In this document: one piece after another, positions 1 to 64,000 of the stretch
Numbering within the stretch: position 1 is the first letter of the stretch
How the letters are laid out: each line of letters opens with the position of its first letter
Source of the DNA: Candidatus Binataceae bacterium
Lineage (GTDB): Bacteria; Desulfobacterota; Binatia; Binatales; Binataceae
Direction of reading: 5' to 3'
Assembly (NCBI GenBank): GCA_041491005.1
Contig: JBGPUE010000010.1
Span: 178-64,177 of the forward strand
Length of the DNA: 64,000 nt
Notes under the pieces: generated by a model
Databases searched by the model: none
What the model saw: the letters and a program-made list of their open reading frames with translations, nothing else
Told to the model about the DNA's origin: nothing
Made by a program: the position numbers and the translations under genes

Positions 1-196
1 CCCCAGGGGGAAGCACGATGTCTACATTCAGGTAAGTGTAATAGACCGCCACTGAGTGATTCGCAGCAGCAATGTGCGTGATTATGAGTCACGTGTGCTC
101 CAAGCGACTCCATCGTAGCAATGGACACCCTTGGCATATCAGCTTTGCCGACTCGGCATCAGTTGCTGTATGATTCACGCCGCCTAGGGGGAACAA

Positions 197-2293
197 TTGC
201 CCACGTTAACCGACATGCGCGCGCTAATGCGAGACCTCGCCGCCGAGCCGGCTCACAGTCAAAGACGGAGCAACCTTCCTCGCGACCAGGCACACTCACT
301 CGAATCGTCCGAAGCGCAAGAACAGATAGCAACGACAGATGACATGGCATCACGTCTGAGAGATTCCGAAGAGGAGCGCGCCGAGATTCTCAACCGCCTC
401 CAGTTTGCTTCACTGAGCCAACAGCATCTCGAGCAGCGAATCCTGGCCCTGGAGAACAGTTTTGTTTCCCGCTGCTTTCGGTCACTGGGCCGGGTCTACG
501 ATACCACCCGGGCGAGACTCGCCTACAAACTCGCCAATTCCCGCTTCAACCCTTACTATCTGAAGCTCAGGCGCACGGACCCACGAGGACGCCTTTACCG
601 GCAGTGGGCGCAGCTCGAGGAGGCATGCGCCCCATCACCCGAGTGGCATCGGCAGCAAGCGCATCGATGGCACTATCGCCCGCTGGTCAGCATCGTTACG
701 CCGGTGCACAACCCCAAGCGACAGTGGCTGGATGCCGCGGTCTCCTCGGTTGTCGGTCAAACGTACGATAACTGGGAGTTGTGCGTTTGCGACGACGCTT
801 CCCGCGAGGAATGGGTGGCCAAATTCCTCGACGCTAAAGCAAAGGCTGACTCTCGCATCCGGGTTGTCGGGTCAAACACGCCTATCGGCATCTCGGGCGC
901 TCTCAACCTCGCCGGAAGCCTTGCCCGCGGCGAATATGTAGGCTTCCTTGACCATGATGATCTCCTAAGCCCCTACGCTCTCCATTACGTCGTCGAGGCG
1001 CTTCAGGATTCGAACTTCGATCTCATCTACACAGACGAAGACATCGTGAACGAACAAGGAAACCGCATCTTGCCTAACTTTAAGCCAGGATGGTCGCCGG
1101 AGCTGTTGGCCGCCTGCATGTACATCAATCATTTCATGGTGGTATCGCGGCGGCGGCTCGATCAGGTTGGTTGGTTTAGATCTGAATGCGACGGCGCCCA
1201 GGACTACGACCTCGCCCTGCGCCTCAGCGACCTTACGCCGAGCGTTCAGCACTTGCCGCGCGTCCTGTATCACTGGCGTCGGCATGAGGGTTCGTCGATA
1301 GCTGATTCATCGGCGAAGCCTTATACTCACAACGCGGGGCGCCGCGCCCTCGCGGACGCCGTTGAGCGGCGTGGCCAGGACGCGGAAGTGGAAGATGGCC
1401 CGCGCCCGAACACGTACCATCTCAAATACCGGCCGTCCCGCACACCGTTGGTCAGTCTTATAGTTTGTTCGAGGCGCCACAAACTGCTTAGGCGCTGTCT
1501 ATCCGCGTTGAAATCCAGAACTGATTATCCAAACCGTGAAATCATCGTCGTCGAGCACTCGGGCGACGACGAAGCGATAGAGAAGCTGATCGAGCGCTTC
1601 GCGTGCCGGCGGGTTGTTTACTCGGCACCGTTCAACTTCTCATCAATGAACAACAGCGGAGTTGCGGTCGCCGAAGGCGAAGTGCTGGTCCTTCTGAACG
1701 ATGATGTCAAGCCGCTCGACTCGCGCTGGCTTGGCTATCTGGTGAGCCAGTTGGAGCGCCCTGAAGTGGGCGTCGTAGGCGCGAAGCTGCTCTACCCTTC
1801 CGGAGCGATCCAGCACGCGGGCTTGGTCATCGACGCGCTTGTCGGGGCGGCGCATCCCGGGCGCGGTTCCTTCACCAGTGGCTACTGGCCCTGGCTGGAT
1901 CTCACGCGCGATGTTTCCGCCGTTACCGGAGCATGCCTTGCGATTCGTAAGGACCTTTTTGAGCGGGTAGGTGGTCTGGACCCTTCGTTTCCGATGAACT
2001 ACAACGACGTAGATCTCTGCCTTAGAGTGAGGCAGTTGGGTTTCCGCGTTGTCTACGAGGCACGTGCTGTATTGTGCCACTATGAGGCCAGCACTCGCGC
2101 GCCAGGCATCGGCTACAAAGAACGGGAATCGTTCTTCGGGCGCTGGCCAGAGTCGTTCGCAAAGGGGGACCAGTACTACAATCCCAACCTTACTGCCGAG
2201 GCCGAAGTGTTGCCGGACTTAGAAGTGCTTCAACGGCGGGTCAGCGCTAGGCAAGTGACGGCGTTTTCTGGCACGCAGATCGCTCGATCCTAA
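197..2293 (+). CDS. Tandem two-module family-2 (GT-A) glycosyltransferase with coiled-coil-like N-terminus
   Basis: 698-aa ORF. Two GT2 modules each open with the typical first strand and an acidic DxD-type motif: VSIVTPVHNPKRQWLDAAVSSVVGQTYDNWELCVCDDAS...GFLDHDD and VSLIVCSRRHKLLRRCLSALKSRTDYPNREIIVVEH...VLLNDDV. The N-terminal ~100 aa are acidic and heptad-like (EEERAEILNRLQFASLSQQHLEQRILALEN). The true start among several in-frame Met is not resolved. Confidence 0.85.
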   Translation: MPTLTDMRALMRDLAAEPAHSQRRSNLPRDQAHSLESSEAQEQIATTDDMASRLRDSEEERAEILNRLQFASLSQQHLEQRILALENSFVSRCFRSLGRVYDTTRARLAYKLANSRFNPYYLKLRRTDPRGRLYRQWAQLEEACAPSPEWHRQQAHRWHYRPLVSIVTPVHNPKRQWLDAAVSSVVGQTYDNWELCVCDDASREEWVAKFLDAKAKADSRIRVVGSNTPIGISGALNLAGSLARGEYVGFLDHDDLLSPYALHYVVEALQDSNFDLIYTDEDIVNEQGNRILPNFKPGWSPELLAACMYINHFMVVSRRRLDQVGWFRSECDGAQDYDLALRLSDLTPSVQHLPRVLYHWRRHEGSSIADSSAKPYTHNAGRRALADAVERRGQDAEVEDGPRPNTYHLKYRPSRTPLVSLIVCSRRHKLLRRCLSALKSRTDYPNREIIVVEHSGDDEAIEKLIERFACRRVVYSAPFNFSSMNNSGVAVAEGEVLVLLNDDVKPLDSRWLGYLVSQLERPEVGVVGAKLLYPSGAIQHAGLVIDALVGAAHPGRGSFTSGYWPWLDLTRDVSAVTGACLAIRKDLFERVGGLDPSFPMNYNDVDLCLRVRQLGFRVVYEARAVLCHYEASTRAPGIGYKERESFFGRWPESFAKGDQYYNPNLTAEAEVLPDLEVLQRRVSARQVTAFSGTQIARS

Positions 2294-2408
2294 CCTGCGC
2301 ACGGGAAGCACGGGGTGCTCCTGCGCAAAAGATTCGTGATGCCAGTGGGCTGCGCCGAGAATTTGGAGCCGGGTCCAGCGGCCTCGAGAGAGGAGTCGAC
2401 GCTTCAAG

Positions 2409-5400
2409 ATGGCGAGCGACAGGCACAGCCCGAGCACGCAGGCGGCAGGTAGTCAGGGATTGGAGGTCAAGCCCGACGGTATCCGCGCTGACGGCGGTTC
2501 GGGGCGGCAGGCCGCTGCGATGCGATCCGAGATCGTTTCACCGGACGGCACGGAGCTCTCTCGTCTCTATAACGAGCACTATTTCCAGACCGGTTGCGGC
2601 CCGATCCCTTACGATCGCACGGAACCTTGGCTCACGTTTTTTGGAAACATTGCGGAACAGGTGATCCGTAGCCTCCGGCCGCGCAAGGTTCTCGACGCCG
2701 GCTGTGCGATGGGATTCCTCGTCGAGTCCTTTTGGGATCGAGGTGTCGAAGCTTGGGGGATAGACATCTCTCCTTACGCCATCTCCAGGGTTCGACCTGA
2801 CATGAGGCCGTTTTGCGCAGTTGGTTCGCTTACCGATCCGCTGCAAGGCCCCTTCGATATAGTCGTTTGCACCGAGGTCATCGAGCACATTCCCTCAGAG
2901 CATGAACGGACCGTGGCGGAGAATCTGTGTGCCGCCACCAGCACAATCCTCTTCTCTTCCACGCCCTCTGACTTCGCGGAGGCGACCCACTTCAACGTCC
3001 GGCCGCTTATCTACTGGCTGAGACTATTCTCCGAGTTCGGTTTCTGGCCAGATCTACTATTCGATACGAGCTTTGTCGCGCCTCACGCAATGCTGCTCAG
3101 GAAGAGCGAACAGCGACTGCCGGAAGAAGTGCTGGTGCTGTTCGCCGAGACCCTCCGTCACAAGGCGGCAATTCATGAGCTCAACACCCAGCTCGGTTCG
3201 GCAACCAGTGCATTGCAACAGGCGCGCGGCGATCTCGAAACGGTCCGAGCTCAGGAAGGGCGTGTCCGGCAAGAGACCGTGAGGCTCAAGCAAGCACTCA
3301 ACGCCGCCGAGCGCCGCCTCAGCGATACCTTCGCCAGCCCGGGCTGGAGAGTGATCGAGCGATACCGCGGCTGGGTTCAAAGGCAGCGACGGCTCCGCCC
3401 GCGATTATTCAATCGATACGAGAGAGTCGCGCTCTGGGCGCTTAGGCGGATAGCTCACGAACAGCGCCCAAGTAGACAGCCTGATAGAGGCCGTCGCGCG
3501 ACCGACCAACCTGTGACGCCCGACAACGATCCATCGGAGCCTCCGGCAAGTGCAATCGCGGAGGCCCAAGAACGTCCCGACCAAAGCATCTCCCGGTTCC
3601 TGCTGATCATCAGCGGCTGCCCAGGCGATGCCTACCGGTATCGCGTCGAGCACCAGGCGGAGGAGCTTCGCCTGCTCGGGTTGTCTGTCGAGGCCGCCCT
3701 ATTCGACGCAGTCGACTACACCAGCGTCATAACTCAATACAGCGCCTTTGTTCTCCATCGGGTGCCGCACACTTCAGGCATCGAGCAGTTCATCGATCGG
3801 GCAAAGAGGCTGGGCAAACCCGTTATCTTCGATACGGATGATTTGATTTTTAGCGAGAGCTTCATCGGAGACATTAAGGCAATACGTGACTTCGCGCCCG
3901 ACGAGTACAATCTCTACATAGATGGCGTGAGGCGCTACCACAGAACGCTCTCGCAATGCGCAGCCGCAATCGTTACCACGGAGCCTCTGCGCGACCGGGT
4001 CAAAGAGTCATTCCCCGATCGGCCTGTGTACGTCAATCGAAACGCCGTCAGCGACGAGATGCTCCAGCAGGCCGACTTCGCGCTCGAGCATATACCGAAA
4101 ACTGACGATGGTCTGGTCCGAATTTTATACATGAGCGGAACCAGCACACACAACGATGACTTCGCCCAGTGTGTTCCGGCGCTCGCGCGAATACTCGAGG
4201 CGTACCCGAACGTGCGCCTTATGATTGTCGGTCATCTCGACGTACCTGAACGTCTACGTAGCACGGTGGACCGGCTGGAGATTAGTCCGTTCATGCCATG
4301 GCAGGAATTGCCAGCGCTCATGCGCCGCGCAGACATCAATCTTGCGCCGCTCGAGCTGAATAACGCCTTCACGGAATGCAAGAGCGAACTGAAGTATTTC
4401 GAAGCCGGTCTGCTGGAGCTTCCGACGGTGGCCTCCGACCTGCCCGCCTATCGAGTCGCGATCACCCACGGCGAGAACGGGTTTCTGTGCCGAAGCGAGC
4501 AGGAGTGGTTCGAAACGCTTGAGCGGCTGGCGCTGGACCCCGCGCTGAGACGACGGGTCGGAAGCCGGGCGCGCACGGACGTACTCGCCCGTTACACAAC
4601 CCGCAGTCGTGCCCCTCAGCTCGCGACGGCGTTGCGCCGGATATTCACTGACCTCCGCCTCAATGCTCAAGGCCGTCTTTCTGTGGCGATCGTGATGCGA
4701 GCGCCTATAGCGCAGACGGGGGGAGGGTACCGGAATATCTTCGCCCTTGCGAACCATCTTGCGGCACGCGGACACGACGTACATCTGTATGTCGAGGCGA
4801 TTGCTCACCTCGAGGGAATGAACGATGCTCAGATAGTCTCGTTTTGTCACCGACATTTCGGAGAGAGTGCGGCTCAAATTCACGTTGGCCACGATCAGAT
4901 TCTCGCCAGTGACATTGCCGTCGCCACCAACTGGCCCACGGCCTATGCCGTCACCGCGCTCGAGAGCACGAGATGCAAGGCGTACCTGGTTCAGGACTTC
5001 GAACCGGATTTCTACGATCGGGTGGATCCGGCCCATGAACTGGCAGAACGGACCTACGACCTTCCGCTCAGGAAGATCACGTTGGGGAAGTATCTCCAGA
5101 AGCTGTTTTGCGAGCGTGACCGCCTGCCAACCCACCACATCCCCTTTTCCATTGACTCATCAATCTACCGCAACCTCAACACTCGGCCCCAATCGCCCGT
5201 CCGAGTCCTGTTCTTTGCGCGGCCGGGCCTGAAACGGCGCGCGTACCCGGTCGGCGTGAAAGCCTTGCGAATCTTGGCGCGCGCGTGCCCTGAAGTTGAG
5301 ATCGCGTTCTACGGTATGGTCGAGCGAGAGGAACTGGGGTTCGCCTATCAACACCTCGGGGAATTGTCCTCATCCGAACTCGCGCGGGAGATGAACCGCA

Positions 5401-6629
5401 GTCACATTCACCTCTCATTCTCCTTGACCAACATCTCGTGGGTGCCTTTCGAGGCGATGGCGTGTGGCTGCGCCGTCGTCGAAGCCAGGGTTCCCACCGT
5501 CGAGTCGTGGATGGAAGGGGAAGGCACCAACTCGCTGCTGGTTGACCCGGAGCCGAGAGCCGTCGCAGACGCTCTCATCACGCTCGTTAGAGATGCCGGC
5601 TTGCGCAAGCGGATAGCGGCCAATGGCGAAAAGCATGTAGCAAGGATCTCGTCGAGTTGGGAAGCGGCCTGTGCCCAGTTTGAAAGCATACTGCTTGACG
5701 CAGTATTCAAACAGTATCTTCCTACAGAGGGAGCGCTAATCACATCGCGAGACGGCCGCTTCGATGGGAAGATATTCTACGTACGCGGCGGGAGGCGTCG
5801 CTGGGTGCAGGATCTGGCACGGGCAGGGGAAGCGGGGTTGCGCACTACCGACGGCGTGTTGCGGCTGTCCGACGATGAGATAGCCAAGCTACCGCTGGGC
5901 GGGTACGTTCCTCGCGACTGGACGCTCGCTGATTGGAAATCGCCGCCGGCGACGGCACCGCTGCGCGAGATCGCAGCGTCAAGACTGACAGGCTCCGGCC
6001 TTGAGTTCGGAGCAGGCGACAATCCTTTCCCCACCCCATTGCACTGCGAGGTCCGCTACGTCGATAGGCTGCCACAGGAAGAGTTTGCCGCGCAGTATCA
6101 TCCAAACGAGAACATCGACGCCGTACGGCCTGATATGATCACAGGCCTTTGCCAAATGGAGGGCATTTCAAACGAGAGCGTCGACTTCGTCATCGCATGC
6201 CATGTGCTCGAGCATACGGCAAATCCGCTTCTTGCTTTGCGAACGGCATACTTGCGTCTGAAGCCGGGCGGCCAGTTGGTGCTCGTCATTCCGGACAAGC
6301 GCTATACCTTTGACCGGCAGCGCGAGCTGACTCCACTCGAACACCTGATTCTAGACTACGAGTCGCCCTCGCCTGACAGAGATCGTCAACATTGGCAGGA
6401 GTGGTACACGAAAGCCTTTCCAGTGTCTCCTGAGCAGATCGACGGATCAATCGCGTCTGCGTTGGAGCGCGACGCTGACATTCACTACCATACCTGGACC
6501 TACGAGAGTTTTACGGAAATGGTCGAATATGCGCGCCGCGACCTCGCTCCGTGGTCCGCCGTGTGGTCCCATCCTGTACGAAGAAATACCGAGGAGGGAA
6601 TCGAGTTCTACTTCGTCCTGACAAAATAG
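2409..6629 (+). CDS. Giant multidomain glycan-assembly enzyme: SAM methyltransferase - coiled coil - two GT-B (GT4-like) glycosyltransferase modules - second methyltransferase-like domain
   Basis: 1406-aa ORF. N-terminal class I MTase motif I VLDAGCAMGFLVESF and EVIEHIP. Heptad-like stretch HKAAIHELNTQLGSATSALQQARGDLETVRAQEGRVRQETVRLKQALNAAERRL, then SPGWRVIERYRGW. GT-B module 1 (VIFDTDDLIF, ILYMSGTSTHNDDF, SELKYFEAGLLELPTVAS). GT-B module 2 (GGGYRNIFALANHLAARGHDVHLYVE, WVPFEAMACGCAVVE). C-terminal MTase-like domain (GLEFGAGDNP, FVIACHVLEHTANP, LKPGGQLVLVIPDKRYTFD). The start could be the internal Met at 2520. Confidence 0.8.
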   Translation: MASDRHSPSTQAAGSQGLEVKPDGIRADGGSGRQAAAMRSEIVSPDGTELSRLYNEHYFQTGCGPIPYDRTEPWLTFFGNIAEQVIRSLRPRKVLDAGCAMGFLVESFWDRGVEAWGIDISPYAISRVRPDMRPFCAVGSLTDPLQGPFDIVVCTEVIEHIPSEHERTVAENLCAATSTILFSSTPSDFAEATHFNVRPLIYWLRLFSEFGFWPDLLFDTSFVAPHAMLLRKSEQRLPEEVLVLFAETLRHKAAIHELNTQLGSATSALQQARGDLETVRAQEGRVRQETVRLKQALNAAERRLSDTFASPGWRVIERYRGWVQRQRRLRPRLFNRYERVALWALRRIAHEQRPSRQPDRGRRATDQPVTPDNDPSEPPASAIAEAQERPDQSISRFLLIISGCPGDAYRYRVEHQAEELRLLGLSVEAALFDAVDYTSVITQYSAFVLHRVPHTSGIEQFIDRAKRLGKPVIFDTDDLIFSESFIGDIKAIRDFAPDEYNLYIDGVRRYHRTLSQCAAAIVTTEPLRDRVKESFPDRPVYVNRNAVSDEMLQQADFALEHIPKTDDGLVRILYMSGTSTHNDDFAQCVPALARILEAYPNVRLMIVGHLDVPERLRSTVDRLEISPFMPWQELPALMRRADINLAPLELNNAFTECKSELKYFEAGLLELPTVASDLPAYRVAITHGENGFLCRSEQEWFETLERLALDPALRRRVGSRARTDVLARYTTRSRAPQLATALRRIFTDLRLNAQGRLSVAIVMRAPIAQTGGGYRNIFALANHLAARGHDVHLYVEAIAHLEGMNDAQIVSFCHRHFGESAAQIHVGHDQILASDIAVATNWPTAYAVTALESTRCKAYLVQDFEPDFYDRVDPAHELAERTYDLPLRKITLGKYLQKLFCERDRLPTHHIPFSIDSSIYRNLNTRPQSPVRVLFFARPGLKRRAYPVGVKALRILARACPEVEIAFYGMVEREELGFAYQHLGELSSSELAREMNRSHIHLSFSLTNISWVPFEAMACGCAVVEARVPTVESWMEGEGTNSLLVDPEPRAVADALITLVRDAGLRKRIAANGEKHVARISSSWEAACAQFESILLDAVFKQYLPTEGALITSRDGRFDGKIFYVRGGRRRWVQDLARAGEAGLRTTDGVLRLSDDEIAKLPLGGYVPRDWTLADWKSPPATAPLREIAASRLTGSGLEFGAGDNPFPTPLHCEVRYVDRLPQEEFAAQYHPNENIDAVRPDMITGLCQMEGISNESVDFVIACHVLEHTANPLLALRTAYLRLKPGGQLVLVIPDKRYTFDRQRELTPLEHLILDYESPSPDRDRQHWQEWYTKAFPVSPEQIDGSIASALERDADIHYHTWTYESFTEMVEYARRDLAPWSAVWSHPVRRNTEEGIEFYFVLTK

Positions 6630-6764
6630 AGCGCGACCGGACCTGGCAAAGAACATTCTCCGCTCGCATTCTGCCACACTCGGCGCCGATGCTTAGTTGA
6701 ATGCTCGACGTCATACGATGACCCTCGCAAGCAATCGCTTGTCACACTTCTCAAAGGATAGAGA

Positions 6765-7499
6765 ATGATAACGCGCGCGGACTACCAGCGGAATAGGTTC
6801 GCTTTCCTCACCGGTCTAACGGACGTGAAGAAAGGCCTCGGTTTGGAAATTGGCGCCGGCGATCTGCCCACGGTCCTGCCCGGCGCCGGCAGATGCCTGC
6901 ATGCAAACATGTACGGCAAGAGAGATCTGGTGACGCTCTTCAATCTTCCTGCCGAGCAGGTGCCTGAGGTCAATTACGTAGTGAGTCGGCGGCAGCCCCT
7001 GTCGGAGCAGATTGGATTGCAAACCTTCGACTACGTTTTTCTGGCCCACGTGATTGAGCATGTGGCCGACCCGATTGGTTATGTCAAGGATCTGACAAAT
7101 CTCTTGAGACAAGATGCGCTGATCGTGATGGCAGTTCCCGACAAGCGCAGAACGTTCGACAATCCCCGACCGGCAACTGCGATTGAGCATATCCTCAGCG
7201 ACTATCACGAGAGAGCCATGTACCCGTCGGTGGAACACATAATGCAGTTCGCACCGTGCATCATCGACGAGCTCAAAGGCAAAGATTCGGTCGAGCTATA
7301 CCAATGGGCACAGGCCAACCACGAAAGTGGTGCGGCAGATGTCCATTGTCACGTTTGGACAGACGAAGACTTCTTCCGCCAAGTCGACGAGATCAGACGA
7401 GCTGGTCTTTGGACCGGGCTGACAGTCGTGGCCAAATGGCCGAACAGTGGTGACTTCAACGAATTCATGATCGCGTTGAGGTACACGGGAGGGCGATAG
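6765..7499 (+). CDS. Class I SAM-dependent methyltransferase-like protein, paralogue of the C-terminal domain of the preceding giant ORF
   Basis: 244-aa ORF. GLEIGAGDLP, FDYVFLAHVIEHVADP, IVMAVPDKRRTFD and VHCHVWT align by eye with GLEFGAGDNP, VDFVIACHVLEHTANP, LVLVIPDKRYTFD and IHYHTWT encoded at about 5990-6629. Confidence 0.7.
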   Translation: MITRADYQRNRFAFLTGLTDVKKGLGLEIGAGDLPTVLPGAGRCLHANMYGKRDLVTLFNLPAEQVPEVNYVVSRRQPLSEQIGLQTFDYVFLAHVIEHVADPIGYVKDLTNLLRQDALIVMAVPDKRRTFDNPRPATAIEHILSDYHERAMYPSVEHIMQFAPCIIDELKGKDSVELYQWAQANHESGAADVHCHVWTDEDFFRQVDEIRRAGLWTGLTVVAKWPNSGDFNEFMIALRYTGGR

Positions 7500-7519
7500 G
7501 GGTACTGTCGGTGTTGGTG

Positions 7520-8330
7520 TGAATTGGAGTACATCCGCCAAGAATCGTGGCGCGGCGAGTTTCGCAAACATGCGCTGTTCGGCTTGAGCGCCCCCGGCCC
7601 TTCGGGCTGGTAGTAGAATGCCCACGATAGTCGCCCCAGTGCTGATGAGGTCGAGCGCCAGCCGCGCGCGACCACCTTGAGCAAAGCCAGATCTGGCCCC
7701 GGCGACGTGGGCGCCTGATTCCCGTTCAGGATGATGCGACTCACTCCGCCTCCGCAAGCGATTTCGAACGGAACTTCGAGTGGCGTGAGCTCCAACTGCT
7801 CAGGCGTTTTGGAATGAACTTCCATCGCTGAGTCATTCGTGCGACAAGGGTCGATGCTGATCCGAAGTCGCCCCTTCGCAACCACGACCTTCGGACAACA
7901 AGACGCAGTATCCGGTGGCGCTCGGACTCGTCGACAGACTTGAACCGCGCCATAGCGGCTCTCGCGCGCTCATCTTTGGACAAGGTCTTGAGCGTGGAGT
8001 CGATGACCAGCTGTTCCAGCTCGTGAGCTGCGACACGTGGCAGGCTACCGGCTTCTTCGGGCCGATGCTGAACGACTGCCTGACTTACATAGTAGCGATA
8101 GCGGCGGCCTCCCTTACTCGTATGCGGACCGATTCAGTTGTTCTTCTTAGCGCGCGCTCCCGCCTGATGCCCGTTTGCGCCACCTCGCTTCGTGATCCGC
8201 ATTGCAGCCGTTTGGACATCACCAGAACCCACAACGCAAGTAGTTCTTTCTTGCCAAGTCCGCTGACCAGATCTGTCGGCATTTTCGGCAACGAAGCCGA
8301 TCGCCGCCGATCAAGTCGACGCCGACGCCT
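7520..8330 (-). pseudogene. Degraded large serine recombinase (C-terminal half only, multiple frameshifts)
   Basis: There is no single long ORF. Three minus-strand frames together read recombinase-like pieces: RLQCGSRSEVAQTG; GGRRYRYYVSQAVVQHRPEEAGSLPRVAAHELEQLVIDSTLKTL (zinc-ribbon/YRYYV region, Cys positions lost); ERHRILRLVV; VVAKGRLRISID...PDLALLKVVARGW; LISTGATIVGI...AAPRFLADVL. There is an in-frame stop (AKKNN*) and at least three frame changes. The N-terminal catalytic resolvase domain is absent. Boundaries are approximate. Confidence 0.45.
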
Positions 8331-8577
8331 CTGAGGACAAACTCCGCACCCGCGCCGGAAAGCTTTGGAGTATCCGGACACATCGGCGCCTCCGATTCGC
8401 ACGATGCTTCACCGCCCTGCCACCACGACCTTCATCGTTATAAGACTTTAGAGATAATCTTAATAATTCATGAGACGTCATAGTGGGTCAAGACCATCGA
8501 GTCTCCCCGGTCGCCGCCAGAGCAACTAGCGCCCTGCCGGTCACCACATGGCGACGAGGTACGTCTCGTTCCCTCGA

Positions 8578-11500
8578 TCATCCGAGGGTGATGCGTACTC
8601 GATGGGTCACGCCGTCGTTAGCCAGGGGGATAACGGGTCGGTTTCTCGACAGAGCTTCGCCGTCGAGCTCGATGGAGGCAATTCCGCGACTCACTCCGCG
8701 CGGGTTCTCCACCGCGATCTCATAGCGCGCAGAATGGTATAGGAAGACGATTTCGAAGCGTGGCCAAGCCTTCGGCACACACGGATCGATGACCAGGGTT
8801 GCGCCCCGCAAACGAAATCCGAGTATCCGCTCAAGGCCCACCCGATACATCCACGCGGCCGAGCCAGTGTACCAAGTCCATCCACCGCGTCCGACATGGG
8901 GAGGCGTAGCGTAGATGTCGGCACAAGCGACGTACGGTTCCACCTTGTAGCGATGAATGCCGGCGCGCGTGCTGGCGTGATTGATGGGATTCAGCATCGA
9001 GAATAGCTCGCCGGCTTTGTCTCCCTCGCCCAGCATGGCGAATGCAAGCACCGACCAAATTGCGGCATGTGTGTACTGGCCACCGTTTTCCCGGATTCCA
9101 GGTGGGTATCCTTTAACGTATCCAGGGTCGAGCGGTGCCAGATCGAACGGAGGGGTGAAGAGTAGGACCAGTTTTTCGTTCCGGCGGACGAGATATTTCT
9201 CCACCGCCGCCATCGCGGTTGCAGCGCGAGCCGGATCGGCGGCACCGGAGATCACTCCCCACGATTGCGCGATCGAATCAATTCGACATTCGGTACTCGA
9301 AGCCGAACCGAGCGGTGAGTCGTCGTCGAAGTAGCCCCGCCGGTACCAGTCGCCATCCCAGCCGTCTCGCTCAAGGGATTGCTTGAGAGCGGCCGCGTGT
9401 CGGCTCCAGTTTGCAGCGCGCGCATTCTCTCCGCGGTCATCGGCCAGGTGAGCGAAGTCGGAAAGCGTGGAATAAAGGAACCAGCCAAGCCAGATGCTCT
9501 CGCCTTTTCCCTTCTCACCGACCCGGTTCATGCCGTCGTTCCAATCGCCGGTGCCGATCAGTGGCAGGCCGTGGTGACCCACCGCGAGACTCACGTCAAG
9601 GGCCCGGGCGCAGTGCTCGAAGAGCGTGACGCGTTGCTCGGAAACCATCGGTCGAAAGTACGATTCGTGCTCGTCGGCACGGAGGGTTGGGCCTTCGACA
9701 AAGGGGACCATCTCGTCGAGGACTGCGAGGTCGCCTGTGACCTCCACATAATGGGCTGCCGCATACGGCAACCATACCCGGTCGTCGGAGATCCGGGTGC
9801 GAACCCCCTGGCCAGATGGCGGGAGCCACCAATGCTGAACGTCGCCCTCGGCGAACTGCCGCGCGGCCGCACGCAACAGATGCTCCCGCGTCACTTCAGG
9901 CGTCGATGCAGCGAGCGCCATCACATCCTGAAGCTGGTCGCGAAAGCCGTAGGCGCCGCTCGCTTGGTAAAACGCCGACCGAGCCCACACGCGGCATGCC
10001 AGTGTCTGGTAGAGCAGCCAGCGGTTCATCAGAATGTCCATCGCTCGGTCGGGTGTCTTCACTTGAACTGCGCCGAGGATCTCGTCCCATTGCCGAGTGA
10101 CCGCCCTGAAGACCGAATCCAGGTCTGTGGTTCGGTAGCGCGTGATCAAGGAAAGCGCCTCCGCCTTCGTCGCCGCCTCGCCGAGAAAGAAGACAATTTC
10201 GGCCGCACTGTTCGGCGCAAGCTGAAGCTGAGTCTGCAGGACGCCGCAGGGATCGAGACCGGCGCCGACCCGATCGGAGAGCGGCGTTGCGCTGGCGAGC
10301 GCGGCCGGAGAATCGAGCGTGCCGTTGCGGCCAACGAACTCCGTGCGGTCGCCGGTCCAAGCGCTTTGGCGTCCGGCGAGGTCGGCGAACGCCACGCGAC
10401 TACCGAAATCGTTACTCCGAGGGTTCCGCGCAAGCATCGCTCCGGTCGTCGAATCGATTTCCGTGACGACGAACGGCGCAGAAGTGATGCGGGAAGCGCC
10501 GAGCACCCACTCCACGTATGCGGTGACCGAAAGACGCCGCGATCGCGCCGAGAGATTCCGAATCTTCAACCGGGAAATCTTGATCGGATCCTCGGGGGAT
10601 ACATATTGCAGAAGTTCGAGCGAGATCCCGTGCGAAGTGTGCTCGAAGCGGCTGTAACCTTGGCCATGCCGAACGACGTACGGCGAGGTCTCCTCGCGAA
10701 TCGGCAGAGCGGTGGGACTCCAGAACGCACCTGTCGCTTCGTCACGAACATAGATCACCTCGCCCGGAGGGTCGGAGACGGGGTCGTTGGACCAAGGAGT
10801 GATCTGGTTCTCGCGGCTGCTGATCGACCATGTGTAGCCAGAGCCGGCGGCCGACACTTGGAAGCCAAACGAGCGATTCGCGATCACATTCACCCATGGC
10901 GCCGGTGTCCATAGCGCCTCGCTGAAGATTGTCACGTATTCTCGCCCGCCGGCGGCGAAGCCGCCGATGCCATTGAAAAACTCCAGGCTCGTTTGGGGCG
11001 GCGTAGCCTTCGGCTGTTCGTTCGCCGGCGCAGACTCGCGTCTCGGGGGCGGCGCGATGGCGGGTTGAGATTCCTCCAGGCGATTGACCTGCTCGGTGAG
11101 GCTTCCGTGGTGGCTGAGAAGCACCGCCCGGGCGGTGCTCTGAAGCAGGCTTCGCACCTCGACCGAGATCAGATCGGAGCGCAACACAAACACTGCTCCC
11201 CGCGCCGCTTCTCCGTCGGCCTGCGGCCGCGATTGGTTCGCACGGACCAGCGCTTCCAACGTGGCCTGCAGATCCTGATCGTAGGACGAAGGCTTTTCAT
11301 TCAGAATCACGAGATCGACGTCGAGCTGCTTCATCCGCCAGTATTCGTGGGCGCGGACCAATTGCCGAACGATCTCTCGATCCTCTGCTTCATCGATCCG
11401 GACCAACACGATCGGCAGGTCCCCGGAGATTCCGTGGGCCCATAGCGTCGAAGATCCGCGCTCGCTCCGCTTGAGCACCTCGGACGAAGGCCGCATCGTC

Positions 11501-14500
11501 GGGTTGGCATAGATGACGTGATTGGCGATGCGCTGGAAGAGGTGCGCTTCGTCGGGACTGACGCCGAGATGGTGCAGCTCCACCTGAGCCTGCGTCCAGG
11601 CCAGAGTGACCGCGCGCTCGAAGGCTGTAAAGTCGTGGTGCTTGTCTGCCAAGTCAAGCGCTTCGACTCGGGAGGGTGCGATCAGGGTCCAGAATGCGAC
11701 GCGCGCCCGGCCACCCGGCGGAATTCTTAAACGGTGGCGAAGGCTGAAGATCGGATCGAGCACGGTGCCGACCGTGTTGGAAAGCGGCCGGCCGTCGATC
11801 ACGGATATCGGCGTTCGGATCCCTCGCGCACGCCCAAGGAACGCCGCCCGGTCGGTCTCGAATTGCAAGTCGCCCACCGTCTCGCCTTCTACTACGGCAA
11901 GGTGGGCTGCCCAGACCGGCGCCTCGCCGGGCGACCGCAGCCGCCGCGTTGCCATCACAGCGCCCACGTCGGCGACGAATTCCGTCTGCACGAACAGCTT
12001 GGAGAAGGCGGGGTGCGCGGCGTCTTCCGCTGGGGGCGCCAAGACGACCTCAGCATAGGAGGTCACCTCGATTTCCCGATACCGGTTTCCAAGGTTTGAG
12101 ATCGATACGCGGCGAACCTCGGCGTCGTCCTCGGGCGAAACCGCGATCTCGAGTGTTGTCGTGAGCGTCCCGTCGCGCCTCGTGATTTCGGCTCGATCCT
12201 CGGAGAACACCACCCCGTAACTATCCGGCTCGACGCCGGTCGGTTGATATCCCGCCGACCATACTTCGCCGGTACGCACATCGCGCAGAAAAACGTACGT
12301 TCCCCAGGAGTCGCAGGTAACGTCTTCTCGCCAACGCGTGACCGCGAGGTCCCGCCAACGGCTGTATCCGGAACCCGCTGCAGTGATCATCACTGCGTAT
12401 CTGCCGTTCGAGAGAAGGTGCGTGCGCGGAATCACGTCGTGTGGCGATCGGAATCGTCGCAGCATCGGCGCAACGATCTCGCGGATGTTGGGGGCCACCT
12501 TCACTTCCTCGGCACGCGGACGCGCAACCAAAACGTCGCGCGGAGTTCGTTCTTGCAGCAAGAGTTCCGTCGCCTGCATGACTGGCGCGGCGTGAAAACG
12601 GGCGCGCATCGTTCCGTTCCGGAGAGCGTCGTCAATCGCGACCAGAGTCATCCCCTGGTGATGCGCCATAAAAGCTCGAACGACCGCCACGTCTTCGCCC
12701 TCAGGGAGGCGCGTCGGCGTGTAGTCAAGAGCCTCATAGTAGCCATAGCGGCCGAGGCCACCGGCCGCAGCGAGACGTGTGAAGTTTCGCGCCGCAGCTT
12801 TGGCATCTACCATCGCGGCGAGGGCCGTTGCGTAAGGGGCGACGACGACGTTCTCGCTGAGTCCGCGCTTGAGCCCCAGTCCAGGGACGCCAAAATTTGA
12901 GTACTGATAGGTGAGCTCCAGATCTCGCGCGCTGTAAGCCGATTCCGAGACACCCCACGGCACGCCGAGCTCGGCGCCATACTTCATTTGCCGGCGGACG
13001 ACGAGGCGATTCGACTGCGCGAGCAGGCTCCCCTCCGGTGCGCGCATCACCAACGACGGCATCAGGTACTCGAACATCGAACCCGACCACGAGATCAGGG
13101 CCGAACCGCGATCTACCGGCGTCAGGTCGCGCCCGAGCCGGAACCAATGGCGCGCCGGCACGTCTCCCTTGGCGATCGCCACGAAGCTGGCCAAGCGTGC
13201 CTCAGAGGCGAGCAAGTCATAGCAGTTTGGATCGAGGCTGCCTTCCGCGACCCGGTACCCAATCGCAAGAAGTTGCCGCGCTGGGTCGAAGAGGAAGCCG
13301 AACTCCATGGCCTCGAACATTTTCCCCGCCATTTCGCCGAGCGCCGCGAGGCGACGTTCGAGCACGCGTGCGGCGTTCGCGGAACGTTCGAAGGCGTCAA
13401 TCAGAGCGTCGGCTCGCACCACCGCGGCAGATACTCCACGGGCGTGCGGGTCAAGTTCCGATCGGTAACGCGTCAGGCCTCTGATCGCCTCTTCGCAGTG
13501 ACCCGGCAGATCGGCAATGGTCGGAACGGATTCGAACAGATAGCCGAGCACCTCCTCCAGCGGAGCGTCTCCATCTACCGCTCTCTCAGCGGCGACGAAC
13601 GCGACGTCGCCCGCGAGCTTCGCCCATGGCATCAACTGTTCGACGTCGCGCTGATGACTCAGGATCGACGCCCGCACCGCTTCTACCCAGTTCAGCACTT
13701 GGGCGCTAGCGTCGTCTCCCCGTTCCTGGTTGAGCGTCCACGCAATGTCGACGGCCGTGTGGGCGTCAAGCGCGAGCCCCGCAAGGCGCCTTCCAACATC
13801 CGCCGGAGTCGTGGCAGGACTTCGCAGCGAAGCGGTGAGAGCGTCGAGTGCGTCCTCGATATGCTTTCGAGTTACCGTTTGAGTCCGCCGATCGTCAGCG
13901 AGCAAACGCAGACACTCGCGGGCGATTTCCAGCGCGTCATCGATCCCGGCGAGCCATCCCGGCCTCGGCACTGGACCGCCGATCATCTCCCGCAAAGCGT
14001 TCTCAAGGGCGATCAGGTGTCCCGCCAGATTCCCGCTATCCACAGACGAGACATATTTGGGGTCTAGCGGACGAAGCTTCCGCGTGTCGTACCAGTTGTA
14101 GAAGTGGCCGTGGAAGCGTTCGAGTCCGCTCATCGTCGTGAGAGTCGCGTCCAACCGCTCCAATGTTTCGAGCACACCCAGCCAGCCGAAATCGTGCGCG
14201 GCGGTCACGGACAGAAGATACAATCCGAGGTTGGTGGGCGACGTCCGATGAGCCAGCATTGGGATTGGTTCTTCCTGGAAGTTGTCAGGCGGAAGCATGT
14301 GATCCTCCGCGGTGACGAAGGTCTCGAAGAAGCTCCAGGTGCGGCGGGCGATGAGCTTGAGTGTCTGCGCATCTGTCTCGGAGGGCGGATTTGGGCCCAC
14401 CATGGGCGGTGGAAGGCTCGCCCATCGCGCGACCGCCGGCGATAGCATCCACAGGATCACGAATGGAGCCGCGATCGGCCATGACCCACCCCCCAAGCAT

Positions 14501-17442
14501 GCGACGATGACGACGGCCACAACCGCAAGGGCGACACCGCCAGCCATTCGCCAATACGATCCGCGAAGATCAAGCCGGGTGCGGAACTTCGCCTGAGCGG
14601 CAGTAACCCACTCGAGCAGCCTCCGACGCCTCACGAACAGGCGGAAGAGCGTTCGCGAGATGGCGTCGGTCATCAACCACGCCTGATGCGCGAGGAATGT
14701 GACCACGAGCGCGATCTGTAAGAGAGCGACCAGGAGATCCGCGCCCACCGCGCGCAGATGGGTCCGCTTGGAGATACCGAGCCGTCGGGGCGCGATCCCG
14801 GCGAGCAGAGGCAACAGGGCAGGCACCGCGATCGTGACGAGCACGAAGGCGCTCCAGATTTTCGCGGAAAACAAGGGAAGAGACCATCCTGCCAGCAATG
14901 CCAGCAAGGCGGCCGGCGCCGACAGCGTTCGGCGCAGGTTGTCGATCATTTTCCAGCGGCCGATCAACGGAATCGCCGTGCGGCCCGGTTCGCCTTTTGG
15001 GTCGCGTCCCCGGCCGAAGATCCAGGGAAGTAATTGCCAATCGCCGCGCGCCCACCGATGCTGCCGCGCCGCGGCGACGTCATAGCGTGATGGAAACTCC
15101 TCGACCACCTCGATGTCAGAGACCAGTCCGGCCCGCGCGAAAATTCCTTCAAGCAGATCGTGACTCAGGAGCGTGCTGTCGGGAACCCGCCCTTCGAGAG
15201 CGGCTTCAAAGGCGTCCACGTCGTAGATTCCCTTACCGCTGTACGAACCCTCGCCGAAGAGGTCCTGGTATACGTCGGAGACGGCAGCCGCATACGGGTC
15301 GACGCCGCTGGCGCTCGAAAAGACACGCTGGAAAAGCGACCCGTCCCGACCGCTCGGCAACGACGGAGTAACTCGCGGCTGAAGCACCCCGTACCCCTCG
15401 ATCACGCGGCAGGAATGCGGGTCGAGGGTCGGACGGTTGAGCGGATGCGCCATCTTACCGATTAGCCGCTTGACGGCTCCCCGCGGTAGTCGCGTATCCG
15501 CGTCGAGCGTGATCACGTAGCGGACGCCGGGAGGCACGACCGGGAGGCGGGAGCCCATTGGCAGGAAGGTTGTGTCAGTCGCTCCGCGAAGCCATCGATT
15601 CAGCTCGTGTAGCTTGCCGCGCTTGCGTTCCCACCCGATCCACTTTCCCTCCCCGTCGTTCCAGATCCGCCGACGATGGAGCAGGAGGAATCGTTCCCCG
15701 TCCGGCGCCGGACCGTACAGCCGGTTCAGCCGCTCGATTCCCGCGACGGCTGCGCCGAGGAGCTTGTCGTCGCCCGGAGCATTCTCGGTGGCGCAGTCTG
15801 TCCAGTCCGAGAGGAGAGCGAAACGAAGATCGCCATCGGGAGTCGCGAGATGATGGACCTCGAGACGCTCGATCTGCTCCTCAAGTTCCGTTGGTGTCGT
15901 CAAGAGGGTGGGCACGACAACCATCGTGCGCAGACTCGACGGGACCCCGTCTCGAAGCTCCAGCCCAGGCAGTATCTTCGGGCCGAAGCAATTCATGACG
16001 CCGAGGTTCACCAGGGCCACACTCGCATCCAACGCCGGAAGGAATGCCAGGAGCGCGAGCATGACGAGAGTCCATCCGCCGACACCGGACTTTGCCACGC
16101 CGAGCAACAGTAGCGCGGAAATAAGCGTGACGACGATCGCGATGGTTCCGAGATAGCCCAGAATTCCCGCGGCCGCGTTGGCGCGAACGAGCCGTTGTCG
16201 CACCGGAACCTGAAATCCGATCTCGTTCTCGAGGGCCCGACGCCCTTTCGAGATGAGGTAATAGCCCGGCTCTTGCTCGCGGCGTGGGGTCGCCTCATCG
16301 CCGTTCACAGGATCTGCTGCCGCCCGCTTGGCGGCCACAATCGCCGATCGCGCGATATCGAGTTCCGTATGCGCCGACCCTCGCGCGAGCTCTTCGATCG
16401 CGTGCCTGTAGCGATCTCGAGTCGGGAAGTCCATTTCGGCAAAGTTGCCGCCGGCGCGGAGCACCGCATCAACGAGACTGACACTCTCGAAGAGTTCCGC
16501 CCAATCCACCGCGGACATCAGGCGCATGCTCATGATCGCATTGCGCACTGTCACGTTCATCGCGCCCTGCCTCTGATGCTCCTGACGGACGATCTCGTCG
16601 GCGGTCGTTCCCTGGGCTGCAAGGCGTTGGTCCAGCCAAAGGAGCGCTGGCGTCACGGTTGGGTCCTGATCGCGTAACCGCTGGACCAACTGAACCGCAA
16701 AGGCCGTCGGCAACGAGGTCTGATCGAAGCGTCGCAGAACAGTCTCCAGCGTCTCGCCCTTGCCATTGCCGACTCCCAATAGCCTGTCGGCTAGAGCGTC
16801 GGCCTCCTGGCGAGCCGCTCGACCCCTCACGATCCGCTCGGCCAAGCGCCGCAAATTCTCCACGAGCACGATTCGAAGCGTAATGGCAACGGCCCAGAGT
16901 TCGCCGATCGTCAGAGGCTGCACGCGCTGATAGGCCTGTAGGAACCGGGACAGCATCTGCGGATCGAAGCGGCTGTCGGTATGCGCAACGAAGGCCCAGG
17001 CAATTCCGAATACGCGGGGATAGCCTTCAAGTGGTCCTTCTGCAATTTTGGGCAACTGGCGATAGAAACCACGCGGAAGATCGTCCCGGACCTCGCGAAT
17101 TTGTTTTTCTACGACGTGGAAGTTGTCGACCAGCCATTCCGCCGCAGGCGTAATTGCGCGTTCCTCACGGATCGCTGCCGCGATCGCGCGATACGCTTTG
17201 AGCAGCACGCGACCATTTTCGCGCAGGCGTTTCAGCAGCCGTGAAGTAGTACCCGGCCTCGTCGTGACAGGCTGAGCAGCCGCAAGGCTCTCCGCATGCT
17301 GTTCGAGGCGCTCGATGCTGAACAATTCGGCGCGAATCGGCTCTTCAGCGTCTCCGGCGGTGGCCGCCAGCGGACCGTTAAGAGCTCGAAAAAATGAATA
17401 CTTCAAGTTTGCCTCTCGGCTTGGTGAACGCACCGAGAGCAA
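8578..17442 (-). CDS. ndvB: Cyclic beta-1,2-glucan synthase (ChvB/NdvB/Cgs type; GT84 + cyclisation + GH94-like domains)
   Basis: Single 2954-aa ORF. N-terminal PIRAELFSIERLEQHAESLA and several hydrophobic TM blocks. GT84-type module (VITLDADTRLPRGAVKRLIGKMAHPLN; QHRWARGDWQLLPW). Central helical glucan-binding region (SPTNLGLYLLSVTAAHDFGW). C-terminal GH94 phosphorylase-like region (GTGDWNDGMNRVG; RENGGQYTHAAIW). Size and domain order match the known cyclic glucan synthases. Confidence 0.9.
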   Translation of the reverse strand: MLSVRSPSREANLKYSFFRALNGPLAATAGDAEEPIRAELFSIERLEQHAESLAAAQPVTTRPGTTSRLLKRLRENGRVLLKAYRAIAAAIREERAITPAAEWLVDNFHVVEKQIREVRDDLPRGFYRQLPKIAEGPLEGYPRVFGIAWAFVAHTDSRFDPQMLSRFLQAYQRVQPLTIGELWAVAITLRIVLVENLRRLAERIVRGRAARQEADALADRLLGVGNGKGETLETVLRRFDQTSLPTAFAVQLVQRLRDQDPTVTPALLWLDQRLAAQGTTADEIVRQEHQRQGAMNVTVRNAIMSMRLMSAVDWAELFESVSLVDAVLRAGGNFAEMDFPTRDRYRHAIEELARGSAHTELDIARSAIVAAKRAAADPVNGDEATPRREQEPGYYLISKGRRALENEIGFQVPVRQRLVRANAAAGILGYLGTIAIVVTLISALLLLGVAKSGVGGWTLVMLALLAFLPALDASVALVNLGVMNCFGPKILPGLELRDGVPSSLRTMVVVPTLLTTPTELEEQIERLEVHHLATPDGDLRFALLSDWTDCATENAPGDDKLLGAAVAGIERLNRLYGPAPDGERFLLLHRRRIWNDGEGKWIGWERKRGKLHELNRWLRGATDTTFLPMGSRLPVVPPGVRYVITLDADTRLPRGAVKRLIGKMAHPLNRPTLDPHSCRVIEGYGVLQPRVTPSLPSGRDGSLFQRVFSSASGVDPYAAAVSDVYQDLFGEGSYSGKGIYDVDAFEAALEGRVPDSTLLSHDLLEGIFARAGLVSDIEVVEEFPSRYDVAAARQHRWARGDWQLLPWIFGRGRDPKGEPGRTAIPLIGRWKMIDNLRRTLSAPAALLALLAGWSLPLFSAKIWSAFVLVTIAVPALLPLLAGIAPRRLGISKRTHLRAVGADLLVALLQIALVVTFLAHQAWLMTDAISRTLFRLFVRRRRLLEWVTAAQAKFRTRLDLRGSYWRMAGGVALAVVAVVIVACLGGGSWPIAAPFVILWMLSPAVARWASLPPPMVGPNPPSETDAQTLKLIARRTWSFFETFVTAEDHMLPPDNFQEEPIPMLAHRTSPTNLGLYLLSVTAAHDFGWLGVLETLERLDATLTTMSGLERFHGHFYNWYDTRKLRPLDPKYVSSVDSGNLAGHLIALENALREMIGGPVPRPGWLAGIDDALEIARECLRLLADDRRTQTVTRKHIEDALDALTASLRSPATTPADVGRRLAGLALDAHTAVDIAWTLNQERGDDASAQVLNWVEAVRASILSHQRDVEQLMPWAKLAGDVAFVAAERAVDGDAPLEEVLGYLFESVPTIADLPGHCEEAIRGLTRYRSELDPHARGVSAAVVRADALIDAFERSANAARVLERRLAALGEMAGKMFEAMEFGFLFDPARQLLAIGYRVAEGSLDPNCYDLLASEARLASFVAIAKGDVPARHWFRLGRDLTPVDRGSALISWSGSMFEYLMPSLVMRAPEGSLLAQSNRLVVRRQMKYGAELGVPWGVSESAYSARDLELTYQYSNFGVPGLGLKRGLSENVVVAPYATALAAMVDAKAAARNFTRLAAAGGLGRYGYYEALDYTPTRLPEGEDVAVVRAFMAHHQGMTLVAIDDALRNGTMRARFHAAPVMQATELLLQERTPRDVLVARPRAEEVKVAPNIREIVAPMLRRFRSPHDVIPRTHLLSNGRYAVMITAAGSGYSRWRDLAVTRWREDVTCDSWGTYVFLRDVRTGEVWSAGYQPTGVEPDSYGVVFSEDRAEITRRDGTLTTTLEIAVSPEDDAEVRRVSISNLGNRYREIEVTSYAEVVLAPPAEDAAHPAFSKLFVQTEFVADVGAVMATRRLRSPGEAPVWAAHLAVVEGETVGDLQFETDRAAFLGRARGIRTPISVIDGRPLSNTVGTVLDPIFSLRHRLRIPPGGRARVAFWTLIAPSRVEALDLADKHHDFTAFERAVTLAWTQAQVELHHLGVSPDEAHLFQRIANHVIYANPTMRPSSEVLKRSERGSSTLWAHGISGDLPIVLVRIDEAEDREIVRQLVRAHEYWRMKQLDVDLVILNEKPSSYDQDLQATLEALVRANQSRPQADGEAARGAVFVLRSDLISVEVRSLLQSTARAVLLSHHGSLTEQVNRLEESQPAIAPPPRRESAPANEQPKATPPQTSLEFFNGIGGFAAGGREYVTIFSEALWTPAPWVNVIANRSFGFQVSAAGSGYTWSISSRENQITPWSNDPVSDPPGEVIYVRDEATGAFWSPTALPIREETSPYVVRHGQGYSRFEHTSHGISLELLQYVSPEDPIKISRLKIRNLSARSRRLSVTAYVEWVLGASRITSAPFVVTEIDSTTGAMLARNPRSNDFGSRVAFADLAGRQSAWTGDRTEFVGRNGTLDSPAALASATPLSDRVGAGLDPCGVLQTQLQLAPNSAAEIVFFLGEAATKAEALSLITRYRTTDLDSVFRAVTRQWDEILGAVQVKTPDRAMDILMNRWLLYQTLACRVWARSAFYQASGAYGFRDQLQDVMALAASTPEVTREHLLRAAARQFAEGDVQHWWLPPSGQGVRTRISDDRVWLPYAAAHYVEVTGDLAVLDEMVPFVEGPTLRADEHESYFRPMVSEQRVTLFEHCARALDVSLAVGHHGLPLIGTGDWNDGMNRVGEKGKGESIWLGWFLYSTLSDFAHLADDRGENARAANWSRHAAALKQSLERDGWDGDWYRRGYFDDDSPLGSASSTECRIDSIAQSWGVISGAADPARAATAMAAVEKYLVRRNEKLVLLFTPPFDLAPLDPGYVKGYPPGIRENGGQYTHAAIWSVLAFAMLGEGDKAGELFSMLNPINHASTRAGIHRYKVEPYVACADIYATPPHVGRGGWTWYTGSAAWMYRVGLERILGFRLRGATLVIDPCVPKAWPRFEIVFLYHSARYEIAVENPRGVSRGIASIELDGEALSRNRPVIPLANDGVTHRVRITLG

Positions 17443-17518
17443 GCCGCGCAGGGTCGCGAGAGGTCAGACAATCTGGCCGGGCTGCGGTCCTGGAATCATT
17501 CCCGCGAGGTCGGCATCC

Positions 17519-17806
17519 TTACCGATTGCCAGTTCGGTTCTTGGCTCCGAAGCTCGATTCGCGGGGTTTGGCTTCGTTCACCTTGATGTTCCTGCCCTTG
17601 AGCTCGGTATCGTTGAATTGCTGTATCGCCTTGGCAGCGTCGTCCGCACTTGCCATTTCGACAAAGCCGAAGCCCTTGGATTGGCCGGAGACCTTATCCG
17701 TTATTACAGCCACACTTTGAACCTGACCTACCTGAGCGAAAAGTTCTTCGAGGTCGCCCTGAGTAACCGAATAGGCCAGATTGCCTACGTACAATTTGCT
17801 GGGCAT
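17519..17806 (-). CDS. RRM-type RNA-binding protein
   Basis: 95-aa ORF with RNP-2 (KLYVGNL) and RNP-1 (KGFGFVEM) motifs. GGAGGG Shine-Dalgarno lies 6 nt upstream of the ATG. Only 76 nt separate its stop from the glucan synthase start. Confidence 0.9.
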   Translation of the reverse strand: MPSKLYVGNLAYSVTQGDLEELFAQVGQVQSVAVITDKVSGQSKGFGFVEMASADDAAKAIQQFNDTELKGRNIKVNEAKPRESSFGAKNRTGNR

Positions 17807-17850
17807 TTATTGCCCTCCATAAGCTGTGCCGGGGAGTTCTCGAACAGAAA

Positions 17851-17870
17851 ACCCGGGCTTATTCCCGGGT
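17851..17870 (-). promoter_or_regulatory. Terminator-like hairpin in the leader of the RRM gene
   Basis: The minus strand reads ACCCGGG-AATAAG-CCCGGGT (7-bp stem, 6-nt loop) followed by TTTCTGTT, about 45 nt upstream of the RRM start codon. It is either an intrinsic terminator of an unseen upstream transcript or a leader/attenuator structure. Confidence 0.35.
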
Positions 17871-18502
17871 CTAGATGAAAGGAACAATCCAAGCGTTACA
17901 ACGCGCAGCGTATGCTTTTCGGGCCGCTAATGATACGGACACAAGCTTCGTGGCCAGTCGTGTCCCCTTTGATGCGAAATGTTCAACCGTGTTGGAGTCT
18001 CCTTGCATCTACTGAGAATTCCGAAAGCCAAGGGTCTTGCAATTCGCCGCTCCTGCGCTTGGCAAGATAGAGGTTCGTCGACGACACAATGTGCCTGACG
18101 GTGACCCGCCCCTTGGCCGGCGGTGCACACAAGACGATGAAGGTCGCGGTTACGGTCGGCGATTTCACCGCAGCTTCATCGCGGCCGCTGCTGGTCGACC
18201 CGATGGGCGCCGAGCAGTATGCGTTCTAGCCGGCGGGGGTCGCCCCGCCCCACACCGGTTGCTAGGCGACGACCCAACTGTTGCAAGTTGCGGCGCCGTA
18301 GGAAACGGATCTCCGCTTTGAGCAGGCCGGCGAGTAAAACTCAAGGGGCTCTCAGGAACCCATCTCCTCTACCGGGCGCTCTGGTAGTCGAGAGACAAAC
18401 GCTGGCCGCTCGGCTGCGGGCTGTCAGCGCCCCAGCTTCTCTGTGCGGGACGCAGGTAACCGTGTAGTTTGACTCGAAGTCTGTCCGTGAAGGAGACAAG
18501 TC

Positions 18503-19183
18503 ATGGCGGCGGCAGCATCGAGCACACCATCGCAGATCATCCGGATCAGCGAACGCCAATGGGAACAAATGTCACCCACGATCAAATTAAAGAGTCTGTG
18601 GTCCGATCCCGCAACCAAACGGCGCGCACAGTTAACTCGCTTCGAGCCCGGCGCGGTGTTGCCGATGCATCGTCACATCGGCGACGAACTGCTCTACGTA
18701 ATCGAGGGAGCAATTTCTGACGAGTCCGGGACCGTTCTTGCAGGCAGCGTGGGCTATCGACCCAACGGATGCGTGCATTCGGTAAGCAGCAAGACCGGCG
18801 CTACCGTGTTCGCGATCATCACCGGCGGCATCGAGCCGGCATCCGAAATCGGCAACGCGCCGCGCTCACAAACCCTCGTGCTGAGTGACATAGCGTGGGT
18901 CGACGCGATGGCGGGCGTACGTCAGAAGCCGATTTGGACCGATCGCGAGACGAAGCGGCGAGGCCTTTTGGTGCGCTTTGAACCTGGCGCCAGGCTTCCG
19001 CTTCATCGGCACGTCGGGGACGAACTGATCTTCGTCATCGAAGGCTCAAACGCGGACGAGTCCGGTGAGGTGATGACCGGTGACATGAACTACCGGCCCA
19101 ACGGATGCGTACATAGCGTTATGAGCAGGAATGGCGCGACGGCGCTGGCGCTAGTAACTGGCGGCGTCGAAATGCTCGAATGA
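18503..19183 (+). CDS. Bicupin protein made of two ChrR-like cupin domains
   Basis: 226-aa ORF with an internal duplication: W(S/T)D..TKRR..L.RFEPGA.LP.HRH.GDEL..VIEG...DESG.V..G...YRPNGCVHSV.S..GAT....TGG.E occurs twice. About two thirds of positions are identical in my hand alignment. AAGGAG lies upstream of the ATG. Confidence 0.8.
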   Translation: MAAAASSTPSQIIRISERQWEQMSPTIKLKSLWSDPATKRRAQLTRFEPGAVLPMHRHIGDELLYVIEGAISDESGTVLAGSVGYRPNGCVHSVSSKTGATVFAIITGGIEPASEIGNAPRSQTLVLSDIAWVDAMAGVRQKPIWTDRETKRRGLLVRFEPGARLPLHRHVGDELIFVIEGSNADESGEVMTGDMNYRPNGCVHSVMSRNGATALALVTGGVEMLE

Positions 19184-19197
19184 GCCGATGGCATTGG

Positions 19198-19986
19198 TTA
19201 CGCGTTGCGGATCGTGAGACCTCCATCGACCGGAATGATCGCGCCCGTGAGGTAGGAAGCCGCCGGAAGACATAGGCTGAACGTGATGTGGGCGACCTCC
19301 TCCGGGTAACCGTAGCGCTTCAACGCGGTCCTGCGCTTGCCAAAAATCGTCTTGTGCTCTTCGGGAATCGCGTCAGTCAGTGCCGTCCGAATCGGTCCGG
19401 GGCAAATGCAATTGACCGTGATCCCTTCCGGGCCGAGGTCTACGGCCAATGCACGAGTGAGCCCGATCACCCCGGTCTTGGCAACCACGTAAGGACTGTC
19501 TCCAGGGGTAGCGCCGAGACCTTCGGTCGAGGCGATATTGACGATTCGCGCCGCGTCGGACTTTCTTAGATGTGGAAGCGCCGCCCGGACCAGCTGCTGC
19601 TGCGCCGTCAACAAGCCGGCGATCGTTCTGTCCCAGACTTGATCGTAGTCCTCCGCGTCGAGCGGACGAAAGCCGCCAAATCCGGCGTTGTTGATCAGGA
19701 TGTCGAGTCTGCCGAAGCGATCGGCGATTTCCGCGACGACGCGTTTGATCTCAGCGTGGTCCATCACGTCGAGGCGCCAAGCCTCCGCTCGCCCTCCTTC
19801 CGCTTTGATTTCCTCAACGACCCGCGCGACTCCCGGCTCGTTGATGTCAGTGGCCGCGACGAGCGCGCCTTCCTGAGCGAACACGTGAGCCGTGGCGCGT
19901 CCCATACCGCTCGCCGCGCCTGTAACCATTACTGCACGCCCTTTTACCGAGCGGTCTAGTTTCCTGATCGCGTCCATATCCGTCAT
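19198..19986 (-). CDS. Short-chain dehydrogenase/reductase (SDR)
   Basis: 262-aa ORF with VMVTGAASGMGRATA (TGxxxGxG), NNAG and YVVAKTG (YxxxK). Confidence 0.9.
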   Translation of the reverse strand: MTDMDAIRKLDRSVKGRAVMVTGAASGMGRATAHVFAQEGALVAATDINEPGVARVVEEIKAEGGRAEAWRLDVMDHAEIKRVVAEIADRFGRLDILINNAGFGGFRPLDAEDYDQVWDRTIAGLLTAQQQLVRAALPHLRKSDAARIVNIASTEGLGATPGDSPYVVAKTGVIGLTRALAVDLGPEGITVNCICPGPIRTALTDAIPEEHKTIFGKRRTALKRYGYPEEVAHITFSLCLPAASYLTGAIIPVDGGLTIRNA

Positions 19987-20102
19987 CTCCTCGTTCTGCT
20001 TGAAAAGCCATGGCGCAGAGAAACGCTCGCGTGCCGCAGACGCAGACCCATGCTATCGCGCTGCCGCCGCAGACACTCGACTACCGGTCGTAGAGCTTCT
20101 TC

Positions 20103-21128
20103 TCAACCCGGCTGGGGCCACACCAAGGGGACGCTGGTGGCCAGCCACTTCACAAGAGCCGCATTCACTTCGAGGGGCTTTTCCTGCGCCATCCAGTGGC
20201 TCGTGCGAAGCGTCTCTTCTGTGAGCTTGCGACAGTAGGTGCGCATGGGCTCCGCGAGTCGCGAATGCGTGCATTCGCACACATAGTCGTATTGAGCATT
20301 GAGGAATAAGACCGGCATGTCGAGGTAGCCATCATTGCGGGCTGCTTTTGCGTAGCCAGCATTCGCGGCGTGGTTCATATACCACGATGATGGACCAAAG
20401 AAACCGTTGCGTTCCAGCGCGGAGACATAAACGCTCAAGTCTTCCTCGCTGACAACGTCCTGGTCTCGCGGCAGATCGGGAATCTCGCCACCACCCAGCA
20501 TACCGTGACTGCGACGCGCCGTAGCCGTGATTGCGCGCTGCCCCTCGCCTTCTGGATTCCCCTTGCGGAAGATGAGTTTCATGAACCGGTAGACGTTAGC
20601 ATCCATCGGTGCGATGGCCTCGGCGAAACTCTCTTCGTAATAGCGCATGTAATCCCATTGGCCGGCGGGGAATTCCTTCTCGGGATAGAGATTCCGATCG
20701 ACCAAGGTGAGCGTATGGTCAAGACCACGCTCAATCGTGTAGTACGGAACACACAAGTTCGCGACCGAATTGCAGCGGTCGGGGTGATGACTGGCCATAT
20801 TCCACACGACCGGGCTACCCCAGTCATGTCCTACCCATACGGCTCTGTCTCTTCCGACGGAATCCAGCAACTCCAGCATGTCGCGCACAATATGTTCCTG
20901 TGCGTAGTCGCCGCGTTGACAATAGACGGAAGAACGCCCATAGCCGCGCATGTCGGGCGCGATGGCGCGAAAACCTAACGCAGCAAGGGCTGGAAGTTGA
21001 TGTCGCCAGCTAATGGACAGCTCGGGCCAGCCGTGGATGAAGACAATGAGCGGCCGATTTTCAGGTCCCGCAGCGAGATAGAAGGTAGTATGCCTAGCCG
21101 TTTTGGCCGTGTGCTCTGTGATTGACAC
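20103..21128 (-). CDS. Alpha/beta hydrolase, epoxide hydrolase-like
   Basis: 341-aa ORF with FIHGWPELSISWRHQLPALAALGFRAIAPDMRGYGRSS and the nucleophile motif GHDWGSPVVW, typical of the epoxide hydrolase / haloalkane dehalogenase-like fold. Confidence 0.85.
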   Translation of the reverse strand: MSITEHTAKTARHTTFYLAAGPENRPLIVFIHGWPELSISWRHQLPALAALGFRAIAPDMRGYGRSSVYCQRGDYAQEHIVRDMLELLDSVGRDRAVWVGHDWGSPVVWNMASHHPDRCNSVANLCVPYYTIERGLDHTLTLVDRNLYPEKEFPAGQWDYMRYYEESFAEAIAPMDANVYRFMKLIFRKGNPEGEGQRAITATARRSHGMLGGGEIPDLPRDQDVVSEEDLSVYVSALERNGFFGPSSWYMNHAANAGYAKAARNDGYLDMPVLFLNAQYDYVCECTHSRLAEPMRTYCRKLTEETLRTSHWMAQEKPLEVNAALVKWLATSVPLVWPQPG

Positions 21129-21353
21129 GCTGGTGGCTCCTCTTCATTGGCGATCGTAAGATGCGCCGAACGCTTGAGTTGAAATAGGCTTCACTATTTG
21201 GTGGCGCCACTTCTTGCGCGAGCCGACTGCGTCCCTGGAGGGTTCGTTGGACGCGTTTAGGACGCGGTGGTCGCGGCTTCGATTGTGGATTTCGACAACG
21301 CACTCATCGGATAAATCAGGTATACTTCGCCCGGTGTCTTTGACGCAAAGCAT

Positions 21354-21848
21354 GTGACACCGATCGCGACAGCACAGGGTGATGCCATGGGGGAGCGGGG
21401 TATTTCGGGTAATCTCGGGTTTTGTTGGCTCGCTATAATGATGGTTCTGTTGGTTCAGGGTCGAGCGGCGGCTCAGTGGACCGGCCGCGACGGTTGGGTC
21501 GAAGAGCCCGCTGCCAAATCGCTCAACGTGGAAGGAGACCCGGGTCATGCGTACCTGGACCCCGCGTCCGTCCGCCGCGGCGATGACGGACTGGTATATT
21601 TCAACGAAAGCTCCAACGTGTCCCGACCGGGGGAAATAGGCAACGTGGGTTTAATGAAGGATGCCTACGATTGTGCGAAGAACATCAAGTACATGTGCGT
21701 AGGGGTTGGGGATTGGCGCAACGATCTGAAGAGCACGATCAACGCCGCCAATGACCCCGCTTTGCCAGTTTACCGCAAGTACCTGTGCGGCGACGCGAAA
21801 CCCGGCGAGGACAGCCCGAGCTACCTCCGGGAGCATCAACAGCCGTAG
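21354..21848 (+). CDS. Hypothetical secreted protein
   Basis: 164-aa ORF (the Met at 21387 may be the true start). Signal-like hydrophobic segment LGFCWLAIMMVLLVQGRAAAQ and several Cys in the mature part. I do not recognise a family with confidence. Confidence 0.5.
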   Translation: MTPIATAQGDAMGERGISGNLGFCWLAIMMVLLVQGRAAAQWTGRDGWVEEPAAKSLNVEGDPGHAYLDPASVRRGDDGLVYFNESSNVSRPGEIGNVGLMKDAYDCAKNIKYMCVGVGDWRNDLKSTINAANDPALPVYRKYLCGDAKPGEDSPSYLREHQQP

Positions 21849-21989
21849 GGCCAGATCAGCCGACGGGTATGTATGCGGCTGCGGCACTTGAAGTGTAACG
21901 CGCAACACTTCGCAGCATCCGTCACCTCAGACCTTTACGCCGGCAGTTTGGTGATGCAAAGCTCTCGCAATCAGAAATGAGGAGGGTCC

Positions 21990-22994
21990 ATGGCGTCTAA
22001 AGAGACTTGGCTCGCGCAGGTGCGGGAGGAAATCATCGAGCCGGATCTTCCGATCATCGATCCGCACCATCATCTTTGGGATCATCCCGATGACCGCTAC
22101 ACGCTCGATGAGCTAAGGGCGGATACCAGTAGCGGCCACAACGTCCGTGCGACCGTCTTCGTCGAGTGCATGTCGATGTATCGCGCTGATGGCTCCGCGC
22201 CGCTGAAGCCCGTCGGCGAAACGGAATTCGTCAATGGCATCGCCGCGCAGAGCGCAAGCGGCAACTATGGCGAGATGCGCGCGGCGGCGGGCATCGTGAG
22301 CTTCGCCGATCTGACGCTGGGGACTGCCGTCGACGAGGTGCTCGAAGCGCATCGGTCGGCAGCGCCCGCCCGCTTCCGCGGTATTCGCCACGCGTCGGCC
22401 TTCGATCCGAATCAAGACATCCGCCGATCGCACACTAACCCTCCGCCGGGCCTGCTGGGTCTGCCAAAGTTCCGCGAAGGCTTCGCCCGGCTCGGCTCGT
22501 ACGGGCTCAGCTTCGATGCCTGGCTCTACCATCACCAGATTCCGGAGCTCACCGCACTTGCCCGTGCAAACCCTGAGGTCACGATCATCCTCGACCACTT
22601 CGGGGGGCCTTTGGGCATCGGCCCTTATCAGGGCAAGCGCGGCGAGATCTTCGCACAATGGAAGCTCGACATCACCGAGCTCGCGCGCTGCCGGAATGTC
22701 GTCGCCAAGCTCGGGGGAATCAATATGCCAGTTAGCGGCTTCGCGTGGCACAAGCGCGCGCTGCCGCCCAGCTCCAACGAGCTCGTCGCCGCGACGCGAG
22801 ATTACTATCTGCATGCGATCGATTGCTTCGGGACGGATCGCTGCATGTTCGAGAGCAATTTTCCGGTCGACAAGCTGTCCTGCTCCTACCCAGTGCTATG
22901 GAACGCCTTCAAAAAAATCGCACAGAACTTCAGCTCGAGCGAAAAAGCGTCTCTCTTCCACGAGACCGCAGCGAGGGTCTATCGGCTGCGCTGA
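21990..22994 (+). CDS. Amidohydrolase-2 (TIM-barrel metal-dependent hydrolase) family protein
   Basis: 334-aa ORF with the N-terminal IIDPHHHLWD metal-binding motif, ILDHFGGP and C-terminal FESNFPVD. GAGGAGGG lies upstream of the ATG. Confidence 0.85.
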   Translation: MASKETWLAQVREEIIEPDLPIIDPHHHLWDHPDDRYTLDELRADTSSGHNVRATVFVECMSMYRADGSAPLKPVGETEFVNGIAAQSASGNYGEMRAAAGIVSFADLTLGTAVDEVLEAHRSAAPARFRGIRHASAFDPNQDIRRSHTNPPPGLLGLPKFREGFARLGSYGLSFDAWLYHHQIPELTALARANPEVTIILDHFGGPLGIGPYQGKRGEIFAQWKLDITELARCRNVVAKLGGINMPVSGFAWHKRALPPSSNELVAATRDYYLHAIDCFGTDRCMFESNFPVDKLSCSYPVLWNAFKKIAQNFSSSEKASLFHETAARVYRLR

Positions 22995-23048
22995 ACGGAG
23001 GTGCTGCTTGCGCCGATTCGCAGCACCTCCACTCAACTCGATCATTCC

Positions 23049-23891
23049 TCAGCCCTCGAACGACGGCCCCATGAAGCGAGTTGGCGCAATTGCCTGCGGA
23101 ACGGCGCGGTCTTCAGGGCGCGTGAACGAAGCGCCAACGGTCAACCCGCCATCAACGACGATCGCCTGACCGGTCACGAACTCAGAGTCGTCGCTTGCCA
23201 GGAACAGCGCCGTAGCGGCGATGTCCTCGGGATGCCCGGCGCGCGGAATCGGCTGGCCCTTCGCCAGCCATTCTTCCATCGCTTCCTTCACGCCCGGTTG
23301 GTTGCGATGCAGAATCGGCGTGTTGATTCCGCCTGGGCAGATGCAGTTAACGCGGATCTTGTCCTTGGCGAACTCCAGCGACGCCGACCGCGTGAGGTTC
23401 ACCACGCCAGCCTTTGCGGCGCAGTAAGCGTGCAGGCCTGCGAATCCCCGGATTCCCGCGATCGAAGCTGTTGAAATGATCGATCCGCCGCCTACCTTTC
23501 TCATCTCGGGCACCGAATGCTTGATTCCCAAGAACACGCCGCGTAGCAGGACTGCCTGGCTCCGGTCCCAGTCTTCGACCGAGATTTGCTCCAGCGGCCC
23601 GACCGCGCCACCGATTCCGGCGTTGTTGTAGATGATATCGAGGCGGCCGAATTCCTTGATCGCTCGCGCGACCATCGCCTTGATTTCGGTCTCGGCCGAG
23701 ACGTCGGTTTTCTGGAACACCGCGCGCCCGCCGTTTTCCTTGCACTCGCGGACCGTTCCCTCGCCCCCGTCCTGGTTCAGGTCAGCGATCACTATCGCGG
23801 CGCCTTCGCCAGCGAACCGAATCGCTGTGGCACGCCCCATCCCACTCGCCGCGCCGGTGATCACGGCCACTTTTCCATCGAGTCTGCCCAT
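23049..23891 (-). CDS. Short-chain dehydrogenase/reductase (SDR)
   Basis: 280-aa ORF with VAVITGAASGMGRATA, NNAG and YCAAKAG. Confidence 0.9.
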   Translation of the reverse strand: MGRLDGKVAVITGAASGMGRATAIRFAGEGAAIVIADLNQDGGEGTVRECKENGGRAVFQKTDVSAETEIKAMVARAIKEFGRLDIIYNNAGIGGAVGPLEQISVEDWDRSQAVLLRGVFLGIKHSVPEMRKVGGGSIISTASIAGIRGFAGLHAYCAAKAGVVNLTRSASLEFAKDKIRVNCICPGGINTPILHRNQPGVKEAMEEWLAKGQPIPRAGHPEDIAATALFLASDDSEFVTGQAIVVDGGLTVGASFTRPEDRAVPQAIAPTRFMGPSFEG

Positions 23892-24183
23892 TGCACTTTT
23901 CCTCTGCTTTGGAAGGTTGGATTGTTACGCGATGTCTTAACTAGCAGGCGATGAGGCGAACCGGTTAGCGCCGCGAGCTCTAGGTCTGCTAGTCGCCGCG
24001 CCCGATCTCCCCAATCATTGATTGAAACAGCGGGCGACCCAAAGAACGGAGCGAGTTCCCGGAAAGCGACCGTCGATGGAGGGTCGCGGTTGTGATAGCG
24101 TCGCGCAACACCATGCCCAGGCGCAATCCTGACGGAACGTTTCGGAATCGCCTCCTCTAACGAAACAAGAAACGAGGACAATC

Positions 24184-24636
24184 ATGAAAACAACAGATGA
24201 ACTGGTAATCGAGCTTGCTGATCGCGAAGCGATTCGTGAACTGCCCGTGCGCTATTGCGATTGTGTTTGGCAAAACGATCTCAAGACGATGGTCGAGCTT
24301 TTCGCCGAGGATGGGACATTTGTCGTAAAGGGACGTGAGCGAGAGGCGACGACCAAAGGACGCGCCGAACTTCGCAAGATGTACGAGCGGGCACTCGGTG
24401 AAGTGTCGCCGCGCCCTTATATCCACAACCATGTTGTGAATCTGCAGAGCAAAACCAAGGCGACTGGCAGATGCTACGTGGAACTGCGCAGCGCTGCGCG
24501 TGAGATGGAATGGATTGGAACTGGCTATTACGACGACGAGTACGTGAAAGTCGGTGATCAGTGGAAGTTCGCGACGCGACGCTTTACTAGTATCAGGATC
24601 CCGACCCCGCCTGCCAAAAGCGCAAGCAAATCGTAG
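24184..24636 (+). CDS. SnoaL-like / NTF2-fold protein
   Basis: 150-aa ORF. ADREAIRELPVRYCDCVWQNDLKTMVELFAEDGTF is the typical N-terminal helix pattern of SnoaL_4/NTF2-like proteins. It is a paralogue of the ORF at 47859-48332. Confidence 0.75.
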   Translation: MKTTDELVIELADREAIRELPVRYCDCVWQNDLKTMVELFAEDGTFVVKGREREATTKGRAELRKMYERALGEVSPRPYIHNHVVNLQSKTKATGRCYVELRSAAREMEWIGTGYYDDEYVKVGDQWKFATRRFTSIRIPTPPAKSASKS

Positions 24637-24821
24637 CTCAGAGACGGACGTCTTTGTACCGGCTCGGGCGCGAATTCCAAGATTTGGTTCAGCGAAGTCT
24701 CATGAGGTCTGGCCTTTGAGCTGGCTCATAGTTCACGATCGTCGCTATCGACTTGTTTCGGCGCTAACCTGTATAAGGCGCATAGCCCGGCTGGCTGCCG
24801 CCATTCGACCCGGCGGCGGAA

Positions 24822-25658
24822 TTGGCCAAGGGAGCGGTGAACTTGATTTTGAAAGATTCTGTCTATCGCGAAAAGCTCTATCGCGCATATCTCGATTTCT
24901 TCAAATCGGCCGAGACCAAACGGCGATGGAATGTCTTCGATGACGTTCCATGGGACCGGCTCGACCCTTCCAGGGCAAGCGAACAGACCCTGCAGGGAGT
25001 GGAACACGCCTGTGCCGAGGAGCTCTATCTCCCGGACTATGGTTCCAAAGTGATGCATCTTTTGCGCTCTTCATTCGGTGAGGCCTGGTTCTGGGCCAAT
25101 TGGTGCTACGAAGAATCCAAGCATGGCCTCGCCTTGCGCGAATACATGGTTCGTTCGGGTTATCGTTCAAGTGAAGGGATGGCTGAATTCGAGGACGTCC
25201 TCTCATCGGTTCAATGGGAACTGCCCTTCACAAAAATCCGCCAGATGACCTGCTACGGCGCGCTCCAGGAAGCCGCGACCTATCTCGGCTACAAAATCCT
25301 CCGAGACCGGGTAATCGCAGCCGACGACCAGCTGCTTGAAGCGATCTTCTCCTTCATCGGCCGCGACGAAGCCGCTCACGCCGGTTTCTACCGAACGCTC
25401 ATGGCGATCGATATGGAACAGGATCGCGAAGGAACCATGGCCGATATGGCGTTCGTCATCCCGCGGTTCAAGATGCCGGGTGATGGCCTCATCCCGGGCT
25501 ACAGCGAAAGGCTCGTTGCCTCTGGCCTGGCGCATGACACCCGCTGGTATGTTGAGAAGGTCGTCATGCCGACCCTCAAATCCGCGGGTACGAGCTGGGA
25601 GGAATTGAGGGCTCACTCTCGCAAGCGGCTGTCCGACCGCACCGTCGCGCGCGCCTGA
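24822..25658 (+). CDS. Soluble diiron acyl-ACP desaturase-like (ferritin-like) protein
   Basis: 278-aa ORF (TTG start as listed). It has paired carboxylate/His diiron motifs YEESKHGLALREY and GRDEAAHAGFY plus LQEAATY, as in DesA-type soluble desaturases. Confidence 0.8.
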   Translation: MAKGAVNLILKDSVYREKLYRAYLDFFKSAETKRRWNVFDDVPWDRLDPSRASEQTLQGVEHACAEELYLPDYGSKVMHLLRSSFGEAWFWANWCYEESKHGLALREYMVRSGYRSSEGMAEFEDVLSSVQWELPFTKIRQMTCYGALQEAATYLGYKILRDRVIAADDQLLEAIFSFIGRDEAAHAGFYRTLMAIDMEQDREGTMADMAFVIPRFKMPGDGLIPGYSERLVASGLAHDTRWYVEKVVMPTLKSAGTSWEELRAHSRKRLSDRTVARA

Positions 25659-25791
25659 CCCTCTGGTAGCATTCCGAGCGTCGCAGAATTCAAGGCAGAG
25701 ACCTCCAAACAGTCAGCACCGAGACTCTTCCAGCGTTGAAGCAACGACGATTTTGCGCTTGAACGGGGGCTACGCTACGCTTTGTGCTGCC

Positions 25792-26139
25792 ATGAAGAAG
25801 GTACTGATGGTCTGCACAGGAAACTTGGATAGGAGTCCGACTGCCGCGGTGGTGCTGGCGCAAATGCGCGTCCCGATGTGGGTGACCTCGGCCGGCACTG
25901 AGCCTTGGGCGCACAATCAGCTCACCCTCGAACTGGTCGAAGAGGCAGACGTGATTTGCGTGATGGAGGAGGCCCATCGGCGCTTCATCCGCGACCGGTT
26001 CGGCGATTCTCATGAGGCCAAGGTCGTCGTGCTCGACATTTCCGACAACTACATCAGCGGCGAGGATGCGCTCATACATCTGCTTCGCCCGAAATTGCTT
26101 GCCGCGCTGGGCTTGTCGGGTACGCGCCAGAACCCCTAA
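25792..26139 (+). CDS. Low-molecular-weight phosphotyrosine phosphatase / arsenate-reductase-fold protein
   Basis: P-loop VLMVCTGNLDRSP (CX5R-S) lies directly after the Met at 25792. The listed ORF start at 25753 is probably an upstream extension. Confidence 0.75.
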   Translation: MKKVLMVCTGNLDRSPTAAVVLAQMRVPMWVTSAGTEPWAHNQLTLELVEEADVICVMEEAHRRFIRDRFGDSHEAKVVVLDISDNYISGEDALIHLLRPKLLAALGLSGTRQNP

Positions 26140-26273
26140 TAGGGCTGAAATCGCCGCTCTCCGGACCGAGACGCACGGCACAATCGAGCGAACCGGAGCT
26201 AGCTGCGATGTGATTGTGCGCGCCTGAGCGACAGGCCTTGGCAAAGAACGATACTGCGAGAGGACAATGAGCC

Positions 26274-27245
26274 ATGGAAAAGAGGAAACTTGGCAGCCAA
26301 GGACTGGAAGTGTCGGAACTGGGCCTTGGATGCATGGGGATGTCGCAATTCTACGGTCCACGTGACGACAAGGAATCGCGTGCGACGATCGAACGGGCGG
26401 TCGAGCTCGGTATCAATTTCTTCGACACCGCGGACGTTTACGGCGCCGGTCACAATGAAGAGCTGGTCGGCGAAGCGCTGAAAAAACACCGCGCCAAGGT
26501 GATCATCGCGACCAAGTTCGGGAATCAGGTCCTCCCCGACGGCAAACGCGCGATCAACGGCAAGCCGGATTACGTGCGCTCCGCCTGCGAAGGATCGCTG
26601 AAGCGGCTCGGCGCCGATTACATCGATCTTTATTACCAACATCGGGTGGACAAGAAAGTGCCGATCGAGGAGACCGTTGGCGCGATGGCGGAGCTTGTGC
26701 GCCAGGGAAAGGTCCGCTACCTGGGCCTGTCGGAGGCGGGGGCGAAAACGATTCGCCGGGCCCACATGACGCATCCGATTACCGCGCTTCAGTCGGAATA
26801 CTCGCTGTGGACGCGCGACTACGAGGACGAGGTGATTCCGACCCTTCGCGAACTCGGGATCGGATTCGTTCCGTTCAGCCCGCTGGGGCGCGGGTTCCTG
26901 AGTGGAAATATACGCGACCTGCCCGCTGACGATATGCGAGTACGCATTTCGCCGCGCTTCGAGCGCGAGAATATGGAACGGAATCTCAAGGTCGTCGATC
27001 GCATCAAGGAAATTGCGAACGAGAAGGGAATCACCCCAAGCCAACTCGCGCTCGCCTGGGTGCTTTCACAAGGAAGGGACCTGGTCCCGATTCCCGGCAC
27101 CAAGCGTCGCCGCTATCTGGAAGAGAATGCTGCGGCGACCAGGATCGAGCTATCGAAGAGCGACCTGGCGCGAATCGAGGAAGTCGCGCCGAAGGGCTTC
27201 GCAGCCGGAGGACGTTACCATGATATGAGCACCGTGAACGTTTGA
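26274..27245 (+). CDS. Aldo/keto reductase
   Basis: 323-aa ORF with [36 protein letters not shown] and [13 protein letters not shown]. Confidence 0.9.
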
Positions 27246-27354
27246 GCCTGGTGAAGCTGAACCCTTCCAGCGGAAGGCCCGCCGGCCCGCAACGATTCGG
27301 CTGCGTACGCCTTCTGAGCACCCGCACGGATCGCTGGCGGGATAAAAGTGCCGG

Positions 27355-27999
27355 TCAGGTCGGCGGTGGAAAACATGGCAGCGTGTGGGTCAACGCATAC
27401 TGATACACGCGGCCACTCCAGTTGAAGGTTCCGACTGCTGTACCAAAATTGGTAGTCAAGGCGGCGATGCGCTCTTGCTCGGCCAGAGACTCAGATTTCG
27501 CCGGCGCATATGCCAGGTAGTCGATTTCCGTGCCGGAGAGTGCGCCGTCAAGCGGCGGTGCGAAATTCATCTGCAAAAAATTCACCGCCGGACGCCAGCC
27601 ATCAGCGGCCGTGTCACTGTCGACTACCGTCATCCAGCGCCCATCGTCGAGCGAACCGCCCAGGCTAAGTTCACGGTATTCCGGGACCCCGGCGGCATTC
27701 TTGTGCAGTTCAATCACACCCGGAACCTCGACTTGGAGCTGTTCGCAGCGATCCCGGCGATCCCCCTCGTCTTCACCGGGGCGGAGGTCTTCGTGCGGAG
27801 GCGCGGAGCCGTGATGCGCGAGCATGACCGCCCCCTCGACCGTACGGACGACAGCACTCAAGGCGACTGGCGCGAGTTGGATTGCAGCGTACCAGCATCC
27901 GCTCAGGCCGATCATTGCCGCCCCCGCGAGAAGCACGAGGAGTATCGTAGAACGATTTGACTTCAGACGCTCGATACCGCCTCCAACCTGCTCCGCCAC
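27355..27999 (-). CDS. Hypothetical lipoprotein
   Basis: 214-aa ORF with a lipobox-like LLVLLAGAAMIGLSGC. No family recognised. Confidence 0.55.
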   Translation of the reverse strand: MAEQVGGGIERLKSNRSTILLVLLAGAAMIGLSGCWYAAIQLAPVALSAVVRTVEGAVMLAHHGSAPPHEDLRPGEDEGDRRDRCEQLQVEVPGVIELHKNAAGVPEYRELSLGGSLDDGRWMTVVDSDTAADGWRPAVNFLQMNFAPPLDGALSGTEIDYLAYAPAKSESLAEQERIAALTTNFGTAVGTFNWSGRVYQYALTHTLPCFPPPT

Positions 28000-28145
28000 A
28001 CAACCACTTTCGCGGCTATCCGCCAGCCTAGCACGCGCGCGAACGCCAAACTGCTGCGAAACGAACGAGCAGCACAGCCGCTATCGACGGAAAAGATTCC
28101 CTCGGCTATCTGAAATGAAGTAGAGAAACTTGGGAGATTAGTAGT

Positions 28146-30722
28146 GTGCCCACCGAAATCGCAGAAGCCCAACCGGATCCCGTGTCGATCGAGGCGTTAT
28201 TCGAGCGCTGTCAAGTCACCGAGGCGGGCCTCTCGAGCGAAGAGGCTTCCCGCCGCCTCGTGCGATACGGCCCGAACGAACCAGTTCCGCTCCGCCGTGG
28301 TACCGCGATCACTCAGTTCATCCGGTTTTGCAGCAATCCGCTGGTCCTGATTCTCCTATCGGCGTGTGCTATTTCGGCCCTGGTCGGCCAGAGAATCGAT
28401 GCCGCGATCATTGCCGCGATGGTGGCAATCAGCATCGCGCTGAATTTCGTCCAGGCGTACCGGTCAGAACGCGCAGTGCTCCGCCTCCGTGAGCAGGTCG
28501 CACCGAGCGCAACCGCTCTGCGCAACGGACGGTACGTTGAGGTGCCCCGCCGCGCGATCGTGCCGGGAGATATCGTGCGGCTTGCCGCCGGCGATCTGGT
28601 ACCCGCTGACGCGCAGCTCATTCAGAGCCGCGATCTTCACCTTCAGCAGGCGGCGCTGACCGGAGAATCGATGCCGGTCGAAAAGTTCGCCATCGGGAGT
28701 GAACCCGTGGCAGACAAGTCGGCGAGCCTGATCTTTCTTGGCAGTTCGGTCGTTAGCGGCAGTGGCACAGCAGTAGTCATCGCCACGGGATCGGCCACGG
28801 CCTTCGGCGGCATCGCGGCCCGGCTGGCGGTCCGGCCGCCTGAGACCGAGTTCGATCGCGGCACGCGACAGTTCGGTTTCCTGATCATGAGGACGGTCTC
28901 TTTCCTCATCCTGTTCATCCTGCTGGTCAACCTGAGCGCGCATCGCAACGCACTCGAATCACTCCTTTTCGCAGTCGCTCTGGCAGTCGGGCTGACCCCT
29001 GAGTTCCTGCCGATGATCACGACGGTGACGCTCTCGATGGGCGCGGTGAGGATGGCGCGCAAGAAGGTGATCGTAAAGCACCTCATCGCGATCGAAGACT
29101 TCGGCAGTATCGATGTGCTGTGCAGCGACAAGACTGGCACGCTTACTACCGGCACGATGTCACTCGATCGTTCGCTCGACCCCTTCGGTCAGCCGTCGGA
29201 TCGTGCTCTATCGCTCGCCTATCTCAATAGCCGCTTCGAAACGGGCATCAAGAGTCCGCTTGATGCCGCGATATTGGCGAATCCGCGCGACGATGCAGAG
29301 CCTTACCAGAAGCTCGACGAAATCCCGTTTGACTTCGAGCGTCGCCGTCTTTCGATCCTGGCCGGAAGGAACGGCGCCCGTCTCCTTGTTACCAAGGGAG
29401 CGCCTGAGAGCGTCATCGGTGTCAGTGCATATTTCGAAGCTGGCGGAACTACGCATCCGCTGGAGGAAGAGCCACGACGCCGATGCGAAAAGACTTTCCG
29501 GGAGCTCAGCGCGCAGGGCTTTCGCGTGCTCGCGGTGGCGTGTCGCCAGATCGAGGGCCGTGATCGACTGGCGACGGACGATGAGCACGATCTCATCCTC
29601 ACCGGATTCCTAACCTTCTTCGATCCTCCAGTCGGAGATGCGTCAGAATCGCTTGCGGCGCTGCGACGGGACGGAGTGCAGGTAAAGATTCTGACCGGTG
29701 ACAATGAGCTGGTCACAAGGCATGTCTGCGAGCAGGTCGGGATAAAGGCTGAGCGGATCGTGCTCGGAGACGAGGTCCAGGGCATGAGCGACTCGGCATT
29801 GGGTCACGTCGCCGAACAGGTGGACGTCTTCGCGCGTGTGTCGCCGGCTCAGAAAAATCGGATCATTCAGGCTCTCAGGCAGCGCAGCCACGTGGTCGGC
29901 TTCCTGGGTGACGGCATCAATGACGCGCCCTCTCTGCACACCGCCGATGTCGGGATCTCAGTGGCCGGAGCTGTCGATGTAGCCAAGGATGCTGCCGATA
30001 TCATTTTGCTGGAGCACAATCTTCAGGTGCTCCACAGCGGCATCATCGAGGGCCGCAAGGCCTTCGGCAATGTTCTGAAGTATTTGCTGATGGGGACCAG
30101 TTCGAATTTCGGCAACATGTTCAGCATGGCGGCTGCGTCGGTCTTTTTACCATTCCTTCCGATGCTGCCGACCCAGATCCTGCTGAACAATTTCCTCTAT
30201 GATCTTGCCCAGGTGACGATTCCCACCGACAATGTCGACCCGCTGTACATCCGCAAGCCTCAACGCTGGGACATCACGATAATCCGCAACTTTATGCTGG
30301 TGATTGGTCCGATCAGTTCTATCTACGACTTCCTGACCTTCTACGTCCTGTTGAAGGTCTTTCACTCTTCCGAGCAGCTGTTTCACACCGGTTGGTTCGT
30401 CGAGTCGCTCGCGACGCAGACTCTGGTGCTTTTCGTGATCCGAACGGCGGGCGTCCCCTGGAGCAGTCTGCCCAGCCGGCCGCTGGCGGCGACGACCGTG
30501 TTGGTCGTCGTGATCGGCGTGTTGCTGCCGTTCTCTCCGCTCGCGCAGGCTTTGGGGTTTGTGCCCCTCCCCGGCCGCTACTTTGTCTTCCTGACAGTAG
30601 CGACGCTGACCTACCTGTGTCTGGTCGAAGTCGCGAAGCGCTGGCTCATGGGGCGGCTGCTGGCCAAGCCGGACCGGCGCGTCGGCCATCGTGTGCGCCG
30701 ACACTCTGGAGCCGTCGCATGA
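28146..30722 (+). CDS. mgtA: Magnesium-translocating P-type ATPase
   Basis: 858-aa ORF (GTG start) with TGES, DKTGTLT, GDGINDAPSL, LTPEFLPMI and SSNFGNMFSMA, characteristic of the MgtA/MgtB subgroup. Confidence 0.9.
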   Translation: MPTEIAEAQPDPVSIEALFERCQVTEAGLSSEEASRRLVRYGPNEPVPLRRGTAITQFIRFCSNPLVLILLSACAISALVGQRIDAAIIAAMVAISIALNFVQAYRSERAVLRLREQVAPSATALRNGRYVEVPRRAIVPGDIVRLAAGDLVPADAQLIQSRDLHLQQAALTGESMPVEKFAIGSEPVADKSASLIFLGSSVVSGSGTAVVIATGSATAFGGIAARLAVRPPETEFDRGTRQFGFLIMRTVSFLILFILLVNLSAHRNALESLLFAVALAVGLTPEFLPMITTVTLSMGAVRMARKKVIVKHLIAIEDFGSIDVLCSDKTGTLTTGTMSLDRSLDPFGQPSDRALSLAYLNSRFETGIKSPLDAAILANPRDDAEPYQKLDEIPFDFERRRLSILAGRNGARLLVTKGAPESVIGVSAYFEAGGTTHPLEEEPRRRCEKTFRELSAQGFRVLAVACRQIEGRDRLATDDEHDLILTGFLTFFDPPVGDASESLAALRRDGVQVKILTGDNELVTRHVCEQVGIKAERIVLGDEVQGMSDSALGHVAEQVDVFARVSPAQKNRIIQALRQRSHVVGFLGDGINDAPSLHTADVGISVAGAVDVAKDAADIILLEHNLQVLHSGIIEGRKAFGNVLKYLLMGTSSNFGNMFSMAAASVFLPFLPMLPTQILLNNFLYDLAQVTIPTDNVDPLYIRKPQRWDITIIRNFMLVIGPISSIYDFLTFYVLLKVFHSSEQLFHTGWFVESLATQTLVLFVIRTAGVPWSSLPSRPLAATTVLVVVIGVLLPFSPLAQALGFVPLPGRYFVFLTVATLTYLCLVEVAKRWLMGRLLAKPDRRVGHRVRRHSGAVA

Positions 30723-30782
30723 CGGTGTTACCGATCGGGCCGCTCGAGAAATGACGCAAAGCAGCGGCCAGGATCCGCGGCA

Positions 30783-31940
30783 TCATTGTAGACGAAACCG
30801 CGCGTACTGCTCCGCAGAGCTGTCGAAATCGATGCTCGCGTGCTGTGCGCCAACATTGATGTTTCGGAACGCAGCCTGCAACGCGCTGGGATCGTAGACC
30901 GCATGCGCGCCCGAGCCGGTAAACATCCTAACGACCGCGCGCCGGCATAGCTCCGCGGCGTATGCCGCGTGCCATTTGGCACGCACGCGTCCTTCGGTAC
31001 CGGCGGGATCCGCGCTGCCCATCAGCTGGTCGAATTCGGCGAACGTCTCTTGAAGGAGCAACTCGGCCGACTCGATTTCCGCAGCCGCTTCCGCCAATCG
31101 GACCTGAGTCGGTCCATGTTCGGCCTTCGAGGCGCCGGTCAGGATAACCTTGCGCTCGCGCGTCCGGTTGACGAACTGTTCGAGTGCGAATTTGGCGGAT
31201 CCCAGAACAGCGGTCGCGACCGAAACCGACAGGATGGCCTCCGCGGACAGCCGGTACACCGAGGTCGCGTGATTCTTACTGTGCGGGCTCTCACCGCGAA
31301 ACATGATTCGCGTATCGATCGCGCGATGAGCCGGGACCAGGATGCCGCGGGCTACGACGTCCTTGCTGCCGGTCCCCCGCAGACCCATCACATGCCAGGT
31401 GTCGTCGACCTCGATCTCGTGTCGCGGAACGACCACATGCACCAACGGTCCATGCGTCGACGAGTCCGCACAGCCAAGCATCACCCATTGCGCATTGTCC
31501 ACGCCACTGCAGAACTCCCATCGGCCGTCGACCCGGTAGCCGTCGCCTTCCTGCATCGCCGCGCCCTGCCAAGAGAGAGTTCCTGCGACCAACCCGTCAC
31601 GGCCCGCTCCGAATACTTCGTCCTGGGCGCCTTCCGGGAAAGATCCGAGACACCAGTGATGCGCCTCCATCACCATCAGCACCCACCCGCTCGATGGACA
31701 AGCCTGCGAGATGAGCGTGACAGCGTTCCCCAGTGTTCGGAGATTCATTTCGAAGCCGCCGGTGCGCGCGGGTTGTGAGATGCGAAACATACCGGCGGAG
31801 ATCATCGCCTCCATGCTTTCAGGGATGACACGCCGGGCCGCATCGCAAGCCTGGGCGTTGCGGGCAAGCGTTGGCGAGATAGCTGATACGCGCCGCATTA
31901 TTTCGCCGTGGTCGATCCGCATCTGCTCTTCACTCGGCAT
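30783..31940 (-). CDS. Acyl-CoA dehydrogenase-fold flavin-dependent monooxygenase-like protein
   Basis: 385-aa ORF. N-terminal ARNAQACDAARRVIPESMEAMISAGMFRISQPARTGGFE and the overall length resemble the ACAD type-2 / two-component oxygenase (HsaA/C2-like) group. Substrate unknown. Confidence 0.7.
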   Translation of the reverse strand: MPSEEQMRIDHGEIMRRVSAISPTLARNAQACDAARRVIPESMEAMISAGMFRISQPARTGGFEMNLRTLGNAVTLISQACPSSGWVLMVMEAHHWCLGSFPEGAQDEVFGAGRDGLVAGTLSWQGAAMQEGDGYRVDGRWEFCSGVDNAQWVMLGCADSSTHGPLVHVVVPRHEIEVDDTWHVMGLRGTGSKDVVARGILVPAHRAIDTRIMFRGESPHSKNHATSVYRLSAEAILSVSVATAVLGSAKFALEQFVNRTRERKVILTGASKAEHGPTQVRLAEAAAEIESAELLLQETFAEFDQLMGSADPAGTEGRVRAKWHAAYAAELCRRAVVRMFTGSGAHAVYDPSALQAAFRNINVGAQHASIDFDSSAEQYARFRLQ

Positions 31941-32115
31941 CTGCTTGGCAGTTCAACGGATTCTATCGTCGCCGGTTCGTTTGATCGAGCGGCGTTTCAG
32001 AATATCGATTCCGCGAAGTTCTGCGCAGCCGCGCAGCCCGATATTTCGAGCGAGAGTTACCCGATTCGCACACTTTAATGAGTCCTCTTAGAGGAAGGTC
32101 CCCGAAGGGCCGCTT

Positions 32116-33054
32116 CTACGCGTGGACGATTAGATCGGCGAGCGATCGATCGCTATGCAGGCGGTCGATTGCGTCCGCGAGCAGTGGTGCGAGGCTGACG
32201 CGCTGGACCGGGACAACCGCCGGGTCGGGCCCCCTCACGCTGTCGGTATAAAATAGTCGCTTTATGGGTAGTCCGCGCAGGCGCTCGATGGCCGGCCCGA
32301 CGAACAACCCATGGGTGCATACCACCGTGATCTGCGGATCGCATCCCGCCGCGAGCAGGGCGTTGATTGCCGCTTCGATCGTCCCCGCCGTCGTGATCAT
32401 GTCGTCGACGATCAGCGGCGCGAGTCCGCGCACGTCGCCCACCACGCCCCGCGCTTCGACCCGCTCTCCGCTCAGACGGCGCTTGTAGACCACCGCGGTC
32501 GGCGCGTGAAGAGTCCGGGCGTAGCGCTCAGCGAGCTTTACGCCGCCAAGGTCGGGGCTGACGATAACGGTTCGTGACCCGGCTACGGCGCTGATCGCGG
32601 GCACCAGAATCGGCAATGCAGCGAGATGCTCCAGCGGAACGGGAAAGAAACCCTCCAGCGACGTCATATGAAGGTCGACGGCGACGATCCGGCTGACGCC
32701 GACAGTCGCAATCAGATCCGCCGCGATTCGCGCACCGACCGGGCCGCGGCCCGTCGCCCGTCGATCCTGGCGCGCATACCCGAAGTACGGGATGATCGCC
32801 GTCATCCTTTCTGCGCCTGCCCGCCGGCAGGCATCGGCGAGGAAGATTAACTCGAGCAGATGTTCGTCGACGGGCGGCCCCGTAGGCTGCACAAGATAGA
32901 CATCCTGCCCACGCACACTCTGCTCGAGCTCGATGTTGAGCTCGCTGTCGGGAAACCGGCCCACGATGCGCCCCCCCAGCGGGACGCCGAGTCGGTCGGC
33001 GATTGACTCTGCAAGCGGGAGGTTGGCCGATCCGGCAAGGATAGTCAGGTTCAT
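32116..33054 (-). CDS. prs: Ribose-phosphate pyrophosphokinase
   Basis: MNLTILAGSANLPLAESIADRLGV N-terminus (Met at 33054; the listed ORF extends 16 codons further). Also IIPYFGYARQDR, DLH and the PRPP loop LIVDDMITTAGT. Confidence 0.9.
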   Translation of the reverse strand: MNLTILAGSANLPLAESIADRLGVPLGGRIVGRFPDSELNIELEQSVRGQDVYLVQPTGPPVDEHLLELIFLADACRRAGAERMTAIIPYFGYARQDRRATGRGPVGARIAADLIATVGVSRIVAVDLHMTSLEGFFPVPLEHLAALPILVPAISAVAGSRTVIVSPDLGGVKLAERYARTLHAPTAVVYKRRLSGERVEARGVVGDVRGLAPLIVDDMITTAGTIEAAINALLAAGCDPQITVVCTHGLFVGPAIERLRGLPIKRLFYTDSVRGPDPAVVPVQRVSLAPLLADAIDRLHSDRSLADLIVHA

Positions 33055-33191
33055 TGTGCTCTTCCTGCATTCCCGATTCTGCATCGAGAACGTGACGAGC
33101 AATGCTTGCCGCGCCGCGCGGTGACGCTGTCATCGAGCCTAGGCGAGCCAGTGCGGCTGGGCAACTGCACCTCCTCTATCTGAACCGCATG

Positions 33192-33980
33192 CTATTTCGC
33201 CAACGCTTGGCCTTCTTTGGCGGCGCCCGTGCAGCGGAGGGCACACTTGTCGGGGACCGGCCAAAGGCCCGGCGCGTTCGGCTCTATGCGCTCGCCCAGT
33301 GCAATCAGAAAAGGACCTGAAAGTAGATAGCCGGTAGCGAAGAGAAATGCTGCGAGCTGGGGTAAGGCCACTAGAACGCTCAAGGTGACGATCATCGCGA
33401 TCATCGTTGGAAGCGATAGGCGCCGAAGGTTGAGTGATTTGAAGCTCGGATATGGAACGCGTGAAACCATCAGGCCCCCCAAAATCAATGTCAATCCAGC
33501 GATCACTGCACATAGTGTGCGGGGCGCGGTGATCTCGAAGTATTGGTATGCGAGCACGACGCCCGCGACCATTGCGGCGGCAGCGGGAACGGGCAGACCG
33601 ACGAAGCGGCTCTTGTCGACACTACCTGCCTGGATATTGAAGCGCGCGAGGCGCAGCGCCGCACACACGACATAGAGGCCGCAAATCGTCGCGCCCCATA
33701 CACCCAGTGGCTCGAGCGCCCAGGTATAGACGAGCACTGCGGGCGCCACGCCGAAGGCCGTTACATCGGAAAGGCTGTCAAATTCCACTCCAATGGCGCT
33801 GGTGGTGCGCAGGGCGCGAGCTATCGACCCATCGAGCCAGTCGAACACAACCGCGATTTCGGTCATGAGCGCGGCGCGTCCGTAATGACCATGAACGGCG
33901 AAGACCAGCGAGAAGAAACCAATCAAAAGTCCAAGCGAAGTAGTCGCTTCAGGTAGCAGCGCGCTCATAAGCGAGGTCAT
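33192..33980 (-). CDS. pssA: CDP-diacylglycerol--serine O-phosphatidyltransferase (CDP-alcohol phosphatidyltransferase family)
   Basis: DWLDGSIARALRTTSAIGVEFDSLSDVTAFGVAPA matches DG(x)2AR...G(x)3D(x)3D. Multiple TM segments. Start ambiguous (33980 chosen; the listed ORF starts at 34043). Confidence 0.85.
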   Translation of the reverse strand: MTSLMSALLPEATTSLGLLIGFFSLVFAVHGHYGRAALMTEIAVVFDWLDGSIARALRTTSAIGVEFDSLSDVTAFGVAPAVLVYTWALEPLGVWGATICGLYVVCAALRLARFNIQAGSVDKSRFVGLPVPAAAAMVAGVVLAYQYFEITAPRTLCAVIAGLTLILGGLMVSRVPYPSFKSLNLRRLSLPTMIAMIVTLSVLVALPQLAAFLFATGYLLSGPFLIALGERIEPNAPGLWPVPDKCALRCTGAAKEGQALAK

Positions 33981-34093
33981 CTCGCTGCGCGCCTCCTGTC
34001 TGGGAGATGCAGGTCGCACGGCGTCCCTTTTACAACCGTCCACAGCCTGATTTCTCCGGTATCTCGAACGATTCCGGTGCGAGAAATCGCGTT

Positions 34094-34109
34094 TGCAAGG
34101 TTATCGCCG
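34094..34109 (-). promoter_or_regulatory. Candidate sigma-54 promoter ahead of pssA (weakest of the set)
   Basis: The minus strand reads CGGCGATAACCTTGCA, with GG and TTGCA at exact -24/-12 spacing. It lies immediately downstream of the hpf stop codon (2 nt away) and is 52-115 nt from the alternative pssA starts. Confidence 0.3.
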
Positions 34110-34110
34110 G

Positions 34111-34644
34111 CTAGTCAGCCAACGTGACGGTGCTGGCCTGCGGACCCTTCTCGCCCTCTTCTTCGGCGAAGCGGACATGACTGCCGACTTCGAGACGCTC
34201 GAAGCCGGGCGCCAGCACGCTGTTGCGATGGAAGTAGATCTCGCGACCGTCGGGCGTCTCGAGGAATCCGTAGCCGTCATCGCTGAAGAGCCTCGCGACG
34301 CGCGCCAAGGCCGGCCCTTCGTGGCTCTTAACCGCGCCGCGCACCTCGCGCACGTGGTCTTCAAGCCGCCGCCGGGCCGCGTCGAAGGCCTCGCGGATCG
34401 CCGTCATGAGTTCCTCGTCGGACTGATGGCTAATCGCGAGTTCGCCCCTCGGGACCTTCAGGTCGATTCGAATCTTGAACGGACCGCCCCGGCGGTGATG
34501 GCGCACCGGAGCTTCGACCGCGATGCGGCATCCGCTGATTTGGGGATCAAACTGTTCGAGCTTCGCAGCCCTGCGCCGAAGCTCAGCCTCTTCTGCCTCG
34601 GTCAACTGAAAGTTACGCGCTGTGATTTGAACCGGATATTCCAC
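34111..34644 (-). CDS. hpf: Ribosome hibernation factor (HPF/RaiA, S30AE fold) fused to a C-terminal cold-shock domain
   Basis: 177-aa ORF with a GTG start and GAGAGGA SD. The N-terminal ~105 aa are HPF/RaiA-like (VQITARNFQLTEAEEAELRRRAAKLEQF...FKIRIDLKVPRGELAI...EELMTAIREAFDAARRRLED). The C-terminal ~65 aa are CSD-like (ARLFSDDGYGFLETPDGREIYFHRNSVLAPGFERLEVGSHVRFAEEEGEKGPQASTV). Confidence 0.85.
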   Translation of the reverse strand: MEYPVQITARNFQLTEAEEAELRRRAAKLEQFDPQISGCRIAVEAPVRHHRRGGPFKIRIDLKVPRGELAISHQSDEELMTAIREAFDAARRRLEDHVREVRGAVKSHEGPALARVARLFSDDGYGFLETPDGREIYFHRNSVLAPGFERLEVGSHVRFAEEEGEKGPQASTVTLAD

Positions 34645-34670
34645 GTCGTTCCTCTCTTAGCCGAGCTTTC

Positions 34671-34686
34671 CGCAATCCCTGTGCCA
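34671..34686 (-). promoter_or_regulatory. Sigma-54 (-24/-12) promoter of hpf-CSD
   Basis: The minus strand reads TGGCACAGGGATTGCG, a full match to TGGCAC-N5-TTGCW. The -12 GC is 28 nt upstream of the GTG start. Confidence 0.6.
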
Positions 34687-34826
34687 CCAGTCACGAACGC
34701 CAGCTTGGCCGAATCGGCGGCCGTTGTGTCACCAAGAGAGACACGCGTGACCCCGTTGGGCGCAAACTTTGAAGTGACGGGCGTGGCGGTTGGCGGCCGA
34801 CCCTTCTGACGCACGATCGGCGTTCA

Positions 34827-34842
34827 CGGCGCACGTCTTGCA
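34827..34842 (+). promoter_or_regulatory. Candidate sigma-54 promoter of archease-rtcB
   Basis: CGGCGCACGTCTTGCA: GGC and TTGCA at exact consensus spacing, 37 nt upstream of the archease ATG. It is divergent from the hpf promoter. Confidence 0.45.
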
Positions 34843-34877
34843 AGTTGGCCTGATCGGGCTAGGCTCGTCACAGATCG

Positions 34878-35300
34878 ATGCCCAGCGACGAATTCTACCG
34901 TGAGATCGAGCACACCGGGGATGCGGGTGTCGAGCTCGTCGCCACGTCGCGCGCTGAACTGTTCCGCAGGGCCGCGATCGCGATCGCGCGGCTGATGGTG
35001 GCGCCCGAGGGCGTCCGCCCGATCGAGCGGCGCGAGGTGCGGGTCAGTGCAGTGAGCGATGCCGACCTGATGCACGACCTGCTCGCGGCGTTGCTCAACT
35101 TGTTCCTGGTTGAAGGGTTCATTTGGTGCGATGCGGTGGTGAATGAAGACGGCGATTCAGTGCGCGCGGACGTAGTCGGCGAACGCTATGATCCCGCGCG
35201 CCACGAGCTGCGCACCGAGATCAAAGCCGTGACCTACCATCAGCTGTCGGTCGAGCGCGTGGGAGATCGCTGGCAGGCGCAGGTGATTTTCGACATCTAG
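34878..35300 (+). CDS. Archease (RtcB activator)
   Basis: 140-aa ORF with the N-terminal YREIEHTGDAGVELVA (HT.D motif) and C-terminal IKAVTYHQLSVE typical of archease. It lies directly upstream of rtcB. Confidence 0.85.
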   Translation: MPSDEFYREIEHTGDAGVELVATSRAELFRRAAIAIARLMVAPEGVRPIERREVRVSAVSDADLMHDLLAALLNLFLVEGFIWCDAVVNEDGDSVRADVVGERYDPARHELRTEIKAVTYHQLSVERVGDRWQAQVIFDI

Positions 35301-35359
35301 GCTGCCCCGCGCGCAATCGTGCGAAGCGCGGCCGTCGAACGCGTCGGCGGTATCCGGTT

Positions 35360-36796
35360 ATGGAACTCCAGAAGATCAGCGACTTTCTATGGGAAATCCC
35401 GCGCCATGGAGCGATGCGCGTGCCGGGGCGGATTTACGCCAGCCAGCAGATGATCGACGAACTCCGCGATGATCCAGCGCTGACGCAGGTCGCGAACGTC
35501 GCGTGCCTGCCCGGCATCGTCGGCTACTCGCTCGCGATGCCCGATATCCATTGGGGCTACGGATTTCCGATTGGCGGTGTTGCCGCGACCGATGCCGACG
35601 AAGGAGTGATTTCACCCGGCGGTGTCGGCTACGACATCAACTGCGGCGTGCGGCTGATCAAGACCAACCTCGAGTACACGGCCATCGCGGACAAAGTTGA
35701 TCGTCTGGCTGACGCGCTCTTCGATGCTGTGCCCGCGGGCGTTGGCTCCAGCGGCGCGATTCCCGGCCTCGCGACCGACGAGCTCAAACGTCTGCTCGGC
35801 TCCGGCGCCGTATGGGCGATGAACCACGGCTACGCTTCGATGGATGATCTCGAGCACACCGAAGAGAGCGGCCGGCTCGAGATGGCTGACCCATCGGCCG
35901 TCAGCGAGATGGCGCTCAGGCGCGGGCGCATCCAGCTCGGCACACTCGGCTCGGGCAATCACTTCCTCGAATGCGACCGTGTCGATCAGATCTACGACCC
36001 CGACATCGCGCGCGCCTTCGGCCTCGAGCTCGGCCAAGTGACTGTGATTATCCATTCAGGCTCGCGCGGACTGGGCCATCAGATCTGCGACGACCATTTG
36101 CGCGTGATCGGCAAGGCGATGAGCGGTTACGGGATCACTCTACCCGACCGCCAACTCGCCTCGGTGCCGATCCGCTCGCCGGAGGGTCGTGCCTACCTGG
36201 GCGCGATGGCGGCGGCGGCCAACTTCGCCTGGTGCAACCGGCAGATCATGATGCATCTGGCCGAGCGCGCCTTCATGGAGACGCTGGGCACAGGGCCGCG
36301 CGAAGTCGGCTTCTCGTTGCTGTACGACGTTTGCCATAACATCGCCAAGTTCGAGCGCCATGTGGTGGGCGGTGTCGAACGGCGCGTATGTGTGCATCGC
36401 AAAGGTGCAACGCGCGCCTTCGGCCCAGGCCATCCGGCGCTGCCCATCGCCTTTCGAATGATCGGGCAGCCAGTGCTGATCCCCGGTGACATGGGCCGCT
36501 ATTCGTATGTGCTGGTGGGACGCGAACGTGCGATGGCCGAGACCTTCGGTTCGACCTGTCACGGCGCTGGGCGCTTAATGAGCCGCGCCGAAGCCAAGCG
36601 CCGGGCGCGCGGCCGCGACCTACTGGCGGAATTGCGGGAGGCCGGCGTGACGATCAGGTACCAAGGCCGTTCGACAGTCGCGGAGGAAATGCCGGCCGCT
36701 TACAAGGATGTCGCAGACGTGGTCGGAGTGATGGAAGCGGCTGGCGTCAGCAAGCGAGTGGCGCGGCTCAAACCCTTCGCCGTAATAAAGGGTTGA
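35360..36796 (+). CDS. rtcB: RNA 3'-phosphate ligase RtcB
   Basis: 478-aa ORF with MPDIHWGYGFPIGGVAA, GVGYDINCGVR, GSGNHFLE, HSGSRGLGHQ, HRKGATRA and CHGAGR. Confidence 0.95.
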   Translation: MELQKISDFLWEIPRHGAMRVPGRIYASQQMIDELRDDPALTQVANVACLPGIVGYSLAMPDIHWGYGFPIGGVAATDADEGVISPGGVGYDINCGVRLIKTNLEYTAIADKVDRLADALFDAVPAGVGSSGAIPGLATDELKRLLGSGAVWAMNHGYASMDDLEHTEESGRLEMADPSAVSEMALRRGRIQLGTLGSGNHFLECDRVDQIYDPDIARAFGLELGQVTVIIHSGSRGLGHQICDDHLRVIGKAMSGYGITLPDRQLASVPIRSPEGRAYLGAMAAAANFAWCNRQIMMHLAERAFMETLGTGPREVGFSLLYDVCHNIAKFERHVVGGVERRVCVHRKGATRAFGPGHPALPIAFRMIGQPVLIPGDMGRYSYVLVGRERAMAETFGSTCHGAGRLMSRAEAKRRARGRDLLAELREAGVTIRYQGRSTVAEEMPAAYKDVADVVGVMEAAGVSKRVARLKPFAVIKG

Positions 36797-37132
36797 TGCC
36801 GCGTCCATCGGCCTAGCCACCGCTATTGACGTTATTGAGTCCTACGAGTGTGTCAGGCGATGCGCCGAGCGCTCTGGATGCCGTAAGCGTCAGCCGCGTC
36901 GCCGCAGTGCGCGATTACGCGACGCGAATCTGCCTGATTGGCGCTGCTGCATCTAACGGAGTCATTGGTTCCCGGCTGACCCTCCTTACGAAAGCACCCA
37001 TCTCCGACATACTCTGTCTTTCGACATGGCGTTCCAATTCATAAGCAGCGATGGTGCGATTCGCTGGACTTAGACGCGAGCATCGGCGCATCCAGTTGAT
37101 TGTGCGGGGCTGAATACCTCCGCCTGTTTGTG

Positions 37133-37148
37133 CGGCAGGAGAATTGCT
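37133..37148 (+). promoter_or_regulatory. Candidate sigma-54 promoter of usp
   Basis: CGGCAGGAGAATTGCT: GGCA and TTGCT at exact -24/-12 spacing, 26 nt upstream of the ATG at 37173. Confidence 0.5.
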
Positions 37149-37172
37149 CAGGGCTCATGCAATAAGTCGGCG

Positions 37173-37583
37173 ATGAGACTGCTGTTCCGAAAGATTCTTT
37201 GTCCTATCGATTTCGACCGCATCGCGATCGGAGCAATCCAACTCGCGCGCGAGCTAGCCGGGCGAGACGGCGGCCTCGTCTACCTCTTGTGCGTCGTCCC
37301 CAAAGACCGGACTCGTCTGAAAGCCGACTTGGAGCAGGTCGCACACAACAGCTTGCGCGGGATTGGCCGCAAATGGTTCGAGGGAAAAGCGCCGTACGAG
37401 ATCCTCGTTCGCGCCGGCCGGCCAGCGCGGGCGGTGCTTGATGCGGCGGAGGAACTCGGCGTTGACGTCGTGGTGATGGCAACTCATGGGCGAACAGGAA
37501 CCAGGCGTGTGCGTCTGGGCAGCGTTACCGAGGAAGTGGTTCGGCAGTCGACACGACCGGTGGTGACAATCAGGCCAACGTAG
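37173..37583 (+). CDS. Universal stress protein (UspA family)
   Basis: MRLLFRKILCPIDFD... and the C-terminal VVVMATHGRTGTRRVRLGSVTEEVVRQSTRPVVTIRP (G-2x-G-9x-GS/T ATP-binding type). The listed ORF start at 37128 is probably an extension. Confidence 0.85.
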   Translation: MRLLFRKILCPIDFDRIAIGAIQLARELAGRDGGLVYLLCVVPKDRTRLKADLEQVAHNSLRGIGRKWFEGKAPYEILVRAGRPARAVLDAAEELGVDVVVMATHGRTGTRRVRLGSVTEEVVRQSTRPVVTIRPT

Positions 37584-37637
37584 GGCTTGGCCTGCTTCGT
37601 CGATCTTAACGCGCCAAATCGAGGAGGACATCGCACA

Positions 37638-37838
37638 ATGAGCAGATACAATTGGGACGAAATCAACCGCACGGTTGAGGACTTAACCAAGCGTTACAAC
37701 ATCGCAGCGGTCGACAGCGTGACCGTCGGTGGAAATAGCGATGGAGTCGAGTTGACGCTCACCTCGCTGACCCCCGAGCAAGCCGAGCAGATCTTCAGGC
37801 TCATCGGGCTCAAGCAAGTCGAGCTCACAGTGCTCTGA
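37638..37838 (+). CDS. Small hypothetical protein (66 aa)
   Basis: ATG at 37638 preceded by GAGGAGG at a good distance. The sequence MSRYNWDEINRTVEDLTKRYNIAAVDSVTVGGNSDGVELTLTSLTPEQAEQIFRLIGLKQVELTVL has no family I recognise. The coding call rests on the RBS and its position within the operon. Confidence 0.5.
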   Translation: MSRYNWDEINRTVEDLTKRYNIAAVDSVTVGGNSDGVELTLTSLTPEQAEQIFRLIGLKQVELTVL

Positions 37839-38109
37839 TCGCGCATCAAGCCGCCTCACTCTCTCGTTGACGGTCCGCAATGGTAGTCGTCGCGAAGAGC
37901 ACCCTTGTTCCGACGATACGGCGGAGTCGCGTAGATGCGGCGAGGCTGCTTCGTCCCCCGCTTCGATGCCGGGCCTCACGATGTTTGTGTGGAGCGATCC
38001 GGAGCGCGGCTGGCGCCTTTGGAAACACATCAGAGGGGGCTGGCTTACCGTGGTTCACTGTGGCCTACCCGGAAGCTGAGAATTCAGTGCAACGAATCCA
38101 GGAGTTCGA

Positions 38110-38125
38110 TGGCAAGTTTCTTGCG
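38110..38125 (+). promoter_or_regulatory. Candidate sigma-54 promoter of hsp20
   Basis: TGGCAAGTTTCTTGCG: TGGCA and TTGC at exact -24/-12 spacing, 47 nt upstream of the hsp20 ATG, which has a strong AAGGAGGAG SD. Confidence 0.55.
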
Positions 38126-38170
38126 ACACAGCATCATCGAACACCAACAATTTGAAAGGAGGAGAGATCA

Positions 38171-38623
38171 ATGGGAGCATTAACCCCATGGAGGCCGTTT
38201 CGCGAAATGGAGCGATGGGCGCGCAATCTGGAGGGCCGCTTTCCGCGAGTCTTTGAGGACTGGCCGTTTCGGGCCGAGGAAGCGGAGTTTCTGCCGCCGA
38301 TTGAGAGCTTCGTCCAGAACGGCAATATCGTCGTGCGCGCCGACGTTCCCGGACTGGAGGCCAAGGACATCGAGGTCAGCGTTTTGGGCAACGTGCTGAC
38401 GATCAAAGGCGAGCGCAGGGATCAGAAGGAAGTCAAGGCCGAGGATTACATCCGGCGCGAGATCTCCTACGGCTCCTTCGAGCGCAGGCTTACGCTGCCC
38501 GATGGCGCCGATGCCGACAAGGTCAAGGCGCAGTTCAAAAACGGGACGGTCGAGATCACGATGCCGATGGCCAAGGGCGCCAGCCCCAAGAAAGTGCTGG
38601 TGGAGAGCGCAGAGAAGAAGTAG
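38171..38623 (+). CDS. Hsp20 / alpha-crystallin family small heat-shock protein
   Basis: 150-aa ORF with an alpha-crystallin domain: PPIESFVQNGNIVVRADVPGLEAKDIEVSVLGNVLTIKGER...ISYGSFERRLTLP...KAQFKNGTVEITMP. Confidence 0.9.
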   Translation: MGALTPWRPFREMERWARNLEGRFPRVFEDWPFRAEEAEFLPPIESFVQNGNIVVRADVPGLEAKDIEVSVLGNVLTIKGERRDQKEVKAEDYIRREISYGSFERRLTLPDGADADKVKAQFKNGTVEITMPMAKGASPKKVLVESAEKK

Positions 38624-38734
38624 TCAATCGGTCACAGGGGCAGGCGGCTACCACGCATCGCAGTTGTGCCTGCCTCCCCCGCGGCACTGGATTGTCGCAG
38701 CTCACGCGGCCTGACGCGAAAGGAGGAGATTCAG

Positions 38735-39337
38735 ATGCCAGCCGGGTCGACGATCTTGAATACCAATCACGAGCGGGTCGAGAAGCTCCGAACAGTGCTA
38801 GTCAGCCAACGCGACCATGCGTGGGCAAGGGTGCGGGAGTTCCGTCACGACCAGGAAGGCGACGCGATTCCGCCGCCGGCGGATGAGATGGACCTGGCGC
38901 GTTCGACCGCCGACCTCGAGACTCATGCGAGCCTGATCGAACAAGCGGAAGACCGGCTCGCACAAATCGACGACGCGCTGGCGCGGCTCAACGAAGGCCG
39001 CTATGGGATCTGCGCAAAATGCGTCGAGGAGATCGCGGTCGAGCGTCTCAACACGCTGCCCTTCGTGCTGTACTGCGTCGATTGCCAGCGCGAACTCAAC
39101 CGTGCGCGCCGCCGCGGCGAGGGCAGCCTGTCGCGCAGTTTCGGCCGCCGCTGGGAGACGCCGCTGGAGATGGATGAATCGCTGGAGAGGACCGACGCGA
39201 TGAGCCAGCCCGAGGAAGAAACCACCATACGCGAAGGCCGGCCTTTCGGCCGCGAAGAGGGCACTCCAGACCACGGCCGGATGCCGCGTACGGGCAGGGG
39301 CTTGGTTCGGCGCGGACGGCCCAAGCGCAGTGCGTAG
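38735..39337 (+). CDS. DksA/TraR-family C4 zinc-finger protein with a long basic C-terminal extension
   Basis: ATG at 38735 after AAGGAGGA. It has a coiled-coil region with DEMDLA (DxxDxA tip motif) and the zinc finger CAKC-x17-CVDC. About 80 further residues are rich in Arg/Glu/Gly. Confidence 0.8.
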   Translation: MPAGSTILNTNHERVEKLRTVLVSQRDHAWARVREFRHDQEGDAIPPPADEMDLARSTADLETHASLIEQAEDRLAQIDDALARLNEGRYGICAKCVEEIAVERLNTLPFVLYCVDCQRELNRARRRGEGSLSRSFGRRWETPLEMDESLERTDAMSQPEEETTIREGRPFGREEGTPDHGRMPRTGRGLVRRGRPKRSA

Positions 39338-39355
39338 TCGCGCAGGGGATACCGG

Positions 39356-39802
39356 ATGAGCAAACTATTCAACCGGATTCTCTGCCCGATCGCGTTCGAG
39401 CACGAGTCGTTGAGCGCCCTCGATCTGGCCATAGCGATCGCGCAGCAGAACGACGCGACCCTCGTGCTGCTCAACGTCGCGCCGCTCCCAATCGGAGCCG
39501 GCGAATTCGCGCCGACGCTCGATCCGTATCCCGCGATCGAGCAAGTGGCGCGCGAACGGCTTGAGCGACTGGCCCACGATCGGCTTGAAGGCAAGGTCGC
39601 ATACAACACCCATGTCGTCGCGGGCGATCCGGCGACGCAGATCCTCCGTGCGATCGAGGCCTTCGCCGCCGATCTGGTCGTGATGGGGACGCATGGGCGC
39701 AAGGGCGTCAAACATCTGCTGTTGGGGAGCGTCGCGGAGAAGGTCGTGCGCGAGTCACCGCGGCCTGTGCTGACCGTGCGTCCCGCAGAGGAAGCGCGCT
39801 GA
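39356..39802 (+). CDS. Universal stress protein (UspA family)
   Basis: 148-aa ORF with NRILCPIAFEHES... and LVVMGTHGRKGVKHLLLGSVAEKVVRESPRPVLTVRP. Confidence 0.85.
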   Translation: MSKLFNRILCPIAFEHESLSALDLAIAIAQQNDATLVLLNVAPLPIGAGEFAPTLDPYPAIEQVARERLERLAHDRLEGKVAYNTHVVAGDPATQILRAIEAFAADLVVMGTHGRKGVKHLLLGSVAEKVVRESPRPVLTVRPAEEAR

Positions 39803-39828
39803 CGGCTTGATACGCGGGAGGCAGACAC

Positions 39829-40479
39829 TTGCAGATAACTACCGACTCAGTTGAACTTGAGGGCGACCTCGAGATGCCGGCGGGCGTTGCGCGGGGAATC
39901 GTGATCTTCGCGCATGGGAGCGGAAGCAGCAGGCTCAGCCCGCGTAACATGTACGTGGCTGCCCGTTTGCGTGCGGCCGGAGTCGCCACATTGCTTTTCG
40001 ACCTGCTCACCGAGGCCGAGGCGCTGGATCGCCAAAACGTCTTCGATATGGAGCTGCTCGCCCGCCGCTTGCGGGCCGCTACCGCATCGGTGCGCCGCCA
40101 TCGGCTCGCCGGGATACTACCGGTCGGCTATTTCGGCGCCAGTACCGGCGCTGCTGCTGCACTAATCGCCGCAACGCGCGATCCAGCGATCACCGCGATC
40201 GTGTCGCGCGGTGGGCGACCCGACCTCGCGGGAGATGCGCTCGCTCAGGTGAAGGCGCCGACGCTGCTCATCGTCGGCGGCGAAGACCGCGAAGTGCTGG
40301 AGTTGAATCGGCGCGCGCTCAGGCGCCTGAGCTGCGAGAAAGAACTCCGGGTAGTTCCGGGTGCGACGCATCTGTTCGAGGAGCCGGGAACGCTCGACGA
40401 GGTAGTGAAGCTCGCCAGCGATTGGTTCGTGCGCCATCTGCACGCTCACCCGGGCGAAAAGGAGACCCATGTTCACTAA
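39829..40479 (+). CDS. Dienelactone-hydrolase-like alpha/beta hydrolase
   Basis: 216-aa ORF (TTG start as listed) with GIVIFAHGSGSSRLSPRNMYVAARLRAAGVATLLFDLLT and the nucleophile elbow FGASTGAAAAL. Its 3' end overlaps the next gene by 11 nt. Confidence 0.8.
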   Translation: MQITTDSVELEGDLEMPAGVARGIVIFAHGSGSSRLSPRNMYVAARLRAAGVATLLFDLLTEAEALDRQNVFDMELLARRLRAATASVRRHRLAGILPVGYFGASTGAAAALIAATRDPAITAIVSRGGRPDLAGDALAQVKAPTLLIVGGEDREVLELNRRALRRLSCEKELRVVPGATHLFEEPGTLDEVVKLASDWFVRHLHAHPGEKETHVH

Positions 40480-41173
40480 TCGCCAGGATGCGGGACGCCG
40501 GCTCGCCAAGGCTCTCGCCCGCTACAAGGATGACCATCCCGTCGTGCTGGCACTGCCGCGCGGTGGAGTTCCGGTCGGTTTCGAGGTAGCCAAGGCGCTG
40601 AGCGCGCCGCTGGACATTATCGTCGTGCGCAAGCTGGGCGCTCCCGGACAACACGAGCTGGGGATCGGCGCGGTCGTCGACGGCGACCATCCGCAGACCG
40701 TGCTCAATGAGGAACTGCTGCGAAGGATCGATGTGCCCAAGAGTTACCTCGAAGCAGAGATCCTGCGCGAGCTTGAGGAGATCCACCGCCGCCAGCAGAC
40801 CTACCGCAAGGGGCATCCACCGGTCGATCCAGCCGGGCGGATTGTAATCGTCGTCGATGATGGGATCGCGACTGGCGCCTCGATACGCGCGGCGTTGCGC
40901 GGTCTGCGAAAGCTCGCTCCCCGCCGTCTGGTGCTCGCCGTGCCGGTCGCACCCGCCGAGACGATCGAGTCGCTCAGAGCCGAGGTCGACGAGGTGGTTT
41001 GTCTTGCGACCCCGCCCGATTTCTTCGCTATCGGACAGTACTATGACGATTTCAGGCAGACTTCTGACGCGCAGGTAGTCGAGCTGCTCGACAAGGCGCG
41101 CAATCGTGTGCTGGCGCCCTCGCCGCCAGCGGCACGCTCTCCATCAGAAGAGAGCAAAGCGCCCTCCTGCTAG
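40469..41173 (+). CDS. Phosphoribosyltransferase-domain protein
   Basis: 234-aa ORF with MFTNRQDAGRRLAKAL...VVLALPRGGVPVG and the PRPP-binding loop IVIVVDDGIATGAS. Confidence 0.85.
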   Translation: MFTNRQDAGRRLAKALARYKDDHPVVLALPRGGVPVGFEVAKALSAPLDIIVVRKLGAPGQHELGIGAVVDGDHPQTVLNEELLRRIDVPKSYLEAEILRELEEIHRRQQTYRKGHPPVDPAGRIVIVVDDGIATGASIRAALRGLRKLAPRRLVLAVPVAPAETIESLRAEVDEVVCLATPPDFFAIGQYYDDFRQTSDAQVVELLDKARNRVLAPSPPAARSPSEESKAPSC

Positions 41174-41235
41174 TCGAGTTGCGTATCGTCATTATTGTAG
41201 TTTCAGGCCGTCGCTCTATCTGTGATCCTTAGCTT

Positions 41236-42183
41236 GTGCGCTGGGAATCGCGGGCAAAGGCAGCCCTGGCACTAGCCCGATGGACTGGCGGGCTGGTCTT
41301 GTGCGTTCTGTTACTCGTCGCCGAAGCCGCCGCTGACGAACTACCGCCGCTTGGCACGGCGCTGGTTGGGGGCGAGTTCTCCTACGTCGTGCGGCGTAGC
41401 GACTCGCTGCGAAGCATCGGCTCGCGCTATGGCGTGGAGCCCACGGCGCTGGCGGCGGTCAACGGGTTTGCCGCCTCGGCGCGCCTGCGCGTCGGACGGA
41501 CGCTTCGGATCGACAACCGCCACGTCGTGCCGCGCGCAGTCGCACGCGGAATATTGATCAACATTCCTCAGCGCTACCTGTTCCTGTTCCGCGGCGGCAA
41601 AGCGGATGTTGCCTGCCCGGTGGGGCTCGGCAGGCCATCGTGGCGCACTGTCACCGGGAAGTTTACCGTCATCGGCAAACGGACCGATCCGGTATGGACC
41701 GTGCCGGAATCGATACAACGCGAGATGAAGCGCGAGGGCAAAGAAGTCCGCAGCTGCGTGCCGCCGGGCCCCGGCAACCCGTTGGGCAGTTACGCCCTCG
41801 ACTTGAGCATCGCCAGCTACCTGATTCACGGTACGATCGCGCCGTCGAGCATCTACGCATTCCAGACCCACGGATGTATCAGGCTCCATCCCGACGACAT
41901 CGCGGCGCTGTTTGGCCGCGTTGAAGTCGGCGAGCCGGGCGAGATCATTTACCAGCCCGTGTTGCTCGCGCGCCTGGACAACGGGCGCATTTTTCTGGAG
42001 GTCAACCGCGATATCTACCGCAAGGCGGGCGACGCGATGTTGCTGGTAAGGGCGTGGGCGGAGACCTCCGGTCTTGACGGCGAAATTGATTGGCGGCAGG
42101 CAACGGCTGTCATCGAACGAAGGGAGGGAGTGGCGCGCGAGGTCGATCGAGCGGGCGGGCGGCTGTCTTTGTGGCGACATTGA
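41236..42183 (+). CDS. LysM-domain L,D-transpeptidase (YkuD family)
   Basis: 315-aa ORF (GTG start) with an N-terminal hydrophobic signal/anchor, a LysM domain (YVVRRSDSLRSIGSRYGVEPTALAAVNG) and the YkuD catalytic region LIHGTIAPSSIYAFQTHGCIRLHPDD. Confidence 0.85.
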   Translation: MRWESRAKAALALARWTGGLVLCVLLLVAEAAADELPPLGTALVGGEFSYVVRRSDSLRSIGSRYGVEPTALAAVNGFAASARLRVGRTLRIDNRHVVPRAVARGILINIPQRYLFLFRGGKADVACPVGLGRPSWRTVTGKFTVIGKRTDPVWTVPESIQREMKREGKEVRSCVPPGPGNPLGSYALDLSIASYLIHGTIAPSSIYAFQTHGCIRLHPDDIAALFGRVEVGEPGEIIYQPVLLARLDNGRIFLEVNRDIYRKAGDAMLLVRAWAETSGLDGEIDWRQATAVIERREGVAREVDRAGGRLSLWRH

Positions 42184-42205
42184 TTGGCAACCCGTGGCGG
42201 CTATC

Positions 42206-42850
42206 ATGGATCGCATCGATGAGGTTCTTACGGGTCGGTCGATGAATCGCAAGAACAGGCCTCCATCCGAGCAGCGGGCCGCGGCTGAACTGAATGAGCC
42301 GCGCGTCATGCTGACCCGCCGCGGTTTCATGCGGGTCGCCACCGTAGCGGCCGCAACCGCGTTGATCCCGCATCGGGCGCTGGCCGGGCTGCGGCTGCCG
42401 GTCGCCCCGGCACGCTCTCTCGCGCTGCACAATCTCCATACCGGTGAATCGTTCCGTGCGGTCTACTGGACGGCGGGTGGCTACATCCGCGAAGCCGTGG
42501 AGAATATCAACTTCATTCTACGCGACTTTCGCACCGGCGAGATCAAGCCGATTAACCCGGGTTTGCTCGACCTGATGCACGCGATCGCGGGCCGCCTCGA
42601 TACCCGCGAACCCTTCCTCATCATCTCGGGCTACCGCTCGGCCGCGACCAATGCGATGCTGCGCGCGCACGGCGAAGGTGTGTCGCCGCGAAGCCTCCAT
42701 ATGAAGGGGATGGCCGCCGACATCCGCTTGCCGGGCCGGGAGCTCTCGGCGCTGCACAATGCGGCGCTCGCGCTGCACCGGGGCGGCGTCGGCTTCTATC
42801 CAAAGTCGGACTTCGTACATATCGACGTCGGCCGAGTGCGCTGGTGGTAG
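42206..42850 (+). CDS. DUF882 / peptidase M15A murein endopeptidase (MepK/YcbK-like), Tat-exported
   Basis: Twin-arginine signal TRRGFMRVATVAAATALIPHRALA, plus ISGYRS, SLHMKGMAADIRLPG and DFVHIDVGRVRWW. The start is ambiguous (Met at 42206, 42242 or 42308); the listed ORF start at 42074 overlaps the ldt gene. Confidence 0.8.
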   Translation: MDRIDEVLTGRSMNRKNRPPSEQRAAAELNEPRVMLTRRGFMRVATVAAATALIPHRALAGLRLPVAPARSLALHNLHTGESFRAVYWTAGGYIREAVENINFILRDFRTGEIKPINPGLLDLMHAIAGRLDTREPFLIISGYRSAATNAMLRAHGEGVSPRSLHMKGMAADIRLPGRELSALHNAALALHRGGVGFYPKSDFVHIDVGRVRWW

Positions 42851-42886
42851 GCCGGCCGGGTTCCGATCGCGTTCCTGGTTGCTCGC

Positions 42887-43384
42887 ATGTCGGCGGCGGC
42901 GAAAACATTCATGAAGCCTGACCGCAACTGGGATCGTACGGCGATTCTTGCGATTGCCTCGCGGCAAAGCGCAAAGCCGGGCGCGCTGATGCTGGTCCTG
43001 CGGGAGATTCAGGACCGCTTCGGTTTCATCCCTCCTGACTGCGTGCCGACAATCGCCCAGGCGCTCAACCTGTCGCGAGCAGAAGTCCACGGCGTCATCA
43101 GCTTCTACCATGACTTCCGCGCCAAGCCCGCAGGCAGACACCTCTTGCGCGTCTGCCGCGCGGAATCGTGCCAGGCGATGGGCGCAGTCGAGCTGCTCTC
43201 TCACATCAAGAAGCGCACGGGAATCGGCCTCGGCGAGACGAGCGAAGATGGCACGTTTACGCTCGAGCCCGTCTATTGTCTTGGCAACTGTGCCTGCTCG
43301 CCGGCAATCGTGATCGATGGCGAGCTTCATGGCCGCGTTACAGCCGACGCCTTCGATCATTTGATCGCGGGTCTCAGGGAATAG
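42887..43384 (+). CDS. fdsG: NAD-dependent formate dehydrogenase gamma subunit (NuoE-like 2Fe-2S)
   Basis: 165-aa ORF with the thioredoxin-like 2Fe-2S Cys pattern CRAESCQAMG...CLGNCACSP. Confidence 0.85.
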   Translation: MSAAAKTFMKPDRNWDRTAILAIASRQSAKPGALMLVLREIQDRFGFIPPDCVPTIAQALNLSRAEVHGVISFYHDFRAKPAGRHLLRVCRAESCQAMGAVELLSHIKKRTGIGLGETSEDGTFTLEPVYCLGNCACSPAIVIDGELHGRVTADAFDHLIAGLRE

Positions 43385-43386
43385 CA

Positions 43387-44988
43387 GTGGCGCTGTCCGT
43401 CTATGTCCCTTGTGATTCGGGCGCCCGCTCTTTGGGGGCGGACACGGTTGCACGCACTATCCGCGAGGAGGCATCACGCCGTGGCGTTGCGCTCGAAGTC
43501 GTGCGCACGGGCTCGCGCGGACTTTATTTTGCCGAACCCCTGGTCGAGGTCGCGACCGCGGCTGGCTGCGTCGCGTATGGGCCGGTATCGGCCGCTGACG
43601 TTGCATCGCTATTCGAAAGTGATTTCCTCGCGGGCGGCGAGCATCGTCTCCGGCTCGGCCTAGCCGACGATATCCCTTATCTCAGATCCCAACAGCGGCT
43701 CACGTTCGCACGCGCCGGAATTGTCGATCCGGCCTCTCTCGATGATTACTTGGCGCATGGCGGTTACAGCGCGCTCCGAATGGCTCTGGAAAGGACGCAG
43801 TCCGCCGTTATCGATGAGATTGCAGCGTCGGGGTTGAGGGGCCGCGGCGGCGCCGGATTCCCCACCGGCATCAAATGGCGAACCGTTCTCGAGACCGCTG
43901 CGGATACGAAATACGTTGTATGCAACGGCGACGAGGGCGACTCGGGCACTTTTTCGGATCGCATGATCATGGAGGGCGATCCGTTTGCGCTACTCGAAGG
44001 CATGACGATCGCGGCATTCGCCGTCGGCGCGACGCAGGGCTTCATCTATGTCCGCTCCGAATACCCGGATTCATATCGCCAGCTTGGCCAGACACTACAG
44101 ACCGCTCGCAAACACGGCTGCTTGGGCGACAAGATCCTTGGTTCGAGCCTGCGCTTCGACGTCGAACTCAGGCTCGGCGCCGGCGCTTACATCTGCGGCG
44201 AGGAGACCGCGATGCTCGAAAGCATTGAAGGCAAGCGCGGGATGGTGCGCGCAAAGCCGCCGGTGCCGGCAATCAGCGGGCTCTTCGCCAAGCCGACGGT
44301 GGTCAACAATGTCATCACGTTTGCGTCTGTCCCGGTTATCATTGCGAATGGAGCGCAGTCTTATCACCAGCGCGGCACGGGCCGCTCGCGGGGGACCTTG
44401 CCCTTTCAGCTCGCCGGCAACGTCAAGCGCCCGGGGTTGGTTGAACTGCCGTTCGGCGTCACCATCCGCGAACTCGTCTTCGACTACGGGGGTGGCACCG
44501 CAAGCGGCCGTCCAGTTGGAGCCGTGCAAGTCGGTGGCCCACTGGGTGCGTACTTCCCGCTCAAGATGTTCGACACGCCGCTGGATTACGAGGCGATGGA
44601 CGCGGCCGGGGGAATCCTCGGCCACGGTGGCATCGTAGTCTTCGACGACTCGGTAGATATGGCGCGAATGGCGCGATACGCGATGGAATTTTGTGCGCTG
44701 GAGTCATGCGGGAAGTGCACGCCATGCCGGATCGGCTCGGTGCGCGGGACGGAGGTGATCGATCGCATCGTGAACCGCCACAATCCGCGCGCGAACCTCG
44801 AGTTGCTGCGCGACCTCTGCGATACGATGATGCACGGCTCGCTGTGCGGTCTGGGCGGCCTCACTCCGCTTCCAGTGATGAGCGCGCTCAGATACTTTCC
44901 TGAGGACTTCGGCCTCGAGCCCGCTAACATCGAGGAAGTCTGGCCGAACCCCACACGACAGGCGGACGACGATGCTGTCAAAGGCTGA
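43387..44988 (+). CDS. fdsB: NAD-dependent formate dehydrogenase beta subunit (NuoF-like, FMN/NAD, 4Fe-4S)
   Basis: In-frame GTG at 43387, 2 nt after the fdsG stop, giving VALSVYVPCDSGARSLGAD. It has GRGGAGFPTG and ESCGKCTPCR. The listed ORF start at 43168 overlaps fdsG and is rejected. Confidence 0.9.
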   Translation: MALSVYVPCDSGARSLGADTVARTIREEASRRGVALEVVRTGSRGLYFAEPLVEVATAAGCVAYGPVSAADVASLFESDFLAGGEHRLRLGLADDIPYLRSQQRLTFARAGIVDPASLDDYLAHGGYSALRMALERTQSAVIDEIAASGLRGRGGAGFPTGIKWRTVLETAADTKYVVCNGDEGDSGTFSDRMIMEGDPFALLEGMTIAAFAVGATQGFIYVRSEYPDSYRQLGQTLQTARKHGCLGDKILGSSLRFDVELRLGAGAYICGEETAMLESIEGKRGMVRAKPPVPAISGLFAKPTVVNNVITFASVPVIIANGAQSYHQRGTGRSRGTLPFQLAGNVKRPGLVELPFGVTIRELVFDYGGGTASGRPVGAVQVGGPLGAYFPLKMFDTPLDYEAMDAAGGILGHGGIVVFDDSVDMARMARYAMEFCALESCGKCTPCRIGSVRGTEVIDRIVNRHNPRANLELLRDLCDTMMHGSLCGLGGLTPLPVMSALRYFPEDFGLEPANIEEVWPNPTRQADDDAVKG

Positions 44989-47758
44989 ACGAGACTACGG
45001 AACGCCCGCGGTCGCCACCACAGCAGCGCTCGTGGAGCTGCAAATTGACGGGATCCGCGTCGGCGTGCCACAGGGTACCTCGCTGATGCGCGCCGCCGCC
45101 GAGGCCGGCATCCATATTCCGAAGCTCTGCGCGACCGACTCGCTCGAGGCCTTCGGCTCGTGCCGGCTGTGCCTGGTTGAGATCGACGGCAAGCGCGGCT
45201 ACCCCGCCTCGTGCACTACACGCGTCGAATCGGGGATGCGGGTGCGCACCGAAACGCCGAGGCTCGCGGCGCTGCGGCGAAACGTGATGGAACTCTACGT
45301 CTCGGATCATCCGCTTGATTGCCTGACATGCCCGGCCAACGGCAATTGCGAACTGCAGAACATGGCGGGCGTCGTGGGGTTGCGCGAGGTCCGCTACGGC
45401 TACGACGGTGCGAACCATCTCGACTCCGCAAAGGACCGCTCGAATACCTACTTCACGTTCGATCCGGCCCGATGCATTGTGTGCTCGCGATGCGTGCGCG
45501 CATGCGAAGAGATACAGGGCACTTTCGCTCTGACTATTGACGGCCGGGGATTCCAGTCAGTCATTTCGCCGGGACAGAAGGGTCCGTTCGCCGAGTCTGA
45601 ATGCGTAACTTGCGGTGCATGCGTTTCTGCATGCCCGACCGCGGCGCTCACCGAAAAGTCGATCATTGAGCATGGACAGCCCGAGCGCGACGTAGTCACG
45701 ACCTGTGGCTACTGCGGGGTTGGATGCACGTTCAGAGTCGAGCTCAAAGGCGACACGATTGTAAGGCTGGCTCCGGAGCGCGATGGCCGCGCGAATCACG
45801 GGCACGCGTGCGTCAAGGGCCGTTTCGCGTGGGGCTTTGCCACTCATCCCGACCGCGTGAAGCGACCCCTGATTAGAGAGCGGATCGAGCAGCCGTGGCG
45901 CGAGGTGTCGTGGGAGGAAGCGATCGCTTTCGCGGCCGCGGGGTTCAAGCGCGTCCGGCAGCGCTATGGTCGTGGCGCGCTGGGCGGCATCACGTCGTCG
46001 CGATGCACGAACGAAGAAACCTACCTGGTGCAGAAGCTGGTGCGCGCGGCATTCGGCAATAACAACGTCGATACCTGCGCCCGCGTCTGCCACGCACCGT
46101 CGGGCTACGGGCTCAAGGTCGCCTTCGGCACTGGAGCCGCAACGCAGGACTTCGATTCCGTCCTGGATGCCGATGTCATCATGATAATCGGCGCCAATGT
46201 GACCGAAGCCCATCCGGTATTCGCCTCGCAGATCAAGCGGCGTGTCCGCGAGGGCGTGAAACTCATTGTGGTCGATCCGCGCGCTGTGGAAATCGCGCGG
46301 CTGCCGCACGTCGAGGCCAGCTATCACCTGCGGCTCCATCCCGGTACCAACGTTGCGCTGGTCAACGCATTCGCACATGTCATCATCGTTGAGGGGCTGG
46401 CTCGGGAGGATTTCGTCACTGAGCGATGCGAGCCCGGCGAGTATGCCGCGTGGAAGAAGTTCATTGCGGAAGAGCGCAACTCGCCCGAGGCCGTGGAGCA
46501 CATCACGGGCGTGCCGGCTCAGCAGATTCGCGCCGCCGCACGCCTGTACGCAAACGCACGTAACGGCGCGATCTACTACGGGCTGGGCGTTACGGAGCAC
46601 AGCCAGGGCAGCACGATGGTCCTGGCGATGGCTAACTTGGTGATGGTGACCGGGAACATCGGGAGGCCGGGTGTCGGACTGAATCCACTGCGTGGCCAGA
46701 ACAACGTCCAGGGTGCGTGCGACATGGGCTCATTTCCACACGAGCTGACCGGCAACCGGCCAATCTCGGATCCGATCGTGCGGGCCGAATTCGAGCAGGC
46801 CTGGTCGGCAAAGCTTGATCCGGCGCCCGGCTTCCGGATGCCGAACATGTGGGATGCCGCGCTCGCTGGCAGTTTCAAGGCGGTCTACATCGAAGGCGAG
46901 GATGTCGCCCAGTCGGAACCGAACCTCGATCACGTCGCTCAGGCCCTCCGCGCCATGGAGTTGGTTGTCGTCCAGGATCTCTTCCTCAATGAGACCTCGA
47001 AATTCGCGCACGTATTCCTGCCGGGTGCCTCCTTCCTCGAAAAGGACGGCACCTTCACGAACTCGGAACGCCGCATCTCGCGGATCAGGAAGGTCATGGC
47101 TCCACTCTCCGGCAAACCCGACTGGGAAATTACCTGCAATCTTGCTACCGCGCTCGGCTATCCGATGCACTACTCACACCCGTCGGAGATCATGGACGAG
47201 ATCGCCCGCCTCACGCCGACCTTTCGCGGCGTCAGCTTCGAGAAACTCGACCGGCTCGGCGGCATCCAGTGGCCATGCAACGATGCGGCGCCTGCGGGCA
47301 CGCCGGTCATGCACGTTGGTCAGTTCGTTCGTGGCAAAGGCCAATTCACGATCACCGAGTATGTGCCGACTCCGGAGAAGACCAGCGCGGCCTTTCCGCT
47401 CATCCTTACGACCGGACGAATACTCAACCAATACAACGTCGGGACGCAGACGCGGCGAACGCCGAACATGGAAATGCATACTGAGGATCGTCTCGAAATC
47501 CATCCGCATGATGCTGATCAGCGCGGGATTCGCGATGCCGACTGGGTCGAGGTCAGAAGCAGACAGGGTTCGACCCAGCTTCGCGCGCAACTATCCGGTC
47601 GCGTCCAGCCCGGTCTGGTCTATACGACGTTTCACCATCCGGAGTCGCATACAAATGCGCTCACCACCGACAACTCCGACTGGGCGACAAACTGTCCCGA
47701 GTTCAAGGTGACCGCCGTCGAAGTGGCGCCAGTCGTCGTCGCCCAGAGGAAGCAATGA
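44972..47758 (+). CDS. fdsA: NAD-dependent formate dehydrogenase alpha subunit (molybdopterin, Cys type)
   Basis: 928-aa ORF with a 2Fe-2S motif (CRLCLVEIDG), ferredoxin-type clusters (CIVCSRCVRACEE, CVTCGACVSACPT), the MopB cluster TTCGYCGVGC, and ARVCHAPSG carrying the Mo-ligand Cys (no in-frame TGA). Confidence 0.9.
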   Translation: MLSKAERDYGTPAVATTAALVELQIDGIRVGVPQGTSLMRAAAEAGIHIPKLCATDSLEAFGSCRLCLVEIDGKRGYPASCTTRVESGMRVRTETPRLAALRRNVMELYVSDHPLDCLTCPANGNCELQNMAGVVGLREVRYGYDGANHLDSAKDRSNTYFTFDPARCIVCSRCVRACEEIQGTFALTIDGRGFQSVISPGQKGPFAESECVTCGACVSACPTAALTEKSIIEHGQPERDVVTTCGYCGVGCTFRVELKGDTIVRLAPERDGRANHGHACVKGRFAWGFATHPDRVKRPLIRERIEQPWREVSWEEAIAFAAAGFKRVRQRYGRGALGGITSSRCTNEETYLVQKLVRAAFGNNNVDTCARVCHAPSGYGLKVAFGTGAATQDFDSVLDADVIMIIGANVTEAHPVFASQIKRRVREGVKLIVVDPRAVEIARLPHVEASYHLRLHPGTNVALVNAFAHVIIVEGLAREDFVTERCEPGEYAAWKKFIAEERNSPEAVEHITGVPAQQIRAAARLYANARNGAIYYGLGVTEHSQGSTMVLAMANLVMVTGNIGRPGVGLNPLRGQNNVQGACDMGSFPHELTGNRPISDPIVRAEFEQAWSAKLDPAPGFRMPNMWDAALAGSFKAVYIEGEDVAQSEPNLDHVAQALRAMELVVVQDLFLNETSKFAHVFLPGASFLEKDGTFTNSERRISRIRKVMAPLSGKPDWEITCNLATALGYPMHYSHPSEIMDEIARLTPTFRGVSFEKLDRLGGIQWPCNDAAPAGTPVMHVGQFVRGKGQFTITEYVPTPEKTSAAFPLILTTGRILNQYNVGTQTRRTPNMEMHTEDRLEIHPHDADQRGIRDADWVEVRSRQGSTQLRAQLSGRVQPGLVYTTFHHPESHTNALTTDNSDWATNCPEFKVTAVEVAPVVVAQRKQ

Positions 47759-47858
47759 GTATTCGGACCATCGAGCGTGAACGCTGACCCGACGAGCTTG
47801 CGCCGCGACGGCGGGCGTCACCACGCAAGCCCAAGCCTTGTCGCATCGGAGGCCGGCC

Positions 47859-48332
47859 TCAGTCGCTCCGCTTGGTTTCCTTGTTCGCCCAGCCGGTTTC
47901 ATATGGTGCCGACATTCGACCGATCGCGCGCAGGTGCTTGAACTTCCACTCGCCGTTGACTTTCACGTAGTCCTCTTCGTATCGCGCGGCGAGCCACATC
48001 GCGCGGTTGCCTTTGCGAAAAGTGAATGGCCCCAGGAAGTACCAGGTGCCTTTTGCCTGGTTGCCGTCGACCTCGATGATCGGGTTCATCACGTTATGCT
48101 GCGAAAAGCTGATCCTCTTTTGAAACCCAAGGAACAGGGCGCGAATCGCCTCGTGCCCCTGATGGCGCCCGATTTCTTCGCCTTCCCAGATACCGTCGGC
48201 GGCAAACAGCTTGGTAATCTCGTCAGGATTGTGATCATTGTCGCATACGGCGCAGTACCGCGCCTTCAGCTTCCTGATAGCTTCGATGTCTTCGATAATC
48301 GTAGTGCGTTTCTCGAGTTCTTCTGTAGTCAT
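47859..48332 (-). CDS. SnoaL-like / NTF2-fold protein
   Basis: 157-aa ORF with EDIEAIRKLKARYCAVCDNDHNPDEITKLFAADGIWEG. It is a paralogue of the ORF at 24184-24636. Confidence 0.75.
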   Translation of the reverse strand: MTTEELEKRTTIIEDIEAIRKLKARYCAVCDNDHNPDEITKLFAADGIWEGEEIGRHQGHEAIRALFLGFQKRISFSQHNVMNPIIEVDGNQAKGTWYFLGPFTFRKGNRAMWLAARYEEDYVKVNGEWKFKHLRAIGRMSAPYETGWANKETKRSD

Positions 48333-48342
48333 CGTTGTCTCC

Positions 48343-48660
48343 TTATGCCTGATTGAATATGCGTGCGTAAGTCTTCTGAGTGGCTGCCGCTTGTTCCTGA
48401 GCTTTGCGGCGTTCCTCCGGCGTTGCCATCTCGCCGATCATCTTCCGCTCCAGCGCGATGCCCTCTTTCAACGAAAGCTCCACGCCGCGGTTCATAAGCC
48501 GCTTCACAGTTTTCAGCGCATAAGCCGCCCGCTCGATATAAACGCGCGCCATCTCTTCGCATGTCCCGATCAGCTCGCCCGGGGGCACTACTCGATTCAC
48601 GAGGCCCACGCGAAATGCTTCCTGTGACGTCCACGGAAGACCGCTGCATTCCGGCCTGAC
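48343..48660 (-). pseudogene. 3' fragment of an enoyl-CoA hydratase/isomerase (crotonase) gene
   Basis: Only the C-terminal ~100 aa of a crotonase are readable (LPWTSQEAFRVGLVNRVVPPGELIGTCEEMARVYIERAAYALKTVKRLMNRG...). The upstream part of the listed ORF (SNGGSGLRPSPSPARARAAS...) is an out-of-frame reading of the neighbouring ATPase remnant. No N-terminal oxyanion-hole region exists. Confidence 0.6.
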
Positions 48661-49515
48661 CATGAGCGCCACCGGATAGGTCGAAGAAAAAGGGTGCTTG
48701 CGCCATCTTGTTGCAGCCCAAGATGCTGACGCCGCGCGCGCTCTCGCTGGGGATGGACTTGGCCGTAAACCCGAACCACCATTTGACACTGCCTACCCCA
48801 AGCACATTTTCCCATCCATCATTCTCTCCTTGGAAGCGAAATTGCCGGGTTGGGCTGTACACCGCGATTGGGTTGCCATTGATTTCGACCTCAAAGCTCT
48901 TCCCGAGGATGGAGAAGCGTCGCGACATGGACTGACGGAAATCATCTTCGTCGATTGAGCGGGCGATCTGCAGGTCTCTCAACAGTACGACCGTTCCATT
49001 AGCATCCTTTGTCTTGGCATCTTCCAAGATCGTTGGCTCATAGTTCTCCACCAGATTGCCTGCCCGCCCTTCGTTATCTTCTCGAAGTCCATCTGGAAAT
49101 GCGTGGCCCACCGGGAACACACCGTCCGCACCTCCACGACCTGAGCGATGCCGAAACCAGCGCGCTTGCCCAAGCCTTTCCGGCCCATCACGACCCGGTT
49201 GCCCGGCGTCTTCTCCCCTTCAGCTTTTCGGCGGTCGCGGCCCACGACGAGATATGCCTGCTGCACCTCGTCCCAAGTCATACCGCGGCCGTTGTCGGCC
49301 ACGATGATCCGCTGGTCCTTCATGCCCACGCCGAAAGGAACGGTCACTGTGACCTTGGTGGCGTCAGCGTCCCAAGAGTTTGATATCAGCTCGGCAAGAG
49401 CCGGTACCGCGCCCCTATACATGGACAGACCAAGGTGCTTCACCAAGCCACCCGCGTACTGCATCTGCAGGCGACGCGGGCGTTTCAGAACAATGGCCGT
49501 CTTGCTTGAAGGCAT
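48661..49515 (-). pseudogene. GHKL (HATPase_c_3-type) ATPase remnant: one frameshift, 3'-truncated
   Basis: From the Met at 49515: N box ALAELISNSWDADAT, G1 VADNGRGMTWDEV, G2 GRKGLGKRAGFG. The reading frame changes by 1 nt near 49060-49075 (..FQMDFEKITKGGQ / GNLVENYEPTILEDAKTKDANGTVVLLRDL..) and continues to ..ARGVSILGCNKMAQAPFFFDLSGGAHGQAGMQ. Homology stops at about 48660, where the crotonase fragment begins in another frame. Confidence 0.6.
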
Positions 49516-49763
49516 CTGAAGATAGTAACGCGGTCGTGTCAGCACGTCGACGAATGTCGATGTTTGCAAACGGTTTTGGCGCCAGCAGGATTGGAATCTT
49601 GCCGACCGGCAAACGTACAACTGAAGGTCTGGTGAGATGGCCGATTTTGTGACCGGCGAGAGCATGGTCATCTTGTGCCAGTTGCGATAAGGAATAGGGC
49701 AGGATCAACCATTAGACTGCGCGTCGATGCGGCCCTATGCGGCGCACGACAACGGAGGTCGCG

Positions 49764-51470
49764 ATGTACGATCTGATCATTCGCAATGGCACCGTCATAG
49801 ATGGCACCGGCATGCCGCGCTTTCGGGCCGATGTCGGCATCGCCCAACGCAAGGTCGTGGCGATCGGGAGAATCCGCGAGAGTGCCCGGGAGACGATCGA
49901 TGCAGAAGGCCATATTGTGGCTCCGGGCTTCGTCGACGCACACACCCATATGGACGCGCAGGTCTTCTGGGATGCGCTCGGCACCTGCTCATGCTGGCAT
50001 GGCGTCACCTCGGTGGTGATGGGCAATTGCGGCTTCTCGCTGGCGCCATGCGCAGAGAAGGACAAGCTTTTGGTGATGCGAAATCTCGAACGGGCCGAGG
50101 ACATCGCTCGCGAAGCGATGGAGGCGGGCATCAAGTGGTCGTGGACCACCTTCCCGCAGTACCTCGATGCCGTCGACGGATTGCCCAAAGGCATCAACTA
50201 CGCGGCCTACATAGGCCATTCCGCCCTGCGCACCTATGTGATGGGCGAACGTGCGTTCAATGAGACCGCGACCACCGAAGACCTGGCGCTGATGAAGCAT
50301 GAGCTGCGCAGCGCGATTCGCGCCGGCGCGATCGGCTTCACCACTTCGCGGACCAGCAACCATCAGACGCCGGATGGGCATCCCGTCGCCAGCCGCATCG
50401 CCAACTGGGATGAAGTCAGGCAACTGGTGGGCGAGATGGGCGATCTGAACGCGGGCATCTTTGAAATCGCCGGCGAAGATACCGGTGCCGAGGGCGAACG
50501 TCTGGACAACTACCTCGCCCGCCTCAAGGCGCTGGCGGTCGACACCGGCGTTCCCGTGACTTATGGCATGTTCAGCTCGCGCCGCGCCCCGGGCTATTGG
50601 CGGCGTTACTTTGCGATGGCGGATGAAGCCGAGGCTGCTGGTGGACGGATGTTTGTCCAGGTGCACAGCCGGGCGCTCAACCTGCTGCTCTCCTTCGAAA
50701 CATACATGCCCTTCGACCGGCTGCCGGCCTGGCGCGAAATTCGCAAATTGCCGCTGGCCGAACAGGAAGCCGCGCTACGCAATCCCGAAGTGCGGCGCAA
50801 GCTGGTTGAGGCATCCCACGAACGGTCCCCATCGAGCCAGCATGAGGTTGGCGCGGAGGCGCGGCCAGCGAACTACAACTGGATTTTCCCGCTCGACAAG
50901 CCAACTCCGCCTTATCGTTCGATCGCTCAGATCGCCGATGAACTGAAGAAGGATCCGGTTGACGTAGTCATCGATCTGGCCCTGGACAAGCACCTGAAGC
51001 AGTTCTTCCTGCAGACTCTGGTCAACGAAAACCAGGACGACGTGCTCGAGATGATGCGCCATCCGCGCTCAGTGGTCACCTTCTCGGATTCTGGCGCACA
51101 CGTCTCGCAGATCATGGATTCGTCGCTGCAGACGCACGTGCTGAGCCATTGGGTGCGCGAACGACAAGCGCTGACGTTGGAAGACGCGGTCCGGATGCTG
51201 AGTTTCGTCCCGGCGTATCGCTGGGGTCTCACCGGACGCGGGATGCTGCGCGAAGGCAGCTTTGCCGACGTCATCGTGTTCGATCCTGAAACGATAACGC
51301 CGAAACTTCCCGAACTGGTTTACGACCTGCCGGCCGGTGCGCGGCGCCTCAAGCAGAAGTCAACGGGCCTGCTCGCCACAGTCGTGAACGGCGAGGTCGT
51401 GCTGCGCAATAACGAACATACCGGTGCGCTTCCTGGCCAGCTATTGCGCGGCCCCCTGGCCGGAAACTGA
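49764..51470 (+). CDS. N-acyl-D-amino-acid deacylase (D-aminoacylase) family amidohydrolase
   Basis: MYDLIIRNGTVIDGTGMPRFRADVGI...GHIVAPGFVDAHTHMD and C-terminal FADVIVFDPETI. Met at 49764 chosen (the listed ORF starts 9 codons earlier). Confidence 0.85.
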   Translation: MYDLIIRNGTVIDGTGMPRFRADVGIAQRKVVAIGRIRESARETIDAEGHIVAPGFVDAHTHMDAQVFWDALGTCSCWHGVTSVVMGNCGFSLAPCAEKDKLLVMRNLERAEDIAREAMEAGIKWSWTTFPQYLDAVDGLPKGINYAAYIGHSALRTYVMGERAFNETATTEDLALMKHELRSAIRAGAIGFTTSRTSNHQTPDGHPVASRIANWDEVRQLVGEMGDLNAGIFEIAGEDTGAEGERLDNYLARLKALAVDTGVPVTYGMFSSRRAPGYWRRYFAMADEAEAAGGRMFVQVHSRALNLLLSFETYMPFDRLPAWREIRKLPLAEQEAALRNPEVRRKLVEASHERSPSSQHEVGAEARPANYNWIFPLDKPTPPYRSIAQIADELKKDPVDVVIDLALDKHLKQFFLQTLVNENQDDVLEMMRHPRSVVTFSDSGAHVSQIMDSSLQTHVLSHWVRERQALTLEDAVRMLSFVPAYRWGLTGRGMLREGSFADVIVFDPETITPKLPELVYDLPAGARRLKQKSTGLLATVVNGEVVLRNNEHTGALPGQLLRGPLAGN

Positions 51471-51513
51471 TTTGGAGATCGCCAACCATCGATAGAACGG
51501 AGGCGAACCCGCG

Positions 51514-52668
51514 ATGGCATCGACAGCAATCAAGGTAATCTCCGCCGATTCGCACATGATGGAGCCAGCGGATCTGTGGACGCAGCGGCTTGATCAGAAG
51601 TTCAGAGACCGCTCGCCGCGTGTCATCAAGACCGAAGACAAGGGGCAGTTCGTTTTCGTCGCGCCCGATATTCCTCCCTTTCCGGTCGCCGGAGGATTTG
51701 CGGCTGGCCGTAGCGGCCAGGAGCTGAAGGAATTCATGAAGCGGGCGAACACCGACGAGGGCTACAAGGCGGCGCGCCCCAGCGGCTGGGATCCTGTCGA
51801 GCGCATCAAGGACCAAGACATCGATGGCGTCCAGGCCGAGGTGCTTTATACGACACTCGGCATGCCGCTCTTCGGCCTTCATGATGTCGAGCTGCAGCAA
51901 GCCTGCTTCCGGGTCTATAACGATTGGGTTGCCGAGTTCGCATCGCACGATCCTCGCCGTTTCCATGCGATCGCGCTGATCTCGCTGGAGGATGTCGGCG
52001 AAGGCGCAAAGGAGCTCGAGCGCGCCGCCAAGCTGGGGCTCAAGGGCGCGATGATTTGGGGATCGCCACCCAAAGAGAAACCTTACTGGCAGAAGTCTTA
52101 CGATCCGTTCTGGCAGGTAGCCCAGGACCTCGAGATGCCGCTATCGCTCCATGTCATCACCGGCAAGAAGCCGCCCAAGTCCAAGGAAGAGCAGGAAAAG
52201 ATCCGTTCGCGAGAGCCGTCGTTCATCCGCGGCTACATGAACATCCTGCACGAGGTGCAGCGCTCGCTTACCGACATCATCTGCGGGGGAGTGCTGATGC
52301 GCTTTCCGCGTCTGAGGATCGTTTCGGCGGAAAACGACAGCGGCTGGATTGCTCACTACATGTATCGGTTGGACCACGCCTTCGAGAAGTTCGGCGCGAT
52401 GATGCAAGAGCCGCTGGACATGAAGCCCAGTGACTACCTCCGCCGCAATGTCTGGGCGACCTTCCAGGACGACCCGATCGGGCCGATGTTGTTCAGGTTC
52501 TTCGGCGAAGACAATTTCATGTGGGCTTCGGACTTCCCGCATACCGATTCGACCTGGCCGAATTCGCTGCAGGTCATCGCGCGGGATTTCGAGCAAGTGC
52601 CACCGGCAGTTCGACAGAAGATCATTTGCGGGAACGCGGCCAAGCTCTATCGAGTCGATCTGAACTAG
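51514..52668 (+). CDS. Amidohydrolase-2 family protein (ACMSD-like hydrolase/decarboxylase fold)
   Basis: 384-aa ORF with VISADSHMMEP, LSLHV and C-terminal WASDFPHTDSTWP. Confidence 0.85.
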   Translation: MASTAIKVISADSHMMEPADLWTQRLDQKFRDRSPRVIKTEDKGQFVFVAPDIPPFPVAGGFAAGRSGQELKEFMKRANTDEGYKAARPSGWDPVERIKDQDIDGVQAEVLYTTLGMPLFGLHDVELQQACFRVYNDWVAEFASHDPRRFHAIALISLEDVGEGAKELERAAKLGLKGAMIWGSPPKEKPYWQKSYDPFWQVAQDLEMPLSLHVITGKKPPKSKEEQEKIRSREPSFIRGYMNILHEVQRSLTDIICGGVLMRFPRLRIVSAENDSGWIAHYMYRLDHAFEKFGAMMQEPLDMKPSDYLRRNVWATFQDDPIGPMLFRFFGEDNFMWASDFPHTDSTWPNSLQVIARDFEQVPPAVRQKIICGNAAKLYRVDLN

Positions 52669-52701
52669 AGATGCTGGCGAGCTCGCCGGAGAGGATTGCC
52701 T

Positions 52702-53145
52702 ATGGTAGTTCGAGAGCTGGGGCATATTGTCCTCTACGTGAGAGACATCGAGCGGTCCCGGCACTTCTATCGCGACCTGCTCGGCTGGAAGGAAGTAGTG
52801 GGCGGGCGAGCGGCGGCGGCTTTTTCCTCCGGCCGGACGCATCACGAGTTGCTGCTCATCCAGGTGGGAGCGGAGGCCGCGGCGATTCCTCACAAACCGC
52901 GCGTGGGCCTGTATCACTTCGGGCTCAAGGTCGGAGATAGCGACGACGAGTTGCGCCAGACCATTGAGCAGTTGCGCGCGGCGGACGTGCAGATAGACGG
53001 GATGTCAGATCACGGAGTCAGCCACAGCATCTACATTCGAGACCCGGACGGAAACGAAGTGGAGCTGTATATCGACGTTCAGCCCGAGGTTTGGCGCGAT
53101 CAGCCGGTCGCAAATTTGATGACCACCCGTCCGCTGCGCATCTGA
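52702..53145 (+). CDS. VOC-family protein (glyoxalase / extradiol dioxygenase fold)
   Basis: VRELGHIVLYVRDIERSRHFYRDLLGW, GLYHFGLKV and HSIYIRDPDGNEVELY. ATG at 52702 follows GGAGAGGA (the listed TTG at 52696 is less likely). Confidence 0.85.
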   Translation: MVVRELGHIVLYVRDIERSRHFYRDLLGWKEVVGGRAAAAFSSGRTHHELLLIQVGAEAAAIPHKPRVGLYHFGLKVGDSDDELRQTIEQLRAADVQIDGMSDHGVSHSIYIRDPDGNEVELYIDVQPEVWRDQPVANLMTTRPLRI

Positions 53146-53358
53146 ACTACTCAGTAGCTCGATAACCTGCCCCTAAGCCACGGGATGGAGGTGTTCGGCG
53201 TTCATCTCCGCGCATGCAAGCACCGTTATCCGCGCTCGCACTAGATGCTGTCGGCATTCCCGACGACGGTCTTCAGCGCGGGTAGCATCTCTGATGGCTT
53301 CTCGGCCATAATCCGAAGCCCGTGCTCGCGAGTTGATCTGACAGGAGCGAAAGTCGCC

Positions 53359-54540
53359 ATGGCCGACCCTGAGACGTTCCGCGAAGAGACCTTGGCTTGG
53401 CTCGAGGCCAACTGCCCACCGGAGATGCGCCGCCCTGCGCAGGGCGAGAAAGACACCTGTTGGGGCGGACGGCGCTGGGTCTTCCAATCCGATGCCCAGC
53501 GGATCTGGCTCGAACTGATGGCTGAAAAAGGCTGGACCGTACCGGAGTGGCCGCGCGAATACGGCGGCGGTGGATTGTCGCGCGACGAAGCCAAGATCCT
53601 CCACCAGCAGATGCGCGCACTGGATTGTCGCTCGCCGCTGGACAGCTTTGGCATCTGGATGCTGGGGCCGGCGCTGCTGAAATACGGCTCCGAGGCGCAG
53701 AAGCGTGAATACCTGCCCAAAATCGCGCGCGGCGAAATCCGCTGGTGCCAGGGCTACTCCGAACCCGGTGCGGGCTCCGACCTCGCCTCGCTCCAAACCA
53801 AGGCGGAGCTCAAGGGCGATCACTTCGTGATCAACGGCCAGAAGATCTGGACCTCATACGCCGACCAGGCGGATTGGATCTTCTGCCTCGTTCGCACTGA
53901 CCCCAAGGCGCCGAAGCACGAAGGTATCAGTTTCGTCCTCTTCGACATGGAGAGTCCCGGCGTCTCTACGGCGCCGATCACTTTGATCTCCGGCAATTCG
54001 CCCTTTTGTCAGACTTTCTTCGAGGATGTGGTGGTGCCGCGGGAAAACCTCGTTGGCGAGATCAATAAGGGATGGGGGATCGCCAAGTATCTGCTCACCC
54101 ATGAGCGGGAGATGATCAGCGGCGTGGGTAATTCGACGGGCAGCCGTCCGCTGGGCCAGATCGCCGCCGACACGCTGGGAACCGAGAACGGCCTGCTGGC
54201 CGACACGGTGCTGCGCGGCCAGATGGCATTGTTCGAGGTCGATGCCCTCGCGTTTCGCCTGACGGGCGAGCGAATCGGGGATATGGCAAAAGTCGGCCAG
54301 GCGCACCCGGCGCTGTCTTCCCTGCTTAAATACTACGGCGCTGAGCTCAACAAACGCCGGTTCGAGTTGATAATGGCCGCTGGCGGCTCGGACGCGCTGG
54401 AATGGGAAGGGCAGCGGTCCCGCGACGGCGACTTGGCCCGCGCATGGTTGCGCACGAAGGCCAACTCGATCGAAGGCGGAACCAGCGAGGTTCAGCTCAA
54501 CATCATCGCCAAGCGCATACTCGGTCTGCCGGGAGCGTAG
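53359..54540 (+). CDS. Acyl-CoA dehydrogenase (catalytic-Glu-containing partner)
   Basis: ATG at 53359 after AGGAG. It has GYSEPGAGSDLASL, and the C-terminal ANSIEGGTSEVQLNIIAKRILG keeps the Glu at the MCAD-type YEG position. Confidence 0.9.
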   Translation: MADPETFREETLAWLEANCPPEMRRPAQGEKDTCWGGRRWVFQSDAQRIWLELMAEKGWTVPEWPREYGGGGLSRDEAKILHQQMRALDCRSPLDSFGIWMLGPALLKYGSEAQKREYLPKIARGEIRWCQGYSEPGAGSDLASLQTKAELKGDHFVINGQKIWTSYADQADWIFCLVRTDPKAPKHEGISFVLFDMESPGVSTAPITLISGNSPFCQTFFEDVVVPRENLVGEINKGWGIAKYLLTHEREMISGVGNSTGSRPLGQIAADTLGTENGLLADTVLRGQMALFEVDALAFRLTGERIGDMAKVGQAHPALSSLLKYYGAELNKRRFELIMAAGGSDALEWEGQRSRDGDLARAWLRTKANSIEGGTSEVQLNIIAKRILGLPGA

Positions 54541-54594
54541 CTCGCAAGATGCTCACGGGCCGCAATTGTAGCCAGATCGTTCGGAACTGCTGAC

Positions 54595-55734
54595 ATGCCG
54601 CTGGTCCTCACCGAAGAACAGGCCATGCTTCGCGACAGCGCGCGGGGCTTCTTGCGCAAGAATGCGCCGATCGCACATCTGCGCCAGCTCCGCGACAGCC
54701 GTGACCCGGCGGGTTTCTCGCGTCCGCTTTGGAAGGACTTCGCGCAACAAGGCTGGGCGGGCATCCTCGTCCCCGAGGCGTTAGGCGGTCTGGGCTTGGG
54801 CTATGTCGAAGCCGGTATCGTGATGGAGGAATTGGGACGGACGCTGACGCCCTCTCCTTTTCTGGCGACGGCGGTGCTCACCGCCACCGCTATCGCGCGC
54901 GCCGGTAGCAATGCCCAAAAGAATGAGTATCTCGCGCGCATCGCCGGGGGCGATTTGATCGCGAGCTTGGCGGTCGATGAGACCACCAAACACCGACCCG
55001 AGAAAACCGCGTTGACCGCGACTCGATCGGGAAACGGTTTCGTTCTCAATGGCGCCAAGACTTTCGTGCTGCATGGTCATGTGGCCGACATTCTGCTCGT
55101 GGTCGCCCGAACCGCCGGCACGCCGGGCGAAACTCGAGGTCTCACGCTCTTCGCGGTGGATGCGAAGACGAAGGGACTCCATCCTGAGCGCACATTGATG
55201 GTCGACAGCCACGACGCTGCGCGGGTGGCCTTCGACAAGGTGGAGGTCGGCCGCGATGCCGTTTTGTGCGAGGTCGACGCAGGCTGGGGCGTGCTCGAAG
55301 GCGTGCTGAACGCCGGACGGGCCGCAGTCGCTGCGGAACTCGTGGGAGCGAGCGAGGAAGCCTTCAGTCGGACCGTCAGCTACCTCAAGGAACGCAAGCA
55401 ATTCGGCCGGCCGATCGGCGAGTTCCAAGCCCTCCAGCATCGTGCCGCCAACATCTATATCGAACTGGAACTCACGCGCTCGGCTGTGCTGAAAGCCCTG
55501 CAGACGCTCGACGAGTCTTTCGACAGCGCTGGCACGATTTGCTCCGCAGCAAAGGCGAGGGCTGGCATCAGCGCTACGCTCGCTGTGCAGGAGGCCGTCC
55601 AGATGCACGGCGGAATCGGTATGACCGACGAATTCGACGTCGGATTGTTCATGAGACGCGCCCGCGTCGCCCAGGAGTTATTCGGCGACTCGAACTTTCA
55701 CGCGGACCGGCTGGCGCGGCTGAACCACTACTGA
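54595..55734 (+). CDS. Acyl-CoA dehydrogenase family protein (possible non-catalytic partner)
   Basis: 379-aa ORF with MPLVLTEEQAMLRDSARGFL, FQALQHRAA and VQMHGGIGMTDEF. In my hand alignment the C-terminal AQELFGDSNFH has Phe where the catalytic Glu normally sits. Confidence 0.85.
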   Translation: MPLVLTEEQAMLRDSARGFLRKNAPIAHLRQLRDSRDPAGFSRPLWKDFAQQGWAGILVPEALGGLGLGYVEAGIVMEELGRTLTPSPFLATAVLTATAIARAGSNAQKNEYLARIAGGDLIASLAVDETTKHRPEKTALTATRSGNGFVLNGAKTFVLHGHVADILLVVARTAGTPGETRGLTLFAVDAKTKGLHPERTLMVDSHDAARVAFDKVEVGRDAVLCEVDAGWGVLEGVLNAGRAAVAAELVGASEEAFSRTVSYLKERKQFGRPIGEFQALQHRAANIYIELELTRSAVLKALQTLDESFDSAGTICSAAKARAGISATLAVQEAVQMHGGIGMTDEFDVGLFMRRARVAQELFGDSNFHADRLARLNHY

Positions 55735-55830
55735 TCGCGAAGGCAGCTCAACCCTGCTCCAAGCGGCGAGCGCTTTGAGCGGCACTCAGAGCGCCTAGCC
55801 TCACGGATAACTAGTATCCATGCGCGCCAC

Positions 55831-57162
55831 TCATTCGATTCCATAGCGTCTGCGTTTGCGCCAGAGCGTGGTGGCGTTGATTCCGAGCGTTGCGGCGGCC
55901 TCATCAAGTGTCGCGCTCTCGGCCAGCACTCGCGCGATATGTTCTCGTTCGACGTCTTCGAGACTCGCGGCAGGCGAGGTGGTGCCCGGCGCCTGCGGTA
56001 TATCGCGGAAGATCGAATCGGGCAGATCGTCGGGCCCGATGGTATCGCTGCGGCTTAGCACCGCGGCGCGCTCAAGAGCGTTACGCAACTCGCGCACGTT
56101 TCCCGGCCATTGATAGCGGGCCAGGGCCGCGCCGGCCTGCGGCGCGAGCCGGAGCTGCGGACGGTGGTTGCGAATCGCCGCCGCACGCAGCATCCACTCC
56201 GCCAGCGCCGGGATGTCCTCGCGGCGCTCGCACAGCGGCGGCACGCGGAGCGTAATCACGTTGAGCCGGTAGAACAGATCTTCGCGGAAGCGGCGCGCCT
56301 TGACCTCGTCTTCCAGATCGCGATTGGACGCGGCGATGATTCGCGCGTCGACCCGGATCGTGCGTTCTCCGCCCACGCGTTCGAAGCTCTGTTCCTGGAC
56401 GAAGCGTAGAAATTTGGTCTGCAGTGCGGCCGAGAGGTCGGCGATCTCGTCGAGAAATACCGTGCCGCCGTCGGCCGCCTCCAGGCGGCCGGGCTTGTCC
56501 TTGATGGCGCCGGTGAATGAACCGCGCATATGGCCGAAGAGCTCGCTTTCGAGCAGCTGCTCCGAGAGCGTCGTGCAGTTGACCACGACGAACGGGCGCT
56601 CGCATCGCGGACTCCATCTGTGAATCTGGCGGGCGAGGACGTTCTTGCCGGTGCCGCTCTCGCCGCTGAGCAGGATCGTCGCCTCGCTGCGCGCAGCCTG
56701 CCGCGCGGTTTCCAGCATGCGAACCATTGCGGCGCTGCGCGATTCCAGCATCGGCATCTCGTCGATAGTCTCGCGTAGCACCTGGTTCTCCGCCTGCAGG
56801 CTGTGCATCTGCAGCGCGCGATCGACCACATGGCGTATCTGGTCGAGCGAGAAAGGCTTGGCAATATAGTCGGAGGCGCCGGCCTTCATCGCGGCCACTG
56901 CGTTCTCGACGGTCGCGTAAGCCGTCATCAGGATCACCGGCGTGTAGGGATGCAGCCGCTTCGCCTCGTTGAGCAGCTCGAGTCCGTTCATCTCCGCCAT
57001 CCGGAAGTCGGTCAAAACCAGATCCAGCGGTCCTGCGGCGAGCGTCTGTATCGCCGCGACGCCGCTGGCGGCTTCGCGCACCTCGTGTCCGAGCGACTGG
57101 AAGAACGCCGCGAGGCTGCGGCGAATGTTCTTCTCGTCGTCGACGATGAGCAGTCGCGCCAT
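55831..57162 (-). CDS. Sigma-54-dependent response regulator (NtrC family)
   Basis: Met at 57162 (MARLLIVDDEKNIRR). It has a receiver domain (LVLTDFRMAEMNG), an AAA+ sigma-54 interaction domain (GESGTGKN, GSFTGA variant of GAFTGA) and a C-terminal HTH (ATLGINATTLWRKRRRYGI). An ATGA overlap joins it to the kinase stop. The listed 551-aa ORF has a spurious 108-codon extension. Confidence 0.9.
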   Translation of the reverse strand: MARLLIVDDEKNIRRSLAAFFQSLGHEVREAASGVAAIQTLAAGPLDLVLTDFRMAEMNGLELLNEAKRLHPYTPVILMTAYATVENAVAAMKAGASDYIAKPFSLDQIRHVVDRALQMHSLQAENQVLRETIDEMPMLESRSAAMVRMLETARQAARSEATILLSGESGTGKNVLARQIHRWSPRCERPFVVVNCTTLSEQLLESELFGHMRGSFTGAIKDKPGRLEAADGGTVFLDEIADLSAALQTKFLRFVQEQSFERVGGERTIRVDARIIAASNRDLEDEVKARRFREDLFYRLNVITLRVPPLCERREDIPALAEWMLRAAAIRNHRPQLRLAPQAGAALARYQWPGNVRELRNALERAAVLSRSDTIGPDDLPDSIFRDIPQAPGTTSPAASLEDVEREHIARVLAESATLDEAAATLGINATTLWRKRRRYGIE

Positions 57163-58949
57163 CAGGCCTCCGTCATCGCCGGCAATTCGACTACGAAGCG
57201 GCTGCCGCGATCGCCGTTGCTTTCGACGAAGATCCGGCCGCCGTGTGCCTCGACGATGTCCCTTACGATTGCGAGTCCCAGTCCTGCCGAACCGGCTCCA
57301 CCGCCGTTGGCGGCGTATTGAGCGAAGCGCTCGAAGATGTAGTCGCGAATCTCCGGCGCAATCCCGGGCCCCGAGTCCGCGACTTCGAGTATCACCGTAT
57401 GATTGCGCGGCCGCGCAACGATCTCGATTTTTCCGCCGCTGGGCGTATAGCGCAGCGCATTGCCGATCAGATTGGAGACCATCCACGACAGCTTCACAGG
57501 ATCTCCGTTGAGCTGCGGCACAGGCTCGATGCGCCGCTCAAGCACGACTTGCTTCTCGCGCGCCTGCAGGGCGAAGCGTTCGCTCACCTCCTCCGCGAGG
57601 CGGCCGATGTCGAGCGGCCGGCGCTGCACCGCGATCGCGGCTGCTTCGCCGCGGGCGAGGCTCAGCAGGTTGTCGCTAAGCTGCTTCATCCGCGCGCATT
57701 CCTCAAGGATAGCGCCCAACAACGCCCGCTGTCTTGGCTCCAGGCCCTCATGCTCGCGGCCGAGCAGCTCGGCAGAAAGCGCGAGCGAGGTGAGCGGCGT
57801 GCGGAGCTCATGCGAGAGCGTCGCGACCAGGTTCGTGCGTGCGCGATCCTGATCGCGCAGGTAGGTAACATCCTGCATGATGAGCAGCGTACCCAGCGCG
57901 CCGCCCTCGGGATGGCGCAGCGGCACCGGCTTCAGCACGTAAGAGTGTTCGCGGCCGCGCACGTGGAGTTCCACCTCGATGCGCTGGGCGCCGGAAGCGG
58001 ACTTGCGCGACGTCCTGAGCGCGTCCCGGATGCGCAGGTAGTGCGGATGGTTGCTGCTCAGATCATCGAAGATGCTGCCGAGCGCGTCGGCCGCATCGAT
58101 GCCCAGAATGATCGCCGCGATCTCGTTGATGTGTGCGACGACACCTCCCGAGTCAATCAGCACGACGCCGTCCTCGAGGCTCTCGATGATCGCCTCGGTC
58201 TTGCTCTTCTCATAGACCAGCCGCTCGACGTTGAGCTTCTCATACTGTTCCAGCCGCTCGGCCATCTCGTTGAACTCGCGCGCCACGATATCGAGTTCGG
58301 TGAGTCGCTGCGGGCCGAGCCGCAAATGCGTGTCGCGGCGGCTGATTCCGCGCAGCCGCTCGGCAAGTTCCGTCAGCGGCCTCGACAGTGTCCACGACAG
58401 CCCCCACGACAGTGCCACGCCGGTGAAAATGAGCACCAGCAATCCGGCTGCGAACTCGTAGGTCAGGCGCATGCCAAGCCGCATCGCGCGGCTATCGGCA
58501 CGGAACATCGCCGCCCGGTTCATCTGGATCAGATCGTCGAGCAACCCATGAAGCCGGTCATACCCTGCGTCGCGCTCCGCCTGGGGCTGCCCAGCGGCGA
58601 TCTCGCGAAATAACTCGAGAGCATTCGACTCGACGCTGTGTGCCAGCTCCGGCTCACCCACTTCCGTATGGATATGATTCTCGACGTCAATCCAGTGCAT
58701 AAAGGCAGCGCTCGAGGAGGGCAGCGCCGCGCGCCCTTGGCCCGCACGATCGGCAAGTTGCAACCGCCTGAGCTCTGAGTGCATGTGCTGAGCGGCGTCG
58801 ATGCTGACGTAGTTGCGGTACAGTGTCTCGCGAATCGCACCGCCGAGCCGGTACAAGTGCGGCAGGGCGTATCCGCCAAGAATCAAAACCACCGCCAGCA
58901 TCAGCAACGTACCGTTGCGAATCCGGCCGCGGAGCGATGGCGTCTTCAT
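57162..58949 (-). CDS. Sensor histidine kinase (TM-sensor-TM, HAMP, PAS, HisKA, HATPase)
   Basis: Met at 58949 (MKTPSLRGRIRNGTLLMLAVVLILGGY), with a second TM LLVLIFTGVALSWGLSW followed by a HAMP-like segment. H-box LSHELRTPLTSL; ATPase boxes GNALRYT, DSGPGI and GLGLAIV. An ATGA overlap joins it to the kdpD-N stop. Confidence 0.9.
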   Translation of the reverse strand: MKTPSLRGRIRNGTLLMLAVVLILGGYALPHLYRLGGAIRETLYRNYVSIDAAQHMHSELRRLQLADRAGQGRAALPSSSAAFMHWIDVENHIHTEVGEPELAHSVESNALELFREIAAGQPQAERDAGYDRLHGLLDDLIQMNRAAMFRADSRAMRLGMRLTYEFAAGLLVLIFTGVALSWGLSWTLSRPLTELAERLRGISRRDTHLRLGPQRLTELDIVAREFNEMAERLEQYEKLNVERLVYEKSKTEAIIESLEDGVVLIDSGGVVAHINEIAAIILGIDAADALGSIFDDLSSNHPHYLRIRDALRTSRKSASGAQRIEVELHVRGREHSYVLKPVPLRHPEGGALGTLLIMQDVTYLRDQDRARTNLVATLSHELRTPLTSLALSAELLGREHEGLEPRQRALLGAILEECARMKQLSDNLLSLARGEAAAIAVQRRPLDIGRLAEEVSERFALQAREKQVVLERRIEPVPQLNGDPVKLSWMVSNLIGNALRYTPSGGKIEIVARPRNHTVILEVADSGPGIAPEIRDYIFERFAQYAANGGGAGSAGLGLAIVRDIVEAHGGRIFVESNGDRGSRFVVELPAMTEA

Positions 58950-60163
58950 CGCGCGTTCTCCTGCTCGGAGTCGCCCACAATCTCGACGTCGACACCACGC
59001 GCCTGCGCGAGTATGCGCATGGTCACATCGAGGTGAAGCCACCGCCGCCAGATCGGCTGATGAGTACGCCCGAGGATGATTTTCGTGATGCCCTTTTCGC
59101 GGGCAAAGTCAAGCATCGTCCTGACGATGTCATCGCCCTTGAGCCAGACTGATTCCGCGCCCAGATCGCCAGCCAGGTTGATGTTGTCGAGCAGCGCCAC
59201 GAAGTCGCTGGTGCGCACCTTGTGCACCGATTCGGACGGCGTTTCCACGTGGATGGCATACCACTCGGCGTTGAGCCGCCCCGCGATACGCGAGGCCTTG
59301 CGCAACAGCTTGTCACCGTCGGCCGGATTGGAGGAGAGCCCGACCATGATCCGCTCGGTGATTTGGAGCCGGCGGCCGCCTTCGCGCTTGAGCGCTTCCT
59401 GCCCTTCGCGCTGGCGGCTGAGCCCGCGCGCAACCTCACGAAGAGCCATCTCGCGCAACGAGGCAAGATTGCTCGGCTTGAAGAAGTTTCGCAGCGCCTG
59501 CTCGATCTGCGCGGCAGGATAGATCTTGCCTTCTCGCAGCCGCTCACGGAGCGCCTCGACCGTCACGTCGACGTTTACGACCTGATCCGCACGCGCAAGG
59601 AAGGCGTCGGGCACGGTCTCGCGCACCTCGATACCCGTCACCCGTTTCATCAGCGGGTTGAGGCTCTCGACGTGCTGGATGTTCATCGCCGAGATGACGT
59701 TGATGCCTGCGGCAACCAGATCCTCGACGTCCTGGTAGCGCTTTTCGTGTTTGGAGCCGGGTACGTTGGTATGCGCCAGCTCGTCGACGATCGCGACCTC
59801 CGGTTTGCGCGCGAGGATGGCGTCGACATCCATCTCCTGCAACGTCACGCCCCGGTGCGCAATCGTGCGGCGCGGGACGACCTCCAATCCCGCGATTTTC
59901 TCGGCAGTTTCGGCGCGCCCATGAGTCTCGACCACCCCGATTACAGCGTCGACGCCTTTGGCGCGCAGCTGATGCGCCTCTTCGAGCATCTCGTACGTCT
60001 TGCCGACACCCGCTGCAGCGCCGACGTAGATCTTGAGGCGGCCCTTGAACGCCTGCGGAACGAGATCGAGAAACGACTCGGGCTCGGGGCGCACATCGTC
60101 AGGGGGCCGGGCAGAGCCACGGTCCGCTTCACCCTTCGGCGACTGCGTCATTCGCCAAGTCAT
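58946..60163 (-). CDS. kdpD: Stand-alone KdpD N-terminal sensor domain + Usp-like domain (no transmitter)
   Basis: 405-aa ORF with LKIYVGAAAGVGKTYEMLEEAHQLRAKGVDAVIGVVETHGRAET (KdpD N-domain with Walker A), then a Usp-like region (ERIMVGLSSNPADGDKLLRKASRIAGRLNAEWYAIHVE). The ORF ends before any membrane, GAF or kinase domain. Confidence 0.85.
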   Translation of the reverse strand: MTWRMTQSPKGEADRGSARPPDDVRPEPESFLDLVPQAFKGRLKIYVGAAAGVGKTYEMLEEAHQLRAKGVDAVIGVVETHGRAETAEKIAGLEVVPRRTIAHRGVTLQEMDVDAILARKPEVAIVDELAHTNVPGSKHEKRYQDVEDLVAAGINVISAMNIQHVESLNPLMKRVTGIEVRETVPDAFLARADQVVNVDVTVEALRERLREGKIYPAAQIEQALRNFFKPSNLASLREMALREVARGLSRQREGQEALKREGGRRLQITERIMVGLSSNPADGDKLLRKASRIAGRLNAEWYAIHVETPSESVHKVRTSDFVALLDNINLAGDLGAESVWLKGDDIVRTMLDFAREKGITKIILGRTHQPIWRRWLHLDVTMRILAQARGVDVEIVGDSEQENAR

Positions 60164-60238
60164 TTGCGCGGCTGCCCTGTCGATCCGGTCTCGGCAGGGA
60201 TCCCTTCCTATTATCCATCTAAGGTCAGCTCGATAGTA

Positions 60239-60844
60239 TCATCTCTCGTTGCGAACTTGCCGAGTGCGGTCCGGGGACAATGCGTCGAGGGCGAGGTTCA
60301 GGCGCAAAACATTCACCCCGGGCTCGCCGAAGATTTCGGCCCATCGCCGACTTGTATTCACCCTGACTAGCCGGCGTACCGCGTCTTCGGCCAAGCCTCT
60401 GGTCTTTGCGACGCGGGCGACCTGGATATCCGCGGCGGCCGGGCTGATCTCGGGATCCAATCCACTACCCGACGCAGTGACCAGATCGATCGGTACCTGT
60501 GCCGGCCGCACGCCCTCGGTTTCGACCACCGCCTTGAGCCGCGTCTGGACGGCGTCGATCAGCGTCTTGCTGGTTGGGCCGAGGTTCGAGCCGCCCGAAC
60601 TCAATCCATCGTAGCCCTTCGCCCCAGCCGTTGAGGGCCGCCCGTGAAAGTTGCGCGCACTTGAGAAGTTCTGTCCGATAAGTGACGACCCGACCAGCTT
60701 GCCGTTCACATATACGAGGCTGCCATTGGCCTGTAGCGGGAAGAGCAACTGGGCCACCGCCCAGACTGCCAGCGGGTAGATGACGCCCGTTAGCAACGTC
60801 ATCACCACGGTAAGCCGGGTTGCGATCCACAGTGAACGCATCAT
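60239..60844 (-). CDS. kdpC: Potassium-transporting ATPase subunit C
   Basis: 201-aa ORF with an N-terminal TM, FHGRPS and SGGSNLGPTS...SGSGLDPEISPAAA, typical of KdpC. Confidence 0.9.
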   Translation of the reverse strand: MMRSLWIATRLTVVMTLLTGVIYPLAVWAVAQLLFPLQANGSLVYVNGKLVGSSLIGQNFSSARNFHGRPSTAGAKGYDGLSSGGSNLGPTSKTLIDAVQTRLKAVVETEGVRPAQVPIDLVTASGSGLDPEISPAAADIQVARVAKTRGLAEDAVRRLVRVNTSRRWAEIFGEPGVNVLRLNLALDALSPDRTRQVRNER

Positions 60845-60851
60845 CTGTACC

Positions 60852-62894
60852 TCAGGCCAGATGCAGAGCAGTAATCATCAGATCGATCGCCTTGATCCCG
60901 ATGAACGGAACTACCACTCCGCCGAATCCATAAATGAAGAGATTGCGCGTGAAGATCGCGGCAGCGCCCAATGGCCGATACCGCACGCCGCGCAGCGCAA
61001 GCGGGATTAGCGCGATGATAATCAGGGCATTGAAGATGACTGCAGAGAGGATCGCGCTTTGGGGCGTCGCGAGACGCATCACGTTGAGCGCCTGGAGCTC
61101 GGGATAGCCAACCACGAACATGGCCGGGATGATCGCGAAATACTTGGCGACATCGTTGGCGATCGAGAACGTGGTCAATGCGCCACGCGTCATCAGCAAC
61201 TGCTTGCCGATCTCGACCACCTCCATGATCTTGGTCGGATTCGAATCGAGATCGACCATGTTGCCGGCCTCGCGCGCGGCCTGAGTGCCGGCGTTCATTG
61301 CGATACCCACGTCGGCCTGCGCCAGCGCCGGCGCATCGTTGGTGCCGTCGCCGATCATCGCGACCAGCTTGCCTTGCGCCTGTTCCTCGCGGATCAATCT
61401 GAGCTTGGCTTCAGGAGTGGCCTCGGCCAGAAAGCCGCCGACTCCCGACTCGCGAGCGATTGCCGCCGCGGTTAGAGCGTTATCGCCGGTGATCATCACC
61501 GTTCGCATGCCCATCGCATGCAGCCGCTCGAAGCGTTCGCGGATGCCCTCCTTGATGACGTCCTTCAGATGGATGACGCCGAGCGCGCGCGGCCCATCGG
61601 CCACCACCAGCGGCGTGCCACCATCGCGCGCGATTCGCTCGACAGCCGCGGCGAGATCGGCTGGCACGGTACCACCCTGCTCGCGCACGAACGCGATGAC
61701 CTGATCGGCGGCGCCTTTGCGGATGCTGCGGTTTGCGATATTGACGCCGCTCATCCGCGTCTGAGCAGAGAATGGGATGAACTCGACACCGTCCTCGGAC
61801 AGTGGACGGCCGCGGAGATTGAAATCACGCTTGGCGAGCACCATGATCGACCGCCCCTCCGGTGTCTCATCAGCGAGCGAGGCGAACTGTGCGGCCTCTG
61901 CCAGCGCGGCGATCTCGACGCCCTCGACCGGAACGAACTCGTACGCCATCCGATTGCCCAGCGTGATCGTACCGGTCTTATCCAGCAACAGCGTATCGAC
62001 GTCACCCGCCGCCTCGACCGCCCGCCCGGACATCGCGAGCACGTTGTGCTGCACCAGCCGGTCCATGCCGGCAATTCCGATCGCGGACAGCAACCCGCCA
62101 ATGGTGGTCGGAATAAGACAGACCAGCAACGACACCAGCACTGGCAGCGAAAGAGCTACGCTTGCGTACCGTGCGAACGGATAGAGTGAGACAATCACCA
62201 GCATAAAGATGATAGTCAGTCCGGCAAGAAGGATTTCGAGTGCGATTTCGTTGGGTGTCTTCTGACGCCGTGCGCCTTCGACCAGGGCGATCATCCTGTC
62301 CAGGAAGGTTTCACCCGGGTTGGCAGTGATGCGGACCTTAATCCAGTCCGAGATCACGGTCGTGCCGCCGGTGACCGCACTGCGATCGCCGCCGCTCTCA
62401 CGAATCACGGGCGCCGATTCGCCGGTGATCGCGGCCTCGTTGACCGCGGCGACGCCTTCGATCACTTCGCCGTCGCCCGGGATCACCTCGCCTGCCTCGA
62501 CCAGTACTACGTCGCCACGCCTGAGCGAGGTCGCAGAGACCAATGTGGTCGCGCTGGTTTCGGTCACGAGTTTGGCCTGGGTCTCGATGCGGGTCTTGCG
62601 CAGATTGTCGGCCTGCGCCTTGCCGCGGCCCTCGGCCATCGCTTCTGCGAAATTGGCGAACAGCACTGTGAACCAAAGCCATAGCGTGATTTGCAGTTCG
62701 AAGACCGCCAGCGCGTGGCGTCCGGCTGCGAAATCGCGGATCAGGATCATCGCGGTCATGAGGCTGGTGACTTCGACCACGAACATCACCGGATTGCGAA
62801 TCATCAGGCGCGGATCGAGTTTGTACAACGCATCCAGGGCCGCACGCGTAACGATCGCGCGATCCCATACAGCAATCTGCTTTTTCGATGCCAT
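60852..62894 (-). CDS. kdpB: Potassium-transporting P-type ATPase subunit B
   Basis: 680-aa ORF with [18 protein letters not shown] and [16 protein letters not shown]. Confidence 0.95.
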
Positions 62895-62900
62895 GACTTC

Positions 62901-64000
62901 CTAGAAAAGCCTGCCGGTCATCATTGCGAGCTGTTCAACAATCGGGCCGAGCGCGAGTGCCGGAAAGAAGGTCAGCGCGCCCACGATCACGACAACGGAA
63001 ACCAGCAGTACCACGAAGGTCGCACCGTTGGTGGGAAAAGTCCCGGCGCTCGGCGCCGCGATTTTCTTGCCGGCCAGCGAACCCGCGATCGCCAGCGCGG
63101 GAATCGCCATCATGAAGCGGCCGGAGAGCATCGTGATTCCGAGGGTCACGTTGTAGAAGGTCGTGTTGGCGTTGAGCCCCGCGAACGCCGACCCGTTATT
63201 TGCCACTGCCGATGAGAATGCATAGAGAATTTCCGAAAAGCCATGCGGCCCCATATTGGCGCGGCTCGCAAGCCCCGCCTCGGTGACGCTTGCGGCGGCT
63301 GCGGGCAGCAGGATAAGCGCGGGGAAGATCAGCACGTAGAGCATCACCAGCTTCATCTCGCGCGCCTGAATCTTCTTACCCAGGTATTCTGGCGTGCGGC
63401 CCACCATCAGCCCTGCGATGAAGACCGCGAGCACCGCCATCACGAGCATCCCGTACAAGCCCGATCCCACGCCGCCAAAAACCACTTCGCCCAGATGCAG
63501 GTTCACCAGCGCCATCAGCCCGCCCAATGGCGTGAAGCTGTCATGCATCGAGTTAACCGAGCCGTTGGAGGCCGCGGTCGTGGCCGTCTCCCAAATCCCG
63601 GAGCTGACGATGCCGAAGCGGACTTCCTTGCCCTCCATGTTGCCACCGCTTTGACCGCCGGTGGCTGCCTGATTGATTCCCATGCTCGCGAACTGCGGGT
63701 TGCCATGCTGCTCCGACCAGACCGCGGGCACGAGCGTCATCACATAGAGCACGGCCATCGCGGCAAACAACGCCCATCCTTGCCGCATGTCGCCGGCCAT
63801 CTTGCCGAACGTCAAAGTGAGCGCTCCGCCGAGCGCCAGGATTGCCAGCATCTCGATCAGATTTGTCAGCCTGGTCGGATTCTCGTACGGATGCGCCGAG
63901 TTGGCGTTGAAGAAGCCGCCGCCGTTGGTGCCGAGCTGTTTGATTGCGATTTGCGACGCGACGGGGCCCTGCGGGATGGTCTGCGCAGCGCCTTCGAGCG
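62901..64000 (-). CDS. kdpA: Potassium-transporting ATPase subunit A (5' end outside the window)
   Basis: The frame stays open to the window edge. The translation upstream of the listed Met reads ..[33 protein letters not shown].., the conserved KdpA selectivity-filter-like region. The stop is 6 nt before the kdpB start. Confidence 0.9.

Follow-up and report, generated by a model that had tools for sequence, protein, structure and literature searches.

A methyltransferase, coiled-coil and glycosyltransferase fusion protein resembling coiled-coil terminator/polymerases in a Candidatus Binataceae bacterium

Coiled-coil terminator/polymerase proteins are the best-understood case of length measurement in bacterial polysaccharides. 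To our knowledge, the characterised cases all come from a few Enterobacteriaceae and one Geobacillus. In WbbB (Klebsiella pneumoniae O12 / Raoultella terrigena), an N-terminal terminator, a coiled coil and two polymerising glycosyltransferase (GT) modules lie on one polypeptide, which is peripherally associated with the membrane (PMC11231755). The terminator is a beta-Kdo transferase (GT99), the polymerase modules belong to GT102 and GT103, and the gene lies beside wzm/wzt. In ORF6 of K. pneumoniae O7, the N-terminal terminator contains a methyltransferase and is followed by a coiled coil and two C-terminal GT modules using dTDP-Rha; another GT comes from a separate protein (PMC11231755). The polymerase modules of ORF6 are of the GT2 type, and an extra kinase and a CBM-like domain are present; the group installed is a methyl-phosphate. 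In WbdD (E. coli O9a/O8, K. pneumoniae O3/O5), a coiled-coil ruler precedes a region that binds the membrane or docks to the polymerase, and the O9a protein also has a kinase; the two-module mannosyltransferase WbdA is a separate protein. WsaE, which acts on the rhamnan of the Geobacillus stearothermophilus S-layer glycan, combines an N-terminal capping O-methyltransferase with two glycosyltransferase domains in one protein (PMC2943079). It works with a WsaF-type GT4 enzyme (PMC2943079, PMC3898925), no coiled-coil ruler has been described for it, and wsaE is directly preceded by wzm/wzt. The mycobacterial methylmannose polysaccharide is made by a GT4 polymerising enzyme (ManT) and dedicated sugar O-methyltransferases (MeT1, MeT3). 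This pathway is cytoplasmic and lipid-independent, and it consists of separate small enzymes without a coiled coil or membrane-linked neighbours.

The DNA analysed here, called the window, is a 64-kb stretch from a Candidatus Binataceae bacterium; the closest named relatives of the lineage are Solibacteraceae and Bryobacteraceae. Two open reading frames reported in a first-pass annotation, of 1406 and 244 amino acids, were found exactly at the positions given there (Table 1). All five parts that it had read from the longer product were present, as revealed by Pfam, AF2 and Foldseek. From the N-terminus, a methyltransferase (MT1) and a helix of ~70 residues come first, followed by a conserved SPGWR motif with a basic amphipathic helix. 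A Pro-rich, disordered linker then leads to two GT-B modules of the GT4 type, of which the second resembles WsaF, and to another methyltransferase (MT2) at the C-terminus. Since residues 1-45 are disordered and lack conservation, translation could really begin at Met38.

Table 1 Features of the locus, with positions in the window and the evidence for each.
Feature	Position	Strand	Evidence
Upstream protein, 698 aa: N-terminal ~130 aa helical or unassigned region, then two GT2 (GT-A) modules	197..2293	+	Pfam
1406-aa open reading frame	2409-6629	+	ATG start
MT1, class I SAM methyltransferase, residues 47-232; candidate chain-capping O-methyltransferase	2547..3104	+	Pfam, AF2, conserved motif I
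Coiled-coil-like spacer, residues 239-309, ~10 heptads	3123..3335	+	AF2 helices and heptad register
SPGWR..YR motif and basic amphipathic helices, residues 310-351; putative element for docking or membrane association	3336..3461	+	Motif HMM, AF2, hydrophobic moment
Disordered Pro-rich linker, residues 352-395	3462..3593	+	AF2 pLDDT, Pro count
GT module 1, GT-B, GT4/Glycos_transf_1 type, residues 396-748	3594..4652	+	Pfam, AF2
GT module 2, WsaF-like GT4, residues 758-1098	4680..5702	+	Pfam WsaF_C, PDB WsaF, Foldseek
Small beta-rich subdomain ahead of MT2, residues ~1107-1180; possibly substrate binding	5727..5948	+	AF2
MT2, C-terminal class I methyltransferase core, residues ~1181-1406 and stop codon	5949..6629	+	AF2, Foldseek, invariant residues
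244-aa open reading frame	6765-7499	+	ATG start
Stand-alone MT2-core paralogue, 244 aa, without the beta subdomain	6765..7499	+	BLASTP, alignment A1

As in WbbB, a candidate terminator, a coiled-coil-like spacer and two GT modules are lined up on one polypeptide in the 1406-aa protein, and a peripheral membrane association is likewise proposed for it. Its candidate terminator is a methyltransferase, however, its in-chain GT modules are of the GT4 type and not GT102/GT103 as in WbbB or GT2 as in ORF6, and, unlike in both, MT2 is appended. ORF6 and its separate GT resemble the split between the 1406-aa protein and the upstream protein with two GT2 modules (2xGT2 protein), but the kinase of ORF6 has no counterpart here. 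The comparison with WsaE covers the architecture: GT module 2 resembles its partner WsaF, and a coil-like spacer of ~70 residues stands where WsaE has no described ruler. A coiled-coil-like spacer followed by a putative membrane-binding or docking region recalls WbdD, but ruler and polymerase are separate proteins in WbdD/WbdA and one polypeptide here, and the GT4 modules, the second WsaF-like, contrast with the mannosyltransferase WbdA. The first-pass annotation had put forward, as a hypothesis, a fusion of terminator, ruler and polymerase. Such fusions have already been demonstrated experimentally for WbbB (O12), ORF6 (O7) and, without a ruler, WsaE (PMC11231755, PMC2943079), and since the layout found here matches these characterised proteins, the concept is not new.

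We consider it somewhat probable that the genes at 197-7499 specify part of a machine that assembles a glycan on the cytoplasmic face and falls into the coiled-coil "terminator plus polymerase" class. Basic amphipathic helices after the SPGWR motif would hold the 1406-aa protein peripherally at the membrane. Its two GT4 modules and the two GT2 modules of the upstream protein would jointly extend a lipid-linked glycan, with the coiled coil of ~70 residues keeping the WbdD-like MT1 about 10 nm away. MT1 would O-methylate the non-reducing end as soon as the growing chain extends far enough to reach it, and growth would stop. Further methyl groups may come from MT2, which sits directly on the polymerase modules, and from the 244-aa paralogue; internal residues or a second position are the most likely sites. 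By analogy, the same logic in WbbB, ORF6-O7 and WbdD/WbdA (PMC11231755) and in WsaE (PMC2943079) counts for this reading. The short coil, the unconserved WsaF donor-site signature and K302, and the lack of linked wzm/wzt count against it. In WsaE, the closest methyl-capping analogue, methylation in vitro was independent of chain length, which counts against capping of the ruler type (PMC2943079).

The source is a metagenome-type contig, and the MT2 domain is usually a separate protein of ~305 aa. The long reading frame might thus be an artefact, either an assembly chimera or separate genes read through, but we give this hardly any credence. Apart from the source contig, one JGI and one Logan contig also encode the identical 1406-aa product. 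The same GT-GT-MT2 fusion occurs in a homologue with 64% identity from a different sample (P0002) and in a further homologue (P0252). In addition, AF2 models were confident across the domain junction, and members of the MT2 family are fused in many other proteins. The assembly fusion raised as a caveat in the first-pass annotation is thereby ruled against.

MT1 has a Rossmann-like fold spanning residues 47-232 (pLDDT ~90, AF2), a Gly-rich motif I variant and an acidic residue after strand 2, as in class I SAM methyltransferases. Methyltransf_23 matched residues 88-189 (E 6e-24, Pfam). Residues D96, G98, C99, A100, G102 and D119 were conserved in at least 90% of the aligned sequences and invariant in the alignment restricted to MT1 (A3). 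Motif I reads LDAGCAMGF in MT1 and LDLGCAQGF in WbdD, which binds SAM. The common pattern LDxGCAxGF is unusual and places both in the same methyltransferase subtype; WbdD was also matched by the MT1 profile (E 2e-6). Between the end of MT1 (232) and the start of the helix (239), a kinase domain was found neither as an extra fold (AF2) nor as a Pfam match. Any cap would therefore consist of an O-methyl group attached directly, as has been reported for WsaE (PMC2943079), and for the same reason the protein is closer to the E. coli O8 type or WsaE than to O9a.

The spacer consists of two predicted helices (239-274 and 280-309) with a break at 275-279 in the monomer model of AF2. Residues 241-305 share one uninterrupted heptad register, in which 13 of the 22 a/d positions are L/I/V/M/F, compared with 1-9 in the other registers. 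The ~70-residue heptad-like segment described earlier was thus recovered in one register and is predicted to be helical apart from the break. Fully extended, it would reach roughly 10 nm. The helical segment terminates at S310-PGWRVIERYRGW. HMM-based mapping of 74 homologues gave an equivalent spacer of 34-312 residues between conserved flanking domains, and such length variation is expected for a ruler. With 76 residues, the spacer is short here (median, 158).

The SPGWR motif was found by a motif HMM in 74 of the 120 homologues, always after the spacer. Two helices follow (311-329 and 334-351, AF2), and the helical hydrophobic moment peaks at residues 331-349 with 0.76, the highest value in the protein, at a net charge of +4. 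This basic amphipathic helix suggests that the protein associates with the membrane. The linker behind it has a pLDDT <50 at residues 349-392 (AF2), and 8 Pro fall within residues 346-396. MT1 thus lies at the end of the coil distal to the amphipathic helix and the GT modules (Pfam, AF2), which is the layout of the terminator class; a terminating role of MT1 is putative. The comparison with coiled-coil terminators made in the first-pass annotation therefore holds in part. The WbdD-like motif I, the distal position of MT1, the basic amphipathic helix and the variable spacer agree with it; the proposed O9a type does not, as the kinase is missing.

The methyltransferases might instead serve decoration and not termination. 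All three domains would then methylate along the chain and give a heavily O-methylated, hydrophobic polysaccharide, the role of the helix would be limited to oligomerising or scaffolding the GT2 and GT4 proteins, and some other mechanism would fix chain length. We regard this as possible, though rather unlikely. Three methyltransferase domains from two families in one small locus are more than capping needs, and up to three further stand-alone methyltransferases occur in related loci. The shortness of the coil also fits decoration, and no CBM-bearing Wzt is linked in the close clade. Against this stand the WbdD motif I of MT1 and its position beyond a variable-length coil from the GT modules, an arrangement found in every characterised terminator (PMC11231755). 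Furthermore, distant relatives with MT1 adjoin wzt genes with the Wzt_C binding module, as described below. In characterised systems, Wzt_C modules recognise chain termini, which likewise counts against decoration.

The terminator-plus-polymerase reading further calls for polymerising GTs in cis or recruited, and two GT4 GT-B modules are present in cis. Pfam, Foldseek and AF2 bore out the two GT-B modules of GT4 character named in the first-pass annotation. GT module 1 shows the alternating beta/alpha pattern of two Rossmann folds with pLDDT >90 (AF2) and many invariant residues, and its Pfam matches (Glyco_trans_1_4, Glyco_trans_1_2 and Glycos_transf_1) lie at residues 572-738. GT module 2 matched WsaF_C with 60.0 bits (cut-off 27) and WsaF_N with 21.7 bits, below the cut-off of 27. 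The PDB entry of WsaF was matched with E 5e-10 by sequence and E 2e-11 by Foldseek. An NCBIfam search gave generic GT4, GT2 and UbiG-like matches only, and nothing near the curated cut-offs.

In WsaF, the proline-rich donor-site signature PHPSYPPLE has been proposed to mark the use of rhamnose (PMC3898925). This signature reads TNISWVPFE in GT module 2. Among the donor residues, R938, R943 and E1015 correspond to WsaF R249, R254 and E333, but Y247 is changed to F936 and K302 to E985. The set of features linked with rhamnose in WsaF (PHPSYPPLE with Y247, R249, R254, K302 and E333) is therefore incomplete in GT module 2. TNISWVPFE resembles TNLSLLPLE and TNLSYLPVE, which are quoted for WsaF relatives using fucose and 6-deoxyaltrose (PMC3898925).

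Upstream, the 698-aa 2xGT2 protein matched Glycos_transf_2 at residues 165-292 (E 3e-34) and Glyco_tranf_2_3 at 419-633 (Pfam). Its residues 133-667 align, with E down to 2e-117, to the middle of 57 of the 120 homologues of the 1406-aa protein, a Rosetta-stone fusion. The 2xGT2 gene also adjoins a homologue of the 1406-aa protein in two other loci (L003 and L006). On this sequence evidence, both proteins probably belong to the same polymerase complex. The first-pass annotation had suggested a self-contained polymerase/terminator for a homopolymer. Self-containment is unlikely, because the 2xGT2 neighbour is part of the same polypeptide in so many homologues, and, with four GT modules implied, a homopolymer lacks support. 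A coil and SPGWR element shared by the 2xGT2 protein was also considered, with SRCFRSLGRVY as a look-alike, and rejected: BLASTP found nothing, the motif HMM scored below noise and the heptad signal was weak (8/19).

MT2 belongs to a different methyltransferase family from MT1. Its model has a pLDDT of 94.8 (AF2), and Foldseek matched SAM-bound class I methyltransferases with a probability of 1.0 and E 3e-9. The family comprises 1501 representatives at E<=1e-30. Invariant in it are G1195, G1197, E1199, G1201, H1265, E1268, H1269, D1302, R1305, T1308, H1312, H1359 and H1361, and D1219 is nearly so. The fold, motif I and the acidic residue after strand 2 are present in both MT2 and the 244-aa paralogue, and SAM binding is predicted for them. 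As revealed by conserved residues and alignments, the SAM-binding motifs, flagged earlier as a point to check, are intact in MT1 and MT2. Sequence-profile and Foldseek searches of solved structures gave no functional clue for MT2, only generic class I methyltransferases. The beta-rich subdomain ahead of MT2 consists of strands and short helices (pLDDT 85-97, AF2). Stand-alone family members of ~305 aa have it too, but the 244-aa paralogue lacks it. Members of the family also occur N-terminally in MT-spacer-GT2 proteins, in one of which a short coil and an SPSWR motif follow.

MT2 and the 244-aa paralogue share 27% identity over 193 residues (BLASTP, E 3e-20). All four sequence blocks on which their paralogy had been proposed lie within the alignment, and the paralogue keeps every invariant residue of the family (alignment A1). 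It is closer to other family members (E 1e-23 to 6e-26) than to MT2 (2e-19). Judged by these sequences, the paralogy is ancient, with two subfamilies of a large family and not a recent duplication.

Genes for Wzm and Wzt were found neither within the 64-kb window nor at the six closest related loci (up to 10 kb on each side, less at contig ends). Within this span, the link to an ABC transporter made in the first-pass annotation is not borne out for this clade; WbbB and WsaE, by comparison, are encoded next to wzm/wzt. About 160 bp upstream of the window were recovered via contigs with an exact protein match, and the 39-residue end of the gene located there was uninformative. A promoter and terminator scan of the DNA gave matches at chance expectation, and nothing was found in the window by Rfam and tRNA scans. 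Two more distant relatives with MT1 and both GT modules (L017 and L032) adjoin wzm and a wzt with the Wzt_C module; a third, in which the match covers only the two GT modules (L026), also has a wzt with Wzt_C. A cluster in Nostocales contains wzm, wzt, an MT-GT2 gene, a WsaF-like GT and a stand-alone MT2 orthologue (44% identity). Both methyltransferase families are associated with wzm/wzt glycan loci elsewhere. Close homologues are found near rmlC, rmlD, the initiating phosphoglycosyl transferase Bac_transf and GT-C enzymes.

Since exporter genes are not linked in this clade, the product could also be a polymethylated storage or carrier polysaccharide of the cytoplasm that is never exported, made by GT4 modules and several dedicated methyltransferases as in mycobacteria. 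Among the structural matches to the GT modules, ManT, the methylmannose-polysaccharide mannosyltransferase of M. hassiacum, ranks second (Foldseek). This match reflects the generic GT4 fold only, however, and MshA, WsaF and PimA score equally. Bac_transf, PMT_2 GT-C enzymes and a GtrA-type module adjoin close homologues, and each of these is typical of glycans that are lipid-linked and exported. Together with the wzm/wzt links of the wider family and the membrane association suggested by the amphipathic helix, this makes a cytoplasmic polysaccharide very unlikely.

Within the terminator-plus-polymerase reading, three methyltransferase domains and an unlinked exporter are unusual. A more far-reaching proposal, which we consider quite doubtful, starts from a polymerase with methyltransferases at both ends and a third as partner. 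Its product would be a hydrophobic deoxyhexose polymer, multiply O-methylated and measured by a very short ruler. Export would proceed without linked Wzm/Wzt, for example via the recurrent GT-C enzymes and unannotated polytopic membrane proteins. The MT2 family, marked by invariant His-rich motifs (H..EH, TFD..R..T...H, HxH), would then be a new class of glycan methyltransferases acting during polymerisation.

The 1406-aa protein belongs to a described class of polysaccharide proteins, and its assignment is a refinement at the level of annotation, not the discovery of a new type of system. It carries the same terminator/polymerase logic into an environmental lineage; the differences lie in the GT4 modules, the very short spacer and the second methyltransferase family on the polymerase. 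Beyond the model systems, the protein could show whether longer rulers go with longer chains. It could also reveal the role of the large uncharacterised MT2 family, and the route of glycan export where wzm/wzt are not linked.

Both reading frames of the first-pass annotation, the large protein ORF2 and the small methyltransferase ORF3, were found at exactly the positions claimed for them. ORF2 is extremely improbable as an artefact of assembly fusion, because its arrangement is repeated elsewhere. An identical 1406-aa product was called on two other assemblies, and the order of two glycosyltransferase modules and the C-terminal methyltransferase MT2 recurs in the homologue P0002, which comes from another sample. 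Comparable fusions to MT2 occur in P0252 (GT4, WsaF-like, MT2) and P0248 (WsaF-like, MT2). The artefact was therefore rejected.

Positions of the glycan genes, the ORF2 domains and further genes in the window
Feature	Position	Strand	Remarks
ORF1	197-2293	+	698 aa; directly upstream of ORF2, same strand
ORF2	2409-6629	+	1406 aa
ORF3	6765-7499	+	244 aa
Disordered	ORF2 residues 1-45		AlphaFold2
Methyltransferase fold (MT1)	ORF2 residues 47-232		AlphaFold2
Helices	ORF2 residues 239-274, 280-309, 311-329, 334-351		AlphaFold2
Disordered	ORF2 residues 349-392		AlphaFold2
Rossmann-pair module 1	ORF2 residues 396-748		AlphaFold2
Rossmann-pair module 2	ORF2 residues 758-1098		AlphaFold2
Cyclic beta-1,2-glucan synthase-like giant	8578-17442	-	2954 aa
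kdp potassium-uptake cluster	57162-63851	-	KdpA cut by window end; KdpB, KdpC present

The five parts proposed for ORF2 (methyltransferase, heptad-like segment, Pro-rich linker, two GT-B modules, second methyltransferase) were confirmed in every particular. Pfam placed Methyltransf_23/11/12/25 at residues 88-189 (E 6e-24), in the N-terminal methyltransferase MT1, Glycos_transf_1-type matches at 572-738, WsaF_N and WsaF_C at 831-1056 and, close to the C-terminus, Methyltransf_23 again. Residues 1-1100 were modelled by AlphaFold2 with 29 homologues as input (mean pLDDT 85), and Foldseek grouped modules 1 and 2 with the GT4 GT-B enzymes MshA, WsaF, PimA and ManT. Residues 1088-1406, modelled on their own (pLDDT 94.8), form a class I methyltransferase core with a small beta-rich subdomain in front of it. 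The true start may be Met38 (2520), because the first 45 residues (2409-2543) are unconserved and predicted to be disordered. The closest Shine-Dalgarno-like GGAG lies ~14 nt 5' of the ATG at 2409.

Kelly et al. 2024 described systems in which a coiled-coil ruler protein carries the terminator at its distal end, with the polymerase modules all in the chain (WbbB, O12), partly so (ORF6, O7) or separate (WbdD/WbdA; O4), and considered this strategy widespread across bacteria (PMC11231755). WsaE of Geobacillus is trifunctional, with a 2-O-methyltransferase for capping at its N-terminus and two domains that act as rhamnosyltransferases; WsaF is its partner (PMC2943079, PMC3898925). ORF2 fits the coiled-coil terminator/polymerase class in its architecture. 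It differs by its GT4 modules, its very short spacer, and its second, unrelated methyltransferase with the stand-alone paralogue ORF3; for its clade, no linked exporter was found in the window or within up to 10 kb of the six closest homologues.

ORF2 had been proposed as a self-contained polymerase/terminator for a homopolymer, and both parts of this proposal now seem unlikely. ORF1 has two GT2 modules (Pfam). In 57 of the 120 ORF2 homologues, the central part aligned with ORF1 residues 133-667 (E down to 2e-117); the architecture of these 57 is methyltransferase, coil, 2xGT2, WsaF-like GT. An ORF1-type gene also adjoins the homologue in loci L003 and L006. From these fusions and neighbourhoods, ORF1 and ORF2 almost certainly act together, with four GT modules, which argues against both a self-contained enzyme and a simple homopolymer. 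Module 2 aligned with WsaF (E 5e-10) and keeps its R249, R254 and E333 as R938, R943 and E1015, with K302 replaced by Glu. At the site of the WsaF stretch PHPSYPPLE, proposed by its authors as a rhamnose signature (PMC3898925), module 2 has TNISWVPFE. This is closer to TNLSLLPLE and TNLSYLPVE, the motifs of fucose- and 6-deoxyaltrose-using WsaF relatives (PMC3898925). A dTDP-6-deoxy-L-hexose is a reasonable guess for the donor, because rmlC and rmlD lie directly in front of the closest homologue, in L003; rhamnose is not established.

In the spacer between MT1 and the GT modules, one heptad register of residues 241-305 has L/I/V/M/F at 13 of 22 a/d positions, and the other six score 1-9. This register continues across a predicted helix break at GSATS. 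The spacer is ~10 heptads long, ~10 nm if fully extended, and terminates in the motif SPGWRVIERYRGW. Of the 120 best homologues, 74 matched an HMM of this motif, in every case behind the spacer. In these 74, the flanking domains are conserved, and 34 to 312 residues (median 158; 76 in ORF2) separate the MT1 end from the motif. In many proteins of the class, an S-x-x-W-R...(Y/P)R motif (ORF2 residues 310-322) follows directly after the coil, and it may serve in docking or membrane binding. The variant SPSWRFSRPLR occurs in P0329, a protein with an MT2-family methyltransferase at its N-terminus. Just C-terminal to the motif, and before the disordered Pro-rich linker and the GT modules, residues 331-349 form a helix that is more amphipathic than any other in ORF2 (hydrophobic moment 0.76, net charge +4). 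We infer that it may be a peripheral membrane anchor or docking element.

Motif I of MT1 is LDAGCAMGF, with Ala instead of the second Gly; the equivalent site in the solved WbdD methyltransferase is LDLGCAQGF. At least 90% of the aligned homologues share D96, G98, C99, A100 and G102, and all five are invariant in the MT1-only alignment. The MT1 profile matched WbdD at E 2e-6, with only UbiG and BchM ranking ahead. In the AlphaFold2 model, MT1 and the coil follow each other too closely for a kinase domain to fit in. A cap made by MT1, if it makes one, would thus be a simple O-methyl group, of the kind reported for WsaE (PMC2943079), and not the methyl-phosphate of the O9a/O3 and O7 terminators (PMC11231755).

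MT2 belongs to a different family, with 1501 clusters (50% identity) at E<=1e-30. Stand-alone proteins of ~305 aa, with the beta subdomain, make up most of this family. The family keeps the motif I GxGxExGAG and the acidic residue after strand 2; H1265, E1268, H1269, D1302, R1305, T1308, H1312, H1359 and H1361 (ORF2 numbering) are invariant. Sequence and Foldseek searches returned no close solved structure. The proposed paralogy of ORF3 to MT2 stood (27% identity, E 3e-20), with all four quoted blocks in the BLASTP alignment; ORF3 is without the beta subdomain. The paralogy is old, because ORF3 matched other family members better (E 1e-23 to 6e-26) than MT2 itself (2e-19). The G+C content is 0.616 in the window, ~0.59-0.61 in ORF1 and the MT1-to-GT part of ORF2, 0.581 in MT2 and 0.554 in ORF3, a fall that may hint at separate acquisition of the MT2-type modules.

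Gene content ties the MT2 family to glycan assembly in three ways. A stand-alone orthologue (44% identity) lies in a Nostocales cluster of wzm, wzt, MT-GT2, WsaF-like GT, MT2, GT2 and GT2; some members are fused C-terminally to WsaF-like GTs; and others are N-terminal in ~1000-aa proteins with a GT2 module, in one of which a short coil and an SPSWR motif follow. We lean, by a little, towards a membrane-peripheral polymerase/terminator complex of ORF2 with ORF1, in which MT1 would cap the non-reducing end of the chain, the coil would serve as a short ruler, and additional methylation would come from MT2 and ORF3. The main rival reading is possible but doubtful: simply a heavily methylated glycan, with no terminating role for any methyltransferase.

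No wzm, wzt or rml genes were found in the 64-kb window. The glycan genes lie at the contig end, with ~240 bp of non-coding sequence before ORF1 and the preceding gene ending just outside the window. The remainder is unrelated housekeeping, including the glucan synthase-like giant, dehydrogenases, RtcB and the kdp operon. Convergent with the glycan genes, the giant combines a glucoamylase-like domain with GH94 supersandwich and catalytic domains (E 8e-171, 7e-124); in its first ~1400 residues, Pfam matched nothing at E<=1e-3. The kdp cluster has two overlapping but separate ORFs, one for the KdpD sensor/Usp part (58946-60163) and one for a HAMP-PAS histidine kinase (57162-59042); a sigma-54 activator comes next.

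The six closest-homologue loci (45-64% identity) contained no ABC transporter in the flanks inspected, which were up to 10 kb per side and shorter at contig ends. These loci carry rmlC, rmlD, a Bac_transf initiating transferase, PMT_2 GT-C enzymes, a GT2-GtrA-methyltransferase fusion, asparagine-synthase homologues, further methyltransferases, a sulfotransferase and unannotated polytopic membrane proteins. Proteins of ~515 aa with 9-11 predicted TM segments and no Pfam match on record (L006 10835-12388; L009 6081-7619) recur near close homologues, beside the PMT_2 enzymes. In this clade, for which no linked wzm/wzt was found, they may handle the glycan in the periplasm. A cytoplasmic methylated polysaccharide is improbable. 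In a scan of species-representative genomes, more than half of 80 more distant loci had a Wzt-like ATPase within 10 kb. In L017 and L032, which have MT1 and both GT modules, the adjoining Wzt has a Wzt_C module; in L028 it is short and without Wzt_C, and in L026, where the match covers only the two GT modules, it bears Wzt_C. The best named relative was a Solibacteraceae MAG (55% identity), and Bryobacteraceae and Solibacter names were also among the protein matches, which points to a probable acidobacterial origin.

Close homologues of ORF2 vary at their ends. In the closest, P0002 (L003 1843-6276), the 64% identity spans the GT-GT-MT2 part, and at the site of MT1 stands an unrelated methyltransferase with a VLDIASGEGYG motif; the 2xGT2 partner of P0002 is encoded downstream, that of ORF2 upstream. 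A PF13469/PF00685 sulfotransferase domain stands in the methyltransferase place, or in an adjoining gene, for the close homologues P0003, P0015 and P0041, which themselves carry such domains, and for P0043, P0044, P0046, P0289 and L008 (15828-16598). Among close homologues, then, the accessory ends are exchanged freely. The sulfotransferases that replace or adjoin the methyltransferase suggest a shared polymerase chassis on which modules for termination or modification can be interchanged.

What the first reader, a model, noticed from the sequence alone, without database searches (positions are those of the whole stretch)
34094..41173. Compact hibernation / RNA-repair / stress-protein island whose promoters all look sigma-54-dependent
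Ten consecutive genes lie in about 7 kb. On the minus strand is the HPF-cold-shock fusion. On the plus strand are archease, RtcB, USP, a 66-aa ORF, Hsp20, a DksA/TraR-like factor, a second USP, a dienelactone-hydrolase-like protein and a phosphoribosyltransferase.

Four intergenic gaps in the island, plus the gap just past its left edge ahead of pssA, carry a GGC-N8-TTGC element with exact -24/-12 spacing and the correct orientation. For the four within-island sites the element sits 26-47 nt upstream of the start codon:
- TGGCACAGGGATTGCG (hpf)
- CGGCGCACGTCTTGCA (archease)
- CGGCAGGAGAATTGCT (usp)
- TGGCAAGTTTCTTGCG (hsp20)
- CGGCGATAACCTTGCA ahead of pssA (52-115 nt from its alternative starts)

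My rough composition-based expectation for GGC-N8-TTGC, assuming about 65% GC, is about one hit per 9-10 kb per strand. Five oriented hits in well under 1 kb of upstream DNA therefore does not look like chance.

Functionally the gene set mirrors what I recall of the M. tuberculosis DosR dormancy regulon: several USPs, alpha-crystallin HspX, HPF-like Rv0079, RtcB homologue Rv2631, and the PRT-domain proteins Rv0571c/Rv2030c. Those locus names are from memory and need checking. Here, however, the cis elements are of the sigma-54 type and no enhancer-binding-protein gene lies inside the island. To my knowledge a sigma-54-driven hibernation/dormancy regulon of this composition has not been described.
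Basis: partly seen in the sequence, partly recalled or inferred. Interest (0 to 1): 0.8.

Follow-up and report, generated by a model that had tools for sequence, protein, structure and literature searches.

The report
Sigma-54-wired dormancy-type stress gene island
An uncultured soil bacterium (Binatia) keeps its ribosome-hibernation, RNA-repair and stress-protein genes together, and most appear to be switched on through the tightly gated sigma-54 promoter type, so it reuses the tuberculosis "dormancy" gene kit with different wiring.

Summary
The ten genes and all five quoted 16-mers are present. The true spacing is GGC-N7-TTGC (GG-N10-GC), not N8.

The window as a whole has no excess of this pattern (13 hits, 15 expected). 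However, five hits lie in correctly oriented upstream DNA, against 0-2 for eleven other spacings.

Two weight matrices, one from published sites and one from relatives, support three sites: hsp20, usp1 and hpf. The archease site is marginal. The pssA site looks like chance.

Comparative evidence is decisive:
- All 6 hsp20 orthologues keep a -24/-12 element 41-66 nt before the start, while the flanks drift.
- CBS-hpf, usp and some rtcB operons in related Binatia loci carry strong sites.
- In seven related loci, 12 of 24 strong hits fall in the 6% of DNA that is oriented upstream (P about 3e-9).

The M. tuberculosis DosR gene-set parallel holds. No DosR boxes were found.

Precedents:
- E. coli rtcB and ibpB sigma-54 promoters
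- the Myxococcus NmpR hypoxia regulon

Verdict: real, a new variant of a known kind. All evidence is computational.

The parts
34111..34644 (-). HPF (S30AE) + cold-shock-domain fusion protein, 177 aa (ribosome hibernation factor variant)
   Evidence: Pfam PF02482 (6e-12) and PF00313 (2.9e-11). The family is large, with 5590 hits at E<=1e-10.
34670..34688 (-). -24/-12 element GGTGGCACAGGGATTGCGG upstream of hpf. The -12 C lies 27 nt before the GTG start, and an AGAGAGGAA ribosome-binding site lies between.
   Evidence: Rank 6 of 127,964 positions with the lineage matrix (12.2 bits). Rank 55 with the published-site matrix, penalised by G at -11. hpf lies behind strong sigma-54-type sites in L087/L089/L090 and in the hsp20 operon of L172.
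34727..34738 (-). Candidate upstream activator motif CTCTTGGTGACA, between the divergent hpf and archease elements
   Evidence: Motif search: CCTTTGGRNACA-like, information content 9.7 bits against 6.6-7.9 in 12 shuffles. Tentative.
34825..34843 (+). Marginal -24/-12 element CACGGCGCACGTCTTGCAA upstream of archease. It lies 138 nt from, and divergent to, the hpf element. Its TTGCAA could also serve as a sigma-70 -35 box (TTGCAA-N16-TAGGCT).
   Evidence: 8.3 bits, rank 14. 7.3 bits, rank 41 with the lineage matrix, below the lowest training score of 8.7. Relatives are split between sigma-54-like and TATAAT promoters.
34878..36796 (+). archease (34878-35300) and RtcB RNA ligase (35360-36796)
   Evidence: Pfam PF01951 (9e-37) and PF01139 (4e-174). 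The archease-rtcB pairing is conserved in relatives.
37104..37123 (+). Terminator-like hairpin just before the usp1 promoter element
37131..37149 (+). -24/-12 element TGCGGCAGGAGAATTGCTC upstream of usp1. The -12 C lies 25 nt before the ATG at 37173.
   Evidence: Rank 6 (9.6 bits, published-site matrix). Rank 2 (15.6 bits, lineage matrix). Close to GGCAGGCGAATTGCTC in L002 and GGCAAGCGAATTGCTC in L176.
37173..37838 (+). usp1 (37173-37583) and a 66-aa ORF with a strong ribosome-binding site (37638-37838)
   Evidence: Pfam PF00582 (7e-24). The N-terminus aligns with other USPs. The ORF has no family or homologue in the fetched loci.
38011..38031 (+). Conserved block TGGCGCCTTTGGAAACACATC, about 80-100 nt upstream of the hsp20 -24 element. 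Candidate enhancer (UAS).
   Evidence: It is near-identical (20 of 21 nt) in L002 in otherwise diverged DNA. The core CCTTTGGRRACA occurs only here in the window and twice in L002. Motif search.
38108..38126 (+). -24/-12 element GATGGCAAGTTTCTTGCGA upstream of hsp20. The -12 C lies 46 nt before the ATG, with an AAAGGAGGAG ribosome-binding site.
   Evidence: Best-scoring position of the whole window with the published-site matrix (11.8 bits). Rank 3 with the lineage matrix. The element is conserved in 6/6 hsp20 orthologues.
38171..41173 (+). hsp20 (38171-38623), DksA/TraR-type zinc-finger protein (38735-39337), usp2 (39356-39802), alpha/beta hydrolase (39829-40479) and phosphoribosyltransferase (40469-41173). 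Probably one transcription unit.
   Evidence: Pfam. The gaps after dksA are 18 nt, 26 nt and an overlap. A hairpin without a T-run follows hsp20. The same gene order hsp20-(CBS-hpfCSD)-dksA-usp-hydrolase-PRT occurs in L172.
34092..34110 (-). GG-N10-GC match ahead of pssA, directly after the hpf stop codon. Judged a chance match, not part of the system.
   Evidence: 4.8 bits, rank 63. 1.6 bits, rank 466 with the lineage matrix.
55831..57170 (-). NtrC-type enhancer-binding protein (REC + sigma-54 AAA+ with GSFTGA + HTH_8) at the end of a kdp cluster. It shows that the organism uses sigma-54. It is unlikely to be the island's regulator.
   Evidence: A near-identical strain has a sigma-54-like site upstream of kdpF.

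Best explanation
The region is a stress-survival (dormancy-type) gene island of a Candidatus Binatia bacterium. Its main transcription units are driven by sigma-54 (-24/-12) promoters.

The units are:
- hpf-CSD
- usp1-orf66
- hsp20-dksA-usp2-hydrolase-PRT
- possibly archease-rtcB

Proposed mechanism. RNA polymerase carrying sigma-54 binds these elements as a closed complex that cannot start on its own. An AAA+ enhancer-binding protein bound about 80-150 bp upstream must hydrolyse ATP to open it. A candidate binding motif is CCTTTGGRNACA. This gives a tight off/on switch for ribosome hibernation, RNA ligation/repair, small heat-shock chaperone and USP functions.

In related Binatia, the activator encoded next to such islands is a one-component protein. 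A sensor-globin domain is fused directly to the sigma-54 AAA+ module. The likely signal is therefore O2, NO, CO or redox. In this window the activator gene is absent and presumably lies elsewhere in the genome.

Shown:
- the elements, their statistics and their positional conservation across orthologous loci
- conservation of the gene set
- the globin fold of the relatives' activator

Inferred:
- actual sigma-54 dependence
- one common activator
- heme binding and the nature of the signal
- co-transcription of the five genes after hsp20
For: 1. Exact GG-N10-GC spacing. Five oriented upstream hits at N7 against 0-2 at eleven other spacings.

2. Matrix built from 175 published sites. hsp20 ranks 1, usp1 ranks 6 and archease ranks 14 of 127,964 positions.

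3. Matrix built only from relatives. usp1 ranks 2, hsp20 ranks 3 and hpf ranks 6.

4. hsp20 orthologues in the window, L002, L172, L173, L174 and L175 all keep TGG[C/T]...TTGC 41-66 nt before the start, with unalignable flanks.

5. Other gene families in relatives:
- CBS-hpfCSD operons in L087/L089/L090 have 15.6-15.7-bit sites.
- usp genes in L002, L096, L174, L176 and L177 have sites.
- rtcB operons in L002, L173, L015, L095 and L096 have sites.

6. In seven related loci with database gene calls, 12 of 24 hits of at least 11 bits lie in oriented upstream DNA, which is 6% of the sequence. P = 3e-9.

7. Divergent promoter pairs 66-244 nt apart recur in relatives. The window's hpf/archease pair is 138 nt apart.

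8. The gene set recurs as an island in L172 and L173.

9. A conserved bEBP family flanks the islands in L002 and L173, with a fragment in L174. It sits beside sigma-54 promoter pairs in Ca. Binatus loci L176/L177.

11. The organism uses sigma-54. There is an NtrC-type bEBP in the window. A near-identical strain has a sigma-54-like site in the kdp leader region.

12. No sigma-70 consensus promoter precedes any of the island's genes.
Against: - The window's sites are weaker than those of relatives. The hpf and hsp20 sites have G at -11, which is about 1% in the published set.
- With the published-site matrix, coding DNA holds comparably scoring hits: 14 coding against 3 upstream at 8 bits or more. 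The window alone is only suggestive.
- The archease site is below the range of the lineage training set. Many relatives use a TATAAT box there.
- The pssA site is weak.
- No rpoN and no globin-type bEBP lie in the 64 kb.
- The UAS motif rests on thin statistics.
- A hairpin between hsp20 and dksA leaves operon continuity unproven.
- The lineage matrix was assembled from hits chosen with the general matrix.
- There are no transcript or protein data.
Confidence: 0.7

Rival explanations
1. Mixed wiring. Only hsp20, and perhaps usp1, is sigma-54-dependent. The other matches are coincidental, and hpf and archease-rtcB use sigma-70-type or near-leaderless promoters. The island would then be a neighbourhood of stress genes rather than one regulon.
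For: Archease and pssA score poorly. Relatives L003/L004/L005/L007/L022/L099 have a TATAAT box just before archease. TTGCAA-N16-TAGGCT can be read ahead of the window's archease. L085 hpf has no site.
Against: hpf has a perfect TGGCAC-N5-TTGC core and ranks 6 with the lineage matrix. It forms a divergent pair with the archease site at a spacing typical of relatives. hpf is sigma-54-driven in four other loci. No sigma-70 consensus was found in the island.
Confidence: 0.2
2. Several independent sigma-54 circuits. The promoters are real, but each unit answers to a different enhancer-binding protein, for example an RtcR-like one for rtcB and a PspF- or heat-shock-type one for hsp20. There would be no single dormancy regulon.
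For: E. coli rtcB and ibpB have separate sigma-54 promoters. L002 encodes at least three bEBP genes around its island. No clearly shared palindromic UAS was found.
Against: One bEBP family with a globin domain recurs beside the islands. A shared CCTTTGGRNACA-like motif occurs upstream of several units. No RtcR/CARF-type regulator is present.
Confidence: 0.25
3. Chance. In 62% GC DNA, GG-N10-GC with a TTGC that is really a sigma-70 -35-like hexamer arises by accident. None of the island's promoters uses sigma-54.
For: The window-wide count is not above expectation. Coding DNA has hits of similar general-matrix score.
Against: The spacing control. Top ranks in two matrices. Conservation of the element at the same position in 6/6 hsp20 orthologues and in hpf and usp units of relatives. 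Enrichment P = 3e-9 in relatives.
Confidence: 0.07

Closest known systems
M. tuberculosis DosR (DevR) dormancy regulon
   Same: Gene content matches closely:
- S30AE/HPF-type ribosome factor (Rv0079/RafH)
- RtcB (Rv2631)
- several USPs
- alpha-crystallin Hsp20 (Rv2031c)
- PRT protein (Rv0571c)

Relatives' islands add a CBS protein (Rv2626c) and a B12-dependent class II ribonucleotide reductase (Rv0570). Heme-based gas sensing upstream is plausible in both.
   Different: The wiring differs. DosR is a two-component response regulator. From memory it is NarL/LuxR-type and acts at sigma-70-class promoters through Dev boxes. No Dev box is present here. Here the elements are -24/-12 sigma-54 type. 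Actinobacteria essentially lack rpoN (PMC12316311).
Myxococcus xanthus NmpRSTU / NmpR regulon (J Bacteriol 2025, PMC11841059)
   Different: NmpR is the end of a multi-kinase phosphorelay and binds GCGCA-N5-TGCGC, which is not enriched here. Its regulon holds cbb3 oxidase, hemN and hemerythrin. It does not hold HPF, RtcB, Hsp20 or PRT. In Binatia the globin is fused directly to the AAA+ activator.
E. coli/Salmonella RtcR-sigma-54-rtcBA RNA-repair operon, and the E. coli ibpB sigma-54 promoter
   Same: RtcB and an Hsp20-family gene are transcribed from listed sigma-54 promoters (S2 Table of PMC12316311).
   Different: There is no divergent rtcR (CARF-domain bEBP). There is no rtcA, and archease is the partner instead. 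The window's archease-rtcB element is the weakest of the in-island sites.
HPF-Csp fusion hibernation factors (bioRxiv 10.1101/2025.11.04.686544)
   Same: An HPF N-terminal domain is fused to a cold-shock domain in place of the dimerisation domain.
   Different: That work describes the protein architecture. In the passages searched it was not linked to sigma-54 promoters or to this island.

Membership tests
sigma-54 (-24/-12) promoter class | GG and GC dinucleotides separated by exactly 10 nt, oriented toward the gene | tested here: met
   All five sites. Spacing control.
sigma-54 (-24/-12) promoter class | Extended consensus TGGCACG-N4-TTGCW scoring in the range of accepted sites | tested here: inconclusive
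   hsp20 scores 11.8 bits and usp1 9.6 bits with the published-site matrix. hpf scores 5.3 bits, or 12.2 with the lineage matrix. Archease scores 8.3 and 7.3. pssA scores 4.8 and 1.6. Three are adequate, one marginal, one failing.
sigma-54 (-24/-12) promoter class | Evolutionary conservation of the element at orthologous genes while flanks diverge | tested here: met
   hsp20 in 6/6 loci. The hpf unit in 4 of 5 other loci. usp in most loci. rtcB in 5 of 19 relatives.
sigma-54 (-24/-12) promoter class | rpoN present in the genome | not testable with these tools
   No RpoN box in the window or in any fetched locus. Indirect support comes from a canonical bEBP with GSFTGA in the window and many annotated sigma-54 regulators in Binataceae.
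sigma-54 (-24/-12) promoter class | Cognate enhancer-binding protein and upstream activator sites | tested here: inconclusive
   No island-linked bEBP in the window. A globin-bEBP lies next to islands in relatives. A candidate UAS motif is weakly supported.
sigma-54 (-24/-12) promoter class | Transcription start about 12 nt downstream of the GC, and dependence on rpoN and ATP-hydrolysing activator | not testable with these tools
   Needs 5'-end mapping, genetics or in vitro transcription.
DosR/DevR dormancy regulon | Characteristic gene set (HPF-like, RtcB, USPs, Hsp20, PRT, CBS, class II RNR) | tested here: met
   compared with PMC5309233.
DosR/DevR dormancy regulon | Dev boxes (TTSGGGACTWWAGTCCCSAA) bound by the DosR response regulator | tested here: not met
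   No core match with up to 3 mismatches in the island. There are 2 weak matches elsewhere, against 3.4 expected. No DosR-type gene was seen in the island. It is therefore not a member, only a functional analogue.
RtcR-rtcBA system | Divergent rtcR (CARF + sigma-54 AAA+) and rtcA next to rtcB | tested here: not met
   Neighbours are archease and hpf. No bEBP lies nearby.
NmpR regulon (M. xanthus) | Tandem GCGCA-N5-TGCGC enhancer sites upstream of the sigma-54 promoter | tested here: not met
   122 matches with up to 2 mismatches against 120.6 expected. There are no tandem GCGCA-N5-TGCGC pairs upstream of the promoters; the two 2-mismatch matches in the hpf/archease gap overlap the -24/-12 elements themselves.
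Globin-coupled sensors (the relatives' activator) | Sensor-globin fold N-terminal to an output domain | tested here: met
Globin-coupled sensors (the relatives' activator) | Heme bound through a proximal histidine | not testable with these tools
   A near-invariant His in 'SMHLFEES' (His119 of P0241) is a candidate. RsbR-type non-heme globins match equally well. Sequence-level matches are sub-threshold.

The most novel reading that the evidence does not exclude
Binatia switch on a DosR-like dormancy tool-kit through sigma-54 promoters. The kit comprises HPF-CSD, RtcB/archease, USPs, Hsp20, CBS, class II RNR and hydrolase/PRT. The activator would be a one-component, heme-globin-coupled AAA+ enhancer-binding protein that senses O2, NO or CO directly. 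That would be a new output class for globin-coupled sensors. It would also be a convergent re-invention of the mycobacterial hypoxia and dormancy response on the sigma-54 platform. The island in this window would be one remote target of that regulator.
Probability: 0.35. Interest if true: 0.8.

Novelty: new variant of a known kind. Interest (0 to 1): 0.62.

Why it matters
Binatia are abundant, uncultured soil and sediment bacteria. How they survive energy or oxygen limitation is unknown.

If the reading is right, the same "dormancy kit" that M. tuberculosis controls through DosR is kept as a unit in a distant phylum. There it hangs on the all-or-none sigma-54 switch. That argues the gene set itself is an ancient functional module whose regulation is interchangeable.

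It also gives a concrete, testable regulator-promoter pair for an uncultured lineage: the globin-fused enhancer-binding protein and promoters such as hsp20.

It links ribosome hibernation (HPF-CSD) and RNA repair (RtcB/archease) to one predicted signal.

Practically, the conserved promoters provide markers for reading dormancy states in soil metatranscriptomes.

Tried and rejected
1. The literal pattern GGC-N8-TTGC finds none of the sites. I replaced it with N7.

2. A first weight matrix written from memory was replaced by one built from 175 published sites.

3. I checked whether the conserved 19-mer ATGGCAGGCGAWTTGCTCC in L002 and L173 is conserved because it encodes 'MAGELL'. This is rejected, because the downstream peptides are unrelated.

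4. NmpR boxes and DosR boxes are not present above chance.

5. I looked for a Y-RNA-like or other structured RNA in the 377-nt gap after rtcB and elsewhere in the island. There was no Rfam hit at E<=1 and the fold z-score was -0.15.

6. The sigma-70 consensus scan found no site ahead of any island gene.

7. Exact dyad and k-mer searches for a shared palindromic enhancer found nothing convincing. Only the asymmetric CCTTTGGRNACA motif emerged.

8. I searched for rpoN in the window and in all fetched loci. None was found.

9. I searched for an RtcR-type or globin-type activator in the window. Only the kdp-linked NtrC-type protein is present.

10. The pssA element as a sixth member of the regulon is rejected on score.

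11. Novelty of the HPF-CSD fusion is rejected. The family is common and already described.

12. I looked for a riboswitch in the long kdp leader of the sister strain. None was found.

Full report
**1. What is there**

- HPF(S30AE)+cold-shock-domain fusion, 34111-34644(-)
- archease, 34878-35300
- RtcB, 35360-36796
- USP, 37173-37583 (the start is fixed by alignment with other USPs)
- a 66-aa ORF with a strong ribosome-binding site, 37638-37838
- Hsp20, 38171-38623
- a DksA/TraR zinc-finger protein, probable start 38735, to 39337
- a second USP, 39356-39802
- an alpha/beta (DLH-like) hydrolase, 39829-40479
- a phosphoribosyltransferase, 40469-41173

To the left lie a pssA-like gene and prs. The best RtcB matches are MAGs labelled Candidatus Binatia or Binataceae, at 65-77% identity. 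GC content is even across the region.

**2. The elements and chance**

- The five 16-mers are present as quoted. Their spacing is GGC-N7-TTGC, which equals GG-N10-GC. The pattern as written (N8) hits none of them.
- The window-wide count is 13, against 15.0 in shuffles.
- What is unusual is position. I curated a gene map in which 5.3% of both-strand sequence is intergenic and oriented toward a downstream gene. Five of the 13 hits fall there. The same count for eleven other spacings is 0-2.
- All five lie between 34095 and 38124.

**3. Scoring with an independent matrix**

I built a 19-nt matrix from 175 published sites: Desulfovibrionales RegPrecise sites plus well-characterised E. coli promoters. 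The source is S2 Table of PMC12316311.

Ranks among 127,964 window positions:

| Site | Rank | Bits |
|---|---|---|
| hsp20 | 1 | 11.8 |
| usp1 | 6 | 9.6 |
| archease | 14 | 8.3 |
| hpf | 55 | 5.3 |
| pssA | 63 | 4.8 |

The hpf site has a perfect TGGCAC-N5-TTGC core. It is penalised for G at -11 and G at -10. Ignoring those two positions, it ranks 2.

Coding DNA also holds hits of 8 bits or more: 14 coding against 3 upstream. Taken alone, the window is suggestive but not conclusive.

**4. Comparative test**

This test settles the question.

Synteny. The full island is not widely syntenic around rtcB. However, homologues of HPF-CSD and Hsp20 led to loci with the same gene kit:
- L172: class II RNR, then divergently hsp20-CBS-hpfCSD-dksA-usp-hydrolase-PRT.
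- L173 and L002: bEBP, USP and FtsH; then hsp20-CBS/Cpn60; then archease-RtcB-Prs; then hydrolase/PRT.
- L175: rtcB-USP/CBS, then class II RNR, then divergently hsp20-CBS-USP.

hsp20. Upstream of hsp20, 6 of 6 loci carry TGG[C/T]-N-TTGC with the -12 C 41-66 nt before the start. The surrounding DNA does not align.

Other units:
- CBS-hpfCSD operons in L087/L089/L090 carry 15.6-15.7-bit sites.
- usp genes carry sites in L002, L096, L174, L176 and L177.
- The rtcB operon carries a site in L002, L173, L015, L095 and L096. In L003/4/5/7/22/99 it has instead a TATAAT box a few nucleotides before the archease start.

Enrichment. With database gene calls for seven related loci, 12 of 24 hits of at least 11 bits fall in oriented upstream DNA, which is 6% of the sequence. 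Binomial P = 3e-9.

Lineage matrix. I built a second matrix only from 42 sites in relatives. It ranks the window's usp1 2nd, hsp20 3rd and hpf 6th. Archease ranks 41st at 7.3 bits, below the lowest training score. pssA ranks 466th.

Site-by-site judgement:
- hsp20, usp1 and hpf are good.
- Archease is marginal. Its divergent pairing with hpf at 138 nt matches the 66-244 nt pairs seen in relatives, which helps it. A possible TTGCAA-N16-TAGGCT sigma-70 reading counts against it.
- pssA is chance.

**5. Does the organism use sigma-54?**

- rpoN is not in the window or in any fetched locus.
- The window does encode a canonical NtrC-type enhancer-binding protein (REC + AAA+ with GSFTGA + HTH_8) at the end of a kdp cluster.
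- A 106-kb contig from a near-identical strain has GATGGCGCGTTCTTTGCGC in the intergenic region upstream of kdpF. That site also has G at -11.

**6. The activator**

- No bEBP lies in or near the island.
- In relatives, one bEBP family lies at the island edge in L002 (two copies) and L173, with a fragment in L174. It is about 500 aa and has a GAFSGA loop.
- The family is abundant in Candidatus Binatus and Binataceae.
- In two Ca. Binatus loci, L176 and L177, it sits beside a divergent pair of sigma-54-type promoters. These serve a CBS gene and a USP-CBS gene in L176, and a CBS gene and a USP gene in L177.
- Its N-terminal 180 residues have no above-threshold Pfam or PDB sequence match. The hits are Protoglobin at E 8e-4 to 5e-3 and RsbR at E 0.27.
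- An AlphaFold model is confident (pLDDT 86).
- Heme binding is unproven. A near-invariant His (SMHLFEES) is a candidate ligand, but non-heme RsbR-type globins match as well.

A literature search found no paper describing a globin fused to a sigma-54 AAA+ activator. The only paper holding 'globin-coupled', 'AAA+' and 'sigma' together was the Myxococcus NmpR paper. That library is incomplete.

**7. Candidate enhancer**

- A 21-nt block, TGGCGCCTTTGGAAACACATC at 38011-38031, is near-identical (20 of 21 nt) upstream of hsp20 in L002, within otherwise diverged DNA.
- A seed-and-refine motif search over 14 promoter-upstream regions returns CCTTTGGRNACA. Its information content is 9.7 bits, against 6.6-7.9 in 12 shuffles.
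- It has copies at the window's hsp20 and in the hpf/archease intergenic region.
- This is tentative.

**8. Comparison with known systems**

- DosR regulon. Its membership includes Rv0079 (RafH), Rv2631 (RtcB), Rv0570 (B12-dependent RNR), Rv0571c (PRT), Rv2626c, Rv2030c and Rv2031c. The parallel in gene content is real and extends to CBS and class II RNR in relatives. No Dev boxes occur, so this is an analogue and not a member.
- M. xanthus NmpRSTU. This is the nearest experimentally characterised system. A heme-dependent kinase with a protoglobin domain feeds an NtrC-like bEBP, which activates sigma-54 promoters of CBS, USP, cbb3 and hemN genes under hypoxia. Its GCGCA-N5-TGCGC boxes are not enriched here.
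- E. coli. rtcB and ibpB are listed sigma-54 promoters. No hpf, usp or hsp entry appears by name among the 720 compiled sites.
- Broader predictions. PMC12316311 predicts sigma-54 control of chaperones in Planctomycetota and Bacteroidota, and of USPs in Planctomycetia.
- HPF-Csp fusions were recently described.

**9. Verdict**

Three units are convincingly sigma-54-type, one is marginal and one is chance.
- The most likely mechanism is bEBP-gated sigma-54 activation of a dormancy-type regulon. The activator is probably a globin-coupled bEBP encoded elsewhere in this genome.
- It is a new variant of a known kind. The new aspects are the DosR-like composition, the lineage-wide conservation and the one-component globin-AAA+ activator in relatives.
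- Everything rests on sequence analysis. Transcript mapping and rpoN or bEBP dependence remain to be shown.

Noticed in passing
window 2267-2285 (+): TCTGGCACGCAGATCGCTC is the best sigma-54-like site of the whole window with the lineage matrix (16.0 bits), and scores 11.0 bits with the published-site matrix. It lies in the last 26 nt of a GT2 glycosyltransferase gene (197-2293) and 124 nt before a 1406-aa methyltransferase/GT1 gene (2409-6629). It may be a sigma-54 promoter for a glycan or exopolysaccharide gene.
   Followed up: partly
window 55831-64000 (-); L178 7698-7716: The kdp cluster has an unusual signalling end. A KdpD N-terminal sensor plus USP is a separate protein. It is followed by a HAMP-PAS histidine kinase and an NtrC-type sigma-54 activator. 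From memory, the usual arrangement is an OmpR-type KdpE. In a near-identical strain, a sigma-54-like site (GATGGCGCGTTCTTTGCGC) lies 437 nt upstream of kdpF, and no riboswitch was detected in that leader.
   Followed up: partly
L002 17959-17977 (-); L173 5088-5106 (+): A 19-nt sigma-54-like element, ATGGCAGGCGAWTTGCTCC, is conserved between two genomes. It lies between usp and the 3' end of ftsH and points toward the ftsH 3' end. Nothing downstream is conserved at DNA or peptide level. It may be a promoter for an antisense or small RNA.
   Followed up: partly
L004 ~9530, L005 ~9440, L007 ~9540, L022 ~6240, L003, L099: In many Binatia relatives a TATAAT-like box sits only 6-7 nt before the archease ATG. 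This suggests leaderless sigma-70 transcripts for archease-rtcB, so regulation of this operon switches between promoter classes within the lineage.
   Followed up: partly
window 38633-38680 (+): A GC-rich inverted repeat (GGGGCAGGC...GCCTGCCTCCCC) without a T-run lies directly after the hsp20 stop codon and before the dksA-like gene. It may be an attenuator or a transcript-stabilising hairpin.
   Followed up: no
L173 3689-4153 (-); L002 18731-19387 (-): A small conserved protein of about 150 aa, sharing a C-terminal motif (...IVVxDD...WAPxAxVAYIAAxH...), is encoded directly next to the globin-fused activator in L173 and L002. In L002 it is preceded by a 15-bit sigma-54-like site. Pfam finds no family for the L002 copy. 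Small unannotated genes occupy the same position in L176 and L177, but I did not compare them.
   Followed up: no
L173 14876-16192 (-): The hydrolase and PRT domains are two overlapping genes in the window (39829-40479 and 40469-41173). In this relative they are fused into one 438-aa protein. This suggests the two work together.
   Followed up: no
window 8578-17442 (-): A giant ORF of about 2954 aa with coding-type composition. It was not analysed.
   Followed up: no
window 34111-34644 (-): The HPF-CSD fusion belongs to a very large family, with 5590 database proteins at E<=1e-10. In several lineages it sits next to CBS, USP, BON, class II RNR and RtcB genes.
   Followed up: partly

Follow-up and report, generated by a model that had tools for sequence, protein, structure and literature searches.

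A likely orthologue of the ribosome hibernation factor HPFcold with a predicted sigma-54 promoter in Candidatus Binataceae

The gene and its product

The window analysed here, a 64,000-nucleotide stretch of DNA from a Candidatus Binataceae bacterium (GenBank assembly GCA_041491005.1, contig JBGPUE010000010.1, positions 178 to 64,177 of the forward strand), has a GC content of 61.5% and carries a gene for a two-domain protein of the ribosome hibernation type, referred to below as HPFcold. The gene and the features that belong to it are as follows.

34111..34644, minus strand: HPFcold coding sequence, 177 aa, GTG start, coordinates including the stop codon
34348..34632, minus strand: HPF/S30AE ('sigma-54 modulation protein') domain, aa 5-99, PF02482
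34315..34332, minus strand: flexible inter-domain linker, aa 105-110, the sole segment of the structural model with pLDDT<50
34120..34311, minus strand: C-terminal cold-shock domain (CSD), aa 112-175, from PF00313, Foldseek and residue mapping
34649..34658, minus strand: strong Shine-Dalgarno region AAGAGAGGAA, 5 nt 5' of the GTG, read from the sequence
34671..34686, minus strand: predicted sigma-54 (-24/-12) promoter TGGCACAGGGATTGCG, with a predicted transcription start near 34660 and a leader of ~16 nt

In the list of open reading frames the coding sequence is a single uninterrupted ORF, and its GC3 of 0.76 is on a par with that of the credible genes of the window. The assignment of an N-terminal HPF/S30AE domain and a C-terminal CSD, made originally from the letters alone, is borne out by both Pfam models and by the predicted folds. 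PF02482 (Ribosomal_S30AE) matches aa 5-99 (E=6e-12, 46.6 bits, Pfam cut-off 23.7), with 95 residues over 85 model positions, and the domain has an extended beta2-beta3 loop (aa ~45-55) which is typical of the HPFcold family and in which H49 and H50 are invariant. PF00313 matches aa 120-175 (E=2.9e-11, 43.5 bits, cut-off 27), and the CSD carries the RNP1-like motif GYGFLE and the RNP2-like motif IYFH.

An AlphaFold2 model built from 40 homologues (mean pLDDT 86.7) has a beta-alpha-beta-beta-beta-alpha domain, a disordered linker and a five-stranded barrel. When the two halves were compared separately with Foldseek, the HPF half matched E. coli HPF (6h4n_x, TM 0.90, rmsd 1.3 A) and the CSD half matched a Bacillus Csp (1hza, TM 0.88, rmsd 1.6 A), with Csp structures overall at TM 0.85-0.88. 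Docking of the CSD on the HPF domain, which had been put forward at the outset as a point to check, finds no backing in this model, which has a pTM of 0.55, the disordered linker and no confident packing between the domains.

The protein lacks the defining features of long HPF, of the short HPF/YfiA equivalogs and of stand-alone Csp proteins. No Pfam match to the C-terminal dimerisation domain of long HPF (Ribosom_S30AE_C, PF16321) was found even at E<=1, in agreement with the original prediction that this domain is missing. The equivalog model of short HPF/YfiA (TIGR00741) scores 24 bits, under its cut-off of 40.9, which marks the HPF domain as divergent, and the best score against the stand-alone Csp equivalogs (CspA/CspE) is 35.3 bits for a cut-off of 120. 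The NCBIfam Csp and short HPF/YfiA models thus match at the level of the domain only. In size, too, the 177-aa two-domain protein departs from short HPF/YfiA, which has one domain in ~95-115 aa, and from stand-alone Csp proteins, which are a single CSD of ~70 aa.

A genuine fusion

A sequencing or assembly error that merges a short hpf with a neighbouring csp could in principle give rise to such an ORF, and an error at the junction had been named as a possible undoing of the prediction. Gene calls in four independent metagenome assemblies give the identical 177-aa protein, flanked by the same genes for archease, the CDP-alcohol transferase and Prs. All of the 120 best homologues contain both Pfam domains, fall in the same length class and begin at the same start residue; the colinear architecture is common to thousands of homologues, and the protein aligns without gaps with one that has been observed intact by cryo-EM. 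A frameshift or fusion artefact is ruled out by the ungapped match to a PDB entry, the two-domain homologues and the four assemblies, and we give it practically no credence.

Relationship to HPFcold of Coxiella burnetii

A sequence search of the PDB returned chain 9 of entries 9T0Z and 9TZE, deposited as 'Ribosome hibernation promoting factor' (E=3.2e-40). The alignment to 9t0z_9 is ungapped and full-length, with residues 1-174 set against 6-179 at 42% identity. This chain is CBU_0020 of Coxiella burnetii, which has been named HPFcold (Stuart et al., Nat Commun 2026;17:7049, PMC13392368). It consists of PF02482 and PF00313 separated by a six-residue linker, to which the disordered aa 105-110 of our model correspond. 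Cryo-EM placed its N-terminal domain in the decoding centre of the 30S subunit and its CSD on the anti-Shine-Dalgarno (anti-SD) 3' end of 16S rRNA, which wraps around the CSD, with bS21 and uS7 as a clamp; the ribosome in question is a stored 70S monomer with the 3' end of its 16S rRNA shielded from RNases (PMC13392368).

Contacts with the rRNA have been described residue by residue in CBU_0020: Y142 is the stacking partner of U1534 and F132 that of C1535, which also pairs with R123, and R177 forms a bridge between phosphates (PMC13392368 supplement). Three of these four contact residues are kept in the window protein, as R118, F127 and Y137 (R123, F132 and Y142 of CBU_0020). Neither F127 nor Y137 varies among 20 aligned family members, all of which have K or R at position 118. 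The fourth, R177, is replaced by T172, and since threonine is the majority residue here (16 of the 20) R177 is not a feature of the family as a whole. Conservation in the HPFcold family has been reported to cluster on the residues that contact the anti-SD, with the CSD as the better conserved half (PMC13392368), a remark with which our values of 47% identity in the CSD and 41% over the first 100 residues agree.

The window protein thus resembles CBU_0020 in domain order, in length (177 vs 183 aa), in its short linker and extended beta2-beta3 loop and in the retained R/F/Y contacts. It differs in coming from another, uncultured, high-GC lineage, in the change of R177 to T172, and in the setting of its gene, for which a sigma-54 promoter is predicted and beside which an archease-RtcB pair is transcribed divergently. 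As judged from its sequence, it shows every testable defining feature of HPFcold.

How the protein may act on the ribosome

By homology with the Coxiella protein, the HPF domain would occupy the decoding centre of the 30S subunit, in the region of the A and P sites, and block both tRNA and mRNA. The short flexible linker would let the CSD reach the mRNA exit side, where its aromatic RNP-type surface (Y125/F127 and Y137/F138/H139) would stack on the single-stranded anti-SD tail of 16S rRNA. Capture of the anti-SD would block initiation and also prevent decay by 3'-exonucleolytic RNases, so that the ribosome would be kept as a protected 70S monomer rather than be dimerised to 100S. The 64-kb window itself contains no 16S rRNA gene.

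The CSD could instead act on mRNA or other cellular RNA, either by tethering specific transcripts to the silenced 30S subunit or as an RNA chaperone. Its RNP1/RNP2 aromatics are of a generic kind, able to bind any single-stranded pyrimidine-rich RNA, it scores against the CspA/CspE models, and the rRNA contact made by R177, one of the four, is not conserved. Set against this are the only solved homologue, whose CSD sits on the anti-SD tail, the clustering of family conservation on those contacts, and the three stacking and pairing contacts retained in the window protein. Moreover, the HPF domain fills the path of the mRNA, and so no bound mRNA would be left to tether. We regard an action on mRNA as very unlikely. 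Of the two forms of tethering originally envisaged, that to rRNA comes close to the placement of the CBU_0020 CSD on the anti-SD tail, whereas that to mRNA is unsupported.

It is also conceivable that 100S dimers are formed by a new route, for example through contacts between two 30S subunits that are mediated by the CSD, given that the C-terminal domain of long HPF goes to roughly the same platform and exit region. The dimerisation domain is not detected in the window protein, however, and in the Coxiella structure, a 70S monomer, the CSD is clamped by bS21 and uS7. Dimerisation by such a route seems highly improbable, and storage as 70S monomers is the reading that we prefer.

Comparison with other hibernation and cold-shock proteins

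Long HPF, or RMF together with short HPF, produces 100S dimers. With the long HPFs of S. aureus, B. subtilis and T. thermophilus the window protein shares the N-terminal fold, and presumably the binding site, as well as a C-terminal extension directed toward the 30S platform and mRNA exit region. The C-terminal domain is a CSD instead of PF16321, however, and for this reason storage as 70S rather than 100S particles is to be expected.

The functional outcome would be similar to that of the E. coli pair of RMF and short HPF/YfiA (RaiA), which between them block the decoding site and cover the anti-SD region, the latter reportedly the part played by RMF in E. coli. HPFcold would do both jobs in one polypeptide, and would do so without an RMF-type protein, the C-terminal tail of YfiA or dimerisation; by this analogy it would work like RMF plus HPF in a single chain, yet it lies outside those families. 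Stand-alone CspA, CspB and CspE have in common with the window CSD the OB-fold, the aromatic RNP1/RNP2 motifs and ~33% identity (TM 0.85-0.88). Unlike them, the window CSD forms one covalent chain with a ribosome-binding domain and is not a free RNA chaperone.

Chimeras of HPF have recently been catalogued as HPF-Csp, HPF-SigE and HPF-CBS, and described as widespread, horizontally mobile additions to canonical HPF which are frequently adjacent to Balon and coexist with canonical HPF (Chan et al., bioRxiv 10.1101/2025.11.04.686544). The window gene is like them in encoding an HPF domain that is fused to a stress-protein domain in place of a dimerisation domain, and in lying at a variable locus, apart from the canonical rpoN-hpf operon. 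It differs in its surroundings: neither a Balon-like (eRF1-type) gene nor a second HPF was found among the Pfam-annotated ORFs of the 64-kb window. These ORFs do not include rpoN either.

Size and distribution of the family

The combination of an HPF domain with a CSD is already known from two papers of 2025-2026, which between them give it a name, a solved structure and a catalogue of cases. It is also abundant. In a database clustered at 90% identity 5592 clusters match at E<=1e-5, and among 1.84 billion 50%-identity representatives there are 207 matches at E<=1e-30, which are essentially full-length, and 1828 at E<=1e-10. When a single genome of each species was scanned, at least 593 relatives were confirmed, in Binatia, Methylomirabilota, Nitrospirota, Acidobacteriota, Gloeobacterales and other cyanobacteria, Planctomycetota, Myxococcota, Chloroflexota and Gammaproteobacteria. 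Among the matches listed, the closest relatives come from Binatia, Methylomirabilota and 'Deltaproteobacteria' metagenome-assembled genomes, at 59-66% identity for HPFcold and 72-76% for RtcB. Names given at the source (NCBI) include 'HPF/RaiA family ribosome-associated protein' and 'cold shock CspA family protein/ribosome-associated translation inhibitor RaiA'.

Because the family is large and has been described, the window gene is an ordinary member of it, and the view of it as an unusual gene cannot be upheld. A separate observation concerns seven homologues (P0126, P0127, P0140, P0161, P0193, P0234 and P0252) which, at 320-640 aa, are longer. In them the HPFcold unit either lies at one end or is matched twice, and they may have come about by tandem duplication, by additional fusion or by the merging of gene calls.

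A predicted sigma-54 promoter

The sequence upstream of the gene contains an exact match to the sigma-54 consensus TGGCAC-N5-TTGC (TGGCACAGGGATTGC, 34672..34686, minus strand), which ends 27 nt from the start codon of HPFcold. It is the only exact match in the 64 kb, for an expectation of 0.18, and so the description of this promoter as perfect holds. Exact matches also turned up in 18 of 100 shuffled sequences; the window site alone is therefore suggestive and not significant, and for this reason the relatives were examined. The four other assemblies are of no help here, because at ~99% identity a comparison of their intergenic regions says nothing about selection on the promoter.

Sites were sought in 80 related genome loci as GG-N10-GC agreeing with the consensus at 9 or more of 11 positions, up to 300 bp upstream of HPFcold. 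Such a site was present in 22 of the 80, against ~2.8 expected from the background rate, measured as 0.035 per 300 bp, and a site with at least 10 of 11 positions in 10 of the 80, against ~0.8 expected. About three quarters of these relatives have no sigma-54-like site. Sigma-54 control of HPFcold thus looks real but lineage-restricted, to judge from the motif counts.

No sigma-70-like site was seen in the 233-bp intergenic region, and no intrinsic terminator was found around the HPFcold gene. Upstream activator repeats or palindromes common to the candidate sigma-54 promoters amounted to weak repeats that are probably due to chance. Within ~20 kb of HPFcold the window has no gene for a sigma-54 enhancer-binding protein (EBP). 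The sole EBP gene lies beside the kdp genes, and its presence in the window makes it very likely that the organism uses sigma-54.

The kdp cluster (55831..63851, minus strand) combines KdpA, KdpB and KdpC with an unusual set of regulators. A KdpD sensor-USP fragment (58946..60163) and a HAMP-PAS histidine kinase (57162..59042) are encoded separately, and the place of the usual KdpE is taken by an NtrC-type sigma-54 activator (55831..57486). Elsewhere in the window, an ORF of 2954 aa (8578..17442, minus strand) combines GH94 supersandwich and catalytic domains with a glucoamylase-like domain, as cyclic beta-1,2-glucan synthases do, and is flanked by large multi-domain glycosyltransferase/methyltransferase genes (197..6629).

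Genomic neighbourhood

On one side HPFcold is flanked by genes for a P-type cation ATPase, an acyl-CoA dehydrogenase, Prs and a CDP-alcohol phosphatidyltransferase. On the other side lies a divergent archease-RtcB pair, beyond which follow a USP, a small ORF, Hsp20, a DksA/TraR-like protein, a second USP, a dienelactone-hydrolase-type protein and then a phosphoribosyltransferase. The features of this side that bear on regulation are listed here.

34827..34842, plus strand: sigma-54-like site CGGCGCACGTCTTGCA, a prediction, 36 nt upstream of the archease start
34878..35300, plus strand: archease, divergent from HPFcold (PF01951, E=9e-37)
35360..36796, plus strand: RNA ligase RtcB, divergent from HPFcold (PF01139, E=4e-174)
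37133-37148, plus strand: sigma-54-like site with at least 9/11 positions, upstream of the first USP
38110-38125, plus strand: sigma-54-like site with at least 9/11 positions, upstream of Hsp20

The archease site agrees with the consensus at 9 of 11 positions, including the GG and the GC. With the site of HPFcold this makes four correctly oriented sites within 3.5 kb, each 25-50 nt upstream of its gene or gene pair (archease-rtcB, USP, Hsp20 and HPFcold), and half of the ten sigma-54-like sites with at least 9/11 positions in the whole 64-kb window fall between 34.6 and 38.2 kb. This arrangement of predicted sites suggests a small sigma-54 stress regulon whose activator gene is not nearby.

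The small ORF between USP and Hsp20 (37587..37838, plus strand, 83 aa) is gene-like in its codon GC, with a GC3 of 0.71; it has no Pfam match, and no tblastn match to it was obtained in the 80 related loci. The wider region (~28146..41173) holds a gene set of a dormancy or hypoxia type, including the P-type cation ATPase, the two USPs, Hsp20, the DksA/TraR-like protein, the dienelactone-hydrolase-type protein with the phosphoribosyltransferase, and an HPF paralogue, which we take to be reminiscent of the mycobacterial DosR regulon.

To count the neighbours of HPFcold in the 80 related loci, ORFs at most 6 kb from the gene were clustered in an unbiased manner.

USP: 19/80 loci
Hsp20: 13-15/80 loci
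sigma-54 EBP: 9/80 loci
DksA-like: 8/80 loci
NMD3-like zinc-ribbon protein: 7/80 loci
RtcB: 6-7/80 loci
Prs: 6-8/80 loci
FtsH: 6/80 loci
P-type ATPase: 6/80 loci
YbaK-type tRNA-editing domain: 6/80 loci

USP and Hsp20 are thus the commonest neighbours in other phyla too. The zinc-ribbon protein, of ~186 aa, adjoins HPFcold in seven loci that are mostly from Nitrospirota (L024, L025, L031, L034, L054, L066 and L072) and is not present in the window. It has a weak match to the NMD3 family (for example L054:5416-5976, PF04981, 28.8 bits) and could be another ribosome-associated factor.

These data bear on a further reading, in which the protein is a cold- or temperature-specific factor, that is a translation regulator induced by cold shock. 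The case for it comes down to the name of the domain and the similarity to Csp proteins. It is countered by a predicted leader of ~16 nt, which leaves no room for a thermosensor of the cspA type, and no Rfam RNA element or thermosensor was matched anywhere in the 64-kb window. The promoter is predicted to be of the sigma-54 type, and the neighbours here and in relatives (Hsp20, USP, DksA-like protein and RtcB) point to general stress and dormancy. Coxiella HPFcold, moreover, was found on ribosomes of cells at normal temperature, and its authors link it with long-term dormancy (PMC13392368). The temperature-linked control that had been put forward at the outset is for these reasons very unlikely, and an HPFcold that serves in general stress or dormancy remains the preferred reading.

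A possible link with RNA repair

RtcB genes lie no more than 6 kb from HPFcold in 7/80 loci, which belong to four groups at about the level of phyla, namely Binatia, Manganitrophaceae, Gloeobacterales and Dehalococcoidia (loci L006, L007, L018, L024, L053, L060 and L071), some of these loci being from one clade. One of them (L018) has a sigma-54-like site upstream of each of RtcB, HPFcold and Hsp20. Another, from Binatia (L053), has a 10/11 sigma-54-like site followed by RtcB and then, directly downstream on the same strand, HPFcold.

In E. coli RtcB re-ligates the 3' fragment of 16S rRNA that is removed by MazF (PMC5416887). RtcB therefore repairs the same 16S 3' end that HPFcold would shield, which makes a pairing of protection and repair an attractive hypothesis. 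Divergent sigma-54 promoters in the 233-bp intergenic region might co-induce HPFcold and archease-RtcB as a module for the preservation and repair of ribosomes; on evidence that is at the level of motifs, and partly phylogenetically non-independent, we put this forward as a tentative proposal that is more doubtful than probable. Neither the regulation of HPFcold, nor a sigma-54 promoter, nor a link with RtcB is mentioned by Stuart et al., supplement included, or by Chan et al., and what is possibly new here is confined to the regulatory and genomic context.

Significance

The function proposed for the window protein is transferred from a single structure at 42% identity. On this basis, together with the homology, folds, contact residues and promoter motif described above, we consider it probable, at roughly 0.8, that the gene is an orthologue of HPFcold which silences and preserves 70S monomers, and which is most likely transcribed by sigma-54 within a cluster of stress and dormancy genes.

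For annotation, the value of the finding is that the protein should be called HPFcold, and neither long HPF nor a cold-shock protein. The impact is small, in that one more environmental member is added to a class of hibernation factors described in 2025-2026. HPFcold is often found among genes of a dormancy type, such as those for USP, Hsp20, DksA-like proteins, RtcB and sigma-54 activators, and the presence of sigma-54-type promoters in a sizeable minority of lineages suggests how hibernation by HPFcold gets switched on. If true, this context would link the protection of the 3' end of 16S rRNA with its repair.

Follow-up and report, generated by a model that had tools for sequence, protein, structure and literature searches.

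A probable divergent sigma-54 promoter region between a ribosome-hibernation-type gene and archease-rtcB in a Binataceae bacterium

Introduction

Can one short stretch of DNA couple the silencing of ribosomes to the repair of RNA? The question is raised by an intergenic region of Candidatus Binataceae bacterium, on one side of which lies a gene for a hibernation-type factor (hpf-CSD) and on the other, transcribed divergently, the genes for archease and the RNA ligase RtcB. A sequence-only reading of this DNA had proposed that the region carries two back-to-back sigma-54 promoters that share an enhancer. We followed up this proposal in the window, i.e., the whole 64 kb stretch of DNA that was analysed, and in related loci from genomes and metagenomes. 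The gap very probably has one, and probably two, back-to-back sigma-54 promoters. The reading we prefer, with some reserve, is that it is a divergent promoter region for the sigma-54 RNA polymerase, which would serve hpf-CSD to the left and archease-rtcB to the right.

Results

The gap and its flanking genes

The gap covers positions 34645-34877 (233 bp), from the GTG at 34644 to the ATG at 34878, exactly as the sequence-only reading had placed it, and the identities it had given to hpf-CSD, archease and RtcB are borne out by Pfam matches (Table 1). The hpf-CSD protein has an S30AE domain (PF02482, HPF/RaiA) at residues 5-99 and a C-terminal cold-shock domain (PF00313) at residues 120-175. The first of these is the ribosome-binding domain of the HPF/RaiA hibernation factors; the Pfam search gives no long-HPF C-terminal dimerisation domain, and the cold-shock domain stands in that place. 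The same pair of domains is found in 5592 homologues, and the family occurs in Binatia, Methylomirabilota, Nitrospirota, Thermoanaerobaculia, Gammaproteobacteria and other groups. The N-terminus lines up with the invariant M1 of this family, and the closest relatives beyond the window's own population have only 66% identity. Judged by its domains, the product is a ribosome-hibernation-type factor, for which ribosome binding and silencing are predicted.

A Shine-Dalgarno-like sequence ahead of the GTG makes a good putative ribosome-binding site for hpf-CSD; in the sequence upstream of the archease ATG no clear Shine-Dalgarno sequence is visible. The gene that follows archease-rtcB is usp. The gap has no match to an Rfam family at E up to 1, and neither sigma-70-like promoters nor intrinsic terminators were predicted at 34000-35400.

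Table 1. Features of the gap and its surroundings. Positions are those of the window; promoter and activator-site assignments are predictions.
Feature	Position	Strand	Details
hpf-CSD gene	34111..34644	-	177 aa, GTG start; Pfam Ribosomal_S30AE 6e-12 and CSD 2.9e-11
Shine-Dalgarno-like GAGAGGA of hpf-CSD	34650..34656	-	GAGG 6 nt ahead of GTG; read from the sequence
Left site, very likely sigma-54 (-24/-12) promoter of hpf-CSD, TGGCACAGGGATTGCG	34686..34671	-	GG 34685-34684, GC 34673-34672
Inter-promoter region	34687..34826		exactly 140 nt; place where an enhancer (UAS) would be expected
GTCAC/GTGAC pentamers	34690, 34728, 34747, 34774 (34690..34778)		fifth copy at 34867
Dyad GTGTC-N9-GACAC	34726..34744		core TGTC-N9-GACA 34727-34743; unchanged in both haplotypes
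Right site, candidate sigma-54 promoter of archease-rtcB, CGGCGCACGTCTTGCA	34827..34842	+	GG 34828-34829, GC 34840-34841
Archease gene	34878..35300	+	ATG start; Pfam Archease 9e-37
RtcB RNA ligase gene	35360..36796	+	59 nt downstream of archease; Pfam RtcB 4e-174
Sigma-54-like site, CGGCAGGAGAATTGCT	37133..37148	+	24 nt ahead of usp ATG (37173)
Sigma-54-like site, TGGCAAGTTTCTTGCG	38110..38125	+	45 nt ahead of ATG of hsp20 (38171-38623)

A very likely sigma-54 promoter ahead of hpf-CSD

Sites were searched with the pattern TGGCAC-N5-TTGCW at limits of at most 1 or at most 2 mismatches, with a subset in which GG and GC are intact. The left site had been described as a full consensus. This is nearly, not strictly, the case: GG-N10-GC is intact and 10 of the 11 specified positions match, but the final W position is mismatched. 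The site ends 26 nt before the GTG of hpf-CSD and would start its transcription near 34660 on the minus strand, giving a short leader (~16 nt) that holds the Shine-Dalgarno sequence.

Sites of this kind recur in the protein family. A same-strand sigma-54 site lies upstream of hpf-CSD in 23 of 77 relatives, against 3 of 77 for the opposite strand, and the carriers belong to several phyla; over about 200-300 nt upstream in 80 genome loci, the counts are 22-23 same-strand and 3-7 opposite-strand. The background of sigma-54-like sites in related loci is 0.10 per kb-strand. The five or so closest relatives (L001-L003, L005 and L007) have no upstream site. Five loci from a Binataceae subgroup share a homologous leader of hpf-CSD; two of them (L004 and L014) keep both the -24 and the -12 element, and L006, L008 and L010 have lost one or the other. 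Its sequence and position, together with the recurrence of such sites in the family, lead us to read the left site as a sigma-54 promoter, very likely a real one for hpf-CSD.

Sigma-54 sites across the window and back-to-back pairs in relatives

The window as a whole is not enriched in sigma-54-like sites. There are 19 with up to 2 mismatches, compared with 26 in shuffled sequences, and 2 with up to 1 mismatch, compared with 1.6 expected; the sites with intact GG and GC and at most 2 mismatches number 10, against 13.6 +/- 3.2 in Markov simulations. Because the total is no higher than chance, the support for each site has to come from its position and from comparisons. Position is informative: half of the ten sites with intact GG and GC are found no more than 150 nt ahead of a start codon on their own strand, where 5% are expected (P = 8e-5; start codons from a hand-curated list). 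Four of these five fall within 3.5 kb, 24-45 nt before hpf-CSD, archease, usp and hsp20, the usp start being consistent with public 136-aa gene calls. A back-to-back pair within one divergent intergenic region is expected ~0.003 times in the window, by our estimate.

The comparisons extend to the neighbouring genes. Relatives of hsp20 have a same-strand site in 7 of 15 cases and an opposite-strand site in none of the 15. For usp the counts are 13 of 30 forward and 7 of 30 reverse, and the reverse sites include several that form one half of a divergent pair. At position 7, left free by the search pattern, 34 of 40 distinct sites of relatives have a purine, in agreement with the known TGGCAC(G/A), and both sites of the gap have a purine there. 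The genes concerned lie in a stress-gene island at ~28-41 kb, with a P-type ATPase, prs, hpf-CSD, archease-rtcB, usp, hsp20, a dksA-like gene, a second usp, a dienelactone-hydrolase-like gene and a phosphoribosyltransferase. The two putative promoters of the gap are apparently part of a larger set of sigma-54 promoters in this island.

Divergent arrangements of such sites are frequent in the relatives. In 1.41 Mb of related loci plus the window we counted 24 pairs of back-to-back sites 60-260 nt apart, where site density predicts 2.9; the 24 include some homologous duplicates (L026/L036 and L002/L005). Their gaps cluster at 116-181 nt, and the 140 nt between the window's two sites is also found in two L026/L036 pairs. 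One pair of L026/L036 lies between an OsmC-like gene and hpf-CSD. A further pair is apparent by eye between usp and rtcB in L085; its rtcB site has 3 mismatches and is outside the 24. Many pairs have a central palindrome, of the form TTTGCAC-N2-GTGCAAA or TTTCyCA-N4-TGrGAAA, at 70-100 nt from both -24 elements, and the L036 island encodes a PAS histidine kinase and an NtrC-type activator. An enrichment of A-rich 6-mers in relatives, seen with mononucleotide shuffles, proved to be an artefact of mixed composition, and only the palindrome family survived inspection. In the stress loci of relatives, predicted sigma-54 promoters are repeatedly set back to back, with gaps of about 130-180 nt.

The space between the two sites

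Closed complexes of the sigma-54 holoenzyme need an ATP-dependent enhancer-binding protein. For this reason, one or more activators, whose sites typically lie about 80-150 nt upstream, would be expected to bind the space between the two sites and to touch each polymerase through DNA looping; we infer both the sigma-54 dependence and the activator binding from the sequence. This space, put at ~140 bp by the sequence-only reading, is exactly 140 nt long.

Four GTCAC/GTGAC pentamers in it had been taken for a shared enhancer. Their positions are confirmed, as is the presence of GTCAC-N14-GTGAC and of the nested GTGTC-N9-GACAC, and the chance density given for them (~0.3) is close to the 0.25 that we expect per 140 bp. 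However, the pentamer was picked after the fact, which makes the argument much weaker than it first appeared: once the free choice of pentamer is allowed for, an equally extreme excess is seen in 3.3% of random 140-bp segments from the window (corrected p 0.033). The same segment contains CGGCC/GGCCG five times. Seven strain-level relatives have sequence at the 34747 copy; in 4 of them two adjacent changes make it GTGCT, so the inverted repeat GTCAC-N14-GTGAC, of which this copy is the right arm, is not maintained. Upstream of 43 sigma-54 sites in relatives the pentamer is not enriched, with counts mostly of 0-1. The proposal of a shared pentamer enhancer is thus not supported, and it is improbable at best that the pentamers are activator binding sites.

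The best candidate for an activator site in the gap, a weak prediction, is the dyad GTGTC-N9-GACAC, centred ~75 nt from the predicted left start and ~118 nt from the predicted right one. It resembles the GlrR-type TGTC-N10-GACA (PMC4987338), with a spacer shorter by 1 base; by chance alone, 140 bp should hold about two perfect 5+5 dyads with spacers of 0-16. The four promoter-upstream regions of the window share 10-mers at the chance rate (~2 per pair). Unlike many pairs in relatives, the window's gap has no central palindrome of the kind described above, and TTTGCAC-N2-GTGCAAA and TTCTCA-N4-TGAGAA are absent from the whole island.

A single sigma-54 activator gene was found in the 64 kb, at 55831-57486. 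It encodes a protein with receiver, AAA+ and HTH_8 domains (Sigma54_activat 1e-66) and suggests that a sigma-54 system is present; rpoN was not seen within the 64 kb. The gene ends an operon of kdpABC, KdpD-N/Usp and a HAMP-PAS kinase, and we rejected it as a specific candidate for the gap since it is a kdp-operon member. We also rejected it as an orthologue of the activator in the L036 stress island, the 41% identity between the two being generic for the NtrC family. No activator gene adjoins the hpf-CSD/archease locus, and no RtcR-like gene (CARF-AAA+-HTH) was found next to it or within the 64 kb. With no such gene nearby and an operon that contains archease, not rtcA, the RtcR-type link drawn in the sequence-only reading is not supported.

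One activator or two

Whether the two promoters would be coupled depends in part on the history of the locus. The divergent arrangement of hpf-CSD and archease-rtcB had been thought of as a conserved one. It occurs in none of 80 hpf-CSD genome loci and in none of 80 RtcB metagenome loci checked for hpf-CSD within 4 kb, and was found only in near-identical contigs (L161-L165 and L167) of the window's own species-level population. Carriers of the locus include the MAGs GCA_041498995.1, GCA_041483395.1 and GCA_041493145.1 and the 106-kb JGI contig Ga0534150_0000107. The intergenic DNA of this population has two haplotypes that differ at six positions. In strain-level relatives the right site is unchanged and the left site keeps its consensus positions, its sole change being in the spacer. 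None of the six differences affects a specified promoter position, and the chance of missing all 22 is ~0.55; as only six positions differ, this conservation of the promoter cores among strains carries little weight.

Looser associations extend further. The hpf-CSD gene of Candidatus Binatus soli (L006) has a NAPRTase-prs-rtcB-archease operon as its divergent neighbour, and in L007 and L018 rtcB is 2-5 kb away from hpf-CSD. Together these three Binataceae loci show a loose linkage of rtcB, hpf-CSD, usp and hsp20, and their arrangements lead us to see a loose linkage in the clade and a direct pairing specific to one lineage.

If both promoters are real, the case for and against their being under the same activator is evenly balanced. 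They could instead both be sigma-54 promoters with separate activators and separate sites, their adjacency being an accident of gene order in one lineage that entails no coupling. Such independence would account for a divergon restricted to one species-level population, for the other partners that hpf-CSD has elsewhere (OsmC in L026/L036, hsp20 in L009 and the NAPRTase-prs-rtcB-archease operon in L006), and for the lack of a motif common to the sigma-54 upstream regions of the window. Yet two independent enhancers would have little space in 140 nt, in several related pairs a single palindrome sits centrally at 70-100 nt from each -24 element, and the genes concerned are loosely linked in Binataceae. 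We hold independent control to be a tentative alternative, clearly on the less probable side.

A probable promoter ahead of archease-rtcB

The preferred reading, with a sigma-54 promoter on each side of the gap, depends on the right site. Here GG-N10-GC is intact, and the 2 mismatches are a C at position 1 and a G at position 5. The site ends 35 nt before the archease ATG and would most likely start archease-rtcB near 34853 on the plus strand. Both deviations are the commonest at their positions in relatives (C1 in 7 and G5 in 8 of 40 sites). No upstream sigma-54 site was found in any of 43 archease relatives, and only 3 of 79 rtcB relatives have one, to which a site with 3 mismatches in L085 can be added. 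In the RtcB metagenome loci, sites upstream of archease or rtcB amount to background (5 of 73 forward and 3 of 73 reverse), and some of them are artefacts. Among close Binatia-like rtcB genes, related sites lie 13-15 nt before the ATG in L018 (AGGCACAGCTTTTGCA), L084 (GGGCACAACCTTTGCG) and L085 (AGGCATAGCCTTTGCG); in the last of these, the divergent usp gene has its own site.

The claim of a sigma-54 promoter ahead of archease-rtcB is thus upheld in some respects (the correct spacing, the 35 nt to the ATG, the deviations favoured in the clade and the sites of some close rtcB relatives) and not in others (the 2 mismatches and the archease relatives, all of them without a site). The right site is weaker than the left one. 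We still consider it probable that it is a real sigma-54 promoter.

The competing view is that only the hpf-CSD promoter is real. The right site would then match by chance, and archease-rtcB would have some other promoter that went unrecognised. A weak sigma-70-like sequence, TTGCAA-N16-TAGGCT, can be read at 34838-34865, where it overlaps the supposed -12 element. Sites with 2 mismatches arise by chance at ~0.08-0.10 per kb-strand, and the rarity of sites in archease and rtcB relatives is what this view predicts. On the other hand, a correctly oriented chance site in a 233-bp gap is only ~2% likely, both of its deviations are favoured in the clade, the close rtcB relatives in L018, L084 and L085 have sites too, and pairs with such a gap length are strongly over-represented. 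The sigma-70-like sequence itself, with 4/6 and 3/6 matches, is below the minimum for prediction and would leave a leader of ~5 nt. A chance origin of the right site is, in our view, unlikely. That neither site is functional, both being chance matches in a G+C-rich intergenic region, is very improbable: it accords with a window-wide site count at or below chance, but not with the positional enrichment (P = 8e-5), the recurrence of sites upstream of the hpf-CSD, hsp20 and usp families, or the excess of pairs (24 against 2.9).

Discussion

Significance

If both promoters are real, a hibernation-type factor and RtcB/archease would be under tightly gated, enhancer-dependent transcription, and sigma-54 control of rtcB would reach beyond the RtcR systems of Proteobacteria. 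The mechanism would not be new, since divergent sigma-54 pairs, sigma-54-controlled rtcB and HPF-Csp fusions have all been described already. The more interesting by-product is what appears to be, in Binatia-like bacteria, a stress regulon under sigma-54 whose promoters come in pairs. Our comparison suggests sigma-54 promoters on dormancy-type genes (hpf-CSD, usp, hsp20, OsmC and sometimes rtcB), often as back-to-back pairs, in Binatia, Methylomirabilota and neighbouring uncultured lineages. This set offers a testable entry to the question of how dormancy begins and ends in these bacteria, which are abundant in soil and sediment.

Comparison with known systems

The closest precedent for the right-hand promoter is the rtcBA operon of E. 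coli and Salmonella (rsr-yrlBA-rtcBA), which is sigma-54/RtcR dependent (Genschik 1998, as reviewed in PMC4987338). As there, a putative -24/-12 promoter precedes the RtcB operon and there is a link to stress on the translation apparatus. The differences are several: here no rtcR gene is adjacent or within the 64 kb, the partner gene is archease and not the RtcA cyclase, the divergent gene is hpf-CSD and not the activator, and most archease-rtcB relatives have no sigma-54 site.

The geometry of the gap is familiar from enterobacteria. The hyc/hyp genes, activated by FhlA, have a divergent sigma-54 pair whose promoters are roughly 100-200 bp apart. Another such divergent pair is that of zraP/zraSR, with ZraR as activator (PMC4987338). 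The gap shares with both the two back-to-back -24/-12 elements, their spacing in this range and an enhancer expected in between. In both enterobacterial cases the activator and its sites are known, and the zra activator is encoded within one of the operons, whereas the window's gap has candidate dyads only.

The architecture of the hpf-CSD product also has a parallel. A recent preprint notes HPF variants that carry a fused Csp domain (bioRxiv 10.1101/2025.11.04.686544), and in them, as here, the S30AE domain is N-terminal and a Csp/CSD replaces the dimerisation domain. A search of that preprint by terms returned no sigma-54 promoter or regulation of the HPF-Csp variants, and a limited literature search found no description of sigma-54 promoters ahead of HPF-type genes.

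In gene content, the island at ~28-41 kb overlaps with the DosR regulon of M. tuberculosis. This regulon has usp genes, an Hsp20 (hspX) and a P-type ATPase (ctpF). Two sources place in it an HPF isoform (Rv0079/RafH), an RtcB (Rv2631) and a phosphoribosyltransferase (Rv0571c) (PMC5309233; bioRxiv 10.1101/2025.11.04.686544). Our literature search found nothing on Rv2630 as an archease. The control is of another kind: DosR is a LuxR/NarL-type response regulator that acts at sigma-70-class promoters, not a sigma-54 activator. Its genes are scattered in nine blocks, unlike those of the window, and the C-terminal part of its HPF isoform is different. It is conceivable, if doubtful, that the locus is a node of a sigma-54 dormancy-type regulon in uncultured Binatia-like bacteria and so a counterpart of DosR; HPF-CSD, archease-RtcB, usp and Hsp20 would then be switched on together from back-to-back pairs, with one activator in the 140-nt gap firing both ribosome silencing and RNA repair. 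Co-regulation of hibernation and RNA repair does have a precedent under a regulator of another class, because DosR unites an HPF isoform with an RtcB.

Back-to-back sigma-54 site pairs recur in relatives

Divergent, back-to-back pairs of sigma-54 sites were found 24 times in 1.41 Mb, against 2.9 expected (see the table for pairs in loci of relatives, i.e., hpf-CSD or RtcB neighbourhoods of genomes and metagenomes, L-numbers). In many of these pairs a palindrome, either TTTGCAC-N2-GTGCAAA or TTTCyCA-N4-TGrGAAA, sits in the middle, at a distance of 70-100 nt to each -24 element. It is a candidate for the enhancer that would serve a stress regulon of usp, hsp20, hpf-CSD and OsmC genes in MAGs resembling Binatia or Methylomirabilota.

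Coordinates of sites, genes and loci
Feature	Sequence	Positions	Strand	Remark
Back-to-back pair	L009	1721-1908
Back-to-back pairs	L026	2594-2805, 5758-5921, 7360-7531
Back-to-back pair	L032	11221-11390
Back-to-back pairs	L036	4355-4567, 5749-5912, 7146-7317, 10998-11190
Back-to-back pairs	L041	1868-2037, 9106-9337
Back-to-back pair	L060	10785-10932
Back-to-back pair	L077	8107-8264
Sigma-54-like site before rtcB	L018	about 3972-3987	-
Sigma-54-like site before rtcB	L084	about 252-267
Sigma-54-like site before rtcB	L085	about 990-1005
Sigma-54-like site TGGCACGCAGATCGCT	window	2269-2284	+	one mismatch
Sigma-54-like site CGGCAGGAGAATTGCT	window	37133-37148	+	24 nt upstream of usp (ATG 37173)
Sigma-54-like site TGGCAAGTTTCTTGCG	window	38110-38125	+	45 nt upstream of hsp20 (38171)
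2954-aa ORF	window	8578-17442	-	GH94 supersandwich and catalytic domains, glucoamylase-like domain
Stress-gene island	window	28146-41173		P-type cation ATPase, prs, hpf-CSD, archease-RtcB, two usp genes, hsp20; dksA-like zinc-finger protein, dienelactone-hydrolase-like protein, phosphoribosyltransferase
kdp genes	window	55831-63851	-	kdpA(partial)BC, then separate KdpD-N-terminal/Usp protein, HAMP-PAS histidine kinase, sigma-54-type response regulator

Sigma-54-like sites and leaders

With the hsp20 and usp sites added to those of hpf-CSD and archease-rtcB, 3.5 kb of the window hold four candidate sigma-54 promoters. The sole other one-mismatch site of the window, TGGCACGCAGATCGCT, falls within the end of a GT2 gene, 124 nt upstream of a methyltransferase/glycosyltransferase gene (1406 aa, 2409-6629), and its -12 element is TCGC, versus TTGC in the consensus.

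The rtcB genes of three close relatives (L018, L084, L085) have only 13-15 nt between the end of the sigma-54-like site and the ATG, a spacing that would leave the mRNAs with almost no leader. For hpf-CSD, too, several sites (L012, L013, L017) lie this near to the start. Two loci from a single MAG (L018, about 5830-5900; L021, about 5880-5920) carry tandem copies of GGATCATTGCTCT before hpf-CSD, and these copies overlap the TGGTGCGATCATTGCT site. In five other loci (L004, L006, L008, L010, L014), hpf-CSD is preceded at 50-70 nt by a leader of common descent, cttcagcggactgtgtctcaaaactcgacgcc...ggtgaattcaaATG. Only two of these loci keep an intact sigma-54-like element directly before the leader, and the conserved feature may be the leader itself.

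Gene content of the window and likeness to known systems

In the kdp locus, the classical KdpD/KdpE pair is replaced by the three genes that follow kdpA(partial)BC, a make-up that suggests sigma-54 control of kdp in the window. The 2954-aa ORF looks like a giant protein of the cyclic beta-1,2-glucan synthase type. In an alignment of 28 members of the hpf-CSD protein family, one Cys and one His-His pair of the S30AE domain (C39, H49 and H50 in the window) are invariant.

Two loci of relatives (L026, L036) carry the same gene set as the island, with a CBS protein and OsmC in addition. The gene content of the island is similar to that of the mycobacterial DosR dormancy regulon.
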